Part shown: positions 1-64,000 of the stretch, piece after piece
How positions within the stretch are numbered: the stretch's first letter is position 1
How the letters are laid out: the number at the start of each line of letters is the position of its first letter
From: Candidatus Latescibacterota bacterium
Lineage (GTDB): Bacteria; Latescibacterota; UBA2968; UBA8231
Direction of reading: 5' to 3'
Assembly: GCA_965203355.1 (NCBI GenBank)
Contig: OZ241889.1
Location: 2,496,001-2,560,000 of the forward strand
Length of the DNA stretch: 64,000 nucleotides
The notes under the pieces: generated by a model
What the model was told of the DNA's origin: nothing
The model's database searches: none
What the model saw: only the letters and a program-made list of their open reading frames with translations
Translations under genes and position numbers: made by a program

Positions 1-891
1 GCGGACGCTCGCATTGGGTTCGACGATTTCTTCGTGTTGGCGGACCGCTTCGGCTTGACGGCGGGCGACGCCGGGTTTGATCCGGCGTTTGACCTGGCGC
101 CGAATGGGACGATTGACTTCGACGACTTCTTCGTGTTGGCCGACCATTTCGGTCGCAGCGTGGCCGCGGCGGGCAAGCCGGTGCCGTTGCGGACCGGGCT
201 GAATGCGGATGCGCGGCTGTATCTGGACGCGCCAGCGGCCCTGCCGAGCGTAGGAGAAGAGTTCGTCGTTAATGTGCGGTTAGCCGATTTCGTGGCAGTC
301 AAGGGCTACGGCTTGCAGGTGGCGTATGACGCCGACCAGCTGACTTTCGTCGAGGCGCGGACCGATCAGCCGCTGGGCGGCAGCGCATTCGCTACGCCGC
401 AGGTGCTGGCCGACCAAGCGGGCGTGGTGACGGTAGCCGCGCACGGCGATGTCGTTTCGGACGGCGAGTTGATGTTGCGCTTAGTCTTCCGGCCGACGAC
501 CGAGATCGAGCACACGACGCTCGAAATCACCGACAGCCAGACGTATGACCGGGCGTTGGGCTTCAACCGGCTGGCATTGCCCGCGCCGATTTCGGTGCAG
601 ACGCGGCCGGCCGTGTTCTCATTGGCAGCCAACTATCCGAACCCGTTCAACCCGCAGACGACGATTCAGTATGCGTTGCCGCAGGCGGCGGACGTGGCAC
701 TGACCGTATATAACGTGTTGGGTCAGCCGATTCGGACGCTGGTTGCCGAGCATCAGGCGGCGGGTCGCTACGCGGTGGAATGGGACGCGACCAACGACCG
801 TGGCCAGAGCGTGTCGTCGGGGATGTACTTCTACCGCTTGCAAGCGGGCGGCGATTTCCTTGACATCAAGAAGATGCTGCTGCTCAAGTAG
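1..891 (+). CDS. 3' part of an exported protein: dockerin/EF-hand-like repeats, cohesin-like domain, C-terminal FlgD-Ig/T9SS-A-like domain (5'-truncated by the window edge)
   Basis: Frame is open from base 1 (ADARIGFDDFFVLADRF). It has two FDDFFVLADxFG repeats, a cohesin-like VGEEFVVNV..GYGLQVAYD stretch, and C-terminal NYPNPFNP..WDATNDRG..VSSGMYFYRL..KKMLLLK. Confidence 0.8.
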   Translation, partial: ADARIGFDDFFVLADRFGLTAGDAGFDPAFDLAPNGTIDFDDFFVLADHFGRSVAAAGKPVPLRTGLNADARLYLDAPAALPSVGEEFVVNVRLADFVAVKGYGLQVAYDADQLTFVEARTDQPLGGSAFATPQVLADQAGVVTVAAHGDVVSDGELMLRLVFRPTTEIEHTTLEITDSQTYDRALGFNRLALPAPISVQTRPAVFSLAANYPNPFNPQTTIQYALPQAADVALTVYNVLGQPIRTLVAEHQAAGRYAVEWDATNDRGQSVSSGMYFYRLQAGGDFLDIKKMLLLK

Positions 892-917
892 CACACGCGG
901 CACCGCGCGAGTTACGG

Positions 918-955
918 AAATGGGACCCTGATGTTCTGGGGTCCCATTTTCTTTA
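918..955 (+). terminator. Intrinsic terminator
   Basis: Perfect 11-bp stem AAATGGGACCC (918-928) / GGGTCCCATTT (939-949), followed by a T-rich tract, just after the stop at 891. Confidence 0.8.
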
Positions 956-1161
956 TGAATTTCTATTGTCCATGTCGGGAACTGCACTGCCAAAGCGGGA
1001 TTAGACCAAATCATTCGGTCGTGATGCGTTTTCGGTCGGGCTTGGGGTGCCGGGGTTCAGGCGGAGCGAGAGCGACCCGTTCAACGGAAGTAAAGCTAAA
1101 TTTCAAAACGTACCACTATCGAATCGGCGGAACAGCTACCGAGGATGCGGGCGGGGATCTT

Positions 1162-2406
1162 CTACAACTTACCGATCAGGACGATCCGATTGGTGTTGGT
1201 GCCTTTTGTGCGGTTTTCTACGCCCCAGCAGTTTGCGGTCTTGGTGAATGTCTGATCGTTGACCAACACCATCAGGGGCTTGAGGCCAGCCTCCATGGCC
1301 GCGGGTACGACGAGGGTTTCGAGGAGGATTGTGCCATGGCGGACCTCGCCCACCTCAAAGGCGACAAAGCCCCCGCTGGCGAGAACCCGGTGCAACTCTC
1401 GGAAAGTGCGGGTCATCGCGGCCTGCCAGTCGGCTGGTTTTTTTAATTGCCATATAGCAACCTCCTTGGCGTCAATACCGTTAAACCAGCAGCGCAGCCA
1501 GTTGTCTGCTTGATAGTTGACGATGTCCAAAAAGGGGGGCGAGGTAACGGCGAGTTGGATGGATTCACTGGCGATGGCGGCGGTATTGTCAGATGAGCCG
1601 GTTATAAGCAGGGGGCGGTTCGCCGTCAGCATTTCCAGATCGCGCGCTTGCAGCTTGCTCAGTAGCGATCGCGTCTTGCGGAGGATGATGGCCTTTATGT
1701 CGCGTTCAGGTGGCACTTGAGCGCGTTTTTGGTTGATGCGTTTTTGCGACTCGATGGACACCGCCTGATTCGGCGGCAGCGTATATACGGAGAAAAATCC
1801 CGGCGAGTGCCCGGTCAGGCGGTTGGTCGCCACCATCTGAATCCACGCATCGACGCGGTCTGGGCGGCGCGTGCGGAGGTGGGAGCGCAGATTGGCGATT
1901 TGGCGGAGCGTGTTGGGGTGATAAAAAACAAGGAGCTCGTCCCCAACCTCGCTCGTTTTGTCGAGGTCCAGCGCGGCCAAGCGCGTTTCTACCTCGTCAT
2001 AGGTGGGTGGATCCAGGCGAGGCCCGACTAGACGCTCGCTGAGCGGATTTATGTCGCAGCCGATGGGACCGCGGCCCAACAGCGCTGCTTCGAGGACCGT
2101 GGTGCCGCGGCCCATGAAAGGGTCGTACACCGCGTCGCCGGGTTGCGTCAAGCGGCTGATGAAAAACCTCGGCAATTGCGGCTTGAAACAGGCGCGATAG
2201 GAGACCTCGTGGAGCGAGTGCGCGGCGCGTTGCTTGGCGGTCCAGAACTCGTTGACGTACACCGGAATGGAAATGGCCGGATCGGGAAAGTCGAGGGTTT
2301 GCGTCTCTTTGCCAAACTCCGCAAAGGCTTGGATGTCGGCGGCGAATTCTTCGGCGTTTAGGGGGCGTGGTTGCGGCGGCGCGTGGGGGAATAGGGAGGT
2401 AGTCAC
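1162..2406 (-). CDS. Site-specific DNA amino-methyltransferase (probably N4-cytosine)
   Basis: SAM-binding motif I DPFMGRGTT precedes the catalytic motif IV TSPPF. Confidence 0.85.
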   Translation of the reverse strand: MTTSLFPHAPPQPRPLNAEEFAADIQAFAEFGKETQTLDFPDPAISIPVYVNEFWTAKQRAAHSLHEVSYRACFKPQLPRFFISRLTQPGDAVYDPFMGRGTTVLEAALLGRGPIGCDINPLSERLVGPRLDPPTYDEVETRLAALDLDKTSEVGDELLVFYHPNTLRQIANLRSHLRTRRPDRVDAWIQMVATNRLTGHSPGFFSVYTLPPNQAVSIESQKRINQKRAQVPPERDIKAIILRKTRSLLSKLQARDLEMLTANRPLLITGSSDNTAAIASESIQLAVTSPPFLDIVNYQADNWLRCWFNGIDAKEVAIWQLKKPADWQAAMTRTFRELHRVLASGGFVAFEVGEVRHGTILLETLVVPAAMEAGLKPLMVLVNDQTFTKTANCWGVENRTKGTNTNRIVLIGKL

Positions 2407-3140
2407 GATAGGCTCCTGAGTAAAGCAAGGGCCTGGCGGCGGTTTATCTTTGACGCTTTACCAAGCTGCCCTTGAAGCCACCAAGTTCGCACCGCGTCCG
2501 CCGGAATCTGCCAGTACGGCACGGCGGGAAAACGTGCGATGTCAGAGACAATATAGCCGGCGACCTCGTCTAACTTCCGTAGAAAGCCATGCTCTTCAAA
2601 GTGCCTTCCTGATCCAACCATATAGCTGGGACAAAAATAGATACCATGTTTAGACACGCTGCGGACTTCCCATTTGCGGCCTGTGGAATCCAGTACGTCA
2701 TATCCTGCTCCTTCGCTACGGGCTAGCGAGCCGTTGAGCACTTGACAAGCTATGCGTAGCTTGATTAGAAAAGATACTCGGCGCCCATTGGTGAAGTAAG
2801 CGTACACATCGTCTTGCGGAATTTGCAGTGCTTCCGATAACTGGCGAACATCCCACTCTAATAAACCATTCGGCACCGCCCTGTTCCCGTTTTCTTTCCG
2901 CAATGTATGATCTAACTGCGAAAGAAACTGCTTGAGATCTTCCTTGCTCAAGCTAAATGCCTTTACATCTGCAACGCCCAAACGACCCGTAATATCGCGG
3001 AGCACATAGTCCTCCGTTTCCTCGAATTCACCTTCCATCATCGCGTTTTCTGCCCATTCTACCAAGTCTTCAAGGGACAACTGGCACTGTAAGTATGTCC
3101 TTATTCTGTCTGCGAGTACTTCAGATGTGATGATTTCCAC
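2403..3140 (-). CDS. Two-domain protein: small helical N-terminal domain plus putative PD-(D/E)xK restriction-endonuclease-like domain
   Basis: Overlaps the MTase start by 4 nt and has visibly lower GC. GYDVLDSTGRKWEVRS resembles a D...ExK/R nuclease core. Confidence 0.5.
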   Translation of the reverse strand: MEIITSEVLADRIRTYLQCQLSLEDLVEWAENAMMEGEFEETEDYVLRDITGRLGVADVKAFSLSKEDLKQFLSQLDHTLRKENGNRAVPNGLLEWDVRQLSEALQIPQDDVYAYFTNGRRVSFLIKLRIACQVLNGSLARSEGAGYDVLDSTGRKWEVRSVSKHGIYFCPSYMVGSGRHFEEHGFLRKLDEVAGYIVSDIARFPAVPYWQIPADAVRTWWLQGQLGKASKINRRQALALLRSLS

Positions 3141-3258
3141 TGTTCACTCCTTTCCAACCCCAAGCAGTGCGGCCATAGAATGGCGTGGTGCCCCGAGCGG
3201 CGCGTTTGACAGAAAACGGCGGGCAACCTAGCGTTGCCCAATAAGGAGGAAATTCGAG

Positions 3259-4146
3259 ATGAACAAGGAAAAGATAGCACCCGAATTAGCCGTGAAAAAG
3301 GACGCGCTCGTCGGCGAAGGAGCCGTTTGGGACTCGGAGGACGAATTGTTGTACTGGGTCGATATCCTCAGCCACGAGGTCTATGTGTACGATCCGGCTA
3401 GCGGAATCAACCGCACCATCCCGACCTGCCAAGCCGTGGGTACGGTGGTCAAGCGGCAAAGCGGCGGCCTCGTCGTGGCCTTGCACAATGGCTTTGCCCA
3501 CATTGACTTGCGGACGGAACGCATGGTGCCGCTCGGCGCGGATCCCGAGCGTGCGATCCCGGCCAATCGCTTTAACGACGGCAAGTGCGATCCGGCTGGG
3601 CGGTTGTGGGCCGGGACCATGGATTTTGGCGGTGCGCGCGACCAAGGCGCGCTCTACTGCCTCGACGTCGATCACGCAGTCAGCCGGAAGGTCGCGCCGG
3701 TCACCATCTCCAACGGCATCGTCTGGAGCGCCGACCAGCAGACCCTGTACTTCATTGATTCTGGCTTGAACAACGTGCGCGCATACGACTACTGCCGCGA
3801 CAGTGGGAACATCAGCAACGAGCGCGTGGTGGTGGAGTACGAAGGGCCGGGCGTGTTAGACGGCATGGCCATTGACGAAGAAGACGCTTTGTGGATCGCC
3901 GTGTACGGAGGCTGGTGCGTCTTGTGCTGCGATCCTCGCTCTGGCGCGTTGCTGCGCCACTTGGAACTACCCATGGCCAATGTGACATCGTGCGCCTTTG
4001 GCGGCGCGGCCCTAGACCAGCTCTACATCACCTCGGCCAGCCGAGGTTTGGACGCCGAGGAGCGACAAGCTCAGCCTTTGGCCGGTTCGCTAGTGCGGGT
4101 TGATGCGGGCGTGTGCGGTGTGCCCGCGTATGCGTTTGCCGGCTAG
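3259..4146 (+). CDS. SMP-30/gluconolactonase/LRE family protein
   Basis: Motifs GEGAVWD, LYWVDI, NRFNDGKCDPAGRLWAGTM, SNGIVWS, DGMAID, TSCAFGG. RBS AAGGAGG upstream. Confidence 0.92.
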   Translation: MNKEKIAPELAVKKDALVGEGAVWDSEDELLYWVDILSHEVYVYDPASGINRTIPTCQAVGTVVKRQSGGLVVALHNGFAHIDLRTERMVPLGADPERAIPANRFNDGKCDPAGRLWAGTMDFGGARDQGALYCLDVDHAVSRKVAPVTISNGIVWSADQQTLYFIDSGLNNVRAYDYCRDSGNISNERVVVEYEGPGVLDGMAIDEEDALWIAVYGGWCVLCCDPRSGALLRHLELPMANVTSCAFGGAALDQLYITSASRGLDAEERQAQPLAGSLVRVDAGVCGVPAYAFAG

Positions 4147-4937
4147 AGAGCGATGGCGCGCAGCTCGTCCGACCAGTCGCGCCACATGTCCTTTTGCGGC
4201 GGTTCCTGTTGGGTTTGTTCGATGTCCTGCTTGAGAAAATCGCCGAGCACGGCTTGGCGCAGTTGGCGCGAGGTGTTCGGGCTAGCCATGTGCCCGAGGC
4301 GGTGGTGCCAGAAGACGATGTCGCCGGCTTGGCCGTGGGTATCGACGGGCGGGCGCTGGTTGAATGCAGTCCGCACCTTTTCGTAGGCCGCTTCGTCTTG
4401 GTCGCGGAGGTACTGCGAAGTGAAGGTCGGGTAGAAGGCGCGATGGCTTTCGGGCCAGACCATGAAACTGCCGCCGTTGGGTGGCACGTCATCGATGTAG
4501 CCGACTACGCCGAGATGGAAGGGGTGGCCGTCGGTATGGCAGCCTAGGGCCTGGGGCGGGTGGTCGCCGTAGGGCAGGGTGCAGTAGATGCCGCGAATGC
4601 GCTCGGGCCGGACGAGTTGGCCTTGGCCGAGCATTTGTTCGGCCATGCTCCAGATCTTGGAATCGGTGGCTAGCAGACGCACCATCCACTGCTCGCTGCC
4701 CGGCGCGCGAAAGTTCCAGCGAAAGCCGCGGCGGTAGTTGGTGCGGTCGAGGTTTTCTTCGTCCGTGCGGAACGGGCCGACCCAAGTGGCGGGGTTGTCG
4801 CGGCTGCGGCCCGGCGGGGCACCGTCCCACAGCCGGGCGCGGGCGCGATCCATGAGCGCGGGGTCGAGCACGCCGCGTTTGATAAGGTAGCCATTGCGCT
4901 TGAAGAAGCGCATTTCGTCGGTCGTCAGCATGTTCAC
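4143..4937 (-). CDS. Phytanoyl-CoA dioxygenase (PhyH) family Fe/2OG oxygenase
   Basis: FFKRNGYL, HxD motif (CHTDG), GGSFMVWPESH and GDIVFWHHRLGH. Confidence 0.85.
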   Translation of the reverse strand: MNMLTTDEMRFFKRNGYLIKRGVLDPALMDRARARLWDGAPPGRSRDNPATWVGPFRTDEENLDRTNYRRGFRWNFRAPGSEQWMVRLLATDSKIWSMAEQMLGQGQLVRPERIRGIYCTLPYGDHPPQALGCHTDGHPFHLGVVGYIDDVPPNGGSFMVWPESHRAFYPTFTSQYLRDQDEAAYEKVRTAFNQRPPVDTHGQAGDIVFWHHRLGHMASPNTSRQLRQAVLGDFLKQDIEQTQQEPPQKDMWRDWSDELRAIAL

Positions 4938-5078
4938 CTGTTAAAATTTGCCTGAGAAGGATAGGCAAAGAGCGTGCGCTTGGAAAGCGGCCGGCGATTT
5001 AGCTTTAGGGCTGTGGTGATCGTATCTTAGAGCGGCGGCGTTGGGGACCCATGCTCTAACACGAAGGACGGACGAGTT

Positions 5079-8000
5079 ATGAGCGACCTACCCTTTAAGG
5101 ACATAATCAGCAAGCATTACACGGTCTTTGATGGAATGGGCGGGATGTACGTGGAAGACCTCTACCAAGACCACCGAGGGTTTCTTTGGGTCGCCACAGC
5201 CGACGGGGGTGTCAGCCGGTTCGACAGTGTGAATTTTGATGCGTTTGGCCCCAAGGATGGGTTGCCCGATCTGACGGTCATGGCCATTGCCGAAGACGCT
5301 GATGAGCGGCTTTTGTTCGGCACGTTTGGCAGCGGGATTGCGGCGTACGACGGGCGCGGCTTTCAGGTGTACACCACCGAACACGGCTTGCCTTCCAACG
5401 AGATCGTGGGCCTGCAAGCCCAGCCGGATGATTCGGTGTTGGTGCTGACCGGCGCGGGGGTGGCGTGGTTTGAACGGGGCCGCTGCATACGGAGCATAAC
5501 CGAGGTGGGCGGCCAACCATTGGGGCGCGTGTACGATATGGCCACGGACGCGACCGGCACTACTTGGCTGGCGACTTGGACTCGCGGCGTCGTCAGCTTG
5601 GATGGGCGGCGCATGGACACCGGCGACAAAGCCCAATGGCCGTGGAAATTCGCGCAAGACGCCGCTGGCCATCTGTGGATTGCCTTTCACTATGCCGGGC
5701 GGGACGCCTTCATTGGCCGCTACGATGCGCGGAGCGAGCAGTTCGCCTTCGTGGAGGTGGGCGAGCGGGCCGAGCGGACTGTGCAGCAGGGGACGCGGCA
5801 TGTGCGGGCGGACGATAGGGGTTGGATATGGATGACGCGCCGGGGCGTCCTCTGCTACGACGGGCAGGTATGGCACCGTTTTTCCACGGCTTTACCAGAC
5901 CTTGACTTTTCCAGTACGCGCCTGGCATACGAGGATCGCGAGGGCAATATTTGGATCGGGCTTTGGGGGGGTGGGCTGATATTTTGCGACCCGGCCAGCC
6001 TCCGCTACTACACCGAAGCCGACGGCCTGCCCGACAACGAGGTTCGCCACTTAGGCGAAGATGCTAAGGGGCGGCTGTGGATCGGTACGATGGACGGTAT
6101 GGCCTGCATGGAAAACGGCCAAATCCGTCCGCTTGATCAGGCTGAAACCGTGTCGGCGCTGATGGTGGACAAAAAGGGGCGGGTCTGGAGCGGCGGAGAC
6201 GCCGGGCGGGTGTACCAATGGGAAGGCCAGACGCCGCACGCGATTGCGGTGGCCGAAAGGGCCCACGCCCAAGCAATCACTGGGCTGTGCGAAGGCGCGC
6301 AAGGGCGTATCTGGGTCGGCACGGCCCGGGGCGGCTTTGGCTGGATAGAGGGCCATCGCTTCACTCCGGTTGGCGCGTGGGACATGGATGAGTGCCATGC
6401 CTTGCTGCAAGACCAAAGCGGAACGTTCTGGATCGGTTGCCGCGCCAGGATACCGGCACTCTATTGGTACGAAAACGGTCAACGCCTCCCGGCGGCGATG
6501 GTCGAAGCGGAGACCATCGCATATGTCAATGTGCTGTGGGAACACCACAACATCGTGTGGGTGGGCACGGCCAAAGGGCTTTTCGCGTACGACGGCTCGT
6601 CCGGGCAGGTGCGCCACTTTACGGTCGATCAATCGGAGCTGTCGGCCAACGGCATCTTGGCGCTGGCAGCGGACCGGCAGGGTCAGGTGTGGATCGGGAC
6701 CAGTGGCGGAGGAGTGCTGCGCTACGATGGCGAGACCTTCCGAAACATCCGCTTAGGACCTTCGGTGCTCGGCAACATCGTCGAGGCCGTTTTGTGCGAC
6801 CGCGATGGTCGGTTGTGGTTTGGGACGCGGGGGGGATTAGTGGCCTACCAGCCGGGCGATGTGCCGCCGGGCTTGGTCATCCGCGAGGTCTTGGCCGGCA
6901 GGCGCATGGTCGCGCCCGAGGCGGTCTCCTGCCCAGAGGACACCCCGGAAATCCGCATTCACTTTCAAGGGATCAGCTTCCGCAGCGGCGCGGCCGAGAT
7001 GCGCTATCGCCATCGCTTGTTGGGCTACGGCCCGGCCGAATCGTGGAGTGCGTTCACCGCTGCCGATACCGCGATGTACCGCGCCTTGCCGGTGGGCGAC
7101 TACCGCTTTGAGGTGCAGACGATAGACCGCGATAATTTGCAGTCCGAGGTGGTTGGCTTGGACCTCCACATCCTCCCGGACCTCCAAACCGAACATCTCC
7201 GCGTCCTTGAAAGGACCCTGCGACCTTCGCCCTGGGTCGTGCCGAGCCGTAGTCCGGCCATGCAGGAGGTGATGCAAGAAGTCGCGCAGGTTGCCGAGAC
7301 CGATATGAATGTGCTGATATTGGGCGAGACCGGCACCGGCAAGGGCATACTGGCGCAGACTATTCACGAAACAAGCAACCGCTCCGGGCAGTCTTTTGTC
7401 CAAGTCAATTGCGGTGCGCTCCCTACCACGCTGATCGAAAGCGAACTGTTCGGCCACGAGAAAGGGTCTTTTACCGGCGCAAACACCCGCCAGCTCGGTC
7501 GCTTTGAACTGGCCAATGGCGGCGCGATCTTTCTCGACGAGATCGGCGATTTATCGCTGGAGTCTCAGCGGGTATTGCTGCACATCTTAGAGGAGAATAC
7601 GCTGACGCGCGTCGGTGGTCAGCAGCCGATCGCGGTGGATGTGCGGGTCATCGCGGCGACCAACCGCGACCTGCGGCAGGCCATTGCGGAGGGTGCATTC
7701 CGCGAAGACCTATTCTACCGCCTGAGCGTCTTCACGATTGAACTGCCGCCGCTGCGACAGCGACAAGAGGACCTATCGGCTTTGGTGACACATTTTGTGA
7801 ATCGGTCTGCCCTAGATCTCAAGCAGCCAGCGCCGCGGCTAGATGCCGAGGCGAGCGCGGCCTTGTATGCGCATGCTTGGCCGGGGAATGTGCGCGCGTT
7901 AGAGCACGTGCTCCAACGCGCTGTCTTGCTGTGCAAGGGCGGTGTGGTGCGGGTGGAGGATTTGGTGCTGTCGTCGGTTGCGCGGCCGGCGGCTGAAGGA

Positions 8001-8201
8001 CCAATCAGGGACGTGGACAAAGCAACGCCGCCGCCCGAAGGGGGGGACGAAAAGCAGCAGATCCTCGCGGCGCTGCAAGCGACCCACTGGCGGGTCTCTG
8101 GGGTGCATGGTGCGGCGGCGTTGTTGGGAATGCACCCGGAGAAACTGCGTTACCGGATGCAGAAATACGGGTTGCGCCGCCCGAAAAAGCCCGGCACCTA
8201 A
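5079..8201 (+). CDS. Sigma54-dependent enhancer-binding protein with N-terminal Reg_prop beta-propeller repeats, a Y_Y_Y domain and a C-terminal Fis-type HTH
   Basis: Repeated DGLP..V..I.ED..G.LWI.T blades and a [22 protein letters not shown] domain. AAA+ motifs: [49 protein letters not shown]-terminal [17 protein letters not shown]. Confidence 0.92.
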
Positions 8202-8221
8202 CGGCCATCGCCGGTTGTGTT

Positions 8222-8280
8222 TTCCACGAAAAACTGTGTTTTTCCACGAAAAATCCGTGTAATTCCACGAAAAAATCGTG
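8222..8280 (+). promoter_or_regulatory. Three direct repeats TTCCACGAAAAA, putative enhancer (UAS)
   Basis: Copies at 8222, 8242 and 8263 (period 20-21 bp). Each contains a CAC(G)-N7/8-(C)GTG pseudo-palindrome. They lie about 120-180 bp upstream of a -24/-12 promoter. Confidence 0.7.
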
Positions 8281-8349
8281 TAGAGCCTTGCATCGCCGGT
8301 GCGTCGGTATCTTTTGCAAAGCTCTGTCCATAATTTTAAGTATCATGTT

Positions 8350-8362
8350 TTTCAAGGTGTTA
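8350..8362 (+). promoter_or_regulatory. IHF-like binding site
   Basis: TTTCAAGGTGTTA has one mismatch to WATCAANNNNTTR. It sits in an AT-rich tract between the UAS repeats and the promoter. Confidence 0.45.
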
Positions 8363-8401
8363 GGTCCATCCTGAAGAATTTTTTTGCATACGGCCTAATT
8401 G

Positions 8402-8418
8402 TTGGCACGGAATATGCT
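8402..8418 (+). promoter_or_regulatory. Sigma54 (-24/-12) promoter
   Basis: TTGGCACGGAATATGCT matches YTGGCACG-N4-TTGCW with one mismatch and correct GG-N10-GC spacing. It is directly downstream of a bEBP gene. Confidence 0.85.
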
Positions 8419-8557
8419 ACTATTCTCGTTGAAGGCGCGGCTGATGCGGCAGAAAGGAGGTGATAGGCACTCATATCGGTCGCTGCTCCACGCGGACTTC
8501 CAGTATTGAAGCGGCCGCCGGTCGCGGACGTATTGGACTTTTCAGGAGGTAAGAACC

Positions 8558-8836
8558 ATGCAGACCTTGCAGGAATTCTTCACGTCGTCGAGCGGTTTGG
8601 CTCCGGCTCGTCAGGGGTTGGGGCTGGGCTGGATCATCAGTGCGCTCACCGGGGTCGCCATACTGCTCGGGGCCAAGGAAGCCGATGCCGCCGAGTGCAG
8701 GTACCGCACTTATCTAGATTGCGGTTGGGACGGTTGGTGTGCTTCAAGGACGAAAGGGAAAGAGCCGATCCGGTGCTGCACATTTACAGAGTACGCTGAC
8801 TGTAGCTTTGATAGAAGTTGCTCCTGCGTAGCATGA
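8558..8836 (+). CDS. Exported cysteine-rich peptide (92 aa; about 48-aa mature part with 8 Cys)
   Basis: Strong RBS AGGAGGT 7 nt before the ATG. Hydrophobic segment WIISALTGVAILLG, then an A-D-A|A signal-peptidase-like site. First gene after the sigma54 promoter. Confidence 0.8.
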   Translation: MQTLQEFFTSSSGLAPARQGLGLGWIISALTGVAILLGAKEADAAECRYRTYLDCGWDGWCASRTKGKEPIRCCTFTEYADCSFDRSCSCVA

Positions 8837-8868
8837 CGGAGATCGCTTCGTAACTAACCCCCTTTCTC

Positions 8869-8952
8869 TACCCAATGGTGCTAGTGGGCTCCCCGTTGAA
8901 TTCAGCCATAGTCGCCGGGTCCTCTCGGTCAACTCATTGGTGCCATTGGGTA
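8869..8952 (+). other. Long RNA stem-loop after the peptide gene (stabiliser or partial terminator)
   Basis: UACCCAAUGGUGCUAGUG (8869-8886) pairs fully with CAUUGGUGCCAUUGGGUA (8935-8952) using four G-U pairs. There is an inner GUUGA/UCAAC stem, and TTTAT follows. Confidence 0.7.
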
Positions 8953-8977
8953 TTTATCGGAGGATAGAGGCCACATC

Positions 8978-11092
8978 ATGTTGGTATTAGCCGTTTGTGT
9001 ATGGGTCGTGCTGTCGGGTCGGGTCGCCGAGGCGATTCGGTGGGATTTCGCCGATGGAACGACGCAAGGGTGGTCGGCCAAAGAAGGTACTATCTGGGGT
9101 GGGCCGCGTGAATTGCACCTGTTTCCGGGCGTGGTCGCAGAGGGTGTGTGGCGGATTGAGACGATGCCCCCCGGCGCCGAGTCTTCCACTCCGAGTGTTG
9201 ATCTCGTTTCTCCGCCGATTGGGTATGATTCGGCCCTGTTCGATCGAGTCTATATCCGCTTCCGCACGGTCCATCCCAGTCCTACGACCGGTGTTTTTTC
9301 GATGACGTGGACCAACGAGCACAACTTCGCTTTGTGGATGTCAGACGACCTTGAAACCAGTTTTGGAATTCTTGCTGAAGACATAACCTATACCACCGAG
9401 TGGCAGGAAGTGGTGTTTGTCTTGGCCGAGCAAGACGATAAGATATGGGAGGGCCTGTTAAAGGATATTCGGCTTTATTTTTATTTTTCGTCCGATTCCG
9501 CTGTGGATCGGGTTGAGTGGCTTGAGATTGACTGGATCGAGTTGACGGGTGTGGAAGAGCAATTACAAGGGGAACTCCCGCCGCCATACGTAGATTACTT
9601 TCGCTTTGCGGCGGGTCTTTTTGCTCCGCCCGTTTTCCATCCAATCGCCTCGGGTATAGGGAACGGCTCTGTCTTTTTAGGCACGCAGGTAGGCGTTGGC
9701 GTATTGACGGACTTGGATGGCGATGGCGATTTAGACCTTTTCGCCCCCTATAATTACCTTCAAAGTGAGTCGGAGTCTGTGCAGCAGCAGAAAAAACTGG
9801 GCTGGCTCATAGCACTCAACGACGGGCAAGGGGGCTTGGAACTAGGGCGCATAGAGGAAGTCGTTACCACCGGGCAGGCGCGTATCGATCCGGCAACCGG
9901 CCGGACGATCGGGACGAATTTAGCGATGGTGGGGGCTGATTTGACGGGCGATGGGCAAGACGAAATCGCGATGTATCAGAATAGTAGTAGTAAGACGGCG
10001 ATAGAGGTTTGGTCCATTGATTCGGAACTCCAAGTTGAGATACTCATGCAGATCGAGGATAGACAGTTCGTGGATGCGGCCGATTGGGATGGCGATGGCC
10101 GCGCTGAATTGTTTGTCGCCGGGGGAGCGAGTAAAATGTTGGAGATATGGGGTTTAGAACAGGGCCTGTGGATCACCGAGAAAGAGGTAGCGGTAGTCCA
10201 AGACCATATCCCCGGCCGAATCGGCGACTTTACTGGTCATGGGGAACTGGAGGTGTTGTGGCTCCCGATTTTAGGGCATGCCCGTACGTGGACTGTGAGT
10301 GCCTTGGACGCGGAGTCTCAGCAAGGCGAGGTGGTTAAGTTCGATGAATATAGGCGGCTGTTAGGCGTGGGCGATTTTGATAGGGATGGACGAGTGGATT
10401 TCCTCACGGAGTTTATACGCGACCAAGTCGAAGGGAGCAAAGGATTGCTCGTGCAGAACGCCGACCCTGCCGAATCGGCGGTGCTGTACGATGAGCGACT
10501 CTTTCGGCTCTCGCCGGTGCTGATGCGGGACCTGAATGCTGATGGGGTCAACGACTGGGTGTTTGTGGGCGGGGATCGGCCTTCGGGCGTTGGGGTCTTC
10601 ATCGAGTGGGGTGGGGGGGTCAAGCCGACCCAAGCGGTGGAGCGGCATCGGTTGGAAGGCCCTGGGACCTATGTGCTTTCTGGGGATATGGATGGCGATG
10701 GCGATCTGGATTTGGTGGTGTTAGATCCGGTTTTGGGTGGGGTGCATGTGCTCAAGAGTTCGCTGGCCGAGCAAGCGACGGCTGTGCAGGCGGCGGCGCT
10801 GGTTCGGCCGGCGCGGTATCGGCTGGGCGACAGTTATCCCAATCCATTTAATCCGGCGGTGGTCATTCCGTTAGATTTGGCGAGGGACGCGCAAGTTGTG
10901 TCGCTGACGGTATATGACGTGCTGGGTCGTCGGGTGCGGCTGGTGTGGGAAGGGTCGCTTGGGGCGGGTCGGCATGGGTTGGTGTGGGATGGCCGCGACG
11001 AGGCTGGTCGTGCGGTGGCGGCGGGGGTGTACATCTATCAGGTCGCAATCGACGGACAAGTAGAAGCAAGCAAGATGACGAAACTGCCGTGA
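8978..11092 (+). CDS. Exported FG-GAP/VCBS-repeat protein with N-terminal beta-sandwich (CBM-like) and C-terminal FlgD-Ig/T9SS-A-like domain
   Basis: Signal peptide ending AEA|IRW. Repeated DLDGDGDLDL / DxxGDG motifs, and YPNPFNP..WDGRDEAG..VAAGVYIY at the C-terminus. Confidence 0.85.
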   Translation: MLVLAVCVWVVLSGRVAEAIRWDFADGTTQGWSAKEGTIWGGPRELHLFPGVVAEGVWRIETMPPGAESSTPSVDLVSPPIGYDSALFDRVYIRFRTVHPSPTTGVFSMTWTNEHNFALWMSDDLETSFGILAEDITYTTEWQEVVFVLAEQDDKIWEGLLKDIRLYFYFSSDSAVDRVEWLEIDWIELTGVEEQLQGELPPPYVDYFRFAAGLFAPPVFHPIASGIGNGSVFLGTQVGVGVLTDLDGDGDLDLFAPYNYLQSESESVQQQKKLGWLIALNDGQGGLELGRIEEVVTTGQARIDPATGRTIGTNLAMVGADLTGDGQDEIAMYQNSSSKTAIEVWSIDSELQVEILMQIEDRQFVDAADWDGDGRAELFVAGGASKMLEIWGLEQGLWITEKEVAVVQDHIPGRIGDFTGHGELEVLWLPILGHARTWTVSALDAESQQGEVVKFDEYRRLLGVGDFDRDGRVDFLTEFIRDQVEGSKGLLVQNADPAESAVLYDERLFRLSPVLMRDLNADGVNDWVFVGGDRPSGVGVFIEWGGGVKPTQAVERHRLEGPGTYVLSGDMDGDGDLDLVVLDPVLGGVHVLKSSLAEQATAVQAAALVRPARYRLGDSYPNPFNPAVVIPLDLARDAQVVSLTVYDVLGRRVRLVWEGSLGAGRHGLVWDGRDEAGRAVAAGVYIYQVAIDGQVEASKMTKLP

Positions 11093-11128
11093 GGATGCGC
11101 TTTTTGACTTGAAGAAGGATAATACGGC

Positions 11129-11650
11129 ATGGGACAGCCTAAGCATCCCTTATACTGGATTTACTCCGGCTTAATTTTGCTATTAATCCCCGTGATCTTC
11201 GTGCTTACGGGCCTTTATGAAAAAAGCCGTCGCCTCCAATGGCCCCTGCCGTCTCTGCCGCCGAAAGAAGTATTGCTGAGCCGACTCGCCGCGCTTGATT
11301 CCACCGCGCGCGATTTCCAGTTAGACGAAGTATATCAGGCTACGCCCGCGCCGCGTTCCGGGGTGCTGTCCGCCTATGGCGTCCTTACTGACGACGAGAT
11401 ATTGGCCTATAGGCTGGTCGTCGTGCGCTACGACATTGCCTGTGCTACCTGCCGCGATTTACTGGCGGGCATCCTCGTTGAGCCGAGCGACGACCGCGTC
11501 GTGGCCGTTTGGCCCTTGAACTCTTGGGAACTGGCCGACGGTCCTTTTGACCCCACGGCATTTTTCACCCAACTAAGCGGAAGGCTCCTCTCTGAACCTT
11601 TGGCCGTAGGCCGAGACATTGATAAGAAGAGGCTGTCGTGTTGCTCTTAG
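11129..11650 (+). CDS. Membrane-anchored CxxC protein resembling an FMN-binding (RnfG/NqrC-like) domain; probably 3'-truncated
   Basis: N-terminal TM helix and a CATC motif. Ends FFTQLSGR..LAVGRDID, exactly where a Dxx[ST]GAT flavinylation motif would be expected. Confidence 0.5.
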   Translation: MGQPKHPLYWIYSGLILLLIPVIFVLTGLYEKSRRLQWPLPSLPPKEVLLSRLAALDSTARDFQLDEVYQATPAPRSGVLSAYGVLTDDEILAYRLVVVRYDIACATCRDLLAGILVEPSDDRVVAVWPLNSWELADGPFDPTAFFTQLSGRLLSEPLAVGRDIDKKRLSCCS

Positions 11651-13821
11651 CCTTTTGCACTGGCTTGCTGCTCTTGCGCGGCCCTGCTGGGGCGATTCGG
11701 TGGGACTTTGACGATGGGACGACGCAAGGCTGGGGCGCGAAGAGGTCAATGAGCTCGGGCGGGGAGCATGCCTTTATTCCGTTGTCTGGGTCTGTGGAAG
11801 TCGGCGTCTGGCGGATTAGTGTCTTCCGCAGAGATGATGCTAGTGGAGCCGCGGCGGAGGTGATTTCTCCTACGCTCAATGTGGATTCGCATCTGTTTGA
11901 CCGGGTGCGGCTTCGCTTTCGCTTGGTGCATGATAGTCCTATCCAAGGCGTCTTATCATTCCGCTGGACCAATCAGCACAATCTCAGGTCCCCGGGTATG
12001 GATCCTCTATGGCCGCCCCCACTTAAGAAACAGTTCGTTCTAAGGGCAAACGGCTTTTGGGGTGCATGGGTCTATACGACCGAATGGCAAGAGTATGAGT
12101 TTTCGTTGATCGACTTCGAGAAAAATCCCTACGGGTACTATCCCTTATGGGAAGGGCTGTTGGATGATATTCGGCTGACATTTGACTTGGAAGATGTGGT
12201 CGATCCACCGGCCGCGCCTCAGGAGCAAGCCTTGGAAATTGATTGGATTGAACTGACCGGCGTGGAAGAAATGTTACAAGGCGAGTTACCGCGTCCGTCG
12301 GTAGCGGCGTTGCCCAATCAAGCGGCTGGCGTGTTTGCGCCGCCGACGTTCTCGCCGGTGGCGCCGGGGTTAGGGTACTTTCGTCTGTTAGGCTACGATC
12401 CGGTGGGTGCTTTGCTCGACTTAGATGCGGATGGCGACTTGGATTTATTCTCGTTTTGGGAGGCTTTAGATCGCGAATGGAAAGGGGGCTGGCTCATGGC
12501 CGGCAACACCGGGTCTGGCGCGTTTGAACTGGCGCGGTCAGAACAGTTGGACCTGTGGGATCGGCGGGTGTGCGTCGGCGATATAACCGGGGATGGTCGG
12601 TCGGAGTTGGTGGTCAGTCTGGGTAGTGCCGAGTGGGCGATCACCGTGTGGTCGGTCGGCGAAGCATTTCAGGTGGCGGCATTGCTGGAGCGGGCGCCGC
12701 GTCGGTTGGTGGATGCGGTCGATTGGGATGGCGATGGGGCTGTGGAAGTGTTTGCCCAAGCGCTGGACGCGCCGTTTTTGGAAGTTTGGGATGTGGTGGA
12801 TGGGCAGTGGGTCTTTACCGAACTGTCGGTGCCGGACTCGGCTTCAGGGTTGGGTTGGGCGCATCAGATCGGCGACTTTACCGGGGATGGTCAGTTGGAG
12901 GTGCTGTGGGGGCCGAAGGAATCGTTTCATTTAGCGGCGTTTGAAGCGGTGAGTTCGTTTCAGGTGGGGCCTTTAGGGTCGGCTGCGGGCGAGGGGCTGC
13001 TCTTTGCGGATGTGGTTCCGTTTCCGCTGCTGGCGGGTCGGTCGGGCGACTTTACTGGCGACGGACAGGTGGATTTGCTGGCGGGCGTGCGCGAGGATGG
13101 GGCTGAGCAACGCAAGGGATTGGCCGTGTGGAGCCACCAGGCCGCTGGCTTGCAGCAAACGGTGCTCTATGGGACGGATTTGTTTTTGCGCTCGTCAGTG
13201 GTGGTTTGCGACTTGGACGGGGATGGGGTGGATGATTGGGTGTTCGTCGGGGGCGATTATGCGTCCGGCTTTGGGGTGTTCGTGGAGTGGGGTGGCGGGT
13301 TGCATCCGGGCAAACGGGTGGAGTGGTATCGGTTGGCTGGGTTGGGTCGTGCGCGGTTGGCGGCTGGGGCTTCCAGCGGGTTGGAAGGCAACGGGGTGTT
13401 GGTGTTGCCGGGGGATGTGGATGGCGATGGCGATTTGGACTTAGTGGTGTTGGATCGCGCGTTGGGGGGTGTGCAGGTGCTCAAGAGTGCGGTGGCCGAG
13501 CAAGCGACGGCTGTGCAGGCTTTGCCGCTGGTTCGGCCGGTGCGGCATCGGCTGGGTGCTAGTTATCCCAATCCGTTCAATCCGGCGGTGGTCATTCCGT
13601 TAGACTTAGCGAGGGACGCACTGGCCGTGTCGTTGACGGTATATGACGTGTTGGGTCGTCGGGTGCGGCGGGTGTGGGCTGGGTCGCTTGGGGCGGGTCG
13701 GCATGAGTTGGTGTGGGATGGCCGCGACGCGGCCGGTCGCACGGTGGCGGCGGGGGTGTATATCTATCAGGTCGCAATTGATGGGCAAGTACAAGCAAGC
13801 AAGATGACGAAGCTGCCGTGA
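11638..13821 (+). CDS. Paralogous exported FG-GAP/VCBS-repeat protein with C-terminal FlgD-Ig/T9SS-A-like domain
   Basis: Same architecture as 8978-11092 (AIRWDFxDGTTQGWxAK, YTTEWQE, LEIDWIELTGVEE). The 3' ~400 nt are visibly near-identical to that gene. Confidence 0.85.
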   Translation: MLLLAFCTGLLLLRGPAGAIRWDFDDGTTQGWGAKRSMSSGGEHAFIPLSGSVEVGVWRISVFRRDDASGAAAEVISPTLNVDSHLFDRVRLRFRLVHDSPIQGVLSFRWTNQHNLRSPGMDPLWPPPLKKQFVLRANGFWGAWVYTTEWQEYEFSLIDFEKNPYGYYPLWEGLLDDIRLTFDLEDVVDPPAAPQEQALEIDWIELTGVEEMLQGELPRPSVAALPNQAAGVFAPPTFSPVAPGLGYFRLLGYDPVGALLDLDADGDLDLFSFWEALDREWKGGWLMAGNTGSGAFELARSEQLDLWDRRVCVGDITGDGRSELVVSLGSAEWAITVWSVGEAFQVAALLERAPRRLVDAVDWDGDGAVEVFAQALDAPFLEVWDVVDGQWVFTELSVPDSASGLGWAHQIGDFTGDGQLEVLWGPKESFHLAAFEAVSSFQVGPLGSAAGEGLLFADVVPFPLLAGRSGDFTGDGQVDLLAGVREDGAEQRKGLAVWSHQAAGLQQTVLYGTDLFLRSSVVVCDLDGDGVDDWVFVGGDYASGFGVFVEWGGGLHPGKRVEWYRLAGLGRARLAAGASSGLEGNGVLVLPGDVDGDGDLDLVVLDRALGGVQVLKSAVAEQATAVQALPLVRPVRHRLGASYPNPFNPAVVIPLDLARDALAVSLTVYDVLGRRVRRVWAGSLGAGRHELVWDGRDAAGRTVAAGVYIYQVAIDGQVQASKMTKLP

Positions 13822-13869
13822 GAGGACAACCTCAGCATCCATGTGGATTGAGAATCGGAGTATATCAGC

Positions 13870-14172
13870 ATGATACGCATTGACACCTTGAATCGCTGCG
13901 GCGACACCTTAACCGTCCAACTCGCAGGGTATATCTATAAGGAGGAGTTCGCCATCCTGTATGATTTCCTAAAATCGCAGGCCGAGGAGGGCGTAACGGA
14001 GGTGTGCATCGTGGCCAACGAAATGCGAAGCCTCAACTCATTGCTCCAGCGCGACGCGGACCGCTTGGCGCAACTGGGTCTGAGGTTGCGCTTTCAACAA
14101 CTGAACGATTCCATAAAGTACATATTAGAATACTGGGGGAAGGAGGCTTGGATAGATGATGAAGATGAATAA
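13870..14172 (+). CDS. STAS-like small protein
   Basis: 100 aa with a beta-alpha pattern like anti-sigma antagonists (LTVQLAGYI..., SIKYILEYWG). Motif is weak. Confidence 0.5.
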   Translation: MIRIDTLNRCGDTLTVQLAGYIYKEEFAILYDFLKSQAEEGVTEVCIVANEMRSLNSLLQRDADRLAQLGLRLRFQQLNDSIKYILEYWGKEAWIDDEDE

Positions 14173-15814
14173 GATGTGTGCTTTAGTCGCGATAATCGTG
14201 CTGTGCGGCCAGTCGGTGTGGGCGGGCGAGTGGGTGCAAGCGGGAACGGATGATTTCGCGGCGGGCACTTTTGCCGGTACGCAGATCGACCACTCGGGGC
14301 AGGTGTCGCTGACCTCCTTTCGCGGGGTGAATTTGGCGTTGGATGCGGTAGCTGCGTCCGGGCCGAACACCTTGAGTGGTCGCCGCAGCGTCACCGATGG
14401 CAACCCCGACACCGAGTGGCGCTTTGACAACGCAGTCGAAGTGTTGGGCAAGTGGATTCGCATTGACTTGGGCGGCGACCGCGGCGTCAGCCAAGTGCGC
14501 CTGCTGCCGGGCAAGACGGTGGTCCAACGGCCGCAGTTTTTCGTCAAAGGCTATCGCCTCGAAGTGGCGCGCGAAGCCACGCCCGACGATTGGGTCCTGG
14601 TGGCGCAACAGGCCGAAAACACCCGCCCAACGGTCGATACGTCGGCGGATTCGACGTGGATCGAGACCAAGGCCAACGGGGAGGTGTTGCCCGTGTTGGG
14701 CCGCTTTGTGCGCCTGCGCCTGACGCGGGAGGACCCGCCCAACTGGGTTTCCATCGGCGAGGTGGAAGTGTTTGGCGAGGGCTTTCGCGCCGAAGGTGCG
14801 TTTGAGTCGGCTGTGTTCGATGCCGGGCAGCCGATCAACCTAGGGCGGGTGTGGTTTGCTGGCGATAGGCCGCCGGGCACGGTTTTGCAGGTGCAGTTCC
14901 GCACCTCGGCCGATGGGGAGACGTGGCCCGAATGGCACCGGGTGCCGGCGTGGAATTTGACCGCAGTCGGCGCGGGCGTGGCCCTGACCGAGCCGGAGCC
15001 AGCGCGGTTTGTGCAATATCGGGCGGTGATGGAAACGCGTGACCCGTTGCGGACGCCGCGGCTGGCGCAGGTGGTGGTGGCCTTTGGCGAGGAGCTCTTT
15101 GCACAGGCGGTGGCCGGCAGCATTGCGCCGCCGCGTCCGGTGCTGGGTGCGGAGACCGAGTTTGTCTATACCTTTGACGTGGAAATCGGCCCCAGTGATT
15201 TAGGGTTTGACCGAGTGCGTATTGGCTTGCCCGGGTCGGTGCGACAAGTGCGGTTTGACGGGGCGGTGCTGCCGGCGGATGGGTATGAGGCCGCGTGGGA
15301 CGATGCGGGCATCCACTTGGTGTTGGGAGCCGAGCACCACGTGCGTCGGTCGGGGCGGCTCGAAGTGGAGTTTGCGGCCGTGTTGCTGCGGCCGACGCTG
15401 GCGGTGCGGGCGGCCGTGGCGTTGGGCGCTAGCGCGGATTGGCAGTACGTGCGGCCGGTGACGGACGCGGCGTGGACGTTGGTCGGCGAAGGGGTGGTCG
15501 CTCGCGCCTTGCCGCGCGCTGGCGTGTTGGTGCGGCCCAATCCCTTTAACGCGGCGACTGGCCCGACCCAAATTCAGATCGACTTGGCCAAGGTGCAGCA
15601 CCCGCAGGCCTTGACGGTGGCCCTATACGACTTGGCGGGCCGGAAGCAACGGTTGCTGTGGGACGGGTCGGCCGCGGCTGGGCGCAAGCGCTTGGCCTGG
15701 GATGGCCGCGACAACAGCGGGCGGCGGGTCGCGCCCGGGCATTATCTGCTGCGCGTTGAAATCGACGCGGACCGAGCGGATGTGTGGACCGGGTTGGTCG
15801 GGTTGGTGTACTGA
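14156..15814 (+). CDS. Exported discoidin/F5-8C-like domain protein with C-terminal FlgD-Ig domain
   Basis: Signal peptide; VTDGNPDTEW..WIRIDLG..VSIGEVEVFG discoidin motifs; PNPFN..WDGRDNSGRRVAPGHY. The start may be a few codons later. Confidence 0.8.
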   Translation: MMKMNKMCALVAIIVLCGQSVWAGEWVQAGTDDFAAGTFAGTQIDHSGQVSLTSFRGVNLALDAVAASGPNTLSGRRSVTDGNPDTEWRFDNAVEVLGKWIRIDLGGDRGVSQVRLLPGKTVVQRPQFFVKGYRLEVAREATPDDWVLVAQQAENTRPTVDTSADSTWIETKANGEVLPVLGRFVRLRLTREDPPNWVSIGEVEVFGEGFRAEGAFESAVFDAGQPINLGRVWFAGDRPPGTVLQVQFRTSADGETWPEWHRVPAWNLTAVGAGVALTEPEPARFVQYRAVMETRDPLRTPRLAQVVVAFGEELFAQAVAGSIAPPRPVLGAETEFVYTFDVEIGPSDLGFDRVRIGLPGSVRQVRFDGAVLPADGYEAAWDDAGIHLVLGAEHHVRRSGRLEVEFAAVLLRPTLAVRAAVALGASADWQYVRPVTDAAWTLVGEGVVARALPRAGVLVRPNPFNAATGPTQIQIDLAKVQHPQALTVALYDLAGRKQRLLWDGSAAAGRKRLAWDGRDNSGRRVAPGHYLLRVEIDADRADVWTGLVGLVY

Positions 15815-15837
15815 CGAAGCCGCTAAGGAGATGCGAG

Positions 15838-18454
15838 ATGCGTTTTTTTACCTGGGTTCTTTTGTCCGCCTTGCTGCTGGCCGGGCGGCCGCTCATGGCC
15901 GACCTGCCCGACGCGACCCCCTCGCGTCACTTCTTGCGCCGCCCGCCCCTGAGTGCTTACGCCAATTACGGCGAGGATCTCTACCGGCCTTATCGCCGCG
16001 AGATCCGCCTAGCCCCGCGCTACGACTTCCTCGGCAACTTTCTCGCCGAGGGCTTCTTAGTCTACGAGTTGGACGAGCAGCGGCCCGGCGGCAGCCGCAT
16101 CCTCAAGGACCGCCTCTATCGCTCGCTCAACAACCTGATTATCGCCCACGATAGCTACGGCCCGTGGCACTGGTCTTTGACCGTGGGCGATGAAGTACGC
16201 ACGGAGTTCACGCCGTTGACCTTGCGACAGGCCGGCTTTAATGGCTTGCGCTGGGATGTGGTCTTTCCGGCCAATAAGATCACCTTGCTGACCACGCGCG
16301 GTTTTGACTCGTCGCTGTTTCCCACGCTCAACAGCTTTTCCGATCCAGTGGCCCAAGGGCGGGGATCGCTCATTGACTTTTTGGAGCGGACCGAGGAAAA
16401 CCCGGTGTACAATATCGCCGGTTACTGGCAGACCCGGATAGGCGATGTGCTGCGCTTTGGCGCGACTTTTGTCAACCAGCATCAGGCCAATACGGCCCGC
16501 GGCAGTGCCGGCGGCTTTTTGCGCGGTGGCCTGCCCTATCCGGCCATGCAGCCGCCGAGCGAAATCACCGTGCGCGTGCGCGACGACTCGCCGCAAAGCG
16601 ACGAGGCCGGGGCCATTGTGTACGACATCGTCCTCGAGCTGGAAGGAGAAGGGCCGGAGGGGGAGGCGACGATCAGCAGCGACCCGGCTGACGACCGCTT
16701 TGCGCCGGGTTTGCAGCCGCAGGTGTTGGGCGGGCGACGCGGCGAGGGCTTCCGGGAAGTGCGCGGCGAGGAGGCGGTGGAGTACCTGTTTGTCGTACCG
16801 GAGGATTTTGCACTGAGTGGGGCGAGAGTGCGGGCGTTAGTGGCCAATGATTACCGCATTGAAGTGGCGCAGCAGCATCCCTTTTTCGACGCGCTGCGCA
16901 ATCAGTTCACGCCGCGCAACACCCCCTTTGAGACGCGCGTGCGAGCGGCTGGAGAGGTGCGAGATTTTTCTAATCGGCGCGCCGTGGAATTCGACTACGG
17001 ATTTTCTACGGGCCAGACGATTTTCGGCTTTGACGCGGAGGCCACGTTTGTCGGCCTGAAGGTGCGCGGCGAATACCAGCGCAATCTGCTCTACCGCCGT
17101 TTCCCGGTGCTGCGCGGCCAGCGCGACCAGCAGCGGGCGGCCGCGTGGTACGTCCACGCGCTCAAGGATCTGGGCCGCTTGGAGGTGGGCGGCGAACTCT
17201 TCCGCATTGGGCCGCGCTACGGCGGCGGGTACGACAGCCGGCGCGGTGGGGTGCGGCTCTACACCGACTTGGGCGGCGAAAGCCGAGATCAGCAGATGCT
17301 ATCGGAGTTTCCCCTAGTGGATGACAACGACGACAACGACCGCTACGCGGACGACAACTTGCGCGATTATCCCAACGGCACCGAGATCGAGTCGGGCGTC
17401 TTTCCCGGGCTGGACGAGGACAACGACAACATCCCGGACGACGACAAAAACGCCAATGGAGTGCCCGATTTTGAAGAGCCGTTTTTGCTGTACTACTCCG
17501 ATCCGCAGGAATTTGTCTATGGCATTGACCTCAACAACAACGGCGTGATTGACGAGCGCGAAAACGACAACAAGCCCGACTACCCCTACGACCGCGACCG
17601 GCGCGGTTTGCACGGCTTTGTCGCCGTGCCGCCGTGGCGCGGGCTGTCGGCCGGGGTGGGCTACTATCGCCAAGAAGAGATCGCCGGGCCGAGCGGTCTC
17701 GCGCTACGGGCGCGTGTCCTATGGCTTTGACGTGCCGCGCTGGGGAAAAGTCCAGCTCGACCACGACAGCAAGCGGGTCGAGGACACGGTGCTGGACTCG
17801 GTCTATGTCTTTCGTGCTGGCGAGAACAACAACCCGGACCAGCCGCCGACGCCCGATGCCTTGCTGATGGCCGACTCGTGGGTCCATACCTCGTTTGTCG
17901 GCACCCGCTTGGCGCGGCTGGACCAATTCCATATCGAAAACAACGCCCAGTGGATACTAAACCGGCAGTTGGCAGCGGATGCCCGCGTCCAGACCTTCAC
18001 GATGGTCAACAATGCCGACTACACATACGAGTTGGCTCGCCTGCGCGTCCAAGCCATGATCAAGCATTTGTACAAGCACGTCACCGCCAGCGATCGGCGG
18101 CGGGCCGTGGAGTCGTGGAATCAGATCGCGCCCATCCTGCGCGTGGATTGGACGCTGACGGAGAACACGTTGGTGCAATTCGGCCAACAGGGGTTGGGGG
18201 TGCCGTTTACGCGCACGTTGTTGCCAGCGCTGGCTTTCCGCTTTATCGACCGAGTGGATCGGGAACGCGCCCTGCGCTCGGCCAGTTCGGTGTTGATGTT
18301 CACGGTGCGCGGCACGTACATCGGCTACACTATGGTCTCCAACACCGGCATTGAACTGCGCCACGAAGAATTTGTCGATCCGGCCGTGGCGCGGACGCGC
18401 AATGGTGGGGTGTCGCGGTTTTTTATCTCGGTCATCGCCGGATACGATCGCTAA
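15838..18454 (+). pseudogene. Large exported or outer-membrane protein with Asp-rich (TSP3-like) Ca-binding repeats, split by a frameshift near 17686
   Basis: RBS AAGGAG and signal peptide MRFFTWVLLSALLLAG. The first frame is protein-like to ..YYRQEEIAG. The +1 frame then continues GRAVSRYGRVSYGFD.. to a beta-strand-like end FFISVIAGYDR, whose stop overlaps the next ATG. Confidence 0.7.
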
Positions 18455-21400
18455 TGGCTATTTGGCTTCCTTTGATGCTCGCTGGCTTAGTGGTCGGCAG
18501 CCAGTTCGCGACCAATCCAGAGGATTTGGGCAAGCGCTTTGCGCGGGCGCAAAAGCTGCTGGCTACCGGCGACTTTGCCGGGGCACAGCGGATATACGAG
18601 GGCGTGTTAGCCGTGCAAGATGGGGTGCTGCTACACGCTTCGGCCGTGCGCTTGGAGGTGGATGAGCAAGTGGTGGGCGTGCAGGCGGCGGCACGCTACC
18701 AGTTGGCGAACATGGCGCGCAAGCAGGCGCAACTGTGGCGCGAAGAAGCGGCCTTGGCCGATTCGGCGGCGGCTGATTCGCTGGCCTTGCGGGCGGTCGC
18801 TTCTTTGCAGACCGCGGCCCGCCGCTTTGCCGCGCTGCGCGACGAGCCGGGTTTTGAACTGCGCGAGACCGCCGCGTATTTGGTGGTCGACTGCCTGTTT
18901 GAAGCCGAGGATTATGCCGGGGCGGCCAACGCTGGCGAGGTGTTGTTGCGTCTGTTTCCGCACAGCCGCTATGCCGGGCGGACGCGCTATACGCTTGGCT
19001 GGGCCTTTTTCCAGCTCAAAGAATACGAGCAAGCCGTAGCGGCCTTTCAGGAATATGTGCAGGACGCGCCCGCGGGGCTGCGGGCAGACCGGGCGCAGTT
19101 GCAGCGCGGCTTGGCTTTGAAAGCATTGGGCCGCTACGAGGATGCGCTGGCTGTTTTTGCGCGGTTGGCCGATGGGTACGATCCAGCCGGCATGGGCGAC
19201 GCCGAGAAGCGGGCGGTGGCTTTGGCTGGTTTGCGCGAGGGACAATCGCGCCGTTTGCTGGCGGCCAAGGCGTGGATCGAGCGCGGCGATGTGCTCAAGG
19301 AGTTAGAACGCTATGCCGAGGCACTGGCCGCGTACAAAAAGGTCAGCCGCGATTTTCCGCAGGAGTCCCAGTTGGCCGAAATGGCGTGGGTGCGGCAGGC
19401 CCTGTTGGCCGCGGTCGCGCACGGGGTGGACGCCAGTTTGGAAGTGTATCGCTATGCGGCCGAGCAGGCCGAGCGGCCGGCCTTCCGGGCGCGGATGCAG
19501 GCTGGGTTGATGAGCTTGCTGTTTGACGAGGGGCGTTACCGGGAGTCGCTGGCCGCGCATCGGCTCTATCTAAGCGCGTATGCCGAGTTTGCCGCGGCGG
19601 CCGGGGTGTCGGTCGAAGAGGCGGTGTTCCGCCAGGCCGAGTGTCTGCGGTTGCTGGGAGAAGAGAGCGCGGTCGCCGACAGTGCCGATGCGTGGTTTGC
19701 CGAGTCGCTGGCTCTGTACAGCACCGTGGAAAACTACTTGGCGGCTGAGGCCCGGTTTTGGCAGGGGACCATTCATCAGGCCCGCCGCGACTCGGCCGCG
19801 GCCTTGGCGCAGTTTGAGCAAGTAATGGCCGAAGAGGCCGCCCCGGAGTTGGCCTGCCGCGCTCTGTTGGAGATTGCCCGCCTGCGCCGCGAACAGAGCG
19901 ACGTGCTCTACGCCCAGATCTTGACCCAATGTGCCGACGAGGATGTGCGCGGATTGGCGGCTCTGGTGCTGGGCCGCCGCTATCGGCAGGCCGGGCGCGG
20001 CGAGGAAGCGCACCGCGTGCTGGAGTCCATCAGCCCGACCCAGCCTCAGTACGCATACGCGCAAATAGAGCTGGCGCAATGGTACGTTGATGCGGGAAAA
20101 GGCGATGAGGCGATAGCCCTGATTGCGCGGCAGATCGCCCAGACGCCGAATGCCGAACTTACCGCGCAGTTGGGGCTGTTGTATCAGGGGCGCGGCGAAC
20201 ACGAGCAGGCTCTGCTCCGGTTGCGCGAAGCCCTGCCGCAGTTGGCCGGGGCTACGGCGGCCGCGGCACAGGTGGGATTGGGCTGGAGCTTGTACAAGAC
20301 CGGGCAGTACGAAGCCGCGTGGGCGGCGCGGCAGACCGGCGCGTTGGTCGGCGACCAGCAGCGCACCCTGTTGCAGGCTATGAGCGCGTGTGCTCAAACC
20401 TTGAAGGATAACGGGCGCATGGAACGGGTCTATCGAGCGATGGTTGAAGAAGAGGAAACCCGCGTCGAGGGCTTGTTGGGGTTGGGGCAGTGGTATTTGG
20501 ATCAAGGGCAGGCCGCGCAGGCCGCGACTCAAGTACGGCCCTTGCTAGCGCACGCCGGCCGGGCGTGGCTGCTGTTGGGCCGGGCGTTGGTGGCCCAAGA
20601 CAGCTTGGCTGGGGCGCGGGCGGCCTTGGAAGATGGGCTGGCGCAGGTAGCAGACCCGGGGCAAGCGGCTGAATTCCATTTTGAGCTGGGCAGTGTGGCC
20701 TTGGGCATGCGCGACTACGAGGCCGCCGCCCGGGCGTTTAGTGCCGCCTTGGAGTTGGCCTCGCGCCGGGGGTTGCAGGCCACCGCTCTATTTTACTTGG
20801 GGCACAGTCGGCAAGCCCAAGGCCACAGGGCTGGGGCGCGTGCGGCTTTTGCGGAATTGATCGCGGAGTACTCGGATCAGCCGCAGGCATCCGAGGCCGC
20901 TTGGCTTATTGGCGAGCTGTACTACGAGGACGAGGAATACGAGCAGGCCCTTGCGTACTACGAGCGGGTCGTGGGCGACTGGCCGACTAGCAAAGACGCG
21001 CCCGAAGCCCTGTACGGGGCGGCTTGGTGCCAGTTGGAGCTGGAGCGGATCGAGCCGATGCGCGACCTGTTTTTGCGCTTGGTGCGCGAGTATCCCCAGC
21101 ACGAACGCGCCCATCAGGGGCTTATGCACGTCGGCGATTACTACTACAACGGCCACCAGTTCCTCAAGGCGTCGAGGCTCTACGAGCAAGTGGTGTCGCG
21201 TTTCCCGGAGACGGCCGAGGCCGTGCAAGCGCGCCAATTGCTGGCCCACTTAGCAGACGCGGAGGCCGATTCGCTCTATACCGAGGGCATGGCGCTCTAC
21301 GACGAGGGCGAATTTGAGCGCGCCATCGCCGTGTTGCAGGAAGTGATTGAGCGCTACCCGAACACGCCGAGTGAAGCGGCGGCGCGCTGCAACATCGGGG

Positions 21401-21558
21401 TTTCTTATTACCAGCGGGACAATTGGCGCATGGCCGCGCTAGCCTACGAGGAAGCGGTCGCGGCCTTAGAGGGCAGGAAGGAAGAATGGCGCGCCTTGGA
21501 GTTTGCCCGCAGCAATCGAGCGCTGATTGGTCGCATGTACTTGGGGGAGACGCAATAA
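18454..21558 (+). CDS. Large exported tetratricopeptide-repeat protein
   Basis: Many TPR units, e.g. RYTLGWAFFQLKEYEQAVAAFQEY and ARCNIGVSYYQRDNW. Translationally coupled (TAATG). Confidence 0.88.
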   Translation: MAIWLPLMLAGLVVGSQFATNPEDLGKRFARAQKLLATGDFAGAQRIYEGVLAVQDGVLLHASAVRLEVDEQVVGVQAAARYQLANMARKQAQLWREEAALADSAAADSLALRAVASLQTAARRFAALRDEPGFELRETAAYLVVDCLFEAEDYAGAANAGEVLLRLFPHSRYAGRTRYTLGWAFFQLKEYEQAVAAFQEYVQDAPAGLRADRAQLQRGLALKALGRYEDALAVFARLADGYDPAGMGDAEKRAVALAGLREGQSRRLLAAKAWIERGDVLKELERYAEALAAYKKVSRDFPQESQLAEMAWVRQALLAAVAHGVDASLEVYRYAAEQAERPAFRARMQAGLMSLLFDEGRYRESLAAHRLYLSAYAEFAAAAGVSVEEAVFRQAECLRLLGEESAVADSADAWFAESLALYSTVENYLAAEARFWQGTIHQARRDSAAALAQFEQVMAEEAAPELACRALLEIARLRREQSDVLYAQILTQCADEDVRGLAALVLGRRYRQAGRGEEAHRVLESISPTQPQYAYAQIELAQWYVDAGKGDEAIALIARQIAQTPNAELTAQLGLLYQGRGEHEQALLRLREALPQLAGATAAAAQVGLGWSLYKTGQYEAAWAARQTGALVGDQQRTLLQAMSACAQTLKDNGRMERVYRAMVEEEETRVEGLLGLGQWYLDQGQAAQAATQVRPLLAHAGRAWLLLGRALVAQDSLAGARAALEDGLAQVADPGQAAEFHFELGSVALGMRDYEAAARAFSAALELASRRGLQATALFYLGHSRQAQGHRAGARAAFAELIAEYSDQPQASEAAWLIGELYYEDEEYEQALAYYERVVGDWPTSKDAPEALYGAAWCQLELERIEPMRDLFLRLVREYPQHERAHQGLMHVGDYYYNGHQFLKASRLYEQVVSRFPETAEAVQARQLLAHLADAEADSLYTEGMALYDEGEFERAIAVLQEVIERYPNTPSEAAARCNIGVSYYQRDNWRMAALAYEEAVAALEGRKEEWRALEFARSNRALIGRMYLGETQ

Positions 21559-21610
21559 AATGGACCGGCGCATCTTTCTCGTCACATGCCCAGGGGTCGC
21601 TCGGTGGATA

Positions 21611-22372
21611 ATGGCTATACTGCGATGGAGCCTACCTGCGCTGCTGGTGGTGGCCGGCTGCATTCGGTTTCCGCCGGATTTGCGCTACGCGCTGCGCGTT
21701 GTGCCGCAGGAGGCCCTGCTAGCGGAGGGGCACTATTATTTCGACGCCGAGGATAGTACCGCGGTCTTTGAGCAAGAGGGGTTCCGCCTCAAGCTGCGCT
21801 ACCTAAGCGATCAGGCCCTAAATCGAGAATACGCCCGCTTTACCTTCCGCGCGCCGAATCTGAATCCCTTTACCTATGGGGAGGACCGCGACTTAGATCG
21901 GGGCTATTCGCCGCGTTTTACCGTTTTTGCGATGACGGTGGTCAATCAGAGCTATCCCAAGGTGATGGTCGATCCGGCGAAGATGGTATTGCATACCGAC
22001 CGGGGCGGCGAATACCGCTACTGGGGGGTGCTCAGGCGCGATGCCGACAATAGTTTTGAGCGTTATTACATGGAGCGGCGCGGCAAGGGTGGCAATGAAG
22101 ACTACTACTATCAGGAACGCATGGGTTTGGTGCGAGAGGCGTTGTTCAGGCGGCAGACTTTTGTGTTTAAGGGGGACGCTTATACTGGCAAGGTGGTCTT
22201 TGTGCCGCTGCACGCCGCGGTGCGCGCGATCACCGTCCATATCGAGGATATTGTCTTGCGAGTGGATGCCTTTGACCGGCCCAAAGAAGTGACGAGTGCT
22301 GCGTTTGCGTTTTCGGTGACGCACGAGATCGCCCCAGCGCCGCCCGCCGAGGAGGCCGCACTTCAGCCGTGA
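21611..22372 (+). CDS. Putative lipoprotein of unknown function
   Basis: MAILRWSLPALLVVAGC gives a lipobox if the start is the ATG at 21611. Confidence 0.7.
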   Translation: MAILRWSLPALLVVAGCIRFPPDLRYALRVVPQEALLAEGHYYFDAEDSTAVFEQEGFRLKLRYLSDQALNREYARFTFRAPNLNPFTYGEDRDLDRGYSPRFTVFAMTVVNQSYPKVMVDPAKMVLHTDRGGEYRYWGVLRRDADNSFERYYMERRGKGGNEDYYYQERMGLVREALFRRQTFVFKGDAYTGKVVFVPLHAAVRAITVHIEDIVLRVDAFDRPKEVTSAAFAFSVTHEIAPAPPAEEAALQP

Positions 22373-22424
22373 ACGCGATTCGCGCAAAGACGGCGAAGCT
22401 ATCTTGAGAAAAGGACGGGAGCCG

Positions 22425-23774
22425 ATGAAACGGCCGTGGAAAGTTCCGTTCCGCAAAAATAGAAAGCTGCAAGCCTGCTTGGCGTTGTCGCTGGCCTTGC
22501 ATCTGCTGGTGATTTTCGGCGTCGCGCACCGCGAACGGGTCACTCAATTTCCCGTCCTCCCGCCGATCATGGTGGAGTTTGCCAAACGGCCGCCGCCGCA
22601 GCGCAGCCTCGCGCGCCGTCAACGGCCTATGCAGCGTCCCTTAGTGCGCCGCCCGGCACTCCAAGCGGCCCCGGTCGCCGCGGTGAGACCCGCCCCTACG
22701 GCGTCGCGTCCACTGCCGGCGTTCAAGACCTCGGATCTGCGGTTGCCGTCGGCGTCGCTACCGGAGCGGCTGGTAATGCCGGTGCCGGATTTCCCGGCTC
22801 GGCACATTGGGCCGCAGATGCGCGCTGGCGCACTCGAAGGGACGCGGCAGGGCGCGGATGAGATTGACTTGGGCTTGGAACTGATGGATGTGCAGGCACT
22901 GGACACGGGTCGGCACCGGGCGATGGTAGTGGTCGATCCGCAAGACCGGCGCAACCTCAAGGGGTTCTTCTATATGTCCGGCGTCAACAGCCTCTCCATT
23001 GAACGGGCTGAAGAGAGTCAACGGGCTGAAAACATACAGGTGCGCTGGTATCACCAGATGCCGCGCCGTCTGGCGGAACGGCGGATGCTGCAAGGGCTGG
23101 CCGATAAGATGACCGCCAAGACGCAGGTCCACGTGGAAGTGCGCGACGCGGTTCGGCTCGACGATCCGCAGCTTTTGCAAGTCCCCTTCGTGCTCATGAC
23201 CGTTGATACCCCCTTTGAGTTTACCGACAGCGAGGCGGCTAATTTGGGCGCGTATTTGACCGGCGGTGGCTTCCTGTTTGCGGATATTAGCCGCATTTTT
23301 TCGTGGCCCGAGTACAACGACGAAGAGCTGGACATTCCGGCGATGCGCGCCCTCATTCGCACTGGCTTCCAAGCGGTGGGCTATCAAGAATGGAAGGACT
23401 GGCAGTTTAAGCGCCTAGCGATAAGCCATCCGATCTATCATTGCTTTTACGATGTCAACAGCTTGCCGCGTGGGATGCGCGACATGCACTTTATCTCTAG
23501 CGGACAGGACTACCCGCCGCGCACGCCGGACTATTTGGAGGGCATCGTGGTCGGGGAGGATTTGGTGGGGGTGTATTCGATGCGCGGCTACGCCGATTTT
23601 TGGGCGGGCATCGGTCGGGAAACGCTGGATTGGTCTGTGGCCAATAATGCGATCAACCACTCGTCGCTCTACAGTGCCGAGGAGCCGTTGGTGTACAATT
23701 TGGGCGTCAATCTCGTGGTGTATGCGTTGACGCGCGAAGGATCATTGGCCCGGCAATTAGTCGATGCGGATTGA
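22425..23774 (+). CDS. DUF4159-like domain protein with a TonB-like membrane anchor and Pro-rich linker
   Basis: N-terminal LALSLALHLL (SxxxH). EAANLGAYLTGGGFLFAD, HPIYHCFYD and LGVNLVVYALT are typical of DUF4159. Confidence 0.75.
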   Translation: MKRPWKVPFRKNRKLQACLALSLALHLLVIFGVAHRERVTQFPVLPPIMVEFAKRPPPQRSLARRQRPMQRPLVRRPALQAAPVAAVRPAPTASRPLPAFKTSDLRLPSASLPERLVMPVPDFPARHIGPQMRAGALEGTRQGADEIDLGLELMDVQALDTGRHRAMVVVDPQDRRNLKGFFYMSGVNSLSIERAEESQRAENIQVRWYHQMPRRLAERRMLQGLADKMTAKTQVHVEVRDAVRLDDPQLLQVPFVLMTVDTPFEFTDSEAANLGAYLTGGGFLFADISRIFSWPEYNDEELDIPAMRALIRTGFQAVGYQEWKDWQFKRLAISHPIYHCFYDVNSLPRGMRDMHFISSGQDYPPRTPDYLEGIVVGEDLVGVYSMRGYADFWAGIGRETLDWSVANNAINHSSLYSAEEPLVYNLGVNLVVYALTREGSLARQLVDAD

Positions 23775-24678
23775 AGATTCCACGCTTGAGGAGCGCAAAA
23801 TTTTCGCCCTGCCAACAGACAAGCTGACGCCGCGCACGGCCGACGAATGCTTCGTCGCGTTTCTCGACTACGCGCACGGCGCGGTGCCCGGGCAGCCCTT
23901 GGAGGTCGATCTGCGTCCCCTGCACTTCATTGATCCCTACGGCTTGGTGGCCTTGTGCTTGATGGCGCGCTACGGGGACTCGCTCTCGTCGCGGGTCGTT
24001 TTTCACCTGCCGCACGCCTTTGCCTTGCGGACCTATCTGGGACGGGTGCGGTTTGCCGCGGCCGTGGACGGGGTTGAACTGGCCGGGCCGACCCTCATCG
24101 TGGATCAGGAGCGGGAAAAGGAAGCAAGCGAGGCCCTGCTGGAAATCACGCGGATTGAGGAGCGGGCGGATATTGAGACCGTGTTGGGCAAAATAGGCCA
24201 GCGCGTCGAGGCGATTCTAGCCGAAGAGTTGCGCTACACCGAGGTGGAGATCAACCAGTTCAAAAACGTCGTTGCCGAGCTGTGTCACAACATTCTCGAC
24301 CACAGCGAAAATTGGGGCTATCTGACGGCCCAGCGCTACTTGGACTCGCGGGTGGGAAAAAAATACGTGGTCATCGGCGTGGGGGACCTCGGTATCGGAA
24401 TCAAGAAGAGCCTGTCGGTGCGCTACGATGCGGCGGATTGGTCGCACGGCACGGCCATACTGAATTCGCTACAGAAGCACTTTTCCCGCGACGCCACGCG
24501 CGGCCTCGGGCTGTATATCGTCAACCAGATTTGCAATCGCTACAACGGCTCGTTGCACATCCGCTCGGGGGACACGCGGGTCTACATTCGCGGCCAGCGG
24601 CACTGGGAACACACTTCGGTCCACTTCCCCGGCACCCAAATCGCCATTGCGCTCCATCAGCGCGAAGGAGGCGAGTAA
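23764..24678 (+). CDS. GHKL/HATPase_c ATP-binding protein with STAS-like N-terminus
   Basis: N-box ELCHNILDHS, G1 DLGIGI and G2 RGLGL. N-terminal VDLRPLHFIDPYG is STAS-like. Confidence 0.8.
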   Translation: MRIEDSTLEERKIFALPTDKLTPRTADECFVAFLDYAHGAVPGQPLEVDLRPLHFIDPYGLVALCLMARYGDSLSSRVVFHLPHAFALRTYLGRVRFAAAVDGVELAGPTLIVDQEREKEASEALLEITRIEERADIETVLGKIGQRVEAILAEELRYTEVEINQFKNVVAELCHNILDHSENWGYLTAQRYLDSRVGKKYVVIGVGDLGIGIKKSLSVRYDAADWSHGTAILNSLQKHFSRDATRGLGLYIVNQICNRYNGSLHIRSGDTRVYIRGQRHWEHTSVHFPGTQIAIALHQREGGE

Positions 24679-24681
24679 GCG

Positions 24682-24816
24682 ATGTTCGGCCAGCATCACA
24701 AGCCCCCCAAACCGCCCCCCTACGAGCCGTGGTTGCTGTTGCTGCTGGCCGTGGTCATCGCCGGCCTCGGCGTGGCCGCATACGTAGCCGCTAGCATTTT
24801 ATTTCCTAGCCGCTAG
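24682..24816 (+). CDS. Small single-pass membrane protein (44 aa), below the ORF-track cutoff
   Basis: MFGQHHKPPKPPPYEPWLLLLLAVVIAGLGVAAYVAASILFPSR. The ATG is 3 nt after the previous stop, with GGAGG upstream. Confidence 0.6.
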   Translation: MFGQHHKPPKPPPYEPWLLLLLAVVIAGLGVAAYVAASILFPSR

Positions 24817-24873
24817 CCCCATCATATTGGTATCTAGCGTATTCCGCATGGCTCATTTTGTGGTAGAAATTGC

Positions 24874-24902
24874 TTGACAGTCGGGAAATATCCGCCTAAG
24901 TT
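24874..24902 (+). promoter_or_regulatory. Sigma70-type promoter
   Basis: TTGACA-17 bp-TAAGTT in an AT-rich gap upstream of the wHTH/SH3/nurA/herA run. Confidence 0.65.
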
Positions 24903-24951
24903 TCCTTAATTGAATACAGTTAAGCTATTTTTAACAGGAAAGGCGCGGCTT

Positions 24952-25542
24952 ATGGATTCAGCCGTTGAAGAGCGCGTACAGCAGCAGGCCATACACCAAG
25001 CTCCCGCATACCTGTTTTCCGGCCAACAGGGCATCCTCAGCGGGCGGCCCCGCGGGGCCGAGTTGCTTGAAGAATTGATGCAGTACCTGCTCAGCGGTCC
25101 AACCGACGCGGCCACGCCGCTCGACTTCTCCCGCGTTTCGTTCATGGATGTCTCGTGCGCCGACGAGATGCTCAACAAGCTGCTCTTGCGCCTGACCAGT
25201 GGCGAGATAGGGCACCGCTACGTGTACATCGCCGGGGCCAATATCTCGGTGCGCGAGACCATTGCGGCTGTGTTGCAGCTTCGCGAGTTGGCCGCACTGT
25301 ACAAAGACGGCGCGCGCGTCGAGGTGCTTGGGGTGCTCAAGACGCCGATGCGCGAGGCACTCGACGTGCTGCTAGCGCATAAGTGCGCGACCTCGGCCGA
25401 GATCGCCGACGCGCTCGGCAAAAACATCAACATCGTCTGCAATCGCCTCAACGCCTTGCAACGCCTCGGCTTGGTGTGCCGCCTGCGCGATGGGTCGGTC
25501 GCCGGCGGGGGGAGGCAATTCTACTATGTCTCGATTGTCTAA
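24952..25542 (+). CDS. STAS-like plus winged-HTH protein
   Basis: LDFSRVSFMDVSCADE is STAS-like. TSAEIADALGKNINIVCNRLNALQRLGLV is a wHTH. RBS AGGAAAGG precedes ATG 24952. Confidence 0.7.
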   Translation: MDSAVEERVQQQAIHQAPAYLFSGQQGILSGRPRGAELLEELMQYLLSGPTDAATPLDFSRVSFMDVSCADEMLNKLLLRLTSGEIGHRYVYIAGANISVRETIAAVLQLRELAALYKDGARVEVLGVLKTPMREALDVLLAHKCATSAEIADALGKNINIVCNRLNALQRLGLVCRLRDGSVAGGGRQFYYVSIV

Positions 25543-26197
25543 GTACGCCCTAGGAGCGGCCTTAGCGGTCGCCTTGGCCTTGGGGGGGGTGGCCGCCAAG
25601 CTGCGCAGCGCCGCCACCTTTGTCGTCGAGGCCAGCGTGGAAAACTTTCGCGCCGCGCCCAACGGCACCAAGCTAGGCACGTTGCTGGCTGGCACGGAGG
25701 TCGAGTCTATCGGCGAGGAGGGCCAATGGGTGCGCTTCCGCGTCGAAGGCTGGGTTTGGGGGCCTTCCTTGGCAGGTTATGGCTCCGAGGATGGCCGCGC
25801 CGCGCCCGAGGAAGAGCCGATCCCACCGCTGCAAGACGAGCGGCCCCGGATCAAAGAACTGGTCAACGACCGCTATGGGGTGTTCTACGGGGTTGGGTTG
25901 GCCGAGGATGTCGGCCGGCTGTGGCTGCGGTTTCGCGTCCGCGACCTCGAGCGCGAGGCGTGGGAGCGGCGCGTCTTTGCCGTGCAACGCGGCGCGGCCG
26001 AGCTATTGCAGGGCCGCGTCGAGTTCCGCGAAATCCGCGTTGAGACCAACCGACCCGACGGCCGCGGCGAGGTGGGCCAATACATGGCCGCGATAGCGGC
26101 CGCCGACTTAGCTAGTGCCGGCGACGATTGGGCGTTGTGGCGGCAGCACGTGCGCTTTTCGATGGATGGGGGCAAAACGTGGGAAGAGGCCGAATAA
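25526..26197 (+). CDS. Exported protein with a bacterial SH3-like domain
   Basis: Signal or TM segment, then ENFRAAPNGTKLGTL..GQWVRFRVEGWVW. Confidence 0.65.
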   Translation: MSRLSKYALGAALAVALALGGVAAKLRSAATFVVEASVENFRAAPNGTKLGTLLAGTEVESIGEEGQWVRFRVEGWVWGPSLAGYGSEDGRAAPEEEPIPPLQDERPRIKELVNDRYGVFYGVGLAEDVGRLWLRFRVRDLEREAWERRVFAVQRGAAELLQGRVEFREIRVETNRPDGRGEVGQYMAAIAAADLASAGDDWALWRQHVRFSMDGGKTWEEAE

Positions 26198-27484
26198 ATG
26201 CGCGCCGCACGCCGGGGCCGATCCAGAGCGGGTCGCAAGGCTAATGCCATGTTGGATCTGTACGCGGTAAAGACCCAAATAGACAGCATGGTGGCCGACG
26301 AGCGCCGCGTCCAAGAGGACTTTCGCTCCAAGCTCGAATTGGCCTTGGCCGAATACCGGCGCTGGCTTCCCGAATGGGAGCGCTTAGCCCGCAAGATCGA
26401 CGAGAGCCGCACCTCTTGGCTGTTGCCCGGCTTGGACGAGGGCTTTGGTGGTGGGATCGACGCGCCCGCCCGCCCGAGCACCATCAGCATCGCCGCCACG
26501 GATGGCTCGCAAATTTTTCCCGACCGCCACGAGATCTCGGCCTGTTTTCTGATCAATATCGGCTACATCCTGCTGCACTATGGCACGGGCGAGAAGCCGC
26601 TGATGAGCAGCAAGCCGTGGCTCTACTACCGGGAGGAGGAAGTTTACGAGGAATGGGGCGGCGCCCGGGTTTTTGTCAATCGCGAGCTCGTGGGCTTCAA
26701 GCGCGGTCTCATGGAGTTCACTGAGTTGGCCGACTTGGCGTTGGCCGCCCACGCCGAGGGGCATCGGACGCTGGCGCTCGCCGATGGTACGCTGATTCTA
26801 TGGAACTTGGAGGGCAAGCCGCAGGACTTCCGCGCCATGCACCTAGCGGCCACGATCGCGGCGATGGACGGGTTGCGCGAGGCGCGGGTGCCGGTGGCTG
26901 GCTACATTAGCCAGCCGGGGAGCCAAGAATTGATCAATGCCCTCAAGCTGGGCCTGTGCCCGCTTGCCGCGGCCAACTGCGACCGCTGCCCCTATCAGGA
27001 AGAAAACCAACTTCACTACACCCGCGAGGAGATCGACGCCTTGAACGGGGATTTGTGGCAGGGCCGCGGCTTGCCGTGCAGTCCCCTTGAGGGGCTCAAC
27101 GACGCGGTCTTGGTGCGGCGAGTGCTGCGCCCCGGGCAGCGCACCCCGCTCTACCGCAGCGCATCCAAAATCCTCGCCGAGTACGGGCCGCATCGCATCT
27201 ACTACTTTTACCTGCACGTAGGAACCGAGATCGGCCGGGTCGAAGTGCCGGAATGGGTGGCGACCGACCGCGAGTTGCTCGGCTTGGTCCACGCCTGTTT
27301 GTGCGACCAAGCCGAAAAGGGCCAGGGCTATCCGGTCGCCTTGGCCGAGGCACACGAGCGCGCTGTGGTGCGCAGCGCCGACCGCGAGGCGTTCTATCGC
27401 TTTTTGCGCGACACCTTTGTCAAAAACGACCTGCAAACCCGCTTGTCAACCAAGAGTTTCAAGAAGCGCCATATTGGCATTTAG
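26198..27484 (+). CDS. nurA: DNA double-strand break repair nuclease NurA
   Basis: AATDGSQI, LADGTL and GYPVALAEAHERAVV. Adjacent to HAS-barrel and HerA genes. The start could be ATG 26249. Confidence 0.88.
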   Translation: MRAARRGRSRAGRKANAMLDLYAVKTQIDSMVADERRVQEDFRSKLELALAEYRRWLPEWERLARKIDESRTSWLLPGLDEGFGGGIDAPARPSTISIAATDGSQIFPDRHEISACFLINIGYILLHYGTGEKPLMSSKPWLYYREEEVYEEWGGARVFVNRELVGFKRGLMEFTELADLALAAHAEGHRTLALADGTLILWNLEGKPQDFRAMHLAATIAAMDGLREARVPVAGYISQPGSQELINALKLGLCPLAAANCDRCPYQEENQLHYTREEIDALNGDLWQGRGLPCSPLEGLNDAVLVRRVLRPGQRTPLYRSASKILAEYGPHRIYYFYLHVGTEIGRVEVPEWVATDRELLGLVHACLCDQAEKGQGYPVALAEAHERAVVRSADREAFYRFLRDTFVKNDLQTRLSTKSFKKRHIGI

Positions 27485-27495
27485 GGAGGCCCATT

Positions 27496-28152
27496 GTGGA
27501 GACCATCAAAGCGCGCGAGCGCAGCCCGTTGAGCCGCTTCCGGCCTGAGTCCCTGCCGCTGCCTAGCGACGCCGAAGACGAGCGGACCCACGTGGGGGAA
27601 GTGGTCGAGAGCAGCACCACCGAGTTGATCGCCCAAGCGCGCGCGCTGCACGGTGCCCCCTCCTTTGGCCAGCTCGTGCGCGTGGAAGCCGCCATGCCGG
27701 TGGTCGGCATTGTATTCAATGTTTTTACGCACTCCATTGAGCCGAACCGCCGGCCCACGGCCTACGGCAAGACCGAAGAGGAACTGCGCCTAGAGCAGCC
27801 GCAAATTTTCGAACTGTTGCGCACCGAGTTCCAAGCCCTCGTCATCGGCTACTTGGACGGCGATGAGGCCGTGCAAATTTTGCCGCCCCAGCCGGCGCAC
27901 ATTCACAGTTTTGTGTACTTGTGCTCAGACGAGCAAGTGCGGGCCTTCACGCGCACTGACGACTATCTGCGCAGCATTCTCAACACGGCCAAAATACCCA
28001 CTGACGAGCTGGTGGTCGCGGTGTTGCGCCACACGGTGCGCGCCCATGCACACGCGCCGTCCTATCTGGTGCAGATGGGCAAGGAGTTGTCGCGACTGCT
28101 CAGCGACGATTACGATCGGCTCAGCTCGATTATCCGCCGGGTGGTCAACTAA
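27496..28152 (+). CDS. Stand-alone HAS-barrel domain protein
   Basis: GEVVESSTTEL..PSFGQLV..PPQPAHIHSFVY. Lies between nurA and herA. GTG start after GGGAGG. Confidence 0.75.
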   Translation: METIKARERSPLSRFRPESLPLPSDAEDERTHVGEVVESSTTELIAQARALHGAPSFGQLVRVEAAMPVVGIVFNVFTHSIEPNRRPTAYGKTEEELRLEQPQIFELLRTEFQALVIGYLDGDEAVQILPPQPAHIHSFVYLCSDEQVRAFTRTDDYLRSILNTAKIPTDELVVAVLRHTVRAHAHAPSYLVQMGKELSRLLSDDYDRLSSIIRRVVN

Positions 28153-28154
28153 CC

Positions 28155-29837
28155 ATGGCAAAACACGCGCACAACCGAGTGCCCGCCGCGCCCGGTCGCG
28201 GAAAGCAGATTGGGGTCATTACCAAAGGCTCGCTAGTCGAGGGGCTGGAGATGAAGCTGGACCCCGAGCAGAATGTCGAGGATATGAAGGCCGGCAAATT
28301 CGTGGTCATCGAGGGCGACAAAAACGATTTCTTTTCCATGGTCACCGACATGCGCCTCGACGCCAACAACCAAGAGATTCTCCTGCATCCGCCGGGCCAA
28401 GAAGACGCGCTCCTGCGCCAAGTGCTCGCCGGCACCAGCACGTACAACATCGTCTCATTGCGGCCCATGCTGATGATGCCCAAGGACGCGGCCGCCGACG
28501 ACGGCCCGCGCCCGGTCAAAGCCATTCCAAGCCATTTCTCCGAGGTCCAAGAGGCCATGGCCGCCGACGTGGCCAAGATTTTCGGCTGCGAGGGCGACGC
28601 CGAGGGCCGCTATTTCAGCATCGGCAACCCGCTCGACATGGACACGCAGGTCTGCCTCGACATGATCCGCTTTGCCGAGCGCTCCAACGGCATCTTTGGC
28701 AAGACCGGCACGGGCAAGTCCTTCCTGACGCGCTTGGCACTGTGCGGGCTGATTCACTACGACAAGGCCGTCAACCTAATCTTCGACATGCACAACGAGT
28801 ACGGGTTTAAGGCCATGAAGGAAAACGGCTCCACCACGACGTTCGTCAAGGGCCTCAAACAGCTTTTTGGCGAGCGGGTGGCGATTTTTTCCCTAGACCC
28901 GCAATCGACCCGCGCGCGCGGCGTGCAGCCGGATCACGAGGTCTATATCTCCTACGACCAGATCACGGTCGAAGACATTGCCCCGCTGCAAGACGAGCTC
29001 AAGCTCAACCCCACGGCCGTGGAGTCGGCCTATTTGGTGTACGCGATTTACAAGGAGCGCTGGCTGAGTACGCTCTTGAAGTTGGAAGGCCCAGATGTGG
29101 AGGAATTTGCCCGCGAGATCGGCGCACACGCCGGGTCTTTAGTGGCCCTGCATCGCAAGCTCAAGCGGCTGGAAAACTTTCCCTTTATGATCGCCAAGTT
29201 GCGGGACGGCGATGTGGTGGACCGCATCATGGCATATCTCGACAAAGGGATCAACGTGGTGCTGGAGTTCGGGCAGCAGACGAGTATGCTGTGCTATTTG
29301 CTGGTGGCCAACATCATCGCCCGGCGCATCCACGAGATGTACGTCAAAAAGAGCGAGCGCTTCTACGCCACCCAACGCCCGGAAGATCAGCCGCGTCAGC
29401 TTATGATCACCATTGAGGAAGCGCACAAGTTCCTCAACCCCACGGCGGCTAAGCAGACCATCTTTGGCACCATTGCCCGCGAGATGCGCAAGTACTATGT
29501 CTCGCTGTTGGTCGTCGATCAGCGGCCGTCGAGCATTGACGACGAGGTGCTTTCGCAGATCGGTACGCGCATCACAGCCCTGCTCAACGACGAGAAGGAC
29601 ATCCAAGCGGTACTCACCGGGGTCAGCGGCACCGAAGGGCTGCGCAGTGTGCTAGCGAGCCTCGACTCCAAGCAACAGGCCCTGATCATCGGCCACGCCG
29701 TGCCCATGCCGGTGGTGATCAAGACCCGCGACTACGATGCCCAGTTCTACAGCGCGATGGGCTGTATGGACGAGCTGTCGGCCGAGAAACGGCGGGAAAA
29801 GGTGGAGCGGGATGTGGCGGCGTTGTTTGGGGAGTAG
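28155..29837 (+). CDS. herA: HerA/FtsK-family ATPase (DUF87)
   Basis: N-terminal HAS barrel; Walker A GKTGTGKS; FDMHNEYG; Walker B ITIEEAH; AREMRKY; DQRPS. Confidence 0.9.
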   Translation: MAKHAHNRVPAAPGRGKQIGVITKGSLVEGLEMKLDPEQNVEDMKAGKFVVIEGDKNDFFSMVTDMRLDANNQEILLHPPGQEDALLRQVLAGTSTYNIVSLRPMLMMPKDAAADDGPRPVKAIPSHFSEVQEAMAADVAKIFGCEGDAEGRYFSIGNPLDMDTQVCLDMIRFAERSNGIFGKTGTGKSFLTRLALCGLIHYDKAVNLIFDMHNEYGFKAMKENGSTTTFVKGLKQLFGERVAIFSLDPQSTRARGVQPDHEVYISYDQITVEDIAPLQDELKLNPTAVESAYLVYAIYKERWLSTLLKLEGPDVEEFAREIGAHAGSLVALHRKLKRLENFPFMIAKLRDGDVVDRIMAYLDKGINVVLEFGQQTSMLCYLLVANIIARRIHEMYVKKSERFYATQRPEDQPRQLMITIEEAHKFLNPTAAKQTIFGTIAREMRKYYVSLLVVDQRPSSIDDEVLSQIGTRITALLNDEKDIQAVLTGVSGTEGLRSVLASLDSKQQALIIGHAVPMPVVIKTRDYDAQFYSAMGCMDELSAEKRREKVERDVAALFGE

Positions 29838-29838
29838 G
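29759..29838 (+). repeat. 80-bp direct repeat, copy 1 (3' end of herA including the stop)
   Basis: GGGCTGTATGGACGAG...TTTGGGGAGTAGG matches 31864-31943 with one mismatch (GCC/GCT). Confidence 0.95.
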
Positions 29839-29845
29839 GGCGGCG

Positions 29846-30706
29846 ATGGAGACGTTTTCGAGCGGACAACACACCATCTACCACGGCGATGCAGTCTGTG
29901 TTCTGGAGTCGACTCGGATTCCAGAGGCTAGCATTGACTTGATATTTGCCGATCCACCGTACAATATCGGCAAGAACTTCAATGGGAGGCGAGACAAATG
30001 GCCCAGCGAAAAGGCGTACTGCGCATGGGTATCCCGCTGGCTTGATCTCTGTGTCCGTAAGCTCAAGCCGACTGGCAGCCTGTACTTAATGTGTGCGACA
30101 CAGTGTTTTGCGCCGTTTGATTTGCTCTTGAGCCAACGCCTAGCCATTCTTTCGCGGATTGTCTGGCACTACGACAGCTCCGGAGTTCAAGCAAAGCGAT
30201 ACTTTGGCTCTCTTTGGGAGCCGATATTTCACTGCGTGAAGGATCCTAAGCATTATACTTTTAATGCAGACGACATCCTCGTTGAGGCCAAAACTGGGGC
30301 GCAGCGCAAACTAATTGACTATCGCAAATCGGTTCCTACCCAATACAAGACTAAAAAGGTGCCCGGCAATGCTTGGTACTTTCCACGAGTACGCTATCGG
30401 ATGTCTGAGTACGAAGAACATCCGACGCAAAAGCCGATTGTACTACTAGAGCGCATTATTGCCGCTAGTTCAAACCCTGGAGATGTCATCCTCGATCCAT
30501 TCGCCGGAACATTCACTTCGGCTCGCGCTGCCGCCAATCTCAACCGGAGAAGTACGAGTATTGAGATTGACGAGGACTATCTAAAGATTGGACTTAGACG
30601 GCTCGGATTGGCTACCGAGTACAAGGGAGGTCGTTTACATCAGCCGCTAAAATCCTACGAAGACAGGTATCCCAACGAGTCCCAAAACCTTACACTTTTC
30701 GAGTAA
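29846..30706 (+). CDS. Beta-class N6-adenine DNA methyltransferase (YhdJ/CcrM-like)
   Basis: DPPY precedes HPTQKP and DPFAGTFTS. YDSSGVQAK, KVPGN and FPRVRYRM segments are YhdJ-like. Confidence 0.9.
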   Translation: METFSSGQHTIYHGDAVCVLESTRIPEASIDLIFADPPYNIGKNFNGRRDKWPSEKAYCAWVSRWLDLCVRKLKPTGSLYLMCATQCFAPFDLLLSQRLAILSRIVWHYDSSGVQAKRYFGSLWEPIFHCVKDPKHYTFNADDILVEAKTGAQRKLIDYRKSVPTQYKTKKVPGNAWYFPRVRYRMSEYEEHPTQKPIVLLERIIAASSNPGDVILDPFAGTFTSARAAANLNRRSTSIEIDEDYLKIGLRRLGLATEYKGGRLHQPLKSYEDRYPNESQNLTLFE

Positions 30707-31860
30707 TGAATCATTCCTTTACTGCTAAAATAATCGAGGAAGTAGGGCGTGAATTTAACGGGCTTGGGAGGACTTTCTTTGAGTTAAGTCCACTTCTTCA
30801 GTATATCAACAAAAAGACAAGATCCGCTAACCGAGGTTCAAAAGCACGAAGTAGTTTTGCCAACCTTTATGCTCTTTACGTCCTGATTGAAGACTACGTG
30901 AACAATGGGTATCTCGAAAAGGGCGACTATGCAGAGTATGAGGGGGCCGACTTTACCCCATTATTGCGCCGGATGCGCGAACTTCCCTTCGGGGCGCGGT
31001 TGCAGAATCACGCGCTCAATAATCGTGCAAATGACGATTTTCACAAGTATTTTCCTGAAGATGATCGACGCCCAATACTTCGAGACGTTTCGAGTCGGAA
31101 ATATTGGATCAATGAGGCATTACTGACTGTCTTTATAGGAGAGCGTAAATACAGCCTTGCCCAAGTAGTACTGCGAGTCATTGACTTTTACGTTGAAACG
31201 AAGCGCACGTCGTTTGCTCAGTTTATTGAAGACTGTGAACGACTGCAGAAAGTAAATGAAAAAGAGAATGATGAAGCAGCAGAATTTATTAGATCGCTGT
31301 TGTCGCCAAAGCGAGATGCTAGACTATTTGAAATAGCGAGTTACGCGATCCTAAAAGCTCATTTTTCGGCAGAAATCGTCTTTATTGGAAAGACTCGCGA
31401 TACTATCGAAAAAGAAGCATTGGAGTTGTTCAAGACAGGACGAACTAATGCTAATGATGGCGGTATTGATTTTGTCATGAGACCGTTGGGTAGGTTTTTT
31501 CAAGTTACAGAAACTCTCGATATAAAAAAATACTTTTTGGACATAGACAAAATAGAGAGGTATCCAATCTCGTTTGTGATTAAGACTACGCTTGAACTCG
31601 ATGAGATTCGCTCGCGCTTAGAAGATGGTGCTAAAGAGCAATATGGAGTGCGTGAGATTGTGCTGCGATATATGGCTGCTATTGAGGAGGTTTTTAACAG
31701 CCCACGATTGATCGCTATTTTGGACGGTTTGGTGCGTCAAGGCCGCGCCACCGAGGTGCTAGACGAAATAATCCGTTGGAGCAAAGTGGAGTTCAATATC
31801 GAAGACGATCTAGATTCTTCTGAGAGTGTCGCTGACGAAGACGAGGATACCAACGATTGA
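30706..31860 (+). CDS. Putative type II restriction endonuclease
   Basis: Coupled to the MTase (TAATG) and AT-rich. GRTNANDGGIDF..FFQV is a nuclease-like core. Confidence 0.75.
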   Translation: MNHSFTAKIIEEVGREFNGLGRTFFELSPLLQYINKKTRSANRGSKARSSFANLYALYVLIEDYVNNGYLEKGDYAEYEGADFTPLLRRMRELPFGARLQNHALNNRANDDFHKYFPEDDRRPILRDVSSRKYWINEALLTVFIGERKYSLAQVVLRVIDFYVETKRTSFAQFIEDCERLQKVNEKENDEAAEFIRSLLSPKRDARLFEIASYAILKAHFSAEIVFIGKTRDTIEKEALELFKTGRTNANDGGIDFVMRPLGRFFQVTETLDIKKYFLDIDKIERYPISFVIKTTLELDEIRSRLEDGAKEQYGVREIVLRYMAAIEEVFNSPRLIAILDGLVRQGRATEVLDEIIRWSKVEFNIEDDLDSSESVADEDEDTND

Positions 31861-31863
31861 AAG

Positions 31864-31943
31864 GGGCTGTATGGACGAGCTGTCGGCTGAGAAACGGCGG
31901 GAAAAGGTGGAGCGGGATGTGGCGGCGTTGTTTGGGGAGTAGG
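31864..31943 (+). repeat. 80-bp direct repeat, copy 2 (orphan herA 3' end)
   Basis: Duplicate of 29759-29838; starts 3 nt after the REase stop. Confidence 0.95.
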
Positions 31944-32215
31944 AAGTGTTGGTCCATGCGCTCAACACCCCAGACGGCGAAGCCTTCAGTTGTGTTCTCG
32001 GGTGTAAAAGCGTTACATGCCGAACAGAAACAATTGTGGTACGCCCATACTGAAAAAGGCTTCTACGTGTCGCCACACGGGTCCCACACCAGCCGGAAAA
32101 AGGACGGGGTTCGCCACCTCAAATGGGGCGAATTCCGCTGGCTCTTCGACGATGAACACACGGCCCACGGATGCCGAGGGGGGCGGGGGCTACTGACCAC
32201 TGACCACGGACGCCG

Positions 32216-35161
32216 CTACCGCAGCAACACCAGCTTGCGCGTGAACACGTCGTCGGCCGTCACCAGCCGATAGAAGTACACGCCGCTGGCCACCGGACGC
32301 CTCAAGTCGTCGTGGCCGTCCCAGTGCAGCCGATGGTAGCCAGCCGACTGCGGCCCTTCGGACAACACCGCCACCCGTTGGCCGCTCAGCGCGAACACTT
32401 CCAGCCGCACCGGACCCGGCTCCAGCAGGAAATACGAAACAACGGTCTCGCTGTTGAACGGATTGGGCGCGTTTTGCCGCAGCTCGGTGCGGCTGGGCCG
32501 GGCCACCCGTTTGCTATGAGCAAAAAAGTCGTCGAAGCCCGCGAACTTGGACGCTTGTCCCGTGGCCGTAAAGGTGAGCACCGTATCCAGCTCGGCGACC
32601 GTGGCCGCAACAGTGTTGGTGCCCGGAGCGGGGCCGAGTCGCAGAAAGGTTCTGACGCGGCCACGGGCATCGGTGAGCACGTGGGTCGCCGACAGGGTCC
32701 CGCCGCCGGCCGTGACAGCAAAGCGGACGACCGCCCCGGCGATGGGCTTGTCGTCTTCATCGAGTACGGAAACGACCAACGGCGCGGCCAGTTGCGCCCC
32801 GGCCAGCCCGGCTTGCCCGTCGCCGGCTACCTTGGCCAGCCTATCGGGAAGTATCCCGCGCGCCGTAGCGGTAAAAGTAACCGTATCAACATCAGTCAGA
32901 CTACGGGGAATCTGCCCGAGGGCCGTAGCAGTAAAAGTAACCGTATCAACATCAGCGACGGTGGCTACCACCGTGTTCGGCCCCAGATTGCGGCCCAGCG
33001 TCAGTATAGTTCTGGCGCGGCCATGGGCATCGGTGAAGGCGGTGGTATCCGAGAGGGTCCCGCCGCCGGCCGTAATAGCAAAGTGGACGACCGCCCCAGC
33101 GATGGGCTTGTCGTCTTCATCGAGTACGGAAACGACCAACGGCGCGGCCAGTTGCGCCCCGGCCAGCCCGGCTTGCCCGTCGCCGGCGACCTTGGCCAGC
33201 CTATCGGGAAGTGTCCCGAGTGCCGTAGCGGTAGCGGTAGCGGTAGCGGTAAAAGTAACCGTGTCAAGACCGGCGACCGTGGCCACCACCGTGTTCGGCC
33301 CCGGCGCCCGGCCCAGCGTCAGCGTACTGTAGGCGCGGCCATTCGATCCAGTGGAGTCGGTGGTATCCGAGAGGGTCCCGCCGCCGGCCGTGACAGCAAA
33401 GCGGACGACCGCCCCGACAAAGAGCTTGCCGTTTTGATCGGACACGGAAACGACAAACGGCTCAGACAACGTGGTGTCGGCTTGGCCTACTTGTCCATCG
33501 CCGGAGAATTTAGTCAAGGTATAGGGCACGGCCTGTTGGACGACGGGGGTTTGCACTGGCTCTCTGACGACGGGGGTTTGCACCGGCTCTCTGACGACGG
33601 GAGTTTGCACCGGCTCTCTGACGACAGGGGTTTGCACCGGCTCTCTGACGACAGGGGTTTGCACCGGCTCGTTGACGACGGGGGTTTGCACCGGCTCATT
33701 GACGACGGGGGCAGTATCCGCTTCGCGCGCCGTAGCGGTAAAAGTAACCGCATCAAGACCGGCGACCGTGGCCTCCACCGTGTTCGGCCCCGGAGTGCTG
33801 CCCAGCGTCAGCGTACTGCGGGCGCGACCATTCGATCCGGTGGAGGCGGTGGCATCCGAAAGCGTCCCACCGCCGGCCGTGACTGAAAAGCGGACGACCG
33901 CTCCGGCAAAGGGCGTGCCGTTTTGATCGGACGCGGAAACGACAAACGGCTCAGACAACGTAGTGCCGGTTTGGCCTACTTGTCCATCACCGGAGACTTT
34001 AGTCAAGGTAGAGACGACAGCAGGCTCCGCTTCAAGCACAAATTCTCTATGGGTTATATTCCCATCCTTATCAACGACCTTGATCTGCATCGCATGCTCG
34101 CTTGTATCGGAAAGACTTGCAGAAGACGAAGATGGAATAGTGCCGTCATACTCGAATTTAACAACGGCCTTTTTCTTTTTTTTGGCTTTCCATCCACGAC
34201 ATGCTACCAATTCATACGATCCAACGCTGATGTGCCCGGTCCGTGTTTTGCTTTGTAGCAACACCTGATGAAGCCCTTTCGAAGCACCGACTTCGAGTTC
34301 GATAGGGACACTCGCTGCTCCCGCCGGATAGGTCAGCGGCGAAGTGAATCTGATGGAAGGACTCTGCTTGCTCTGGCTAACTGAGCTACTGGATTTGAAG
34401 TAGGGATGCACAGCCAAGAGTCTAGCATGACAGGCGGCCAAAGTCACGCCGTTTGCGACAGTCCCCCAGTGAGTACGACCGTACGACATGATGTTGACCC
34501 TGTCGCTGAAGTCGTGCTTCAAACCAAAGGCATGTCCAAATTCATGGACTTGAGACGCCAAAGGTGTTTCTGTGGAATGTATCATCGCATATCCACCACT
34601 CTTCCCCCGGTGGAATCCCATCCCACCTATCCATTTGGATTCGGTCCACTCTTCTTTTTTTAGCGTTAAACGAAAGTCAACGCTGATAAAATAAATGTTC
34701 GCCTCGAGATCAAACGTCTGTCCAATTTCATCTCTCACTTTAGGAGCCCCATTTTCTCCGTAGTTACTTACTGCGTATTGCCCATCGACGCGATGTACCA
34801 GCGGTTCGCCCGATTCATCGGTTTCAAAGCTGAACGTTTTTTTACCGTAGCCATTTGCTTGCATCTGGGCAGCAAAAAAAGCCTGTATCTGCTTTATAGA
34901 GGCTTTCATGCTATTGACCGATGCTTGAATGAAAGGGCTGTTTTTAGGCACGAAGTAAATCATCCGCACCGTCCGCGGTTGGCCTGCTTGCAGGTCCGCT
35001 AGCCGCTTGGCCGCCGGCCGGGGATGATGCTCGGGCTCAAACGGCAGGCAAAAATGCACGCTGCCGGTAGGTTGAGAAGAAGCAGCATGGACGACCGATT
35101 GTGGCGAAAGAATAAGGACGATTAACGCAAAAAAGGTAGCATGACCAATGAGGGTTTTCAT
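32216..35161 (-). CDS. Exported metzincin metallopeptidase with four Big_1-like Ig domains, a Pro/Val/Thr linker and a C-terminal FlgD-Ig domain
   Basis: Signal peptide; HEFGHAFGLKH with Met-turn NIMSY; four KxxGDGQxG..V.F..TAGGGTLS repeats; NAPNPFN..WDGHDD..VASGVYFYRL. Confidence 0.88.
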   Translation of the reverse strand: MKTLIGHATFFALIVLILSPQSVVHAASSQPTGSVHFCLPFEPEHHPRPAAKRLADLQAGQPRTVRMIYFVPKNSPFIQASVNSMKASIKQIQAFFAAQMQANGYGKKTFSFETDESGEPLVHRVDGQYAVSNYGENGAPKVRDEIGQTFDLEANIYFISVDFRLTLKKEEWTESKWIGGMGFHRGKSGGYAMIHSTETPLASQVHEFGHAFGLKHDFSDRVNIMSYGRTHWGTVANGVTLAACHARLLAVHPYFKSSSSVSQSKQSPSIRFTSPLTYPAGAASVPIELEVGASKGLHQVLLQSKTRTGHISVGSYELVACRGWKAKKKKKAVVKFEYDGTIPSSSSASLSDTSEHAMQIKVVDKDGNITHREFVLEAEPAVVSTLTKVSGDGQVGQTGTTLSEPFVVSASDQNGTPFAGAVVRFSVTAGGGTLSDATASTGSNGRARSTLTLGSTPGPNTVEATVAGLDAVTFTATAREADTAPVVNEPVQTPVVNEPVQTPVVREPVQTPVVREPVQTPVVREPVQTPVVREPVQTPVVQQAVPYTLTKFSGDGQVGQADTTLSEPFVVSVSDQNGKLFVGAVVRFAVTAGGGTLSDTTDSTGSNGRAYSTLTLGRAPGPNTVVATVAGLDTVTFTATATATATALGTLPDRLAKVAGDGQAGLAGAQLAAPLVVSVLDEDDKPIAGAVVHFAITAGGGTLSDTTAFTDAHGRARTILTLGRNLGPNTVVATVADVDTVTFTATALGQIPRSLTDVDTVTFTATARGILPDRLAKVAGDGQAGLAGAQLAAPLVVSVLDEDDKPIAGAVVRFAVTAGGGTLSATHVLTDARGRVRTFLRLGPAPGTNTVAATVAELDTVLTFTATGQASKFAGFDDFFAHSKRVARPSRTELRQNAPNPFNSETVVSYFLLEPGPVRLEVFALSGQRVAVLSEGPQSAGYHRLHWDGHDDLRRPVASGVYFYRLVTADDVFTRKLVLLR
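33539..33711 (-). repeat. 27-bp coding tandem repeat, about 6 copies (EPVQTPVV[R/N])
   Basis: Repeated GGTTTGCACCGGCTCTCTGACGACGGG-like units, in frame within the metallopeptidase gene. Confidence 0.92.
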
Positions 35162-35299
35162 GGGGGCACTCCTTTAGCTAGCTAATATCGCGCAAGGACG
35201 AGAAAGCGATTTATGCCCTTTAGGTTAATAATTTTTACAGAGCCTGCGCAAATACGCCAAGCTCGCGGGCGTCGTCGCAGAAAAGCACAAAGGGGTTGT

Positions 35300-35764
35300 T
35301 CAGGGAGGCGGCTCCCCGCGCGAAAATGCTCGGGCGATCTGGTCGCAGCGCTCGTTGTTTGGATCGCCGGCGTGGCCTTGGGTGTATTGCCACTGGATGG
35401 CGGGCGTATTGAGTTGGTCTAGGATGCGCCACAAATCTTGGTTGAGTACGGGCTTTTTGCTCGCTGTGCGCCAGCCCCGCCGCTTCCAGCCGTGAATCCA
35501 CTCGGTAATGCCCTTGCGCAGGTACTCGCTGTCCGTAACGAGCGTGATGGCAACGCCGGGTGGCGCGGCGCGCAGCCCTTCGATGGCCGCTTGTAACTCC
35601 ATGCGATTGTTGGTCGTCTCTGGCGCAAAACCACCCAACTCCACCACGCGGCCATCGCCGTAGAGCAGCCGAGCGGCCCATCCGCCTGGTCCCGGATTGA
35701 ACGAGCAGGCCCCGTCGGTGAAAATGGTCACGGTTTGCGCGGAATTGGCTGGCTGTTGTAGCAC
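35300..35764 (-). CDS. rnhA: Ribonuclease HI
   Basis: [33 protein letters not shown] and GHAG..NERCD. Confidence 0.95.
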
Positions 35765-35924
35765 TGGATTTGCCTTTATTTGAGGTGAGCCGCTAGTTTG
35801 CTAGCATAAAACATGGTGCGCGCGGCGGCAATTGAGGCGGGTAGGAGCAGGCCCATTTGTGCCGAAGGTGATTGCCCTTAGATTAGGGGCTTCCTTTATC
35901 CGAATCGCAAAGAGAAAATGCAAT

Positions 35925-37319
35925 ATGGCAGCGTATGATGTGGTAGTTATTGGCGGTGGCCCAGGCGGGTATTCGGCCGCCATTCGCGCCCGGCAGTTGG
36001 GGTTAAAAACCGCGCTGGTTGAGGACGCTGAGTTGGGCGGCACCTGTCTCAACTGGGGCTGCATTCCCACCAAGGCTCTGCTCAAGCAAGCCGAAGTGTA
36101 CCAGCTTTTCTTGCGCGCCGACGAATTCGGCTTGCGCGTTGACCAGCCGGCCGTGGATTGGGATGCCGTCATTGGCCGGAGCCGCCAAGTCGCCGCGCAG
36201 TTGTCCAAAGGCGTGGCTTATCTGATGCAGAAGAACCAAGTCGAAGTGTTCGCTGGCCGAGGCCGGTTGACGCCCAGCCGCCAAGTCGCGGTTGAGGATG
36301 CCGAGGGGGCGGTCGTGGCCGAGCTGGACGCCGCACACGTGGTGCTGGCTACTGGCGCGTGCCCCAAATCCATTCCGGGCGTGGAATTCGATGGCGAGCG
36401 GATCATCGCCAGCCGCGAAGCCATGGTCGTGGCCGAGCAGCCCGCTTCCCTCGCCATCATTGGGGCCGGGGCCATTGGCGTAGAGTTCGCCTATTTCTAT
36501 CGCGCCTTTGGCAGCAACGTGTTGCTTTTGGAAGCCCTGCCTCAGGTCTTGCCGCGCGAAGACGAGGAGATCGCCGCGGGGCTGGCCGAGTGCTTGACGC
36601 GGCAGGGGATCGAGGTGGTGACCGGAGCCAAGGTTGAGGAGGTCAAAAGACAAAAGCGCGGGGTTGCGTTGCGTTACCGGGTCGGCCAAGAGCAGCAGAC
36701 GCGGAGGGTGGAACGAGTCTTGGTTGCCACGGGCGTCGAGGGCCATATCGAGGGGCTGGGGCTGGCAGTGCTGGGCATCCGCACCCGCGACGGCGCGATT
36801 GTGGTTGATGAGCGGATGCAGACCAGTGCCCAGGGCATCTACGCGATTGGCGATGTGGCCGGTCCACCGCTCTTGGCGCACGCGGCCGCGCAGGAAGGGA
36901 TCGCCGCTGTCGAATTTATAGCGGGCCGGGACCGGCCCACCTTGGACCCGCGCCAAGTGCCCAACTGCATCTATTGCCAGCCGCAAGTGGCCAGCGTCGG
37001 CCTGAGCGAAAGCCAAGCGCGCGCCGCCGGATACGACGTCAAGGTCGGGCGCTTCCCGTTTGCAGCCAGTGGCAAGGCGCAAGCGGCCGGGGAGACCGAG
37101 GGCTTGGTCAAGTTGGTTTTTGACGCACGCTACGGCGAGTTGCTGGGCGGGGCCGTGTTGGGGGCCGAGGCCACGGAATTGATCGCCGAATTGACGCTGG
37201 CCCTCCGGCTCGAAGCCACCTATGAAGAGCTGTTGCTGACCGTGCACGCCCATCCAACGCTGTCCGAGGCCGTGATGGAAGCGGCCGGACAGGCTTTTGG
37301 CGAGGCGATCAACTGTTGA
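35925..37319 (+). CDS. lpdA: Dihydrolipoyl dehydrogenase
   Basis: GGGPGG, GGTCLNWGCIPTK, GAGAIG and HAHPTLSE. Start at MAAYDVVVIG. Confidence 0.95.
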   Translation: MAAYDVVVIGGGPGGYSAAIRARQLGLKTALVEDAELGGTCLNWGCIPTKALLKQAEVYQLFLRADEFGLRVDQPAVDWDAVIGRSRQVAAQLSKGVAYLMQKNQVEVFAGRGRLTPSRQVAVEDAEGAVVAELDAAHVVLATGACPKSIPGVEFDGERIIASREAMVVAEQPASLAIIGAGAIGVEFAYFYRAFGSNVLLLEALPQVLPREDEEIAAGLAECLTRQGIEVVTGAKVEEVKRQKRGVALRYRVGQEQQTRRVERVLVATGVEGHIEGLGLAVLGIRTRDGAIVVDERMQTSAQGIYAIGDVAGPPLLAHAAAQEGIAAVEFIAGRDRPTLDPRQVPNCIYCQPQVASVGLSESQARAAGYDVKVGRFPFAASGKAQAAGETEGLVKLVFDARYGELLGGAVLGAEATELIAELTLALRLEATYEELLLTVHAHPTLSEAVMEAAGQAFGEAINC

Positions 37320-37335
37320 GAGTTAGGAATTGGGC

Positions 37336-38559
37336 ATGGGCAATGTAGAGTCGCGGGGCATAGAGGCTCCCGCGCTGCCACCGCTCGACCAGCTCCTGCC
37401 GGCTGAGCCGCTGCTGTTGATGGGGGCTGGGCCGGTGCCGGTGGCGGCCGAGGTTGCGCGCGCTGGTGGTATGGTTATCAACCACTTAGGGCCGACGATG
37501 GATCGGCTGGTCGAGCACATCAAACGGTTGGCTGGCTACGCCTTTCAGACGGCCGACGAGCACATCTTGGGGGTTGGGGGGCCAGCGTCGGCCGCCATGG
37601 AGATGGCGATGGGCAATCTGTTGTGGCCGGGTCGCCGCGCCTTGGTGCTGCAAAACGGCTGGTTTAGTGGGCGTTTCGCCGAGATGGCGGCTGGTGTGGG
37701 GGCTGAAGTCGAAGTGCTGGCCGTGCCCGAAGGGCAGGCTGTCTGCGCCGAGCGCGTTGCCGAGTGCCTCAAGAGTCAGCACTACGACGTGGTGACGATG
37801 GTACAGGGCGAGACCTCCAGTGGCGTCTGCACGGTGGAGCTCCCGGCGATTGTCCGCTTGTGTCGCGAGCACGGGGCGCTGGCGGTCGTCGATGCGGTCT
37901 GCACGTTGAGTACTATGCCATTGGAAAAGGACGCTTGGGGCATTGACGTGGTTTTCACGGGCAGCCAAAAGGGCCTGTCGTCGCTGCCGGGCGTGGCGCT
38001 CATTGCCTTTTCCGCCGCGGCTTGGGCGCAGGTGCAGCAGCATCCCGGGCCTAGGCCGCACTGGTGCTTGGACGCCTTGCGGGCGCAGGGCTTTTGGCAG
38101 CACCACCAGTATCACTACACGGCGCCGGTCTCCGGGCTATTGGCCCTGCACGAGGCCCTGCGGCTGGTATGCGAGGAGACGCTGGAGCGTCGCTTTGCGC
38201 GGCATCGGCACTCGTCGCTGGCTCTGCAAGCGGGCATCGAGAAGATGGGCCTCGTGCTGAATGCGCCGCGTCGCATTCGCCTCGGCTCCGTGGTGGCAAT
38301 CCAAGTGCCCGCTGGGGTGGATAGCGCTCGAGTGCGCGCCGATATGTCAAACCGCTTCCACGTCGAAATCTCCGGGGCCTTTGGCCTCGACATCGTGCGC
38401 ATCGGCCAGATGGGCGAGCAGTGCCGAGCGCCCCACTTGTTCCGCGTGTTGCACGCCTTGGGCGGTGCTTTGGCGCACGAAGGAGCCAGCGTCGATACCA
38501 GCGCCGGCATGGCGGCCCTGGAGTATTATTTAGCAGGCTATGCGGACGATTTGTTTTGA
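37336..38559 (+). CDS. Class V PLP aminotransferase (alanine-glyoxylate/serine-pyruvate family)
   Basis: MGAGP, GETSSGV, VDAV, GSQKGL and RIGQMG. Confidence 0.88.
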   Translation: MGNVESRGIEAPALPPLDQLLPAEPLLLMGAGPVPVAAEVARAGGMVINHLGPTMDRLVEHIKRLAGYAFQTADEHILGVGGPASAAMEMAMGNLLWPGRRALVLQNGWFSGRFAEMAAGVGAEVEVLAVPEGQAVCAERVAECLKSQHYDVVTMVQGETSSGVCTVELPAIVRLCREHGALAVVDAVCTLSTMPLEKDAWGIDVVFTGSQKGLSSLPGVALIAFSAAAWAQVQQHPGPRPHWCLDALRAQGFWQHHQYHYTAPVSGLLALHEALRLVCEETLERRFARHRHSSLALQAGIEKMGLVLNAPRRIRLGSVVAIQVPAGVDSARVRADMSNRFHVEISGAFGLDIVRIGQMGEQCRAPHLFRVLHALGGALAHEGASVDTSAGMAALEYYLAGYADDLF

Positions 38560-38609
38560 CCTTTTAATGGATAGTTTAATTGGCTGCGTTTCTGTAGAAA
38601 GGACTACTG

Positions 38610-39716
38610 ATGAGTGATGCCCTAGCCCACCCAACCTACGAAAGCCTCGGTGTGCGTCCCCTGATCAACTGCCAAGGGACTTATACCATTATCAGCGGCT
38701 CGCTGATCTTGCCGGAGGTGCGGCAGGCCATGGTCGAGGCCTCCAAGCAATACGTCCACCTCGACGAACTAATGGAGGCGGTCGGAACGCGCATCGGTGC
38801 GCTGATGCAGTGCGAGTGGGGGCTTGTTACCAATGGTTGCGCCGCGGCGTTGTGCCAGGTTACGGCCGCTTGCGTGGCTGGCACGGATCCCGAGAAAATG
38901 GCGCGCCTGCCCGACACTACGGGCATGAAAAACCAAGTTCTCGTCCAGCCGAGTCACCGCCATGTGTACGATCACGCTGTACGCATGGTCGGCGTCGAAA
39001 TAATTGAGGTCGAGACGCGCGCCGACCTAGAGGCGGCGCTGTCGGACCGCACGGCCATGCTGTTGGTGTTTGGCGATGCGGCCGAGCGCGGAGCGATTTC
39101 GGTGGCGGATATGGCGGCGGCTGGCCGCCGCCGCGGCGTGCCGACGTTTGTCGATGCTGCGGCCGAGCGGCCGGACGCGCCCAACTGGTATCTGGAGCAG
39201 GGAGCTGATGCGGTCGCCTATTCGGGCGGCAAGTGTCTGCGCGGGCCGCAGGCGGCGGGCTTGGTTTTGGGCCGCAAAAAACTGTTGCAGGCGGCCTTCC
39301 TCAACGGGGCACCGCACCACGCGCTGGGGAGGCCGATGAAGGCGGGCAAGGAAGAAATCATGGGGCTGTTGGCGGCGGTGGAGCAGTGGGTGGTGCGCGA
39401 CCACGAGGCCGAGTGGCGGGATTGGGAGCGGCGGCTCTCCGTCATCGCCGACGCCGTGGAAAAGTTTCCCTCGGTGGCGACGCGAGTCACTCAGCCCGGG
39501 CGCTCGAATGTTGCGCCGAACTTGGCGGTGGGCTGGGACCGAGACCAGCTAGCGATTAGCGGCCACGCGCTGGCGCGAAAGCTATCGGCTGGCCAACCGC
39601 GCATCGAAATCTCGGCCCACGACAACGGCTTTGGGATTAATCCTTATATGATGGAGCCGGGCGAGGAAGATATTGTGGCGCGGCGGGTGCGCGAGGTTTT
39701 GGCCGCGGTTGCCTAG
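38610..39716 (+). CDS. SelA-like PLP-dependent enzyme (DgaE/SelA-related)
   Basis: LGVRPLINCQGTYT, DAAAE, SGGKCLRGPQ and RPMKAGKEEI. Shorter than canonical SelA. Confidence 0.8.
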   Translation: MSDALAHPTYESLGVRPLINCQGTYTIISGSLILPEVRQAMVEASKQYVHLDELMEAVGTRIGALMQCEWGLVTNGCAAALCQVTAACVAGTDPEKMARLPDTTGMKNQVLVQPSHRHVYDHAVRMVGVEIIEVETRADLEAALSDRTAMLLVFGDAAERGAISVADMAAAGRRRGVPTFVDAAAERPDAPNWYLEQGADAVAYSGGKCLRGPQAAGLVLGRKKLLQAAFLNGAPHHALGRPMKAGKEEIMGLLAAVEQWVVRDHEAEWRDWERRLSVIADAVEKFPSVATRVTQPGRSNVAPNLAVGWDRDQLAISGHALARKLSAGQPRIEISAHDNGFGINPYMMEPGEEDIVARRVREVLAAVA

Positions 39717-39719
39717 TGA

Positions 39720-41762
39720 TTAGTTGGGCTGTTCGCCGCGGCGCAAGGCTACGGACAACGGCTGAGTCCGGTCCTTGTTGGGCTTTGAGCGCACCCGGCC
39801 GGTGCGGGGGTCCACGCTGTAGATCTGCACGTTCTCGGGCACGTTAAAATCCTGTTCCGGTCGCTCCTCATGCGCCGCAATCATAAAATCCGTCCAGATG
39901 GGCACGGCCCCGTTGCCGCCGGTAATCTGCACCCCGCGCGTATCCACCAGCTTATGGGTGCGGCGGTCGTCGAATCCCACCCAGACGCTGGCGATTAAGT
40001 CCGGCGTGAAGCCCGTAAACCAAGCGTCGGTATTGTCGTTGGTCGTGCCGGTTTTGCCGGCGGTTGGCCGGGCAAAGCCCAACGTGCGCACTCGGCGGCC
40101 TGTGCCGCGATCTACGGTCTGGCGCAAGAGGTGGACCATCTGCGCGGCGAGGTCGGGCGCAATAGCTTGGCGGATCTGCGGTTGGTGAGTAAAGATCGGT
40201 TGGTCGTTGTCATCGACGATCCGCTCTATTAAGGTCGGCTTTACTTGCAAGCCGTAGTTGGCGAAAGTCCCGTACGCGGCGGCCATTTCCAACACGGTAA
40301 CTTCGGCCACGCCCAAGGCAATGCTCTTGTAGGCCCCTATGGGTCCGGCAAATCCCAAGCGGTGGGCTGTCTCGACGACGCGGTCCGGGCCGGCCAACTC
40401 GGAGATTTGTATGGCCGTGGAGTTGGCCGAGCGGACTAAGGCCCACGCCGCCGTCGTCCGCCCCAAGTAGCGGCCGCCGTAGTTGCGCGGTTGCCACTTT
40501 TGCCCGTTGACGATATAGGTGCGCCGCTGGTCGTTGAAGACGGAGACTGGGCTTATTTTGCCCGCTTCGAGCGCCGCTAGGTAAGCTATCGGCTTGAAGC
40601 CGGAGCCAGGCTGACGGCGGGCGGTGAGTGCGCGGTTGTAGTAGCTGACGAAAATGTCCCGACCCCCGACCATAGCCAGCACTTTCCCGGTCTGCGATAG
40701 GCACACCAACGCGCCTTGGACGTAGGATGGACGCTCGGCCATCGACGCTGCCGAATAGGGCTTAAATCCCAGCCGCTCATCCAACTGAACCAGCCCCTTG
40801 GTTACGGCTTCTTCGGCCGCATCTTGCATCGCAATGTCCAAGGTGGTATAGACTTTTAGGCTGCCGTAGTGCAAAGCGGCCGGGCCCCACTGCTGGATGA
40901 TCTCGGCGTTGATGGCTTCGACCCAATAGGGCACGGGGTTGCGGGGTGGGTAGCCGGGATTGATGAGATCTTCGGCGCGGATAGCGGCGTATTCTCGGCG
41001 CGTCTCCGGGGCGAGAAAGCCGCTGGCACCCAAGCGGTCGAACACGTGTTGCAGCCGCTCGGTGGCTCGTTTGGGATGTTGTAGGGGGTTGTACGCGGTC
41101 GGGGCGTTGATCTGGCCGATGAGCATGGCGGCGCGGGGCAGGCTCAGCGAGTCCGGGGTCGTGTTGAAAAAGGTGGCCGCGGCGTCGTGAATGCCGTAGG
41201 CGTTGGTGCCGTAGAAGACCTCGTTGAGGTACAGCTCTATGAGGCGATCTTTGTACGCCGGGTGGCCGGCCGCGTTGGTGTCTGGATACGAGGCGGCAAA
41301 GAAGGCCTCCAGTTGCACGGCGAGGAGTGCTTCCGACAGCTTGCGTTCAAAGGTTTTTTGCGGCGAAAAGAACAGGCGCTTGACGATCTGTTGGGTCAAG
41401 GTGCTGCCACCGCGCGTGATGCGACCCTCGCGCAGGTTGTCGCGCACCGCGCCGACAATGGACAGCAGGTCAACGCCGCGATGGTGGTAAAAGCGCGCGT
41501 CCTCGGTGGCGATGAGTGCTTGGACCACATGGGGGCTGATGCGTTTGAAGGGCACCCATTGGCGGCTCTGATTGAAGGTGTAGATGCGCTCGCCAGAAGC
41601 CGCGTACATCTCCGTGCCGGGACGAATGCCCAGTTCGTGCGGATCCGCGGGCAGGCTGGGCAAGGTCGGGGCCACGCGCCAGACGATGTATCCCACGCCT
41701 AACCCAGCCGCCAACACGAGGACTACGGTCAGGACTGCGCCGATGGTTAGTGCGCGTCTCAT
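39720..41762 (-). CDS. Class A penicillin-binding protein (PBP1A family)
   Basis: Transglycosylase motifs EDARFYHH, GGSTLTQQ and RKLSE. Transpeptidase motifs SGFK, SAN and KTG. Confidence 0.92.
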   Translation of the reverse strand: MRRALTIGAVLTVVLVLAAGLGVGYIVWRVAPTLPSLPADPHELGIRPGTEMYAASGERIYTFNQSRQWVPFKRISPHVVQALIATEDARFYHHRGVDLLSIVGAVRDNLREGRITRGGSTLTQQIVKRLFFSPQKTFERKLSEALLAVQLEAFFAASYPDTNAAGHPAYKDRLIELYLNEVFYGTNAYGIHDAAATFFNTTPDSLSLPRAAMLIGQINAPTAYNPLQHPKRATERLQHVFDRLGASGFLAPETRREYAAIRAEDLINPGYPPRNPVPYWVEAINAEIIQQWGPAALHYGSLKVYTTLDIAMQDAAEEAVTKGLVQLDERLGFKPYSAASMAERPSYVQGALVCLSQTGKVLAMVGGRDIFVSYYNRALTARRQPGSGFKPIAYLAALEAGKISPVSVFNDQRRTYIVNGQKWQPRNYGGRYLGRTTAAWALVRSANSTAIQISELAGPDRVVETAHRLGFAGPIGAYKSIALGVAEVTVLEMAAAYGTFANYGLQVKPTLIERIVDDNDQPIFTHQPQIRQAIAPDLAAQMVHLLRQTVDRGTGRRVRTLGFARPTAGKTGTTNDNTDAWFTGFTPDLIASVWVGFDDRRTHKLVDTRGVQITGGNGAVPIWTDFMIAAHEERPEQDFNVPENVQIYSVDPRTGRVRSKPNKDRTQPLSVALRRGEQPN

Positions 41763-42643
41763 TGCGCAAATCCTAGGCGTTGTTGTACAGGCTGAGCCGG
41801 TAGCACGAGGGCTGTGGCCTCATCGCCCGGCACCAGCGCGTACGCGGCAAATTGGTCGCCCGTGTGGGTCAGGCGCAGTTCAAAGCCATCGGTCGTGTCC
41901 CAAGCCGCGAGTAGGCGTTGGGTCTCGCTTTGGCGCAGCGAGTCGGCTTGCGCTTGCACGATTTCCGCTAGGGCCGCGGTGATGATTGGTCCGGCATCGC
42001 TTTGTGCGCGCTCGGGGTTAGGCTCCAAAAGCGGCGCTAGGTGCTCGCGCCAGTAGGCCACGTCTTCCTCTTTCATCTTTAGAAAGGTCCAGGCTTCAGG
42101 CTCGTCTTTGGCCAGCAGATCCTTGTGGAGCTGGTGGAAGAGCGAACCGTCCTCTAGGGCTATTTGTGCGTTGACGAGGGCGCGGAGATGCGATTCTCTA
42201 GCCGGGACGATGGCTTGGGTTAGTAGATAGCGGCCTTGCTCGTAGATGTGTAGGGAATAGGCGAGCGCGCGCCGGATCTCCGGGTCGAAGGGACCGACTT
42301 GGAGGGCGGTGTCGCGCTGGGTGACCGCAAAGAACGCCGCGTGGGTGCCGTGGTACTGGAGTTGGTAGTGGTTTTGCAAAACCGGCAACGGGGTTTGGTC
42401 CGGCTCTAAGGCCGTTTCGGCCAGCGAGTCGGATAGGGCCATGCGAGTCTGCCGACTGGCGATGATGCCCTGCCAAAGCGCCCCGCTTGGCTGGCGTTTG
42501 GCGTTTTGCTGCATCAGGTATTGGCCGATGAAGCGGGCCGCGTACTGGGTTTGGTATTCAATAAGGAAGAGCAAGCAAGCCGCGCAGAAAGGCAGAAACG
42601 CACACTGGGCGATGCGGCTGAGACGTACAAAAAAAGCCCCCAT
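41759..42643 (-). CDS. Hypothetical membrane-anchored protein
   Basis: Fills the operon gap, overlaps the PBP start, and has an N-terminal hydrophobic segment. Confidence 0.6.
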   Translation of the reverse strand: MGAFFVRLSRIAQCAFLPFCAACLLFLIEYQTQYAARFIGQYLMQQNAKRQPSGALWQGIIASRQTRMALSDSLAETALEPDQTPLPVLQNHYQLQYHGTHAAFFAVTQRDTALQVGPFDPEIRRALAYSLHIYEQGRYLLTQAIVPARESHLRALVNAQIALEDGSLFHQLHKDLLAKDEPEAWTFLKMKEEDVAYWREHLAPLLEPNPERAQSDAGPIITAALAEIVQAQADSLRQSETQRLLAAWDTTDGFELRLTHTGDQFAAYALVPGDEATALVLPAQPVQQRLGFAQ

Positions 42644-42647
42644 CTAT

Positions 42648-43631
42648 TTATTCGGCTACCGTAAAGCTCTCAACCCGACTCACCGAATTCTCAATTCCCT
42701 CGGTGTGCGTACTGGCCACGACCTTCCAGTAGTACACCTGCCCGGGTTTGAGCTCGACCAAACGCCCTTCCTTAATGCGACCGGTAAACACGGCCGTGGT
42801 ATCGCTAGTCAGCGGCATGTCCGACACTTCGCCGCTGGTCAGCGAGGTGGTGACGATTACCCGGAATGCGCGCGCCTCGGGCAAGCCACCCCAAGTAAAG
42901 GTCAAAGGTGTAGAGGTCGCTTCCCCGGCGACTGGGGCCAACAGCATGGGCGAGGGCAGCGCGACATCGCTTACTTCCGCGGAGAAGTTGCTTTCCTTGT
43001 CACCGCGATCTAGCGCCGTAATCCGGTAGTAGTACACCGTGCCGACCTCGATTTCCTCGTCAATAAAGCCCGGCATCGACACCTGTACCAGCAAATGCTC
43101 GACGCTCGGGGTAAAACCCTGCTCAGTTGAGCGATACACCCGATAACCAACGAGATCGGTCTCCGAGTTCGCATCCCAGTCGAGGGTGATGTCGAGCCGG
43201 CCGAGTATTTCGAGGTGGTGGGCTGCGATGCTTACCGCAGTCGGCACCTGCGGGCTCAAGCTGTTGAGCGGCTGTCCGCTAATAGCATTCGAAGGGGTGC
43301 TCTCGCCGCCGCTGTTTATCGCGGTTATTCGATAGGTGTACTCCAACTCGTAGCGCAGGCCCTGATCCTTGAATTGGGTCTGGAACGTGGAGTCAATGGC
43401 CACGGCCGCGTCGTCCCCCACCGAGCGATAGACGACGTAGCGCATCTCACCATCGCCCTCGACCGCTTGCCAACTGAGCCATACCTCGCCATCGCCGATG
43501 CGCTCCACGCTCAGGGCGTGCGGTGCCTGCGGGGGATCGACCGGCGCGACGGGCTTGGTGCCCTTTTCGCCGTCGCTGCCGCAGTGCCACAACCCGACGA
43601 CGACAATCGCGGCAAACTTTAGGCGTTTCAT
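42648..43631 (-). CDS. Fibronectin type III domain lipoprotein
   Basis: Lipobox-like LWHC and FN3 motifs (LSW..YVVYRS..YTYRITAIN; WDAN..GYRVYRS..YYYRITALD). Confidence 0.85.
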   Translation of the reverse strand: MKRLKFAAIVVVGLWHCGSDGEKGTKPVAPVDPPQAPHALSVERIGDGEVWLSWQAVEGDGEMRYVVYRSVGDDAAVAIDSTFQTQFKDQGLRYELEYTYRITAINSGGESTPSNAISGQPLNSLSPQVPTAVSIAAHHLEILGRLDITLDWDANSETDLVGYRVYRSTEQGFTPSVEHLLVQVSMPGFIDEEIEVGTVYYYRITALDRGDKESNFSAEVSDVALPSPMLLAPVAGEATSTPLTFTWGGLPEARAFRVIVTTSLTSGEVSDMPLTSDTTAVFTGRIKEGRLVELKPGQVYYWKVVASTHTEGIENSVSRVESFTVAE

Positions 43632-43743
43632 ATTTTCTACCTCCCCAGATAGATTGAGCGCCTCTCTGTCAAAAATATCATTAGCTTCCTAAAATGGGCA
43701 AGCACTTTTGACAAGCGGTCCGCCTACAGTTATCGTCTCGCTA

Positions 43744-45066
43744 ATGGACGCGAATATAGACGCTGGGGCCCGGCGCGTCGTCGAGACTTTGCGCCGGGCC
43801 GGCTTCCAAGCGCTGCTAGCCGGTGGTTGCGTACGCGACTTGGCGTTGGGGCGCGTACCCAAGGACTGGGATATAGCTACGGATGCTGGGCCGGAAGAAG
43901 TGGCTGCGCTCTTTGCGCACACCGTGCCGGTGGGCGCGCAGTTTGGCATCTCATTGGTGGTGCTCGACGAGGGCGACTACGAGGTCGCACGCTTTCGCAG
44001 CGACGGCCCGTACCGCGATGGCCGCCGTCCCGCAGCGATCGAGCCGGCTGACGCCCGCGCCGATGCCGAGCGCCGCGACTTTACCATCAACGGCCTGTTC
44101 TACGACCCGGAGCGCGGTGAACTGCTCGATTATGTCGGCGGACAGCGCGACCTCGGTGCCAAGGTCATTCGCGCCATCGGCGATCCGGCCGGGCGTTTTG
44201 CCGCAGACCATCTGCGCCTGTTGCGGGCCGTGCGCTTTGCCGCCCGGCTCGGTTTTACCATTGAACCCAAAACATGGGACGCGCTCTGCGCTCAGGTCGA
44301 TTCCATTGCCAGCGTCAGTGCCGAGCGCGTCCGCGACGAGCTAACCCTGCTGTTGACCGAAGGGGGGGCTAGGGGTGGCTTGCGCCTGTTGGACCAGTCG
44401 AAGCTGCTGCCGGCCGTGCTGCCGGAAGTCGCGGCCATGCGCGGCGTGCCGCAGGAGGCTGAATTCCATCCCGAAGGCGACGTGTGGACCCACGTCCAGC
44501 TTCTCTTTGAATACCTCGACGCGCCATCGGCTGAGCTGGCTTGGAGTGCATTGCTCCACGACATTGGCAAGCCGTCAACCATGGTGCGTGCCGAGCGCAT
44601 CCGCTTCCACGGCCACGACGCGGTTGGCTCGGAAATGGCGGCGGCGATCTGCGGGCGGTTGCGGATGTCCAACGAATCGCGGCGGGTCATCTGTGTGCTC
44701 GTGGCCGAACACATGCGGATAAGCCACGTGCGTCAGATGCGCCCGAGTACGCTCATGCGTCTGTTGCGCGAGCCGCACTTTCCCGAGTTGCTCCAGTTGC
44801 ACCGCGCCGATTGCTTGGCCAGCCACGGCAAGCTCGACCTGTACGAATTTTGCCGAGATCAGTTGGCTACCTTAAAAAAGGAGCAGTTGCGCCCGCCGGC
44901 TTTGCTCACGGGCAGCGACCTCATCGCCATGGGTTTTGCTCCTGGCCCTTTGTTTAGGGAAATTCTCGCCGCGGTTGAGGATGCCCAGTTGGAGGGGCAG
45001 CTCGACAACTACCAATCCGCGCTGCGTTTTGTGCAGCGCAAATTCTGCGCGGAGCCTTCTGCTTAG
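43744..45066 (+). CDS. CCA tRNA nucleotidyltransferase / poly(A) polymerase family with HD domain
   Basis: GGCVRD..DWDIAT, RRDFTING, DHLRLLRAVRF, SAERVRDEL, HPEGDVWTH and LLHDIGK. Confidence 0.92.
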   Translation: MDANIDAGARRVVETLRRAGFQALLAGGCVRDLALGRVPKDWDIATDAGPEEVAALFAHTVPVGAQFGISLVVLDEGDYEVARFRSDGPYRDGRRPAAIEPADARADAERRDFTINGLFYDPERGELLDYVGGQRDLGAKVIRAIGDPAGRFAADHLRLLRAVRFAARLGFTIEPKTWDALCAQVDSIASVSAERVRDELTLLLTEGGARGGLRLLDQSKLLPAVLPEVAAMRGVPQEAEFHPEGDVWTHVQLLFEYLDAPSAELAWSALLHDIGKPSTMVRAERIRFHGHDAVGSEMAAAICGRLRMSNESRRVICVLVAEHMRISHVRQMRPSTLMRLLREPHFPELLQLHRADCLASHGKLDLYEFCRDQLATLKKEQLRPPALLTGSDLIAMGFAPGPLFREILAAVEDAQLEGQLDNYQSALRFVQRKFCAEPSA

Positions 45067-45077
45067 CGGCGGGCGGT

Positions 45078-46982
45078 TCAGTCCAGACCCCGCTTGAGCA
45101 CCGCTAGCACCGGCTGGGGTCCGGCCGGCGACATCAGGTACAGTCCGCTCCAGCCCTCCGCACGGACTTGACGCACCTGCTCGGCCGCCAATTCGACGCC
45201 CGCTTTAGCTTGGTCGGCCGGGTCTGCATACGCGGCCAGTCTGGCAAAAATCGCTTCCGGCACGATCACGCCGGGCACCTCGGCAATGCGCCGAGCGTGT
45301 TCCAAGCCGCGCAGCACCATGACTCCCACAAGGATCGGCACCTGAGCGCGATACGTGGCAAGGGCCGCTAGTGCCTTGCAGTCAAAGGTCGGCTGGGTCA
45401 TTACGTAATCGGCGCCGGCGTCGATTTTGTGCGCCAGCCGCTCCCACTCGCGCTGGCGATCGAGGGCTTCTGGCTCGCAACCCGTGCCAATGGTAAAGTG
45501 GGTGCGGGGGTCGCGGTGTGTGCCGAGCGGTTGGCCGCCAAAGTCCAGGCCCGCGTTGAGAAAGGCGTGGGTATAGCGAATGAGGGCCGTGGAATCGAGG
45601 TCGAAAACAGCGGTGGAGCGCGGATAGGTCGGCGCCATTTTCGGGGGATCGCCGGTGATGAAGAGGACGTTGTGGATGCGGTTGGCCCAGTAGCCGATGA
45701 GCCGACTTTGCAACCCCATGGCGTTGAGGTCGCGGCAGGTGCAATGGGGAATTAGCTCGAGGCGATCGCGCGACCAACGCAAGCGGCGGCGGATGAGCTG
45801 AGCGAAGTCGCCCGGCGGCATTAGGGGGATGCCGCGCGAGCCATCGGTTAGGTCTAGGGCATCGGCCAAGCCCGAGGCGGCCAACTCGGCGACAAAAGCG
45901 AGCCGGGCTTTTAAGCCGCCCGTGCCGCGCGGGGGCAATAGCTCAACACTGACGGCGAATTGGCCCTCGACGAGCTTGCGCGAGAATGGGCCGTTGCGGC
46001 GCTTGGCGGCGGCGGCGGTTGGTTGTTGGTCCGATGTCTTGGCCAAAGGGACGATGCGCTGCCCAGCCGCTAGGCCGTGGAGGTAGTTGTGCATCTCGTG
46101 GATGTGAGGGGGATGTACCTCGCAACAGCCGCCGATGAGGCGCACGCCTTGGCGCGCCATTTCGCGGGCAAAGCGCCCCATGGACTCGGGGTTGACGCCC
46201 GTCAGGTAGCGATGGCCCACCCGTCGGAACTCGCCGCCGTTGGGCATGGCCGCGAGCAGGACTTGGCCGTCGCGCACGGATGCACATTCTCGCGCTGCGT
46301 CGAGGAAGGCCCGCGCTTCTGCGAGCGCACAGCAGTTGATGCCAACGACATCGGCGCCCAAGGACGCGGCGGTTTGGACGTATGGTTGGGGGGCTTGTTC
46401 CCACGTGCCGCCGTGCTGGTGCAAGGCCATTTGGACGATGACGGGCGCGGGGTTGTCGAGGTCTTGTAACAGCGTTAAGAGGGCGGCGACCTGATCGAGG
46501 CAAGTAAAGGTTTCCAACAACAAGGCATCGACGCCCCCTTCGACGAGGGCCTCAATTTGGGCGCGGTACAGGTCGCTGGCGGTGCGCGGGGATTGGGCGG
46601 TTGGCAGGGGCGGACCTAGGGAGCCGAGGACGAACAAAGGATCGCTGCATTGAGCCTGTTGGCGGTACTGGTCAATGGCCTCGCGTGCCAAACACACAGC
46701 CGCCGCATTGATCGCGGCGATGGATGCGGCCGAGGGATAGGTCGCGTTGGCGGCAAAGGAATTGCTGGTCAAGCATTGGGCACCGGCTTGCAGATAGTCG
46801 AGGTGGAGCTGGCGGACGAGGGCCGGGCGGGCGAGGTTGAAGGCTTCGTAGAGGTGATTTTGCTCGGAGACGCGGCCGGTGAGCGCGAACAGGTACGAGC
46901 CCAAGGCCCCATCGGCGAGCAACGGGCGGTGGTGGAGGGCGGCGAGGAATGGGTGCATGGGGACCGTGGATGGATGGCTCAC
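45078..46982 (-). CDS. Bifunctional homocysteine S-methyltransferase / methylenetetrahydrofolate reductase (YitJ-like)
   Basis: HMT domain DGALGS, GINC, PNGG, GGCC, followed by MTHFR domain VELLPP, CRDLN, ITGDPP, GADYVMTQP. Confidence 0.9.
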   Translation of the reverse strand: MSHPSTVPMHPFLAALHHRPLLADGALGSYLFALTGRVSEQNHLYEAFNLARPALVRQLHLDYLQAGAQCLTSNSFAANATYPSAASIAAINAAAVCLAREAIDQYRQQAQCSDPLFVLGSLGPPLPTAQSPRTASDLYRAQIEALVEGGVDALLLETFTCLDQVAALLTLLQDLDNPAPVIVQMALHQHGGTWEQAPQPYVQTAASLGADVVGINCCALAEARAFLDAARECASVRDGQVLLAAMPNGGEFRRVGHRYLTGVNPESMGRFAREMARQGVRLIGGCCEVHPPHIHEMHNYLHGLAAGQRIVPLAKTSDQQPTAAAAKRRNGPFSRKLVEGQFAVSVELLPPRGTGGLKARLAFVAELAASGLADALDLTDGSRGIPLMPPGDFAQLIRRRLRWSRDRLELIPHCTCRDLNAMGLQSRLIGYWANRIHNVLFITGDPPKMAPTYPRSTAVFDLDSTALIRYTHAFLNAGLDFGGQPLGTHRDPRTHFTIGTGCEPEALDRQREWERLAHKIDAGADYVMTQPTFDCKALAALATYRAQVPILVGVMVLRGLEHARRIAEVPGVIVPEAIFARLAAYADPADQAKAGVELAAEQVRQVRAEGWSGLYLMSPAGPQPVLAVLKRGLD

Positions 46983-48217
46983 TTGAGCGTTTGCCCACCA
47001 GCGGGCGGTTCGACTTGGTCCAATAGCTGTATGACGTCTTTGGGCTGGACTTTGTTGCGAAAAAAGAAGATCCCACCGGGCACGTTCTTAAAATCGTCCT
47101 CGCTAACATTGAGGTTGGCCGAGACGGCCACCAGCAAGTCGCGGCGCTGAGCTTGGCGCAGCTTTTCCAGCTTGCGGCGCAAATACTCGGGCCGCCAATA
47201 GCCCATGATTTCCAACAATGCCGTGCGGCCATCGGGATGGCGGAAGGTAAAGTCCGGGATCATTACGGTCTCTTTGAGATTGACGATTTCGCTTTCCCGC
47301 TCTAGCTGCCATTGGGTTTTGGCCTTGGCGAAACGCGCGGCAAACGTTTCTTCCAACAGCGAGTCATACCGGGCCTGATCTTTGTAATGCGACACTAGGC
47401 CCGATTGATCATCGAGGACGAAGTGCTGGCGGCGACCGTCTTGGCGCAAAATGTCGGCCTGCATTGACCAGCGGGTACACAGCAATAAGGCCGGGAGGAA
47501 AATGGCCATTTGCAGGCCGTATTTCTGCGAGTGGCGAAACATGCTCACCGGGCCGTCGAGCCCGATTTCATAGCCGGCATCGACATCGCCTTCGATGGTG
47601 TGGATCAGCCGGTAGAACTTGATGAACTTGAAAAGCTGCTTGTAGCGCACGGGCAGGTTGCGATATACGCTCAGGCGCAGCACTTCGCAGCGGTAGAGCA
47701 TGGCTTGGGCTAGTGCCACGTTGTAGCGCAGCAGCAACTCGTTGGCCGAGGGCGCGGCAAAGGTTGCGAGTTGGTGGTTTTCGGGCAGGTCGGCGTACAG
47801 CCCGGCGAGCACTTCTTCGCGGCTGATTTGGTGTTTGCTGGCGACTTGGTCCAGCACATCCTCGCGCTTGACCGGATAGATGAGGCTGGTCTCGCGGACG
47901 ACCGGATGGTGGGCGCGAGCCAAGGCAAAAACAGCGTGGCGCAAGGCTTCGGGGGGCTGGGGGCTATCGACTTGAAATTCGCAGTAGTGGTCGCAGAGTA
48001 GCTTGGCTAGGCCGCGCTGGATGCGGTAGTCGGTGCGGTCTCCGGCGAGCAAGTCGAGGGCTTGCTGTAGTTCGCGCCGGGTTTTGCCTTGGTGTGCGGC
48101 GTGGATTTCGATGAGGGCTTGGGCTAGATCGATGAGGGCTGGGTCTTCGACGGCGACATAGCGCGGTTCGATGTAGGGGCCGCGCGAGCGGGTCAGCAGG
48201 AGGTCTGAGGTCAGCAC
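46979..48217 (-). CDS. DUF790 / Bax1-like endonuclease
   Basis: MLTSDLL, RYNVALAQ, DGPVSMF..KYG, YDSLLEE and IPDF..LEIMGYW. Directly downstream of an XPB-like helicase. Confidence 0.88.
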   Translation of the reverse strand: MLTSDLLLTRSRGPYIEPRYVAVEDPALIDLAQALIEIHAAHQGKTRRELQQALDLLAGDRTDYRIQRGLAKLLCDHYCEFQVDSPQPPEALRHAVFALARAHHPVVRETSLIYPVKREDVLDQVASKHQISREEVLAGLYADLPENHQLATFAAPSANELLLRYNVALAQAMLYRCEVLRLSVYRNLPVRYKQLFKFIKFYRLIHTIEGDVDAGYEIGLDGPVSMFRHSQKYGLQMAIFLPALLLCTRWSMQADILRQDGRRQHFVLDDQSGLVSHYKDQARYDSLLEETFAARFAKAKTQWQLERESEIVNLKETVMIPDFTFRHPDGRTALLEIMGYWRPEYLRRKLEKLRQAQRRDLLVAVSANLNVSEDDFKNVPGGIFFFRNKVQPKDVIQLLDQVEPPAGGQTLK

Positions 48218-48222
48218 CGGGC

Positions 48223-49578
48223 TTACTCGTAGGCTTCGTGGCGGCGGCGGCGGTCGCTGATGCGGTCTTCGACCGTGTCTTTGGAGACGACTTCGTAGAG
48301 CACAGCTTCCTTGCCTTGGCGGCGGCGGAGGATGCGTCCGAGGCGCTGGACGTGCTCGCGGATGGTCCCCGAGCCAGAGAGGACTACCGCGACGTTGGCT
48401 TCGGGGATGTTGACGCCCTCGTTGAGCACTTTTGAGGCGACGAGGGCGAGGTACTCCCCTTTGTTGAAGGCTTCGAGGATGGCCTTGCGCTCGCGGGTGC
48501 GGGTGCGGTGGGTGATGGCCGGGATCAAGAAAGTGCGGGCGATCTGATGGACGGTCTCGTTGTCGTTGGTAAAAACCAACACGCGATCGCGCGGATGGGC
48601 CTTGAGGATGTCTTCGAGGACGCGGAGCTTGGCGGCCGCGCCGAGGGCGAGTTGGCGGTGGCGGCGGTAGGCGTGCATGGCCCGTCGGCCGCTGGTGCTT
48701 TGGGCCGAGAGCATGACGAAGTGCCGCCAGCCATCTTTGCTGCCGAGGCGGATGTTTTTGGCGGCGAGGAAGGCTTGGTACTCGTCGCGGGCGGCTTCGT
48801 ACTGGACGCGCTCTTCAGCGACCATATCTACTTGGCGGCGCTCGACGCGATAGTCGGCTAGGTACTCACCGGACAAGGCGCGGATGCCGCGCTCGTAGAC
48901 TGTGGGACCGACGAGGGTGTCGAGGAGCACGTGGCGGCCGTCGGCGCGGGCGGGCGTGGCCGTTAGCCCTAGGCGGTAGGGCGCTAGACACATTTCGGCG
49001 GCGTGGCTATACATTTCGCCGGGCAGGTGATGGACCTCGTCGAAGACGATAAGGCCGAAGCGGTTGCCGTAGCGGTCCATCTGCATGTAGGCACTGTCGT
49101 AGGTGGCGACGGTCAGGTCGGCTAGTTCGCGATAGCCGCCGCCGAGCAGGCCGACTTCGACGGCAAATGAGCGGGTGAGCAGGTCGTACCACTGGTTCAT
49201 CAGGTCGATGGTCGGCGCGACCACGAGGGTGCTGCGCTGTACTTCTACCATCGCCATGAGCGCGACGTGCGACTTGCCCGCACCGGTCGGCAAAACGACT
49301 ACGCCGCGGCAGCCGTGCTGTTGCCAAGCGGCGATGCTTTCGGCTTGGTGCGGGTGTGGCTCAGGCGCGGTGTGTAGTTGTAGGGCCAGGGTATTGTAGC
49401 GCGGGGCTGTATTCTTAAAGGTGACATCGTGCCGTTTGAGGTGTTCGACGCTTTCGCGGTAGAAGTGGGCTTGGGCGCGCCAGTGATCGACGCGCGCATC
49501 CCAGACAAAGGCCGGGGGCGCGTCCGCGCCTCGATAGTCGCGCAGAAGCAGAGTGCCTTCTTCAAAGGTCAGACGCAT
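48223..49578 (-). CDS. XPB/Rad25-like SF2 helicase
   Basis: LPTGAGKS, DEVHH, GLTAT and QRLGRILR. Likely start MRLTFEEGT. Confidence 0.9.
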   Translation of the reverse strand: MRLTFEEGTLLLRDYRGADAPPAFVWDARVDHWRAQAHFYRESVEHLKRHDVTFKNTAPRYNTLALQLHTAPEPHPHQAESIAAWQQHGCRGVVVLPTGAGKSHVALMAMVEVQRSTLVVAPTIDLMNQWYDLLTRSFAVEVGLLGGGYRELADLTVATYDSAYMQMDRYGNRFGLIVFDEVHHLPGEMYSHAAEMCLAPYRLGLTATPARADGRHVLLDTLVGPTVYERGIRALSGEYLADYRVERRQVDMVAEERVQYEAARDEYQAFLAAKNIRLGSKDGWRHFVMLSAQSTSGRRAMHAYRRHRQLALGAAAKLRVLEDILKAHPRDRVLVFTNDNETVHQIARTFLIPAITHRTRTRERKAILEAFNKGEYLALVASKVLNEGVNIPEANVAVVLSGSGTIREHVQRLGRILRRRQGKEAVLYEVVSKDTVEDRISDRRRRHEAYE

Positions 49579-49834
49579 ATGAGTCGTTCCACGAGATTTG
49601 AGCGGCAACAAAATCAATGCCGTGTTTTTCTTCACTAGCCTAGCTTTTCTCAGGGTCGCACTCGAATTCCATCAATAGATTATAAAAAACAACAGACAAT
49701 GCGTCTAAATTTGCGCCATGCCCGATGGCCCAAGTCTGCGTTTGTCTTGGCCGCTAGTCGCTCCTTGTGCCCTGTTGCTCTGGGCCGTAACTTATCCAAA
49801 AAACGAGACTTATCCCAACAAAGGACGCTTCTCT

Positions 49835-51259
49835 ATGACGCCGCCCAACATCCTCTGGATCTGCACCGATCAGCAGCGCTACGACACCATCGGCGCGCTC
49901 GGTTATTCCCACGTTGATACGCCGCACCTCGATCGGCTGGTCGCCGAGGGCGTGGCTTTTACACACGCCTATTGCCAAAGCCCGATCTGTACGCCGAGCC
50001 GCGCGAGTTTTCTCACCGGCCAGTACGCTAGTGCCGTCCATATCAACGGCAACGGCCTCGACCGTTTTCCCGACCACCCGCCGCTGGTCACGCGGACGTT
50101 AGCCGAGGCCGGGTACGACTGCGGTCTGATTGGCAAGCTGCACTTGGCCAGCGCCTATCGACGCATTGAGCCGCGCGTCAATGACGGGTATCGCTACTGG
50201 GAGTACAGCCACGCACCCCGCGACGATTGGCCGCAGGGGCACGGCTATGCCGACTGGGTGCGGGCAAAGGGAGAAGTCTTAGGCGAGTTGATGAAGCAAT
50301 ATCCGCACGGATTGCCAGCCGAGTTTCACCAGACGACGTGGTGCGCTGAGAAAACCATTGAGTTTATGAGCGAAAAACGCGCCGGCCCTTGGCTCGCCAG
50401 CGTCAACGTGTACGACCCGCACCCGCCGTTCAATCCGCCGCAGAGCTACCGCGACCGCTTCGACCCAGCCGCCATGCCCGGACCGCTTTTCGCCGACCGC
50501 GACTTGGCGCAGCAGGAAAAACTGGCGGCGATTGATTTCCAGTCCAAGGGACGACGGCCAGACGCGCTCGACATCCGCGATCCCTTGCAAAAAGACCGCC
50601 CAGTGCCCGGGGCTGACGCGCGCGTGTTACAGGCGGCGTACTGCGCGATGATCAAGCAGATCGACGACCAAGTCGGGAGGATGCTAGCCGCGCTCGAAGA
50701 CACCGGCCAGCGCGACCATACCGTGGTGATTTTTACGTCTGACCACGGCGAAATGCTCGGCGATCACGGGTTGATCCAAAAGGGGTGCCGCTTTTACGAG
50801 GGTTTGGTGCGAGTGCCGCTGATTTTTTCTTGGCCGGGACACTTTGAGCGGGGCTTGGTGCGCGACGATCTGGTCGAGTTGACCGACAAAGCACCGACGC
50901 TGTTGGAACTGGCCGGGCTGGCGGTGCCAGCGCGGATGACGGGTCGCTCGCTTTTGCCGATTTTGCGCGGTGAGTGCGCGGCACCGCATCGCGATTTTGT
51001 CCGCTGCGAGTACTACGACGCCCTAGAAGCACCCGATGGCACTTTTGCCACCATGTACCGCGACGAGCGCTACAAATTGGTGCTCTATCACGGACGCGAT
51101 TTGGGCGAGCTGTACGACTTGGAAGAGGACCCCGGCGAGTTTGAAAACATGTGGGACGAGCCGGAGGCGCAGCCGCTCAAGTTGGCGCTGATGCAAAAGA
51201 GTTTCGACGCTTCCATGCTGGCGATGGACCGGGGGCCTCGGCGGGTGGGGCCGATGTGA
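49835..51259 (+). CDS. Sulfatase-like hydrolase (formylglycine type)
   Basis: PNILWICTDQ, CTPSR, GKLH, DPHPP and SDHG. Confidence 0.92.
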   Translation: MTPPNILWICTDQQRYDTIGALGYSHVDTPHLDRLVAEGVAFTHAYCQSPICTPSRASFLTGQYASAVHINGNGLDRFPDHPPLVTRTLAEAGYDCGLIGKLHLASAYRRIEPRVNDGYRYWEYSHAPRDDWPQGHGYADWVRAKGEVLGELMKQYPHGLPAEFHQTTWCAEKTIEFMSEKRAGPWLASVNVYDPHPPFNPPQSYRDRFDPAAMPGPLFADRDLAQQEKLAAIDFQSKGRRPDALDIRDPLQKDRPVPGADARVLQAAYCAMIKQIDDQVGRMLAALEDTGQRDHTVVIFTSDHGEMLGDHGLIQKGCRFYEGLVRVPLIFSWPGHFERGLVRDDLVELTDKAPTLLELAGLAVPARMTGRSLLPILRGECAAPHRDFVRCEYYDALEAPDGTFATMYRDERYKLVLYHGRDLGELYDLEEDPGEFENMWDEPEAQPLKLALMQKSFDASMLAMDRGPRRVGPM

Positions 51260-52077
51260 TGGAGCGGCAGCAGCGAGTGGCGCAGCGACCGATTCGGCGC
51301 TTCCGCGAGGCCGACCAAGCGGCCGAAGACGACTGCGTGACCGTCGAGGAGCCGCTGGAAATCCGCGTGGAAGAGACGCCGATTGCGGTGGTCATGCGCA
51401 CCCCGCGCCACGACTTTGAATTGGCGGCGGGTTTTTTGTGTACCGAGGGCCTGATCAAATCGCCGCAGGAGTTGGGTGCCATCTCGTACTGCACGGCGGC
51501 GGAGCCGCCCAACGAGCAAAATATCGTCGAGGTCAAGCTGGCCGCTGGCGTGGTCTTTGACCGGCAACGCCTCCAGCGCAACTTCTACGCCTCGTCGAGT
51601 TGCGGGGTCTGCGGCAAGGCCAGCATTGAAGCTATCACCTGCGAGGCCCCGGCGCTGACGGGCGATTTTACCGTACCGCTAGCCGTGCTCTACGGCCTCG
51701 GCGACCGCATGCGTCAGGCCCAAGATGTATTCGAACAAACCGGCTCGCTACACGCGGCGGCTCTATTTAGCCGAGCGGGCGCCTTGCGCGTTTTGCGCGA
51801 GGACGTGGGGCGGCACAACGCAGTAGATAAGCTCATCGGCCACTACGCGCTGCACAACGCATCGGTCCCCGCCAAAAGCGTGCTGATGGTCAGCGGCCGC
51901 ACCAGCTTTGAAATCGTGCAGAAGGCGCGGATGGCGGGGATTGCGGTGGTCGCGGCCGTATCGGCACCGTCGAGCTTGGCGGTGGATCTGGCGCGGGAAT
52001 CCGGCATGACGCTGTTGGGATTTTTGCGCGGGCGCGGGTTCAATGTATATACCGGAGAAAAGCGGATTGTCGTTTAG
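51259..52077 (+). CDS. fdhD: Formate dehydrogenase accessory sulfurtransferase
   Basis: EEPLEI, MRTP, SSCGVCG, TGSLH, EDVGRHNAVDK, SGR and SAPSSLA. Confidence 0.95.
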   Translation: MERQQRVAQRPIRRFREADQAAEDDCVTVEEPLEIRVEETPIAVVMRTPRHDFELAAGFLCTEGLIKSPQELGAISYCTAAEPPNEQNIVEVKLAAGVVFDRQRLQRNFYASSSCGVCGKASIEAITCEAPALTGDFTVPLAVLYGLGDRMRQAQDVFEQTGSLHAAALFSRAGALRVLREDVGRHNAVDKLIGHYALHNASVPAKSVLMVSGRTSFEIVQKARMAGIAVVAAVSAPSSLAVDLARESGMTLLGFLRGRGFNVYTGEKRIVV

Positions 52078-52441
52078 GCGCGATCGACCGCGACCGTTGT
52101 TGAAGCCGGTGCCGAGTACCGCCCCGACCTGCTCAAAATGAGCGAGTTGATTCACTTTCGTCCCTTTACGGGCAGCCATTGCCAGACGCCAGTCACCAAC
52201 GGCCGCGGGGTGCTCGACGCGGATTTTATCACGTGGCGCGACAACTTTCTCAAGCACTTGCTCTGACCATTGGGTCAAGGGACAGCGCCGGGCCACCGAG
52301 CTATGGGCGGTCGTCGAGCTGGGGCCGAAGGGTTCGGGCTACGCGCTCGACTGTTTTCCCGATGTGTGGAAGGACGCGATCGTCGCGCGCAGTGAGATTG
52401 ATAAGGCGTTCAAGGGGGTGCTGCGGCAGGCGAAGAAGTAG
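52078..52441 (+). pseudogene. Probable 3' remnant of a sugar phosphate isomerase/epimerase-like (TIM barrel) gene, with a frameshift near 52262
   Basis: RPDLLKMSELIHFRPFTGSHCQTPVTNGRG..WRDNFLKHLL continues in the +1 frame as DHWVKG..ELWAVVELGPKGSGYALDCFPDVWKDAIVARSEIDKAF. The family is recalled from memory only. Confidence 0.4.
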
Positions 52442-52634
52442 CGTTTTACTCAGAGATCGGCTCGCGCGGCGGTATGTCCGCCCAAGGGCGCGACGAATAG
52501 ATCTGGTAACAATGAGGGCGATCCTTGGCGACATGAAGCGCGCCGGATGCTGCCGGTGACAACGGCGAGAGCGAGCAGGCGTTTTCAACCGCCGCCCGGC
52601 ACGCCTCGGTGGATTGCACGCTGTTGTCCTCGCC

Positions 52635-54260
<1,626 letters not shown>

Positions 54261-54386
54261 TGGAATCCTTAGTTAGAGGGCTATGGGGCGGTGTTTGACC
54301 TGTGCCAGCGTTGGCAGCACCGAGGGGACAACGTAGAATCGCGCAGAGTCGCGGCGTCTCTCGTCTAATATAGTACAAAAGCGCGA

Positions 54387-55430
54387 CTACAAAGCCAACG
54401 CCCAGTGGACCGCTTCGGCGGCCAGTTCCACAGCCCGGTCGATGTCGTCGGCCGCGATGTCTGGATGGGTCACCCAGCGGCAGAACCGCTCCGGCTCGAA
54501 GCCGCCGGTTAATACGCCATGCCGGGCCATAAAGTCCGACCAGGCCGCTAGATCTAGGCGATCTTCGGTCACCTGCATGTAGAGAATATTCGTCACTACT
54601 CGACTGCGATCGACGGCCAGCCCTTCGACGGCGTCGAGCCCGATGGCCAGCCGTGCGGCATGCTCGTGATCTTGCACCATGCGCTCGTTTGTGGTGTCCA
54701 GTGCCGCCAGACAGGCTGCGGCCACGACCCCGCCTTGCTTCCAGTTGCCCCCAAGCATCCAGCGGTTGTGCCGCGCCTGTTCAATGAATTTGCCCGAACC
54801 GGCCAACAAGGCACCGCATGGGGCGGCTAGGACTTTTGATAGCCCTAGGAATACTGAATCGGCGCAAGAAGCCAATTCTTGGGGCGCGACGCCCAACCCG
54901 ATGCAGGCGTTGAAAAGCCGCGCCCCATCGAGATGCACTGGTATCCCGCGTTCCGCCGCCCACCCGGCCAAATGGCCGAGATGATCCAACTCAATCAAGG
55001 TGCCACCGGGGGTATTGACCGAATTCTCCAGACAAAGCAGACCCGGCTTCAGCCCTTCGCCCTCTGCTTCTTCGACCATCAGCCGCGTGCTTCCCGCGTG
55101 CGTCTGGTCTGACACCACTGCGAGTTCGACCCCGGCGACTCGCCGCATTGCCACGCGCTCGTAGTCGAATATGTGAAAGTGCTCCCCCACGATGATGGTT
55201 GCACCGGCTTCGACGTGAGACATCACGGCCGTTAGATTGGCCATGGTGCCGCTGTGTACAAAGAGTGCCGCTTCTTTGCCCAGCAAATGCGCTCCTCTTT
55301 CCTCCAACTGATTTATGGTCGGATCGTCGCGAAAATCGTCGTTGCCCACTTGGGCCTCGGCCATGGCTCGGCGCATGGCGGGCGTCGGCTGACTTGAGGC
55401 ATCGCTGCGAAAATCGAGAATTTTGCTCAA
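54387..55430 (-). CDS. Low-specificity L-threonine aldolase family
   Basis: DFRSD, SGTMANL, HLDGARLFNA and LSKVLAAP. Confidence 0.88.
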   Translation of the reverse strand: MSKILDFRSDASSQPTPAMRRAMAEAQVGNDDFRDDPTINQLEERGAHLLGKEAALFVHSGTMANLTAVMSHVEAGATIIVGEHFHIFDYERVAMRRVAGVELAVVSDQTHAGSTRLMVEEAEGEGLKPGLLCLENSVNTPGGTLIELDHLGHLAGWAAERGIPVHLDGARLFNACIGLGVAPQELASCADSVFLGLSKVLAAPCGALLAGSGKFIEQARHNRWMLGGNWKQGGVVAAACLAALDTTNERMVQDHEHAARLAIGLDAVEGLAVDRSRVVTNILYMQVTEDRLDLAAWSDFMARHGVLTGGFEPERFCRWVTHPDIAADDIDRAVELAAEAVHWALAL

Positions 55431-55447
55431 GTATGGTTTCCTTTCCC

Positions 55448-56722
55448 TTAGTTGAGTTGGGAAAAGCGATTGGGTGTGAAGAGGGTTTGGAGGGTTTGGG
55501 CGATGTTAGCGCGGGTTACTTGTCGGCCCGCGTCGTGCAGGTCTTGGTATTTTTCGCTTAGGACTTTGGCGAGGATGTCCCGGAAGCGCTGCCACTTGGG
55601 GATGAGGTTTTCCAGTACGCGCGCGTCCGAGTTGAAGGGGATGAAGCGGTCGCCGGTCATCTCTAGGCGCGTCCGCAGGTCCTGTTCGACTAAGCCTGGA
55701 TGGTAATTGAACCACCAGTGGCCAATGACCATGATGTTGTCGTTGTGACAGGAGAGGACGCTGGCGTCGTACTGATTGGCGTTGTGAAGCGGGGTGATGA
55801 AGAAGGCGTTGTCGGGATGGCGGCGCACTAGCTGCTGGTAGGGATACATGTCGGCTAGGCCGAGGCCATCACCGGCGTCGCGCCATTCGGGCTTGAGCTG
55901 GCGGATGGGGCCGGGCATCATGAAGAAGGGCAAGTTGAGTTCGCGCAGGGCTGGTAGCACCGAGTGGTGGAGGACGGCCCCCTCCAGCCCGCTGAGGTCG
56001 TGGACTTGGCAGTGAGGCGGGAACGAACACGCGCCGTACGCGACGCCGTGCAACTTGTCGTACCAGTCGGCGAGGAAGCGACGGATGGCTTGGGCTGTGG
56101 CTGGCTGGCTGGGGTCGTTGCCGACCGCGTAGCCCCAGGCGTTGAGCTGTACCGCGGCGCGCGGGTAGTGCAAGACGAGTTCGTCGAGGCGGTAGCCGGA
56201 CCGATAGCATTCGTCCCACTCGCCGCTTTCGTAATAGACGCGCTCTTGGTCGTTGAATACGTCTTGGGTGCCGACGATGCGGCGCACGCCCGCCAGTTCC
56301 ATACAGCGGCGTTGGATTTCTTCCGGGGCCGTGTCCGCGTAGAACTGACGCGCCTGGTCGAGGGTGGTGGCGTTGGCGTCGAGGCCGAGGGCTTCTAGCG
56401 CGACGATCACGCCGCGACAGCCTTCGTCGAACGGGTCGGAAGCCGCGTCGGCAAACAGCTTCTGCCAAGTAAAGTCGCCTTGTTTTTCTAGCGGCCACGA
56501 ATAAAAGGTAGCCGGGTCGATGTGCCCGGCGGCGAAAAGTTTGCGGCGCACGTAGTGATAGACGAGCTGCTGGTCAATGCCGTACAGGCAGAGCTGGGGG
56601 CCGGCTTGAGGGCCGAGGAGATGGGTATGCCAGTCGTCGACAATCAGCCGTTGGGCCGAGGTTTCTTCGGCGACGACAGCGGGGATTTGGTCGCGGGATA
56701 GGGGTAGGGTCGCAGTGCTCAT
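55448..56722 (-). CDS. Glucuronate (uronate) isomerase, amidohydrolase superfamily
   Basis: DWHTHL, GIDQQLVYHY, EGCRGV, GHWWF and SDARVLE. Confidence 0.8.
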   Translation of the reverse strand: MSTATLPLSRDQIPAVVAEETSAQRLIVDDWHTHLLGPQAGPQLCLYGIDQQLVYHYVRRKLFAAGHIDPATFYSWPLEKQGDFTWQKLFADAASDPFDEGCRGVIVALEALGLDANATTLDQARQFYADTAPEEIQRRCMELAGVRRIVGTQDVFNDQERVYYESGEWDECYRSGYRLDELVLHYPRAAVQLNAWGYAVGNDPSQPATAQAIRRFLADWYDKLHGVAYGACSFPPHCQVHDLSGLEGAVLHHSVLPALRELNLPFFMMPGPIRQLKPEWRDAGDGLGLADMYPYQQLVRRHPDNAFFITPLHNANQYDASVLSCHNDNIMVIGHWWFNYHPGLVEQDLRTRLEMTGDRFIPFNSDARVLENLIPKWQRFRDILAKVLSEKYQDLHDAGRQVTRANIAQTLQTLFTPNRFSQLN

Positions 56723-56845
56723 GGTGGAAGGCTCCGGTCGAGTTAAAGGGCCTAACAGTAGGCCAAGTGCAACGGGGCGTCAAAGTTGCCCTTGTATGTC
56801 AACAGACGCAGAGCCTTTGTCGTCAGATGGAGCCGATGTGAAAGT

Positions 56846-59551
56846 TTATTGTGGATACCGAAACGCCTCGACGCGCACCGGGCAGACCTTGAGCTCAGCC
56901 GTGTGGGTGACGGGGTCGTAGCCGGAGCCGGTGAGGACGTTGATCGGCACGTCGTTGAAGCTGAAACTGGCAAAGACCGTGCCGCGCGGCGAGCGGGTGG
57001 TGGCTTTGACGCGGATTTTAATGGTGCCGCGGGCGCTGGACAGGCGGCACAAGTCGCCGTCTGCGAGGCCCCAAGCCGCGAGGTCTTCGGGGTGGACTTC
57101 GAGGCGTTCTTCGGCGAGTAGGTAGTCGATCCCTTGGGCGCGGCCGGTCTGAGTGCGGGTATGGTAGGATTGGAGTCGGCGGCCAGTCGTCAGCCAGATC
57201 GGGAACTCAGCCGACAGAGTCTCGGCCGGGTCGCGGTAGCGGATGACCTTGAAAAGGCCGCGGCCGTTTTTGAAGGTCCCCTCGTGTAAAATTGGCGTCC
57301 CCGGGTGGCCCTTTTCGGGTACGGGCCAGTGGTACTCTCCCTTGTCGATTCGCTCCCAATCGAGGCCAGCATAGATGGGCGAGAGGCCGCACAGTTCGTT
57401 GAATACGTCCTCGGCCGCGGTGTAGTCGAAGCCGCTAAAGCCCAGCCGCTGGGCGAGCTGACTGATGATCCACCAGTCGGGCTTGGCCTCGCCGGGCGGG
57501 GGCACGGCTTGGCGCAGGCGCTGGACCCGGCGCTCGGTGTTGACGCAGACCCCGTCGGTCTCGGCAAAGGCGCTGGCCGGGAAGACCACGTCGGCTAGCT
57601 GGGCGGTCTCGGTGAGAAAAATGTCGATGACCACGAGGTGATCCAGGCTTTTGAGGGCGTGTTCGCAGTGGTTGCGGTCTGGGTCGGAGACGACGGTGTT
57701 TTCGCCGTCGATAATCATGGCGAAAATCTCGCTGCCGCAGCGGTTGAGTGCTTGGACCTTGGTGATGCCTTTGTCCGGGTCTATTTCGCGTCCGTAGAGC
57801 GCGGTGAATTTTGCCCGATTTTCAGGCCGATCAACCGGCTGGAAGCCGGGGTAATTGGATGGGATGGCCCCAGAGTCGCCGGCGCCTTGGATGTTGTTTT
57901 GCCCGCGCATGGGATTGATGCCGGTGCCCTCGCGGCCGATGTTGCCCGTCAGCAGGGCGAGATTGCACAGGCTCTGGACGTTATCGACGCCGCAGATGTG
58001 CTCGGTGATGCCGAGCGTGTAGTAGATGGCGGCTTTGTCGGCGGCCCCGTACCAACGGGCGGCCTGTTCAATGGCGGCGGCGGGCACCTCGGTAATGGTC
58101 GCAGCCCACTCGGGCGTGAACTCGACGACATGCGCTAGGAACGGCTCAAAGTCGGCCGTGCGCGCTTCCATAAAGGCGCGATCGGCTAGATTGTCGCGGG
58201 CGATCACGTGGGCCATAGCCAGCAAGAGTGCCACGTCCGAGCCAACGCGGATCGGCAGGTACAGGTCGGCCATCTGCGCGAGGTCGATCTTGCGCGGATC
58301 GGCCACGATCATTTTGGCCCCGCGCTTGAGTGCCTTCTTAAGGCGCGTCGCGGCCACTGGGTGGCACTCGGTCATGTTGGTGCCGATGCAAAAAATCAGG
58401 TCCGGTTTGTCCATGTCGGCCAAAGGGTTCGACATGGCTCCGCGTCCGATGGTGGCTGCCAGACCGGCAACCGTGGGGGCGTGTCAGGCACGGCTACAGT
58501 TGTCTATGTAGTGCGTACCGTAGCCTCGGCGGATAAACTTTTGCAGGCAGTAGTTGGCTTCCGACGGCGTGCGGCCGGAGGCGACGCCGTAGATGGCGTG
58601 GCGACCGTGTTTGGCGAGCACCTGGGCAAAGCCTTGGGCGGCGCGGTCGAGCGCGGTCTCCCAATCGGTGGGGTGAAGCTGGCCGTCCTCGCCGCGGACT
58701 AGGGGCTGTGTGAGCCGGTCGCGGTGCTGGACGAAGTCAAAGGCAAACTGGCCCTTAATGCACAGCGCACCCTCGTTGGCCGGGCCGTCCATGGCCGGTT
58801 GGATGCCGACGAGCCTATCCCCTTTGGACAGCAGATCCACGGCGCAGCCAACGCCGCAATACGGGCAGACCGAACGGGTCTTTTCGATGGCGCCGGGCAA
58901 GTCGGCGGCGCGCAGGGCCTTTTTGTCGGCGAGGGCCCCGGTGGGGCAGGTCTGGACGCATTGGCCGCAGAAGGTGCAGGACGAATCCTTGAGCAAGCCA
59001 TTGAATTCGGTGGTGATCTGCTTGTGAAAGCCGCGCCCCATCGCGGCAATGGCGTGGTCGCCTTCCTGCTCGGCGCAGACGCGGACGCAGCGATTGCACG
59101 AGATGCACAAGTCGTAATCGCGCAAGATGAAGGGGTTGTCGTCGGCTGGATGTGCTTGGCCTGATCGCTTGCCTTGGAAGCGGCCAGAGCGCGCTTGGTA
59201 GCGGTCGGCGAGGTCGGTTAGCTCTTGCGAAGCGTATCCGCGCAGGGGATCCACCTCGACTGCGCGGTTTTCCGAGACCACCATTTCGAGCAGGGTCTTG
59301 CGGTGCTTTTCAATGGTCGCAGTCGCCGTTTTGACGACCATGCCGGGCGCGGCTTGGGCCGTGCAGGAGGCGACTGGATTGCGCGCTCCCTCGACTTCGA
59401 CCACGCAGAGCCGACAGGCCCCAAAAGGTTCTAGGCGCGGGTCGTAGCAGAGGGTGGGGATGTCGCGGTGCTGGCGTTGGGCAATCTCGTAGAGGGTCTC
59501 GTTAGGAGCAAAGGGAATTTCTTCGCCGTCTAGAGTCAGGGTGGTATCCAT
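56846..59551 (-). CDS. fdhF: Selenocysteine-containing formate dehydrogenase alpha subunit (FdhF/FdsA type, 901 aa)
   Basis: ORFs 58484-59551 and 56846-58435 are in one frame, joined across TGA 58484-58486: IDNCSRA-U-HAPTVAGL. N-terminal Fe-S motifs (GACRLC, CISCNRC, CTFCGQC, CPYCGVGC) and RGQNN. Confidence 0.93.
58454..58472 (-). promoter_or_regulatory. Bacterial SECIS element
   Basis: GGUUGCC-GGUCU-GGCAGCC hairpin starts 11 nt after the UGA, closely matching the E. coli fdhF SECIS arrangement. Confidence 0.9.
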
Positions 59552-59553
59552 GG

Positions 59554-61224
59554 TCAGGTTCTCGTTCGAGCGCAGACGCGCTGGGCCACTTGGTCGAGAA
59601 AGTACTTGAGCAGGCTATCGGTGATAAGGGGGGCGGCCATGCCGAGGCCACAGGCGCTGGTGGCCTTCATGGCGTCGCCGATGTCTTCTACTTCGCCGCG
59701 CCAAGCCGCTAGGTCGGCAGGCCCTTGGCCGGCGAGTCGCTCGGTCAGCCGCTGGGTGCCGATGCGGCAGGGAAAGCACTTGCCGCAGGACTCCTCGGCA
59801 AAAAAGACCATGGCTTGGCGCGCAATTTCTACCATGTCGCGGCGGTCGTCAAAGGCCATGATGCCGCCCGCGCCGAGCATGGAGCCGCGGGCGCGGAGCG
59901 CCGGCTCATCGAGGGTGACGTTGAGATCGTCGCCAGCGAGAAAACCGCCCGAGAGGCCGGCCATGGTAACGGCTTGGAGCTGGCGACCTGATCCTGGCCC
60001 GCCGGCCCATTCGTGGAGCAAGGTGCCGAGGGGCAGACCAAAGGGAACTTCGTAGTTGCCCGGCCGCTGCACATCGCCCGAGAGGCTGATAACCTTGGTG
60101 CCCGGGCGGCCATCGAGGCCCAGCGAGCGATACCACGCCGCACCGCGTCGTGCGATTTGGGGCACCGAGGCCAAGGTTTCGACGTTGTTGACGGCCGTGG
60201 GCAAGTTTTCAAAACCGTGTGTCACCGGGAAGGGGGGGCGATTGCGCGGATAGGGGTGTTTGCCTTCGAGGCTATTGAGCAAAGAGCCTTCCTCGCCGCA
60301 GATGTACGCGCCGGCCCCGCGGCGGATGTGGAGCGCACAGGAGAAATCGCTGCCGAGAATATGCGCGCCGATTAGCTGGGCGGCGTGCGCCTCGGCCAAT
60401 GCGTTGGCGAGGATGGCGTGGATTTCCGGGTATTCGTAGCGCAGATAGATAAAGGCGCGGGTTGCACCGGTGGCGTACGCGGCGAGCAGCATGCCTTCGA
60501 TGACCGCGTGTGGGTCCCATTCGAGGAGGGCGCGGTCCTTAAAGCAGCCCGGCTCGCCCTCGTCGGCATTGCAGACGACCGTTTTGGGTGCGCCCGGGGC
60601 CTCGGCGACCGCCTGCCACTTCTGGCCGGTGGGAAAGCCGGCCCCGCCCCGCCCCGCCAGTTGGCTGTCGGCAATGAGGGCCAAAAGATCGGCGGGCTTT
60701 CCGGCGAGGGCTTGTTGCAACGCTCGGTACCCGCCGGTTTGGCGATAGCCGGATAAGGTGGCGCGACCGGGGGTGCGGATGTCGGCAAAGACGCATTCTT
60801 CATAGCCGCCGGGATTGGGCGCAGGCCGGGGCGATGGCTTGGGTGCCAGGGCCTCGGCGTTGGCTCCGACCCATACTTGCTGGCCTTTGATGACCGGAAT
60901 GGGATCGTCGCAGCGGCCAGCGCACGGCATGGGCGCGGCATGGGCGAGGCTGGCGCAGAGCGCGTCGGCTCCGCGCAGTGAGCATATCGGCCCGGTGCAG
61001 ACGCGCGGGGTGCTTTGGCCGGGGGCTTGGCGCGCGAAGTGGTGGTAAAAGGTAACGGTGGCGAAAAGCTCGGCGAGGGGGATTTTCAGGCCCGTTGATA
61101 CGGCCTTGAGTGCTGCTTCCGACAAGTAGCCGTCGCGGTCGTGGAAGGCGTGTAGGAGCGGCAAGAGGGGAGCGGTTTCGCATTGCCAACGCGCGACGAG
61201 CGCGTCGTCTGTCCGGGAGATCAA
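59554..61224 (-). CDS. NuoE/NuoF-like fused NADH-binding (diaphorase) subunit of formate dehydrogenase
   Basis: TVTFYHHF..VCTGPIC (NuoE-like); GRGGAGFPTG, NADEGEPG, GAYICGEE, NNVET and ESCGKCFPCR (NuoF). Probable TTG start at 61224 with AAAGG upstream. Confidence 0.9.
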   Translation of the reverse strand: MISRTDDALVARWQCETAPLLPLLHAFHDRDGYLSEAALKAVSTGLKIPLAELFATVTFYHHFARQAPGQSTPRVCTGPICSLRGADALCASLAHAAPMPCAGRCDDPIPVIKGQQVWVGANAEALAPKPSPRPAPNPGGYEECVFADIRTPGRATLSGYRQTGGYRALQQALAGKPADLLALIADSQLAGRGGAGFPTGQKWQAVAEAPGAPKTVVCNADEGEPGCFKDRALLEWDPHAVIEGMLLAAYATGATRAFIYLRYEYPEIHAILANALAEAHAAQLIGAHILGSDFSCALHIRRGAGAYICGEEGSLLNSLEGKHPYPRNRPPFPVTHGFENLPTAVNNVETLASVPQIARRGAAWYRSLGLDGRPGTKVISLSGDVQRPGNYEVPFGLPLGTLLHEWAGGPGSGRQLQAVTMAGLSGGFLAGDDLNVTLDEPALRARGSMLGAGGIMAFDDRRDMVEIARQAMVFFAEESCGKCFPCRIGTQRLTERLAGQGPADLAAWRGEVEDIGDAMKATSACGLGMAAPLITDSLLKYFLDQVAQRVCARTRT

Positions 61225-61402
61225 GTTAGATACCTTTGTAATAGAGGACCACCTAAATGAACAATCTATCGGTTGCGCCAACCGAGGGCAACCGAGGACC
61301 GCCGCTCTGGACCATTTGGCCTCCATTCCTTTTACCCCGTGAGACCATTGCGTAGGTTACTGGAAGAAAGTAAAGCGACGGCTAATACAATGGTCATTGA
61401 AC

Positions 61403-64000
61403 ATGGACTCCAACCTTTTGTTGCGCGGCCTTTCGCTCGACCTTGAAGTCGGCAAGCAGGACCGCCGCATTCATGCCTTTGCCGCGGTGCGCCCGGATGT
61501 CGATCGACCCTTGGTATTCCGCGATGGCGACTTGGCAACGGCGTTGGCCGCACTCGACGAATTTGCTGATGGCGCGGCCTTTTTGCTCGGCCACAACCTG
61601 ATCGATTTCGATCGACCCCATCTGAAAGCAGCAAAACCCGATCTCCAGTTGTTGAAGCTGCCGGCCGTGGATACGCTGCGGCTCAATCCCCTCGCCTTTC
61701 CCCGCAATCCCTATCATCACCTCGTCAAACACTATCAGGACGGACCGCTAAAACGCGGGCGCCGGAACGATCCAGAACTCGACGCTCGGATCGCGCTAGA
61801 GGTCTTCGACGATCAGCAAAGCGCGTTACGCGATGCGCCGAGGGGCTTGCTCAAAGCGTGGCATTGGCTGACCGGGACCGGACCCGACGGCGCAGGATTT
61901 GACGCCGTTTTCGACGCCATACGGTGTGCGCCCCGCCCCGCTGACGCGGCCGCGAGCGCAGTAATCCGCGATCAGCTTGCGGGTATTACCTGTCAAAATC
62001 GCGGTCGGGATATTGTCGAGAATGCCACCCAAAGCGGCTGGCCACTGGCTTATGCGCTGGCCTATCTGTCCGTTGCTGGCGGCAATTCCGTGATGCCGCC
62101 GTGGGTTCGACATCAGTTTCCAGCAGCCGGGGCGTTGGTGCGCCAACTACGGGATAGGTCCTGTGGCGAGGCAGACTGCGATTGGTGCCGGGAGCGACAC
62201 GATCCGCGCAAAGAGCTCAAGCGTTGGTTCGGCTTTGATGATTTTCGCCCGGAGCCATTAAACTCCGATGGCCGGCCCATGCAGCAGGCCATCGTCGAAG
62301 CAGCAATGGCTGGGGAACACGTTCTGGGCATTCTGCCCACGGGCACCGGCAAATCGATCTGCTACCAGATACCGGCTTTGTCTCGCTACTACAAGACGGG
62401 TGCTCTCACGGTGGTGATTTCGCCCTTGGTCGCGCTCATGGCGGATCAGGTGGCCGGGCTGGAGGCGCGTGGAGTCGACTCGTGCGTGGCCATCAATGGG
62501 TTGTTGTCTGTGCCCGAGCGCGCCGATGCGCTGGATCGAGTGCGCTTGGGGGATGCGGGTATCCTCATCATCTCGCCAGAGCAACTTCGCAACCGTTCTC
62601 TGCGCCGTGCGCTCGACCAACGCGAGATAGGGGCTTGGGTGCTGGACGAGGCCCATTGCTTGTCGAAGTGGGGGCACGACTTTCGACCGGATTATCGCTA
62701 CGTGGGACGCTTCATTCGCGAAAAGGCGGAACCGGACCCGATCCCACCGGTGCTGTGCCTGACGGCGACCGCCAAGCCCGACGTGATAGCGGACATCAAG
62801 CAACATTTTCGGGACGATCTTGGTACAGGACTGAAGATTTTTGACGGAGGTGCCCAGCGGACCAATCTAGAGTTCACCGTGGTGCCGACGACCGAGGCCG
62901 AGAAATTCGCGCATATCCATCAGATCCTGATGGCCGACCTGCCGCCGGACGCGCCCGGTGGTGCCATCGTCTATTGTGCGACGCAACGACAGACCAAAGA
63001 GGTGGCGGAATTTCTACAGGATAAGGAGATCGCGGCTGACTATTTTCACGCGGGGCTACCGCCGGAGACCAAAAAGAACGTACAGCAATGTTTCATCCTC
63101 GGCGAATTGCGCGTGATCGCGGCTACCAATGCCTTCGGTATGGGCATTGACAAGCCGGATGTGCGGCTGGTGATCCACGCCGACATCCCAGGCTCACTGG
63201 AGAACTACCTACAGGAGGCGGGACGCGCTGGCCGCGACCGTCAGATGGCGCGCTGTGTGCTGCTCTATATGTCGGACGATGTGGATTGGAATTTCCGCCA
63301 ATTAGCGCGTTCGCGGCTCACTCGACGAGAGATTCACGGCGTACTGAGAGCCTTGCGCAATTTGGACCGGAGGAAGCGCATGAAGGGCGAAATCGTGGCT
63401 ACGGCTGGCGAGATCCTCGGCGCGGATGACGAAAAGGTCTTTGAGCGGGACTCCGCCACTGATGATACCCGCGTGCGAACCGCCATTTCTTGGCTTGAGG
63501 AGACGGTACTACTGACCCGGGAAGATAACCAAGTGCAGGTGTTTCCTTCGTCGCTCCGGGTGGACTCGGTGCAGGAAGCACGGAGTCGGTTGGCGAAGGC
63601 GTCCCTGACCGATGACTACCGGCAACGGCTACTTAGAGTCGCCGAGACGCTGATCGACGCCGATCCCGACGAAGGCATCTCCACCGATGAACTGATGGGT
63701 GTATCCGGCCTGAGCGCCGAAGGGGTGCGCGGTGCTCTGTACGACTTGGAGCGGCTAGGCGTCTCCAGCAACGATACGGCCCTGACCGCCTTCGTCCACG
63801 CGGGGGTGGAGCGCAACTCGCGGAAGCGCTTTGACGAGGCAGCGGAGCTGGAGACGGCCCTGATCGCGCATCTGCGCGAGGCGGCCCCGGACATGGGCAA
63901 AGGGGATACCTCAACCCTGCATTTGCGCGTCGCCGCGCAAACCCTGCGAGATGCCGGATTGGTCGATCCGCTGCCGGAACGGCTGCAGCACATTCTCCGC
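61403..64000 (+). CDS. Large RecQ-family helicase with N-terminal DEDD-exonuclease-like domain (3'-truncated; absent from the ORF track)
   Basis: One frame from ATG 61403: SLDLE, GHNLIDFD, VDTL, then LPTGTGKSICYQ, DEAHCLSKWGHDFRPDY, ATNAFGMGID and QEAGRAGRD. Confidence 0.9.
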   Translation, partial: MDSNLLLRGLSLDLEVGKQDRRIHAFAAVRPDVDRPLVFRDGDLATALAALDEFADGAAFLLGHNLIDFDRPHLKAAKPDLQLLKLPAVDTLRLNPLAFPRNPYHHLVKHYQDGPLKRGRRNDPELDARIALEVFDDQQSALRDAPRGLLKAWHWLTGTGPDGAGFDAVFDAIRCAPRPADAAASAVIRDQLAGITCQNRGRDIVENATQSGWPLAYALAYLSVAGGNSVMPPWVRHQFPAAGALVRQLRDRSCGEADCDWCRERHDPRKELKRWFGFDDFRPEPLNSDGRPMQQAIVEAAMAGEHVLGILPTGTGKSICYQIPALSRYYKTGALTVVISPLVALMADQVAGLEARGVDSCVAINGLLSVPERADALDRVRLGDAGILIISPEQLRNRSLRRALDQREIGAWVLDEAHCLSKWGHDFRPDYRYVGRFIREKAEPDPIPPVLCLTATAKPDVIADIKQHFRDDLGTGLKIFDGGAQRTNLEFTVVPTTEAEKFAHIHQILMADLPPDAPGGAIVYCATQRQTKEVAEFLQDKEIAADYFHAGLPPETKKNVQQCFILGELRVIAATNAFGMGIDKPDVRLVIHADIPGSLENYLQEAGRAGRDRQMARCVLLYMSDDVDWNFRQLARSRLTRREIHGVLRALRNLDRRKRMKGEIVATAGEILGADDEKVFERDSATDDTRVRTAISWLEETVLLTREDNQVQVFPSSLRVDSVQEARSRLAKASLTDDYRQRLLRVAETLIDADPDEGISTDELMGVSGLSAEGVRGALYDLERLGVSSNDTALTAFVHAGVERNSRKRFDEAAELETALIAHLREAAPDMGKGDTSTLHLRVAAQTLRDAGLVDPLPERLQHILR

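Follow-up and report, generated by a model that had tools for sequence, protein, structure and literature searches.

Among the closest described systems is PEP-CTERM/exosortase, in which many paralogous secreted proteins per genome carry a short conserved sorting signal (PMC1569441). Its likeness to the cassette described here extends to a linked membrane protease gene, control by a sigma-54 enhancer-binding protein, and confinement to environmental lineages. The cassette differs in its N-terminal signal (L-x-E-F-x-T-S-x-S-G ... W), in a linked protease of the A24 GxGD family, in a regulator that has a propeller sensor where the PEP-CTERM one has a receiver domain, and in its cargo, which pairs a small Cys-rich protein with a propeller bearing a type IX secretion tail.

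Class II bacteriocin loci combine a double-glycine leader, a leader protease, a thiol-disulfide accessory protein, and an adjacent cognate partner gene. The conserved leader with a variable disulfide-bonded core, the tandem peptide-partner pairs, and the processing and redox helpers are common to both; however, neither an ABC exporter nor a C39 protease was seen in the cassette, whose leader includes a membrane segment as well as an A-x-A site, whose partner is a 700-aa secreted propeller, and whose cores are also found fused to a surface-sorting tail. Type IV prepilins and their prepilin peptidase resemble the cassette in linking an A24-family protease gene to small proteins whose short polar leader ends in an invariant Gly, with a hydrophobic segment after it, whereas the cassette leader lacks the G-F-T-L-I-E motif, places its Gly 7-8 residues before the hydrophobic segment, and conserves the second (A-x-A) site, with no pilus assembly genes seen.

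Type IX type A cargo (TIGR04183/FlgD_ig) has its tail in common with the two propeller proteins of the locus, FG1 and FG2, and with long forms of the peptide; the cassette stands apart by a second subunit that lacks the tail, is encoded immediately before the cargo, and is predicted to bind it, a feature not found described in the accessible portions of the sources. The best structural neighbours were integrin-alpha-like propellers (CRTAC1) and CBM-plus-propeller enzymes (galactose oxidase, sialidases, and the rhamnogalacturonan lyase YesW/YesX), which like FG1 place a beta-sandwich domain before a Ca-motif FG-GAP propeller, every TM-score being at or below 0.35 and identities 8-16%. Bacteroides hybrid two-component sensors carry Reg_prop/Y_Y_Y domains before an output domain. 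The cassette regulator has the same sensor repeat family before its output domain, but without a signal peptide or membrane segment, and here the cytoplasmic sensor acts straight on an AAA+ sigma-54 activator, neither kinase nor receiver standing between them.

Anatomy and distribution of the cassette

The window, the whole 64,000-nucleotide stretch analysed, holds one partly deleted copy of a multi-copy gene cassette that is real and conserved in a clade of uncultured Latescibacterota, as judged against a comparison set of 43 related loci in which its anatomy and gene pairing recur. As modelled, the cassette is a sigma-54 switch driving a small disulfide-rich secreted protein and a large propeller, its predicted binding partner. 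The features listed in the earlier note (regulator, repeats, IHF-like site, -24/-12 promoter, peptide, hairpin, two FG-GAP genes, and the CxxC gene between them) were all located at the positions it gave (Table 1). The description of the circuit as complete did not survive comparison with relatives, which carry a protease and two thiol-disulfide oxidoreductases missing from the window copy. No description of the cassette was found in the literature, in agreement with the earlier reading of it as a candidate undescribed system, and it is apparently undescribed.

Table 1. Features of the window copy and its flanking block
Feature	Position	Strand	Basis
Cytoplasmic sigma-54 enhancer-binding protein, 1040 aa	5079..8201	+	Pfam, motifs, homologues
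Upstream activating sequence, three phased repeats	8220..8280	+	Spacing, uniqueness, relatives
IHF-like site, degenerate palindrome, T7 run	8350..8385	+	Pattern conservation in relatives
Sigma-54 -24/-12 promoter TGGCACGGAATATGC	8403..8417	+	Sole exact match; conserved position in relatives
Conserved 5' untranslated region with stem-loop (about 8499-8537)	8453..8557	+	Compensatory changes, shuffles
92-aa precursor, 8 Cys, framework type I	8558..8836	+	Homologues, conservation, model
Long hairpin between peptide and propeller genes	8869..8952	+	Folding energy, shuffles
FG1 propeller protein	8978..11092	+	Pfam, TIGR04183, AF2 model
Truncated remnant (173 aa) of membrane-anchored CxxC/FMN_bind-like protein	11129..11650	+	Alignment to full-length form
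FG2, paralogous propeller	11638..13821	+	Identity to FG1
Co-directional tightly packed block, recurrent at array ends	13870..24678	+	Pfam

Related genomes contain tandem arrays of peptide-partner pairs, with 4-20 peptide-family matches per genome. The block that follows the window copy encodes a 100-aa protein, an F5/8-C plus FlgD_ig protein, 648-aa and 301-aa proteins, a TPR protein, a 281-aa protein, a DUF4159 protein, and a HATPase_c protein; its genes, 84-96% identical, also come after the array in a related locus (L007), and the DUF4159 gene stands beside arrays in at least 10 loci.

Regulator and promoter

The regulator joins a Reg_prop propeller sensor to an AAA+ domain and a Fis-type HTH, with Pfam matches to Sigma54_activat (1.2e-69), Reg_prop (6.9e-42), and HTH_8 (3e-7) and the motifs GETGTGK at 749, GSFTGA at 796, and DEIG at 820; TIGR02915 also matches, below its cut-off. 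Y_Y_Y, also named in the earlier note, reached only 21.3 bits, under its cut-off of 26.6. No membrane segment was found and no hydrophobic 19-mer exceeded 1.32, so the regulator is taken to be cytoplasmic. In 12 of 35 related loci a full-length homologue (67-83% identical) stands immediately upstream of a peptide/FG-GAP unit, and a homologue occupies the same place in all four loci of a diverged second version; the expectation that homologous regulators have such genes downstream was thus not refuted. The gene rpoN was found in 5/5 related genomes.

The upstream repeats lie at 8220, 8240, and 8261 (spacing 20 and 21 nt), each being an imperfect CACG-N7-CGTG palindrome, and they are the only exact copies of TTCCACGAAAAA in the 64 kb; related promoters have 3-5 repeats with a period of 21 or 10-11 nt and a lineage-specific repeat sequence. 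The IHF-like TTTCAAGGTGTTA (8350-8362) is followed by a T7 run at 8379-8385. Of 60 pattern matches, 40 have WWTCAA-N4-TTR 52-54 nt ahead of the -24 box, and 45 have a T6+ run some 24 nt ahead of it. At the IHF/T-run region relatives have a CCTTTAGG-N6-7-CCTAAAGG palindrome, of which the window's version is degenerate. No exact TGGCAC-N6-TGC match other than TGGCACGGAATATGC occurs in the window; a search tolerating one mismatch gave 22 matches against 24.2 expected, no commoner than chance, and therefore it is conservation in related loci, not the motif alone, that constitutes evidence. That conservation is extensive: 40 distinct promoters share one rigid layout of phased repeats, an IHF-like site 53 nt ahead of the -24 box, a T-run, and TGGCACG-N4-TTGC, and in 32 of 56 peptide genes the box stands 136-178 nt upstream of the ATG, upholding the proposed -24/-12 promoter ahead of a small Cys-rich ORF. 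From the promoter position, transcription is expected to start near 8429.

The stem-loop in the untranslated leader comprises 12 pairs, seven with compensatory changes, and 93.5% of cells are paired, a value reached by 0/500 shuffles and set against 27-46% in slid controls; no Rfam family matched the region. A ribosome-binding site, AGGAGG, stands at 8544-8549, 8 nt ahead of the peptide ATG. The intergenic hairpin has a folding energy of -55.2 kcal/mol (z -2.3; equalled by 2/200 shuffles), and most related loci have a strong hairpin in this place, with a sequence that varies by lineage.

The peptide and its propeller partner

The precursor is composed of a leader (residues 1-44) ending in A-x-A and a 48-aa core, and has 138 homologues, none of them named. 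In this family the leader is nearly invariant and the core widely variable, with pN/pS of 0.24-0.25 (pS 0.41-0.46) and 0.68-0.84, respectively; by these ratios the leader is under purifying selection and the core evolves about three times faster. F7, S10, S12, G13, and W25 are invariant in all 20 diverse leaders, as is A44 of the A-x-A. The Cys count is even in 35 of 36 cores, 26 of which have eight. The core is modelled as strand-helix-strand-strand (pLDDT about 85), a fold with a loose likeness to defensin-like bacteriocins (laterosporulin, Z 3.5, not significant); the peptide has no relatives in the PDB.

FG1 consists of a signal peptide, a beta-sandwich N-domain, a Ca-motif FG-GAP propeller with five DxDxDG-like motifs, and a type IX secretion C-terminal domain (TIGR04183, 25.9 bits against a cut-off of 23), its AF2 model being only moderately confident (pLDDT 70). 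FG2 is 46% identical to it and has no peptide gene of its own in the window; ahead of FG2-type relatives stands either a peptide gene of a third, shorter type or a broken one. No catalytic family was matched, and the N-domain lies outside any Pfam family. Of 46 short peptide genes, 44 have directly after them, within 700 nt, a gene for an FG-GAP propeller that ends in a type IX tail.

Co-folding of the peptide with FG1 gave 0.79 (runs 0.75, 0.79, and 0.83) against 0.02 for the best of three controls, this being a model confidence from author-built alignments for a single cognate pair, at a mark reached in calibration by 116/157 solved complexes and 2/215 mismatched pairs. The runs share at least 78% of contacts, with a partner pLDDT of at least 76, and the peptide contacts both the N-domain and the propeller through 128-138 contacts. 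Since the peptide has no PDB relative, the pass is not a remembered complex. Peptide class also tracks propeller clade: all 14 propellers whose partner is a type II peptide group together as a single clade (support 100/100), and class labels change five times on the propeller tree against a shuffled mean of 15.2 (0/200 shuffles as low), a co-inheritance equally expected from simple co-duplication of neighbouring genes. The suggestion that the propellers are binding or display partners is thus supported.

Export and maturation

All five long peptide forms have the same leader, 2-3 Cys-rich domains, and a FlgD_ig tail of their own, and only one is followed by a propeller gene; in P0179 a type I core is fused directly to a FlgD_ig tail. 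PorU was above cut-off and SprA present in 5/5 related genomes. The peptide had been called exported; since it carries no signal for crossing the outer membrane by itself, export here probably means being carried out on the propeller. No precedent for such piggyback export through the type IX system was found in the literature, as represented by the accessible parts of the sources. In the distant versions L036, L037, and L043 the maturation genes accompany tandem peptides, but a propeller is missing, and therefore the peptide has a role independent of it.

Fuller cassettes also encode an FMN_bind-like protein, a protease resembling prepilin peptidases, and a pair of thiol-disulfide oxidoreductases. 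This maturation block adjoins arrays in two diverged versions, and in four diverged versions only a few kb separate A24-family protease genes from peptide genes. The protease has both catalytic motifs (TDISHREIPN and GAGDAKL) and occurs in 20 of 23 peptide-positive genomes against 11 of 144 others. In the window, the gene earlier read as CxxC/FMN-like does encode a 173-aa protein, but as a deletion stump of the maturation block: it matches residues 1-165 of the 196-aa full-length form, and the deletion joint fuses it to the FG2 ribosome-binding site with loss of the DGITGATLS motif. Lacking the protease and oxidoreductases, with a degenerate palindrome and a peptide-less FG2, the window copy may be impaired.

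Alternative explanations

The reading we favour, to which we give about an even chance, is a regulated two-subunit surface or secreted module in which the peptide is exported on its propeller partner. A polymorphic toxin system, with bacteriocin-like antimicrobial peptides and the propeller as a surface decoy, immunity protein, or carrier, is unlikely, though it accounts for the invariant leader beside a fast-evolving core, the tandem arrays, the dedicated protease and thioredoxin-fold genes close by, the predicted tight binding to a neighbour-encoded protein, the tandem peptides without a propeller, and the loosely defensin-like fold. Against it, no exporter was found among the scanned genes of the window block, L003, and L032; to our knowledge, a 700-aa secreted propeller is unlike any known immunity protein; tandem Cys-rich domains fused to a surface-sorting tail are more in keeping with a displayed module than with a diffusible toxin; and the very large, two-domain interface resembles that of a structural subunit. 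A peptide acting solely as a periplasmic helper, a trans chaperone or plug held in the propeller groove until export and then left behind or degraded, would fit the binding across N-domain and propeller face, the missing sorting tail, and a hairpin 3' of the peptide gene consistent with peptide excess; hypervariability is nevertheless hard to explain for a mere plug, the long forms show the Cys-rich domain itself to be secretion cargo, and peptides occur where propellers do not, leaving this account improbable.

Ordinary Sec export does not need such strong conservation in a cytoplasm-facing leader, and the invariance of F7, S10, S12, G13, and W25, with A24-family genes nearby, would favour a pilin-like or membrane-anchored subunit, cut after Gly13 by the A24-like protease in the manner of prepilin peptidases and with its hydrophobic segment retained. 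Its Cys-rich head, anchored in the inner membrane or entering a filament, would be the periplasmic holder or receiver of the propeller. We consider this a slim prospect: no N_methyl/prepilin Pfam match was obtained, the +5 residue after Gly13 is Arg and not Glu, the invariant A44 suggests a cut by signal peptidase I, the genes scanned included no pilus ATPase, platform, or secretin, and type IX tails on partner and long forms imply soluble periplasmic intermediates. There is a similarly small chance that the cassette family is real and the window copy no longer a working unit, as might be read from the deletion joint, which in comparison with the syntenic region of the closest genome has cut short the FMN_bind-like gene and taken out the protease and oxidoreductases, and from the peptide-less FG2 and degenerate palindrome. 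A weak further hint is that, among the 120 homologues listed, the window's own peptide alone comes from a contig as long as that of its genome, clusters being shown by their longest contig. Yet the frames of the regulator, peptide, FG1, and FG2 are intact, the promoter core, stem-loop, and motifs are preserved, and the maturation genes could sit elsewhere in the 4.17-Mb genome.

Proposed mechanism

For the favoured two-subunit module, we infer the ligand, cleavage sites, disulfides, co-export, and final function as follows. The propeller domain of the regulator would sense a ligand in the cytoplasm, and the regulator would bind the phased palindromic repeats and, with help from a bend at the IHF-like site, activate sigma-54 polymerase at 8403-8417. 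The transcript would run from the structured leader through the 92-aa precursor and the hairpin to FG1, the hairpin probably favouring peptide over downstream products. The precursor would insert into the inner membrane via its invariant leader and be cut after A-x-A; in complete copies, the invariant S-x-S-G is probably a further site of action, for the dedicated GxGD (prepilin-peptidase-like) protease. The 48-aa core would fold with four disulfides, assisted in complete copies by the two TlpA/ResA-like oxidoreductases and the FMN_bind-like CxxC protein, and would wedge into its cognate FG-GAP protein, between the face of the propeller and the beta-sandwich N-domain. As the type IX tail is only on the propeller, the pair would leave the cell together, and the end product would be a variable binding module, either on the surface or released, that serves adhesion or recognition.

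The Regulator and Its Sigma-54 Promoter

The regulator, the upstream repeats, the IHF-like site, the promoter, the peptide gene, the hairpin and the two FG-GAP proteins listed in the earlier note are all present where it had placed them, and most of their positions are collected in the table below together with those of the adjoining elements. The regulator is a sigma-54 enhancer-binding protein, with the AAA+ interaction domain (Sigma54_activat, 1.2e-69 in Pfam) bearing Walker A and Walker B, and with a C-terminal DNA-binding helix-turn-helix (HTH_8, 3e-7 in Pfam). Of the three domains previously ascribed to it, Reg_prop and Sigma54_activat were recovered, whereas Y_Y_Y stayed under the Pfam cut-off. 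Its motifs read GETGTGK and DEIG, with the GAFTGA-type loop present as a GSFTGA variant, and it contains no membrane segment; it is therefore a cytoplasmic enhancer-binding protein.

Features of the cassette in the window
Feature	Position or length	Strand	Description
Regulator, 1040 aa	5079-8201	+	Reg_prop repeats, Sigma54_activat, AAA lid, Fis-type HTH
Spacer from regulator to peptide gene	356 nt	+	carries repeats, IHF-like site, T7 run and promoter
Three upstream repeats	within the spacer	+	spacing 20 and 21 nt; sole exact copies in the window
IHF-like site	8350-8362	+	followed by a T7 run
Sigma-54 promoter	8403-8417	+	TGGCACGGAATATGC; single exact match in 64 kb
Stem-loop CCAGU...ACUGG	8499-8537	+	two inner helices; aligned with 43 related untranslated regions (alignment A2)
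Peptide gene, 92 aa	8558-8836	+	strong ribosome-binding site; eight cysteines
FG1, 704 aa	8978-11092	+	FG-GAP repeats, FlgD_ig tail
173-aa gene	11129-11650	+	matches residues 1-165 of the 196-aa protein of the maturation block
FG2, 727 aa	11638-13821	+	FG-GAP repeats, FlgD_ig tail

The upstream repeats are putative binding sites for the helix-turn-helix of the regulator. When one mismatch was allowed, the promoter pattern was found 22 times in the window against 24.2 by chance and is thus not enriched, so that the promoter motif by itself proves nothing. A scan of 8000-14500 for sigma-70 promoters and terminators likewise gave no enrichment over shuffled sequence (3 against 2.9 and 7 against 7.5, respectively). 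The gene for sigma-54 itself, rpoN (Sigma54_DBD), is present in five of five related genomes.

A -24/-12 box of the GG-N10-GC kind lies 136-178 nt 5' of the ATG in 32 of 56 peptide ORFs; the other peptide genes have no box, many of them being internal array copies situated directly after the preceding gene. The layout was surveyed over 60 distinct forward-strand pattern matches from all loci. An IHF-like site was located 52-54 nt ahead of the box in 40 of these, a T-run about 24 nt ahead of it in 45, and an 8-mer repeated at least three times farther upstream, mostly at 21-nt spacing, in 31; the matches devoid of these features appear to be chance matches outside promoter regions. Related promoters carry three to five upstream repeats whose sequence varies by lineage, while the element made up of the IHF-like site and a palindrome is almost constant.

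In the promoters of the related loci L002-L042 this near-perfect palindrome, CCTTTAGG-N6-7-CCTAAAGG with T7 after it, occupies the stretch from the IHF-like site to the -24 box. It varies far less than the activator repeats do and is common to both versions of the system, its copy in the window (8355-8385) being degenerate; another conserved DNA-binding factor may bind there. Some regulator genes in the related loci (L027:2371 and L042:382) are themselves preceded by this layout of repeats, IHF-like site and promoter, which suggests activator cascades or autoregulation; a scan of the window revealed no such site ahead of its own regulator.

The Untranslated Region and the Intergenic Hairpin

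The 5' untranslated region of about 130 nt is conserved, and internal peptide genes that lack a promoter are likewise preceded by its last 90 nt. It harbours a stem-loop of 12 pairs in which 93.5% of cells are paired and seven pairs show compensatory changes; none of 500 shuffles scored as high as observed, and slid controls were paired at 27-46%. No Rfam match was obtained for 8150-9050. The upstream GGAGGUGA could pair with CACUUCC just 5' of the stem-loop, and CACUUCC could alternate between pairing with this upstream element and with the true ribosome-binding site. An upstream small ORF starting from the GTG within AAAGGAGGTGA was considered and rejected, as its start falls in its own ribosome-binding-like sequence. 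Following the peptide gene is a long hairpin (-55.2 kcal/mol, z -2.3); the corresponding hairpin between peptide and propeller genes is strong in most related loci, with a lineage-specific sequence.

The Cassette in Related Genomes

A search for relatives, restricted to one genome per species, returned 35 loci, of which 34 are titled as Latescibacterota or Latescibacteria MAGs and one as Gemmatimonadetes. Together with the window, these contain 53 distinct peptide genes, 46 of them short forms, and in 44 of the 46 an FG1/FG2-like gene starts no more than 700 nt after the peptide. The peptide-propeller units stand in tandem arrays (peptide-propeller-peptide-propeller). Conserved peptide and FG-GAP genes downstream of homologous regulators, as the earlier note had anticipated, were encountered in 12 of the 35 loci, where a full-length regulator of 67-83% identity lies just 5' of the first peptide, and in all four loci of a diverged second version of the cassette. 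Of 167 species genomes from the phylum, 23 have a family match at E <= 1e-5, and five genomes hold 4-20 matches each. In the closest genome the syntenic counterpart of the window locus is expanded, with flanking genes 84-96% identical and identities of 83%, 77% and 73% for the regulator, the peptide and FG1, respectively. Among sequencing runs, no RNA run was listed for the window; two runs with small shares (0.14 and 0.12) bear the label sponge metagenome, which carries no weight as to habitat.

Downstream of the cassette, a block of co-directional, overlapping genes (13870-24678) recurs at array ends. Its products are a 100-aa protein that matches no family, an F5/8-C protein ending in the same sorting tail, a 1034-aa TPR protein, a 648-aa protein whose S-layer beta-barrel match is weak, a DUF4159 protein and a HATPase_c protein. 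Elsewhere in the window, NurA and HerA-like (DUF87) genes adjoin an N6/N4 DNA methylase, with a second methylase 5' of the locus (26198-30706 and 1162-2406), and may form a defence or restriction island. An in-frame TGA (58484-58486) breaks the gene for a formate-dehydrogenase-like molybdopterin oxidoreductase at 56846-59551 (reverse strand) into two ORFs; read as selenocysteine, the TGA gives the unbroken ...IDNCSRAUHAPTVAG..., and FdhD is encoded at 51151-52077.

The Cysteine-Rich Peptide Family

A search of 5.8 billion proteins yielded 138 homologues of the peptide, none of them named, and a profile search of 1.84 billion cluster representatives yielded 146 at E <= 0.001, nearly all of 75-130 aa. 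No relatives were found in Pfam, NCBIfam or, by sequence search, the PDB (0 matches); a cluster look-up for 10 diverged family members gave neither names nor taxa, and the ESM Atlas leads, all under 0.9, were hypothetical proteins of about 90 aa (0.86 and 0.82), with Candidatus Poribacteria as their most frequent source.

Among the aligned homologues, residues 1-44 are almost invariant and the cysteine-rich remainder is highly variable. In the leader, synonymous sites have diverged (pS 0.41-0.46) while replacement sites have barely changed (pN/pS 0.24-0.25), so it is selection on the protein that keeps it, not recent copying. The core pN/pS, calculated with the fixed cysteines included, is 0.84 for type I (17 sequences) and 0.68 for type II (19 sequences), these being the two main cysteine frameworks. 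Of the 36 distinct cores, 35 have an even number of cysteines and 26 have eight, which is what an oxidised domain outside the cytoplasm would be expected to show. The core was modelled as strand-helix-strand-strand (pLDDT about 85). Foldseek returned nothing at E <= 0.001 (best E-value 1.0), and in VIA the highest Z over 48,161 chains was 4.1, with laterosporulin, the defensin-like comparison, at Z 3.5; neither search gave a significant fold match.

Six leader residues, F7, S10, S12, G13, W25 and A44, are invariant over all versions and point to two probable processing sites, S-x-S-G for an A24-like protease and A-x-A for signal peptidase I. Tat export would call for a twin arginine, which a few members do possess, but the window leader reads A-R-Q-G and most members have R-Q, so it was rejected; a lipoprotein was set aside likewise, most members having no lipobox ahead of the first cysteine. 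The invariant G13 is followed by L-A-P-A-R and then by a hydrophobic segment, and no N_methyl match, as of a type IV prepilin leader, was obtained. For a ribosomally synthesised and modified peptide (RiPP), enzymes of the radical SAM, lanthionine synthetase, cyclodehydratase or similar families were looked for among the window genes at 5079-24678 and the accessory genes of the related loci L003 and L032; no modifying enzyme was present and the RiPP reading was rejected. The genes scanned in the window block, L003 and L032 included no dedicated exporter of the class II bacteriocin type (ABC or C39 families), in which a domain cleaves the leader.

The Propeller Proteins and Proposed Export through the Type IX System

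FG1 and FG2 are 46% identical and contain FG-GAP_3 repeats at 50.4 and 81.1 bits (cut-off 26.9), with five and four DxDxDG-like motifs. Their FlgD_ig tails scored 40.1 and 44.9 bits against a Pfam cut-off of 27, and the TIGR04183 type IX sorting domain scored 25.9 and 26.1 bits against an NCBIfam cut-off of 23; Por_Secre_tail was under the Pfam cut-off. FG1 was modelled (pLDDT 70, pTM 0.66) with a beta-sandwich N-domain, an all-beta propeller at about 215-595 and a C-terminal Ig-like tail. Its structural neighbours, all at a TM-score of 0.35 or below, include galactose oxidase, sialidases, CRTAC1 and rhamnogalacturonan lyases (sandwich plus propeller), and the PDB sequence search returned FlgD alone, plus CRTAC1 weakly. 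Two more window proteins bear a FlgD_ig or type IX tail (34-891 and, on the reverse strand, 32216-35161), one of the two being a 981-aa Big_1 or macroglobulin-like protein, and related genomes have at least 40 tail matches each.

Co-folding of FG1 20-612 with peptide 45-92 scored 0.75, 0.79 and 0.83 against 0.02 for the best control. In calibration, 116 of 157 solved complexes came up to the mark, as did 2 of 215 mismatched pairs; these counts apply only roughly here because own alignments were used. The runs agreed in at least 78% of contacts, with a partner pLDDT of at least 76. The predicted peptide contacts lie in the N-domain of FG1 (38-44, 68-73, 104-108, 126-135 and 167-171) and in the propeller (231-486), with strand-to-strand pairing at 38-42 and 429-432. 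In a tree of 36 propellers, all 14 that adjoin type II peptides group in a single clade (support 100/100), and the labels change five times against a shuffled mean of 15.2, with none of 200 shuffles as low. Such a match between peptide class and propeller clade would be consistent with cognate pairing, yet co-duplication of neighbouring genes alone could produce it as well.

As regards export, the short peptide carries an inner-membrane signal only, the type IX tail being on the propeller. Five long family members combine the same leader with two or three cysteine-rich domains and their own FlgD_ig tail, over the cut-off in all five, and a propeller gene follows in only one of the five cases; in a further family protein, P0179, a type I core is joined directly to the sorting tail. 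PorU was above the cut-off in five of five related genomes, and SprA (SprA_N) was present in five of five. Taken together, the fused long forms, P0179, the occurrence of PorU and SprA in relatives and the division of signals between peptide and propeller indicate that the cysteine-rich domain is a type IX cargo, reaching the system by tail fusion or, by inference, via a tail-bearing partner.

The Putative Maturation Block and the Trimmed Window Copy

Four genes, here called the maturation block, lie beside the arrays in the related loci L032, L026, L029, L017, L020 and L002/L003. They encode a 385-aa A24-family protease with both catalytic motifs (Peptidase_A24 at 31.7 bits, cut-off 26.5), a membrane-anchored protein of 196 aa with CxxC and DGITGATLS (FMN_bind at 15.7-19.4 bits, under the cut-off of 22) and two ResA/TlpA-like thioredoxin-fold proteins with CDAC and CPYC; a second Peptidase_A24 score beside arrays in relatives was 27.0 bits. 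Of the 23 peptide-positive genomes, 20 had an A24-like match at E <= 1e-10, compared with 11 of the 144 remaining genomes, and at least one of these 11 (genome G094) has peptides missed by the profile. In all four loci examined, the second version runs in the order of regulator, repeats, sigma-54 promoter, protease, FMN_bind-like gene, two oxidoreductases, peptide-propeller units and DUF4159, with identities of 55-58% for the regulator, about 41% for the protease and about 30% for the propellers. More distant versions retain the protease, the redox genes and tandem peptides and have no propeller. A TPR protein, an 825-aa transglutaminase-like protein and a family-2 glycosyltransferase were also observed beside the block in both versions (L003:409-5496 and L042:7606-12360).

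The window copy of the cassette is a trimmed one. At a deletion joint (11621-11640) the FMN_bind-like gene runs from about codon 165 straight into the FG2 ribosome-binding region; what the closest genome has in between, and the window has lost, is the protease, the oxidoreductases, some other genes and several units of peptide and propeller. The resulting 173-aa gene stops before the flavinylation-type motif D-G-x-[ST]-G-A-T, which it does not contain; its ESM Atlas lead was to FMN_bind-like clusters (0.86, sub-0.9). No protease or oxidoreductase gene of the block, an A24-family peptidase included, was found in the 64-kb window. The claim of a complete circuit with a CxxC/FMN-like protein accordingly needs amending, in that the CxxC gene exists but is truncated at the joint and is without its protease and oxidoreductase companions in the window.

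Novelty and Significance

What the earlier note observed is confirmed, and its interpretation is supported. The cassette is real and conserved, its cargo is fast-evolving and its control region is rigid. The opinion that the combination is not a described system has stood, as neither Pfam, NCBIfam nor the PDB provides a name for it and no description was found in the literature searched. That search was of full text, subscription journals and supplements lying outside its range, and paired Latescibacterota with sigma-54, cysteine-rich, FG-GAP, type IX, prepilin peptidase and eukaryotic-like or sponge-symbiont themes, in addition to Reg_prop/Y_Y_Y sigma-54 enhancer-binding proteins and piggyback or hitchhiker type IX cargo complexes. 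A term search of one Latescibacterota genome paper (PMC12993501) gave 0 occurrences each of "FG-GAP", "sigma" and "type IX".

A joint reading, which we hold to be improbable as a whole, is that the leader is a new kind of sorting and signalling tag, from which would follow feedback on the regulator and a recognition code in the cores. The linked GxGD protease would cut the leader at S-x-S-G on the cytoplasmic face, in the manner of signal-peptide peptidases cutting signal remnants, and the conserved 13-residue peptide thus released would be sensed by the cytoplasmic propeller sensor of the sigma-54 activator, so that each round of export is proposed to feed back on transcription. The freed cysteine-rich cores would leave the cell through the type IX system as hitchhikers, each on its cognate propeller, and, once at the surface, would constitute a polymorphic self/non-self or host-recognition code.

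The cassette would contribute a protein family that has no name, its 146 cluster representatives lacking any relative in Pfam, NCBIfam or the PDB, and a conserved leader of a new kind at the N-terminus, to which a GxGD protease is linked. It is also a candidate for a new mode of export, namely two-subunit (hitchhiking) export through the type IX system, for which there is to our knowledge no earlier candidate, and it offers a resource of 40 natural sigma-54 promoters of fixed geometry with lineage-specific activator sites. The arrays of fast-evolving cysteine-rich cores, which the models predict to bind propellers, have the look of a repertoire for recognition or adhesion, and such a repertoire could explain the attachment of members of this uncultured phylum to particles, polymers or hosts.

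Follow-up and report, generated by a model that had tools for sequence, protein, structure and literature searches.

Class II bacteriocins, and sublancin with BdbA/BdbB, are leader-directed ribosomal peptides in which disulfides are the sole modification. The gene family described here shares with them a conserved leader, a variable core and the clustering of the precursor with a dedicated peptidase and thiol oxidoreductases. The second close reference is given by the Flp/Tad prepilins with their peptidases TadV/CpaA. A24 peptidases cut after the Gly of the leader and have two catalytic Asp residues, as stated in the parts of PMC4471445 and PMC3244431 used here. The family leader follows the Flp/Tad pattern L-x-x-F-hydrophobic-x-[DS]-E-x-G in equal length and register, and relatives of the locus have, at family level, a linked gene for an A24 peptidase that keeps both Asp. 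Within the window, i.e., the whole stretch of 64,000 nt analyzed here, we consider it probable that the gene listed in Table 1 encodes the precursor of an exported disulfide-rich miniprotein, made by a leader-directed pathway that combines the leader of a Flp pilin with a prepilin peptidase but forms no pilus.

The reading frame is real, i.e., its translation gives the 92 aa and 8 Cys of the initial annotation, and a strong ribosome site (AGGAGG, 8544-8549) lies 8 nt 5' of the ATG. We found 138 homologues of the precursor, or 76 cluster representatives at 50% clustering, and the named precursor loci belong to Candidatus Latescibacterota. Matches are present in 35 of 167 Latescibacterota genomes, with up to 20 per genome; the metagenome contig search returned 2 loci, and in a sponge-metagenome run the locus has a relative that is about 90-95% identical. 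Among 49 aligned homologues, the identity to the query is 0.83 for the leader, 0.32 for the core and 0.21 for the non-Cys positions of the core. The same division is visible in pN/pS, which is 0.14 for the leader (aa 1-44) and 1.27 for the core (8 close genes, 28 non-independent pairs); the gene is under selection as a protein. Cores hold 6-10 Cys with 44 kinds of Cys spacing among 114 sequences. No meaningful Pfam or NCBIfam match was obtained for 52 family members, and we found no description of the precursor family in the literature (supplements and subscription papers aside); the main text of PMC12993501 has no occurrence of pilin, prepilin or FG-GAP, and that of PMC12426817 none of Latescibacter or prepilin. 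The precursor is a real gene and a member of an undescribed system. This is a large unnamed Latescibacterota family with a shared pilin-like leader and a fast-changing Cys core. Single members deviate from this layout: P0148 joins the N-terminus of a CxxC/FMN-binding protein to a Cys core, and P0058 and P0005 have short stretches duplicated or inserted in frame within the core. We read these as signs of frequent recombination in precursor arrays.

Table 1. Positions of the features of the precursor locus within the window.
Feature	Position	Strand	Basis or remark
sigma54 enhancer-binding activator (Reg_prop propeller + Y_Y_Y + sigma54 AAA + Fis HTH)	5079..8201	+	Pfam
three 14-nt near-palindromic repeats, spacing 20 and 21 nt	8220..8274	.	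similar repeats in 5 related promoters
AT-rich element	8350..8362	+	conserved block in 6/6 aligned promoters
sigma54 -24/-12 promoter TGGCAC-N6-TGC	8403..8417	+	GG and GC invariant in 6/6 aligned upstream regions
precursor ORF	8558-8836	+	92 aa and 8 Cys in the translation
aa 1-13, Flp-prepilin-type leader ending in Gly13, predicted A24 cleavage site	8558..8596	+	leader clusters
aa 14-44, class I-like signal peptide (basic n-region, hydrophobic helix, A-D-A end)	8597..8689	+	model and pattern
aa 45-92, mature core	8690..8833	+	48 aa, 8 Cys, predicted beta-alpha-beta-beta, net charge 0
repeat units in the core	8696-8740 and 8777-8821	+	gap-free self-alignment
secreted FG-GAP repeat protein with C-terminal FlgD-Ig/T9SS-type sorting domain	8978..11092	+	Pfam
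membrane-anchored CxxC/FMN-binding protein, truncated	11129..11650	+	homology stops at 11623, before the G-A-T flavinylation motif
second FG-GAP + sorting-domain protein	11638..13821	+	directly abuts the truncated CxxC/FMN gene

The internal duplication first noticed in the peptide is likewise real. Residues 47-61 and 74-88 align without gaps and are identical at 6/15 positions (3 Cys, Tyr, 2 Asp) with two further aromatic positions kept, and the underlying DNA has diverged to 19/45 identical letters. The best off-diagonal self-score of the peptide (42) is equaled by none of 5000 full shuffles and by 7 of 5000 Cys-fixed shuffles. The proposed pattern search with the repeat consensus gave a divided answer. 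Using the 113 full-length sequences out of 119 listed homologues, the strict motif is found in none of them, not even as a single copy, and the doubled C-x7-C-x5-C spacing in one. Self-similarity reaches p<=0.05 in 11 of the 113 (about 6 are expected), the top five being close relatives. What does recur is a weaker pattern: among the 37 homologues with all eight Cys positions, [DE]-C-[SGN] is present at Cys II in 25, at Cys VI in 23 and at both in 17, compared to 0-6 at each of the remaining six Cys, and the consensus of the 37 reads Y-x-D-C-S-aromatic twice. This enrichment at Cys II and Cys VI implies a weak two-fold echo common to the eight-Cys subfamily. The D-C-S echo is thus a trait of one 8-Cys subfamily and may go back to an old duplication or to packing symmetry. 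The internal repeat is a genuine but secondary feature of the peptide.

Seven basic and seven acidic residues give the core a net charge of zero, which makes it a poor fit to a cationic antimicrobial. In the AlphaFold model of the precursor, the core (pLDDT 88-90) forms a strand at 50-57, a helix at 59-64 and strands at 71-78 and 84-91; for the core alone, the best model reaches pLDDT 84 and the other four 57-67, i.e., 1/5 is above 70. Both models show one compact domain in which repeat 1 is a strand then a helix and repeat 2 a strand then a hairpin. Foldseek returned no match at E<=0.001, and none of the best Z values of the VIA fold search (3.1, 4.0 and 3.7) is above background; the match with Z 4.0 is an unrelated chain (rmsd 4.0, 39 aligned). 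Laterosporulin was rejected as a fold match (Z 3.5, rmsd 4.1, not above background). Inhibitor cystine knot, Tyr-lock and CS-alpha-beta folds are candidates to which the core was compared by fold and by a disulfide connectivity drawn from few variants. A sequence search of solved structures gave nothing meaningful for the core, the A24 peptidase or the FMN protein, and the ESM Atlas provides two unnamed clusters (0.86 and 0.82) as leads only. A missing fold match does not show a new fold.

The number of Cys is even in 108 of 114 sequences, and Cys positions tend to be lost in pairs. In an alignment of 115 sequences, of which 11 rows are misaligned and uninformative, C47 and C82 (I+VI) are jointly missing in 2 clean cases, C55 and C73 (II+IV) in 1, and C74 and C88 (V+VII) in 2, with 2 more having an extra Cys. 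An exception is one homologue in which C73 alone is missing; in addition, a 32-member subfamily keeps C73 with C55 absent. The connectivity is therefore not family-wide. Based on these few variants, the disulfides of the precursor are most likely C47-C82, C55-C73, C74-C88 and C61-C90, where the last pair is assigned because the other three leave C61 and C90 over. C47-C82 and C55-C73 would tie the D-C-S strands in antiparallel orientation at both ends, with an approximately two-fold axis. The suggested two-fold pseudo-symmetry hence holds only in part: the D-C-S strands are seemingly paired antiparallel and cross-linked, but both structure models continue them differently, into a helix or a hairpin. 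The suggested exported four-disulfide miniprotein is supported, namely by the even Cys numbers, the paired losses and the thiol-oxidoreductase genes linked in relatives.

The initial annotation offered a second reading, i.e., a two-core RiPP precursor exported by a degenerate Tat signal and modified in trans. A statistically real repeat agrees with it, as do the 17 of 120 close homologues that carry RRG in the leader; the other 103 carry RQG, and the strict repeat motif is absent from all 113 full-length homologues. Since C47-C82 and C55-C73 cross between the halves of what both models present as one compact domain, they argue against two separate cores. Repeated cores conserved in the family with protease sites between them, as expected of multi-core RiPPs, were not observed, and no RiPP modifying enzyme stands beside the family core in the two related loci scanned with Pfam. 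Within the window, too, radical SAM, YcaO, LanM and MNIO genes are absent from the 46 ORFs scanned with Pfam (a set without smaller and alternative-frame ORFs), as had been noted. The neighbors that are conserved are a peptidase and thiol enzymes. For the leader, we used 57 clusters (<70% identity) from 271 matches. The precursor has RQ where only 3 of the 57 have RR, and no Tat model is among the NCBIfam matches. With RR this rare the Tat reading fails; the conserved element is instead of Flp-prepilin type and ends in Gly13. We regard the two-core, Tat-exported precursor as highly improbable.

Gly13 is the most conserved residue of the leader (56/57 clusters), followed by Phe at -7 (49/57) and Leu at -10 (32/57). 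A second candidate site, R-x-G20 before L, is less uniform, with Gly20 kept in 48/57. The precursor model has a helix at 27-40, and [AVTSG]-x-A, a lenient pattern, precedes the core after a polar linker in 56/57 clusters. For comparison, we used 11 mutually related Flp pilins from Hydrogenedentota, 3 of which are over the Pfam cut-off. Scored with the Gly13 profile of the family, all 11 Flp leaders are within the top 1.3% of 14,406 Gly-ending 8-mers; the Gly20 profile places them at 4-58%. A profile-profile comparison of family and Flp pilins aligns 35 columns in register without gaps, including Gly+7/Leu+8, with a score of 19.7 (maximum of 13.2 in 120 shuffles). This match is weak, since its probability is 26% and thioredoxin N-termini score 20.3 against the family as a control. 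The Flp motif Glu+5/Tyr+6, found in 11/11 Flp pilins, is replaced by Arg18 and Gln19 in the precursor, and position +5 is R in 37, Q in 6, H in 4 and E in 3 of the 57 clusters. PF04964 (Flp pilin) has no match in 52 family members. As in Flp/type IVc prepilins, the hydrophilic leader ends in a conserved Gly, but no hydrophobic tract directly follows Gly13, since six mixed residues including Pro and Arg come first; it would directly follow the rival site Gly20. Taken together, the leader reads as a Flp-prepilin-like element stacked on an ordinary signal peptide, with cleavage predicted.

These data also bear on a minimal pilin or membrane-anchored display, in which the A24 peptidase cuts at Gly13 or Gly20, the helix is kept and the Cys domain forms a variable head in the membrane or a polymer. 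The shared 35 columns with Gly+7/Leu+8 would suit such a protein, and class III substrates normally retain the helix, according to the part of PMC4471445 used here. It is quite improbable in our view, given that the family has Arg/Gln at the place of Glu+5/Tyr+6, that polar linker and A-x-A are so widespread among the leader clusters and that no Tad or type IV pilin marker was found where tested. PF04964 has no match in 167 Latescibacterota genomes (some may be incomplete), CpaB is over the cut-off in 1 of the 167, which lacks the precursor, and the type IV pilin motif is absent from 5 of 5 genomes tested; the controls were positive in all three cases. This leaves the peptidase without an evident pilin substrate and the precursor without an evident pilus.

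In accordance with a leader-directed pathway, the precursor is linked to an A24 peptidase in relatives. The peptidase is found in 31 of 167 Latescibacterota genomes, 30 of which are shared with the precursor-positive set. The 31st (G081) has a precursor 160 nt behind the peptidase, such that all 31 carry one. G091, G094, G123, G136 and G142 are precursor-positive without a peptidase match, where genomes may be incomplete. Kinship among the genomes raises both the co-occurrence counts and the Fisher value, and of the 19 peptidase loci, 18 were chosen already knowing that precursor and peptidase matches are close together. Both catalytic Asp are invariant in 11/11 aligned peptidases of the family, which are 350-385 aa long and exceed the PF01478 cut-off in the cluster of G001 and G003; the nearest NCBIfam model is FlaK (E 1e-4, far below cut-off). 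G001, G003 and others have a second peptidase locus elsewhere. This peptidase was not found in 121 Hydrogenedentota genomes, a search that had no positive control, and had no match in the plasmid search. L005 was dismissed as a related locus, its match being due to chance.

Beside the peptidase, the G001/G003 cluster encodes two TlpA/ResA-like thioredoxins and a membrane-anchored CxxC/FMN_bind protein, further a TPR protein, a glycosyltransferase-transglutaminase fusion and a GT2. In the distant loci listed, the recurring part consists of peptidase, thioredoxins, precursor and often the FMN/CxxC gene. The latter is present in 27 of 167 genomes, 24 of them peptidase-positive. Its FMN_bind domain is weak in relatives (E 0.03 and 0.006), the CxxC is invariant in 9/9 and the G-A-T motif is present in 8/8 intact copies. 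This motif matches the ApbE target motif given in the part of PMC8238504 used here, and ApbE is encoded in 5 of 5 genomes tested. As a separate observation, the fusion proteins (825-832 aa; L007:11555-14032 and L008:9105-11603) combine a GT-B-like glycosyltransferase with a transglutaminase-like part and occur with the TPR protein and GT2; they could modify the peptides or their partners.

The same genes allow for a metal-binding or redox peptide, i.e., the ResA/TlpA pair and the flavin-CxxC protein would keep the exported Cys reduced and the core would bind a metal or buffer redox. The thioredoxins' closest NCBIfam models are ResA and MauD (below cut-off), Asp stands before or after Cys in both repeats, and flavinylated proteins serve extracytosolic electron transfer as described in the same part of PMC8238504. 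Even Cys numbers and pairwise loss speak against reduced thiols, and the many spacings, like the core pN/pS of about 1 or more, are easier to reconcile with diversification driven by targets than with a fixed metal site. We therefore consider a metal or redox role improbable and retain the disulfide-rich miniprotein as the favored product.

Directly upstream of the precursor lies the gene of a sigma54 activator, and the same activator gene precedes the precursor in seven related loci (L001, L002, L004, L020, L022, L026, L028). Between the two genes, the three near-palindromic repeats are probable binding sites of the activator, and the AT-rich element resembles an IHF site. The sigma54 promoter pattern has 1 match in the window with 0.99 expected by chance and is thus not significant alone; no sigma70 promoter was found. 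Other metagenome contigs hold a diverged second copy of the promoter region (window 8160-8555) with other flanks, and G001 has repeated copies of this promoter. The RNA fold of 8430-8980 is no better than that of shuffles (z -0.57). A long hairpin that separates the peptide gene from the FG-GAP gene (8869-8955) is predicted in both minimum-energy and centroid folds.

Downstream, the precursor is followed by an FG-GAP gene that is duplicated along with the precursor in a relative; in G001, an array of five intact precursor + FG-GAP cassettes is found. The predicted complex of core and FG-GAP protein scores 0.00, which gives no verdict either way. Among 61 distinct precursors in the loci examined, 9 carry a fused FlgD-Ig/T9SS-type C-terminal domain. 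The remaining 52 are free, and next to them downstream is an FG-GAP gene (24), another gene (20), another precursor (4) or an edge (4). L002:10577-12482, L004:10577-12480 and L006:16379-16981 encode the family leader and one to three Cys modules fused to such a domain. In another lineage (L044, L051, L056, L059, L060), precursors are flanked by secreted paralogues of about 300 aa instead of FG-GAP genes. The G001 array also contains a frameshifted precursor (L003:10493-10802) directly 5' of a second-type FG-GAP gene. Further downstream in the window, a 100-aa ORF without Pfam match (13870-14172) that resembles a STAS domain is followed by genes for a CTD protein, a barrel-like protein and a TPR protein; in a low-GC region (29846-31860), a DNA methylase gene is accompanied by an ORF of 384 aa that has no Pfam match, probably a restriction-modification pair.

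Compared to G001, the locus has lost about 16 kb with the peptidase, thioredoxin, TPR and glycosyltransferase genes. Homology to G001 stops at 11623 and resumes at 11625, the corresponding G001 points being 15.9 kb apart. Contigs from two runs of one study, which may be the source sample, span 8443-14300 without difference; in a second study, one run also reaches across the joint, but with too short a sequence on one side to be counted. Within the 64-kb window, neither an A24 peptidase nor a thioredoxin is matched, i.e., peptidase and family context are invisible from the window because their genes are deleted from the locus. Unless peptidase and thioredoxins are supplied in trans, this precursor copy is an orphan. 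For the orphan case, the family-level reading would be right and compatible, and the peptide would be exported unprocessed, misfolded or silent. The join, which also cuts off the flavinylation motif, and the missing peptidase and thioredoxin point that way. On the other hand, the ORF and its ribosome site are intact, as are the promoter and the activator, and G001, G003 and others have their second peptidase locus elsewhere. No A24 protein was tied to the source assembly among the homologue and cluster matches listed (15/28 members for the likeliest cluster). We deem an orphan copy unlikely, though deserving to be kept in mind, and continue with the leader-directed pathway.

The data show the gene family, the selection on the leader, its Flp-leader likeness and the gene linkage, from which we infer every biochemical step. 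Transcription would be driven by the adjoining sigma54 activator. The precursor would be inserted by Sec via its hydrophobic helix with the 13-aa leader staying in the cytoplasm, where a dedicated A24 aspartyl peptidase is expected to recognize the leader and cut after Gly13. The leader would probably serve as the docking tag by which the precursor is kept at the folding module, i.e., two TlpA/ResA-type thioredoxins and the flavinylated CxxC protein, which could form or reshuffle the four disulfides. TlpA/ResA proteins are usually reductants, which fits isomerization but also reduced metal-binding thiols. Signal peptidase I would then cut near A44 and free the 48-aa core as one domain, in which the repeat may correspond to two cross-linked antiparallel strands. 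In the weakest step, the core would be a diversifying binder of targets outside the cell, a role suggested by the fusions of this module to a surface-sorting domain; the neighboring FG-GAP protein may carry, display or bind it.

Going further, a bacterial 'conotoxin-like' library is conceivable, if doubtful. Here, a pilus-derived leader and its peptidase would serve as a folding checkpoint before the signal peptide, with a new flavin-CxxC disulfide relay, and hypervariable binders, mass-produced with up to 20 matches in one genome and free, sorting-domain-fused or carried by cognate FG-GAP propellers, would act on the host or neighboring microbes; the 8-Cys fold would stem from an internal D-C-S strand duplication. 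If the favored pathway is true, bacteria use an A24 prepilin-type peptidase for non-pilin peptides whose class III and class I signals are stacked, together with an unstudied flavin-plus-CxxC redox protein. It would be a new route to disulfide-rich natural products overlooked by standard family libraries and, in an uncultured phylum, a source of new mini-protein scaffolds by the dozen; two to five genes would suffice for a direct test in E. coli.

Compared with Flp/Tad systems, the family is without Glu+5/Tyr+6 and without Tad genes found, and adds a signal-peptidase-I-like site and a Cys-rich core; its peptidase is nearer to FlaK than to TadV/CpaA by NCBIfam, at the E-value given above. In contrast to class II bacteriocins and sublancin, its core module has no C39/ABC exporter and no double-glycine leader; it has instead an A24 peptidase and a flavin-CxxC protein, and its cores are also sorting-domain-fused. 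Conotoxins and mussel MgCRP-I, in the partial accounts used here, share the conserved pre-region, the hypervariable Cys-framework core and the multigene arrays, but the family is bacterial and unrelated in sequence, i.e., the likeness is one of architecture only. The portion of PMC11339948 used here describes Recifin A, a Tyr-lock peptide of Axinella sp., whose C-x5-C-x9-CC...C-x2-C resembles Cys II-V, VII and VIII here and whose I-III bond matches the C55-C73 pair proposed above; it has three bonds, II-V and IV-VI are opposite to our pairing, and it is not among the sequence or fold matches of the core. ApbE-flavinylated redox systems of the DsbD/DUF3570 type share the [S/T]GA[S/T] motif and thioredoxin-like neighbors, whereas here CxxC and motif are in one membrane-anchored protein beside peptidase and precursors; 'Latescibacter' is not mentioned in the part of PMC8238504 that describes them. 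The HXS antiphage system also has an exported precursor with N-terminal processing, but depends on two radical SAM enzymes and on His-X-Ser repeats, neither of which is present here (PMC13128918, in the part used). By its sequence features, the family does not belong to the Flp pilins (no Glu/Tyr), the Tat substrates or the multi-core RiPPs. In its workings, the system is like the leader-directed pathways of ribosomal peptides, with parts borrowed from Flp/TadV.

Follow-up and report, generated by a model that had tools for sequence, protein, structure and literature searches.

The nurA-herA locus and its insert

The sequence analyzed is a stretch of 64,000 nt from Candidatus Latescibacterota bacterium (contig OZ241889.1, positions 2,496,001–2,560,000), here termed the window, and all coordinates are positions in this stretch. 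Related records of this uncultured host lineage are labelled either Latescibacterota or Gemmatimonadota. On the plus strand, nurA (26198–27484) is the first recognisable gene of a nurA-herA unit (Pfam NurA, 2.3e-38). An open reading frame at 27253–28152 (+) lies between nurA and herA and displays a HAS-barrel domain (Pfam, 1.2e-05, 25.8 bits, cut-off 25.2); its listed start is inside nurA and the true start is probably later. herA (28155–29837, +) encodes a 560 amino acid protein with the DUF87/HerA central domain (Pfam, 1.6e-27) and a HAS-barrel. The block at 23807–29840 is conserved across all close relatives at about 90% nt identity, and HerA displays 95%–98% aa identity in 16 sister loci. 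An anti-phage HerA system (Sir2-HerA, DUF4297-HerA) was considered for this gene pair and rejected: the NCBIfam HerA_antiphage model gives 78.8 bits against a cut-off of 800, and the partner gene is nurA, as in the repair-type pair.

A repeat search of the window shows an 80-nt direct repeat at the 3′ end of herA, with 79 of 80 positions identical. Copy 1 (29759–29838, +) consists of the last 79 nt of herA including the stop codon and one additional nucleotide. Copy 2 (31864–31943, +) is a non-coding duplicate of the same sequence. The lone mismatch is a C at position 29783 and a T at position 31888. The copies are 2105 nt apart with 2025 nt in between, and among the long two-copy repeats this is the only one that spans the interval.

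The ORF list gives two open reading frames in the insert, a beta-class N6/N4 DNA methyltransferase of 286 aa, termed M_A (29846–30706, +), and a Type II restriction endonuclease of 384 aa, termed R_A (30706–31860, +). The M_A stop and the R_A start overlap by one base. M_A starts 8 nt after the herA stop, where the junction GGGGAGTAGGGGCGGCG (29830–29845, +) comprises the final herA codons, the stop codon and these 8 nt, and R_A ends 3 nt before copy 2. The GC content is 0.37–0.53 over positions 29900–31850, compared with 0.57–0.66 for herA and the region upstream. An initial annotation had described the locus as two low-GC genes set between the copies of an 80-bp target duplication with one mismatch, at these same spacings of 8 and 3 nt; the repeat search, the GC profile and the ORF coordinates all agree with that description.

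The same annotation had pictured the cassette as free of integrase and transposase, and Pfam finds no domain of either kind in the ORFs scanned between positions 23764 and 37319. On the plus strand no terminator-like sites are found at 29292–33904, and a promoter scan of the locus, which covered sigma-70-type sites only, does no better than shuffled sequences. The window repeat displays no unusual fold (z-score +0.98). An integron was rejected on this z-score and on the lack of an integrase domain in the scanned ORFs. An integrase-driven island was also rejected, as no recombinase is found in the cargo (types A, B, C and D) that was annotated.

Beyond copy 2 there is a variable segment at 31944–35294 that is confined to the window among the relatives examined. 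It has a BLAST match in no close locus, and homology to relatives returns from about position 35295. On its minus strand, at 32216–35161, is a 981-aa gene with peptidase-like, Big_1 and FlgD_ig domains (Pfam).

The restriction-modification genes

M_A matches Pfam N6_N4_Mtase (1.3e-50) over positions 1–218 of the 221-position profile, NCBIfam NF008572 (1.2e-126, 421.7 bits) and PADLOC MTase_II PDLC03299 (1.2e-122). The DPPY motif (in FADPPYNIG) and the SAM-binding motif DPFAGT are read in the alignment. R_A matches PADLOC REase_II PDLC03455 (3e-140) with residues 2–373 on a 382-position profile, and its reading frame is open over all 384 aa. Relatives of R_A make up 6238 of the 8000 scored candidates, and several of these carry the source name "restriction endonuclease". 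Two elements by which a Type II restriction-modification (R-M) system is recognised are present, a methyltransferase with catalytic and SAM-binding motifs and a separate, intact endonuclease of a recognised family. The gene identities show a predicted two-gene Type II R-M system with the methyltransferase first and the endonuclease second, and the R-M identity originally assigned to both genes stands.

The structural model of R_A (pLDDT 82.9) displays a winged-helix-like N-terminal part and a C-terminal part like restriction nuclease domains. Foldseek gives no match to the model at E ≤ 0.001. With VIA-align, residues of about 186–363 compare with the nuclease domains of MspJI (Z 6.7), LlaBIII (6.5), N.BspD6I (6.2) and FokI (5.7), and the whole length compares with EcoT38I (Z 7.4, rmsd 10.9); all of these are below a Z of 8, which is middling by the tool's own scale. 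Residues D251, D255, Q266, E269 and K275 are invariant among 30 relatives and fit a putative variant PD-(D/E)XK site. A nuclease fold is suggested by the model.

M_A resembles YhdJ-type methyltransferases in that it exceeds the NF008572 equivalog cut-off of 292 bits; NF008572/PRK11524 is presumably the YhdJ model. The sequence ATGCAT occurs once against an expectation of 14.1 ± 3.7, which is the 13th lowest rank among the 64 six-base palindromes. This depletion is clade-wide and independent of cassette state, and in two carriers of a BglII-like system that were checked AGATCT is not depleted. Palindrome avoidance does not single out a specificity for the window enzyme. In the part of PMC9239280 that concerns the enzyme, YhdJ methylates ATGCAT in Salmonella. 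However, YhdJ is an orphan methylase, whereas M_A comes with an endonuclease and palindrome statistics give such a specificity no support.

Reality of the duplication

Four window junctions are covered, with 0 differences, by unitigs from public runs of three studies (X1, X2 and X5). They are the join of herA to the methyltransferase, the two edges of copy 2, with the endonuclease on one side and the right flank on the other, and copy 1, read with the C that distinguishes it. One of these runs is possibly from the source sample. None of the contigs, all of them de Bruijn contigs, links 29838 to 31944, and none displays a circular or tandem join; the 55 nt common to both copies mask such forms in contigs of this kind. 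Duplications of the herA end are also found within genomes of sister species, in L006 (80/80 identical), L095 (73/77), L100 (63/64), L001 (52/55), L024 (51/51), L034 (54/56) and L102 (178/184). That copy 2 was made by mis-assembly is therefore barely conceivable, since unitigs of three separate studies span every junction without difference and at least seven independent assemblies, as well as one metagenome contig, contain like duplications. The concern that the duplication might be an artefact of a single assembly is thereby removed.

Occupancy of the site in sister species

The region behind herA was compared in 24 genomes of the order in which the 3′ 600 nt of herA are at least 91% identical. 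Five states are found. The R-M pair of the window (cassette A) is intact in five genomes, cut by a contig end in one and decayed in six. A BglII-like R-M system is present in four, a Type III R-M system in one and a secreted-protein gene of unknown function in two. The Type III system is flanked by 184-nt herA-end repeats that are 97% identical, and PADLOC assigns its two ORFs only to Mod and Res. The remaining five genomes (L002, L004, L007, L008 and L031) have a clean empty site. These display one repeat copy, with herA ending in TAGGGGAG followed directly by CTTACTTGAG; the junction can also be read as TAGGGGAG followed by CTTACTTG. The empty-site flank GGGAGCTTACTTG comes after copy 2 in L095, L100, L024 and L034; the window flank behind copy 2 is unlike the empty-site flank of relatives.

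A search of 75 genomes of the order detects R_A in 11, each time next to M_A and herA. The R gene is broken in 6 of the 12 cassette-A carriers. On a host tree of the upstream 5.4 kb at least eight state changes are required, and sister pairs with 98%–100% SH-aLRT support differ in slot state. The initial annotation had proposed a swappable defence slot and a search of relatives for empty or alternative cargo. The five states and the number of changes bear out the swapping, but one cargo is not a defence system and the slot is not reserved for defence. Both empty and alternative states do occur in sister species, whereas in more distant relatives (HerA identity about 70%–90%) the genes behind herA are housekeeping genes.

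Recombination footprints

Several loci retain traces of earlier arrangements. Copy 2 of L006 forms a tandem-duplication junction, continuing into the first 12–15 nt of M_A. A leader of about 30 nt that is similar to the start of M_A lies 5′ of M_B in L005, L010 and L097 and is absent in L011. In L012 the M_A-like leader and a herA-end remnant precede M_B. Behind the BglII-like cassette of L010, the last ~30 nt of R_A and a remnant of copy 2 are still in place. The first ~70 nt of M_B come after copy 2 in the Type III cassette, and in L103 cassette A is found within the left copy of the secreted-protein gene's duplication. Stacked cassettes are present in L012 (A, then M_B) and L096 (A, then an R_B remnant). 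The lengths of the duplications differ with the cargo, i.e. 80 nt for cassette A in the window, 184 nt for Type III and ~142 nt for the secreted-protein gene.

By these remnants the BglII-like cassette is nested in the frame of cassette A and is not an independent insertion at the herA stop. The tandem duplication, the nested replacement and the empty sites are compatible with recombination between the repeats. The earlier suggestion that the cassette could excise or amplify through its repeats thus gains comparative footprints in sister loci, though no direct molecule.

Age and history of the cassette

The stop codon of R_A followed by AAGG(G)CT and by copy 2 or its remnants is found in the window and in L006, L095, L009, L010, L026 and L103. 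Over 78 pairs, M_A has a mean pairwise nt distance of 0.110 and herA one of 0.068 (Spearman 0.36, p 0.001), and there is no pair in which the cassette is much closer than its herA. As the junctions are common across species and the divergence is above that of herA, the cassette appears to be old. The window insertion is, on these sequence comparisons, probably ancient and mostly inherited vertically rather than recent, and it would be older than the split of these species.

Copy 2 of the window carries four substitutions that are unique, among 25 genomes, to the window's copy 1. Copy 2 of L006, L100, L001 and L102 likewise carries substitutions unique to its own copy 1. In L006, copy 2 has diverged over its first 12 nt, and its next 80 nt are those of copy 1. 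Because lineage-unique substitutions are in both copies, the repeat copies are likely to have been held near-identical by gene conversion. Formally, the herA end may instead have been re-duplicated independently in each lineage.

Proposed mechanism and alternatives

The locus is probably best described as a promoterless R-M operon at a hot spot for insertion that lies some 5 nt past the herA stop, within a long target duplication. In most relatives the junction is TAGGGGAGG, with GGAGG 6–8 nt upstream of the methyltransferase ATG. We infer that this GGAGG is a ribosome-binding site which is largely target sequence. The cassette would be transcribed by read-through from nurA-herA, and its first gene would be translated from a ribosome-binding site provided mainly by the host junction TAGGGGAG(G). 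Read-through and a ribosome-binding site supplied by the host would explain why co-oriented cargo is retained at this exact spot. The repeats may serve as portable homology for RecA-type recombination, with precise loss (empty sites), tandem duplication, cassette stacking and swapping as outcomes. Possibly an excised circle with one repeat could form and, through a single crossover, re-enter wherever a related herA end is present.

A wider reading, which is tentative, is that the herA 3′ end of this clade is a recombinase-free cassette platform. Promoterless R-M units would be captured a few nt past the stop and the host would give transcription and the ribosome-binding site. Every capture would duplicate another length of the herA end, and older cassettes would be shifted distally and decay, which would leave a readable stratigraphy. 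A cassette with one repeat would leave as a circle, and a single homologous crossover would insert it again at any related herA end. NurA-HerA break processing, or R-M breaks at a convergent gene end, might make the site receptive. To our knowledge, the release and re-entry steps of the "virus-like life cycle" of the Kobayashi group have never been shown; if the platform reading is true, both would be embodied at herA.

Exchange through flanking homology alone is rather unlikely but is the foremost of the other explanations. Here linear DNA would recombine by a double crossover in herA and the downstream genes, and the duplication would be an inert fossil of one old event with the similarity of its copies due to incidental gene conversion. 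The 91%–95% nt identity of herA across the clade would provide a long left anchor, and a 10-nt insertion, GATTCTGGTT, is found behind the cassette-A remnant in L009, L010 and L103, which belong to different host clades. In Pseudomonas, too, there are hot spots that lie between core genes and lack mobility genes, as reported in the portion of PMC10250203 used here. However, exchange of flanks leaves unexplained how one region acquired three separate long duplications, and it does not account for the tandem-junction footprint of L006 or for the herA-end remnant before M_B in L012.

A recombinase encoded elsewhere, for which the repeats would be attL and attR and the cassettes integrase-less passengers, is improbable. 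Integrase-driven islands typically duplicate the 3′ end of the gene that they enter (at tRNA genes, in the sections consulted of PMC2853133), and cassette A and the Type III cassette agree in the right edge of their duplications, at about +5 past the stop. Yet the left edge and the length of the duplication vary by cargo, and both copies contain substitutions specific to the host lineage and not a foreign attP sequence. By Pfam, neither integrase nor transposase domains are found in the cargo ORFs and neighbours that were annotated, and PADLOC identifies only Mod and Res for the two ORFs of the Type III cassette. Still less probable is a functional coupling in which R-M and nurA-herA form a composite defence/repair module, e.g. 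with HerA-NurA processing restriction breaks. Such a module would suit the occurrence of three different R-M systems at one gene, and the C-terminal part of HerA does match PADLOC HerA models (best 9.8e-34). However, the slot is empty or holds the unrelated secreted-protein gene in 5 and 2 of the 24 sisters, herA is still 93%–97% identical where the R gene is broken, the NCBIfam anti-phage HerA models score 66–79 bits against cut-offs of 800–850, and nurA-herA of distant relatives has housekeeping neighbours. The promoterless operon in a hot spot, within its target duplication, is therefore preferred.

Implications

The issue at stake is how R-M systems move without mobility genes and how tens to hundreds of bases of target come to be duplicated. 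The herA locus offers three long duplications of one short region, each from a different cargo, together with empty sites, stacked intermediates and a decay series over 24 species. With these, the predictions of circle or tandem junctions and of gene-conversion tracts become directly checkable. A small defence hot spot can last through speciation in an uncultured lineage, with the R genes being lost first.

Comparison with known systems

Integron platforms hold promoterless cassettes behind a fixed upstream expression unit, where new cargo is proximal and older cargo is displaced distally. The herA slot is similar in outline, as its older cargo appears to have been displaced distally and to decay (L012, L096, L102 and L010). 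However it has no integrase, attI, attC or folded recombination site and is not a member of this group.

A conserved core gene also marks varying defence content in the Pseudomonas aeruginosa cDHS, as these are outlined in the part of PMC10250203 drawn upon. Those are large islands, whereas herA has one or two small cassettes, and the herA cargo is co-oriented, abuts the stop codon and lies between copies of the core-gene end. The allelic "substitution" of R-M systems at one locus, e.g. E. coli hsd, is treated in passages of PMC2853133 and resembles the present case in that differing R-M types are at one position in related genomes. Unlike that class as given there, the BglII-like replacement has left the first ~30 nt of cassette A, and in L010 the last ~30 nt too, and stacked intermediates survive in L012 and L096.

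The closest match is the class termed "R-M insertion with long target duplication" by Furuta, Abe and Kobayashi (2010; PMC2853133), which according to citations in that paper was first described for Helicobacter pylori. In its excerpted definition, R and M are inside, the insert is below 20 kb, the duplication is above 30 bp, and there is a single alignment without the insert. The window locus has R and M genes, a 2025-nt insert, an 80-nt repeat and, among its sisters, single-copy empty sites in 5 of 24, so that the assignment made in the initial annotation is upheld. Further likenesses are that R and M are alone between direct repeats, with no mobility gene and a lower-GC insert, and that in the Haemophilus cases too the repeat extends over a gene's 3′ end. 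The life cycle proposed in the sections available of the same source, i.e. insertion, amplification via the repeats and release, is compatible with the footprints at herA. As far as the class is portrayed in those sections, herA differs from it in that the same few nucleotides took R-M systems of Type II (two) and Type III (one) as well as a non-defence gene, and in that these are layered with the order of events readable. In addition, the host junction seems to supply the ribosome-binding site, and the duplication has persisted past speciation, with its copies evolving in concert, in an uncultured host. The locus is thus a further case of a known R-M class, and an unusually informative one.

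The herA locus and its flanking repeats

The herA gene (positions 28155–29837, + strand) encodes a predicted 560 amino acid protein in which Pfam identifies the HerA central domain (1.6e-27) as well as a HAS-barrel. Upstream on the same strand is nurA (26198–27484, Pfam 2.3e-38), and between the two is an open reading frame (27253–28152, +) whose listed start overlaps nurA. Its sole domain is a HAS-barrel, although herA carries its own. The final 79 nt of herA plus one base form the first copy of an 80 nt repeat (copy 1, 29759–29838, +). Copy 2 (31864–31943, +) is non-coding and identical to copy 1 at 79 of 80 positions, i.e. one base is different. The space between the copies is taken up by two open reading frames, termed here cassette A: the methyltransferase gene M_A (29846–30706, +, 286 aa), which starts 8 nt past the herA stop codon, and the putative restriction endonuclease gene R_A (30706–31860, +, 384 aa), which ends 3 nt short of copy 2. 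The GC content is 0.37–0.53 over the two open reading frames vs 0.57–0.66 upstream.

Unitigs of public sequencing runs, which come from three studies, match each of the junctions with 0 differences, and thus the repeat-cassette structure is real; one of these runs may be the source sample of the window. The initial annotation had reported an R-M cassette bracketed by a duplication of the herA end, and this observation is confirmed by the sequence, the open reading frames and the unitigs. A hairpin recombination site in the repeat was considered and is ruled out by the folding energy (−35.1 kcal/mol vs −38.1 for the average shuffle, z +0.98).

The region past copy 2 is filled by a gene of 981 aa (32216–35161, minus strand) with domains of the peptidase-like, Big_1 (four) and FlgD_ig kinds. 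It contains a 27-nt tandem array of 7 copies (33499–33741) as well as 300-nt repeats, and is not at this locus in any close relative. Its unitigs are deeper than those of herA in two of the public runs (X1 and X5) and have loose ends at 31996, thus related sequence may stand elsewhere or in other organisms.

Identity of M_A and R_A

M_A belongs to the beta class of N6/N4 DNA methyltransferases (Pfam 1.3e-50; PADLOC MTase_II 1.2e-122; NCBIfam NF008572 at 421.7 bits, cut-off 292). NF008572 is presumably the YhdJ model. Methylases of the YhdJ type have ATGCAT as their target (PMC9239280). ATGCAT is the candidate motif for M_A.

R_A is without a Pfam or NCBIfam match, and comparison of its sequence with solved structures gave a chance match at E 0.46 and nothing else. 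It matches the PADLOC Type II endonuclease model PDLC03455 over nearly its full length (3e-140). Its relatives number in the thousands, and the source records of some name them restriction endonuclease. The predicted AlphaFold structure, based on 30 relatives (pLDDT 82.9), is winged-helix-like in its N-terminal half, resembles the nuclease domains of MspJI, LlaBIII, N.BspD6I and FokI in its C-terminal half, and overall is similar to EcoT38I. A restriction-nuclease fold is suggested by the model, and is put at that strength because all Z-scores are below 8.

Palindrome avoidance was considered as a read-out of specificity. ATGCAT occurs once in the window vs 14.1 ± 3.7 expected. Relative to a maximal-order Markov expectation, twelve further six-base palindromes have counts at least as low. 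In five sister genomes the ratio of ATGCAT to a reversed-word control is 0.30–0.63 whatever the cassette state. For AGATCT the count is roughly double the control in each of the five, the two checked carriers of a BglII-like R-M system among them. Avoidance is rejected as a read-out for either enzyme. The near-absence of many six-base palindromes suggests a long past under many restriction systems.

Other words with low counts over positions 1–64000 (observed vs maximal-order Markov) are AAGCTT (0 vs 10.9), ACGCGT (1 vs 19.8), GTGCAC (1 vs 14.8), CAGCTG (1 vs 14.3) and TCCGGA (1 vs 10.9). Pooling 15 sister loci (252 kb) gives 8 occurrences of GTCGAC vs 169 expected and 8 of CTCGAG vs 137.

Occupants of the slot in related genomes

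A HerA search gave 80 loci, and 16/80 display 95–98% aa identity together with about 90% nt identity over positions 23807–29840. Of the 75 genomes in the order, 24 form the census set: those in which a DNA search shows the 3′ 600 nt of herA to be at least 91% identical. Intact M_A and R_A are directly behind the herA stop codon in five (L006, L009, L026, L095 and L096), and in L003 M_A is truncated by the contig end. Cassette A is decayed in six: R_A is shortened to 60 aa in L001 and reduced to a remnant in L012, a deletion fuses M_A with R_A in L098 and L100, R_A has a frameshift in L101, and both genes have stop codons in L099. Four genomes (L005, L010, L011 and L097) have an N6/N4 methylase with a BglII-family endonuclease (Pfam 3.2e-35, PADLOC 4.3e-86). 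L102 has Type III Mod and Res genes (PADLOC 6.7e-174 and 6.9e-232) within 184-nt herA-end repeats that are 97% identical, and L024 and L034 carry a minus-strand gene for a protein of 265–308 aa with a signal-peptide-like start (cargo C). The remaining five (L002, L004, L007, L008 and L031) are empty; here the herA end reads TAGGGGAG and is followed directly by the end of a convergent coiled-coil gene. Comparison of the related genomes thus reveals both empty sites (5/24) and alternative cargo (BglII-like, Type III and secreted-protein), in line with the suggestion in the initial annotation that herA may be a swappable defence slot.

Of the 75 genomes, 11 have R_A, and it adjoins M_A and herA in every one (11/11). 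An exact 38-nt search of a metagenome collection gave one contig only (L103/L104), in which herA and cassette A are followed by part of the convergent gene, then by the secreted-protein gene and lastly by a copy of the herA end. In one sister genome, 38 nt at G004:C1:612046–612083, far from herA, match the herA end (87% identity, E 7.9e-4); the match may be due to chance.

Cargo C is found on the minus strand at L024:9760–10599, L026:11809–12735, L034:9825–10622, L006:11903–12712 and L103:8270–9109. The protein is conserved and has an N-terminal signal-peptide-like segment, is without a Pfam or PADLOC match, and has Atlas scores of at most 0.87. Three of the five copies display a 14-residue internal duplication, and at the 3′ end of the gene a hairpin rich in G+C precedes a run of T.

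In more distant relatives (about 55–90% HerA identity; 45 open reading frames at 29 loci) housekeeping genes are behind herA, and an R-M system directly abutting the herA stop codon is absent from all 29 loci. The slot is a property of this clade. One of the distant loci (L048:10654–13302, about 71% HerA identity) has an 882 aa Type IIG-like R-M protein with N6_Mtase and Eco57I domains, located about 1 kb downstream of herA past a glycosyltransferase gene.

Age of cassette A and evolution of the repeats

The junction between the R_A stop codon and copy 2 (GATTGAAAGG(G)GCT...) can be made out in the window, L095 and L006, and also, with copy 2 internally deleted, in L009, L010, L026 and L103. 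A junction common to many species points to a single original insertion of cassette A. The mean nt distance over 78 pairs is 0.110 for M_A vs 0.068 for herA and the two are correlated (Spearman 0.36, p 0.001); in none of the 78 pairs is the cassette much closer than its herA. The M_A nearest to that of the window is from the sister genome L001. Taken together, the distances, the correlation and the shared junctions indicate that cassette A is a long-standing resident that evolves faster than herA, and no recent arrival.

On a tree built from the 5.4 kb upstream of the slot, from which the repeat was left out, the five slot states require at least 8 changes. Well-supported sisters differ in state: L005 (BglII-like) and L024 (cargo C), L026 (cassette A) and L034 (cargo C), and L012 and L102.

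Copy 2 of the window has all four substitutions that set its copy 1 apart from the other 24 genomes. In L006 two unique changes near the stop codon are common to both copies, which are identical at 80/80 positions, and in L100, L001 and L102 copy 2 likewise has the substitutions of its own copy 1. Gene conversion between copies 2.1 kb apart is the simplest reading of their likeness; in L006 copy 2 is diverged over its initial 12 nt and matches copy 1 exactly thereafter, a pattern that would be expected from a conversion tract. Repeated re-duplication, lineage by lineage, would be a less simple route to the same likeness.

Probable footprints of recombination

In L005, L010 and L097 about 30 nt homologous to the M_A start, followed by a separate AAGGAGG and ATG, precede the BglII-type methylase gene; L011 has a different leader. 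Behind the BglII-type genes, L010 also retains the final ~30 nt of R_A together with what is left of copy 2. The M_A-like leader and these remnants argue that the BglII-type cassette entered the frame of cassette A and did not strike independently at the herA stop codon. In L012 an M_A-like leader is found after a herA-end remnant, behind a complete M_A. The Type III cassette of L102 is followed by copy 2 and then by ~70 nt from the start of the BglII-type methylase gene, which suggests that it was laid over a BglII-type state. In L103 the secreted-protein gene made a ~142-nt duplication (64 + 90 nt), and cassette A lies within its left copy, at +5.

Copy 2 of L006 extends 12–15 nt into the herA–M_A junction, ATGG included, and then stops, as would be expected of a tandem duplication of the cassette. 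The five empty sites belong to two clades and are without a scar, which is what recombination between the copies would leave. As a separate observation, L096 (genome G043) has a remnant of the BglII-type endonuclease (residues 88–122) about 2066–2164 nt past the herA stop codon, behind an intact cassette A, and shares a variant R_A C-terminus with L012.

In the public runs X1, X2, X5 and X6, represented by Logan contigs, neither a skip joint from 29838 to 31944 nor a go-back joint at the repeats was listed; excised, circular and tandem forms are unresolvable in such contigs because the 55 nt common to the copies exceed the word length. Cassette vs herA unitig depth is 149 vs 222.5 in X6 and ~20 vs 37.9 in X5; these depths are not shares of cells, and the lower cassette values are at most a hint of mixed states.

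Expression

In relatives the M_A ATG is 6–12 nt past the herA stop codon. The junction in most of them is TAGGGGAGG, whose initial eight bases are target sequence, with GGAGG 6–8 nt ahead of the ATG. The three R-M cargos are all co-oriented with herA. No terminator-like site was found on the + strand over 29292–33904, in a promoter and terminator scan whose numbers are not above shuffles and hence are uninformative for this phylum. Junction, orientation and scan fit a model in which the cassette would be transcribed by read-through from nurA-herA and selection would keep cargo at this exact position behind herA. The interpretation in the initial annotation, i.e. putative borrowing of nurA-herA transcription with possible excision or amplification at a swappable slot, is supported with corrections: the cassette is probably old, the slot is specific to this clade, and the BglII-like cassette appears to be nested in the frame of cassette A.

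Comparison with known systems

Among the titles listed by a literature search, none reports herA or nurA as a favoured site for R-M systems. In Pseudomonas, core genes are known to flank hot spots (PMC10250203). In its working the herA locus has some likeness to an integron platform, but none of the parts that define an integron are present.

Furuta, Abe and Kobayashi (PMC2853133) describe R-M insertion with long target duplication and place in this class an insert of less than 20 kb with R and M inside, a repeat of more than 30 bp, and a single repeat copy in a genome without the insert. All four features (4/4) are found at the herA locus, which belongs to this known class. The same description extends the class to all R-M types and several phyla, and covers cases in which the repeat overlaps a gene's 3′ end; it notes amplification via such repeats by citing another work, states that release and re-infection are without evidence, and also describes allelic substitution of R-M systems. 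The value of the herA locus is an unusually complete series at one site across 24 species. It comprises long duplications of three separate kinds (80, 184 and ~142 nt) and three R-M systems, along with intermediates that are stacked or nested, cassettes in decay and sites that are empty. With this series the unsolved mechanism becomes testable.
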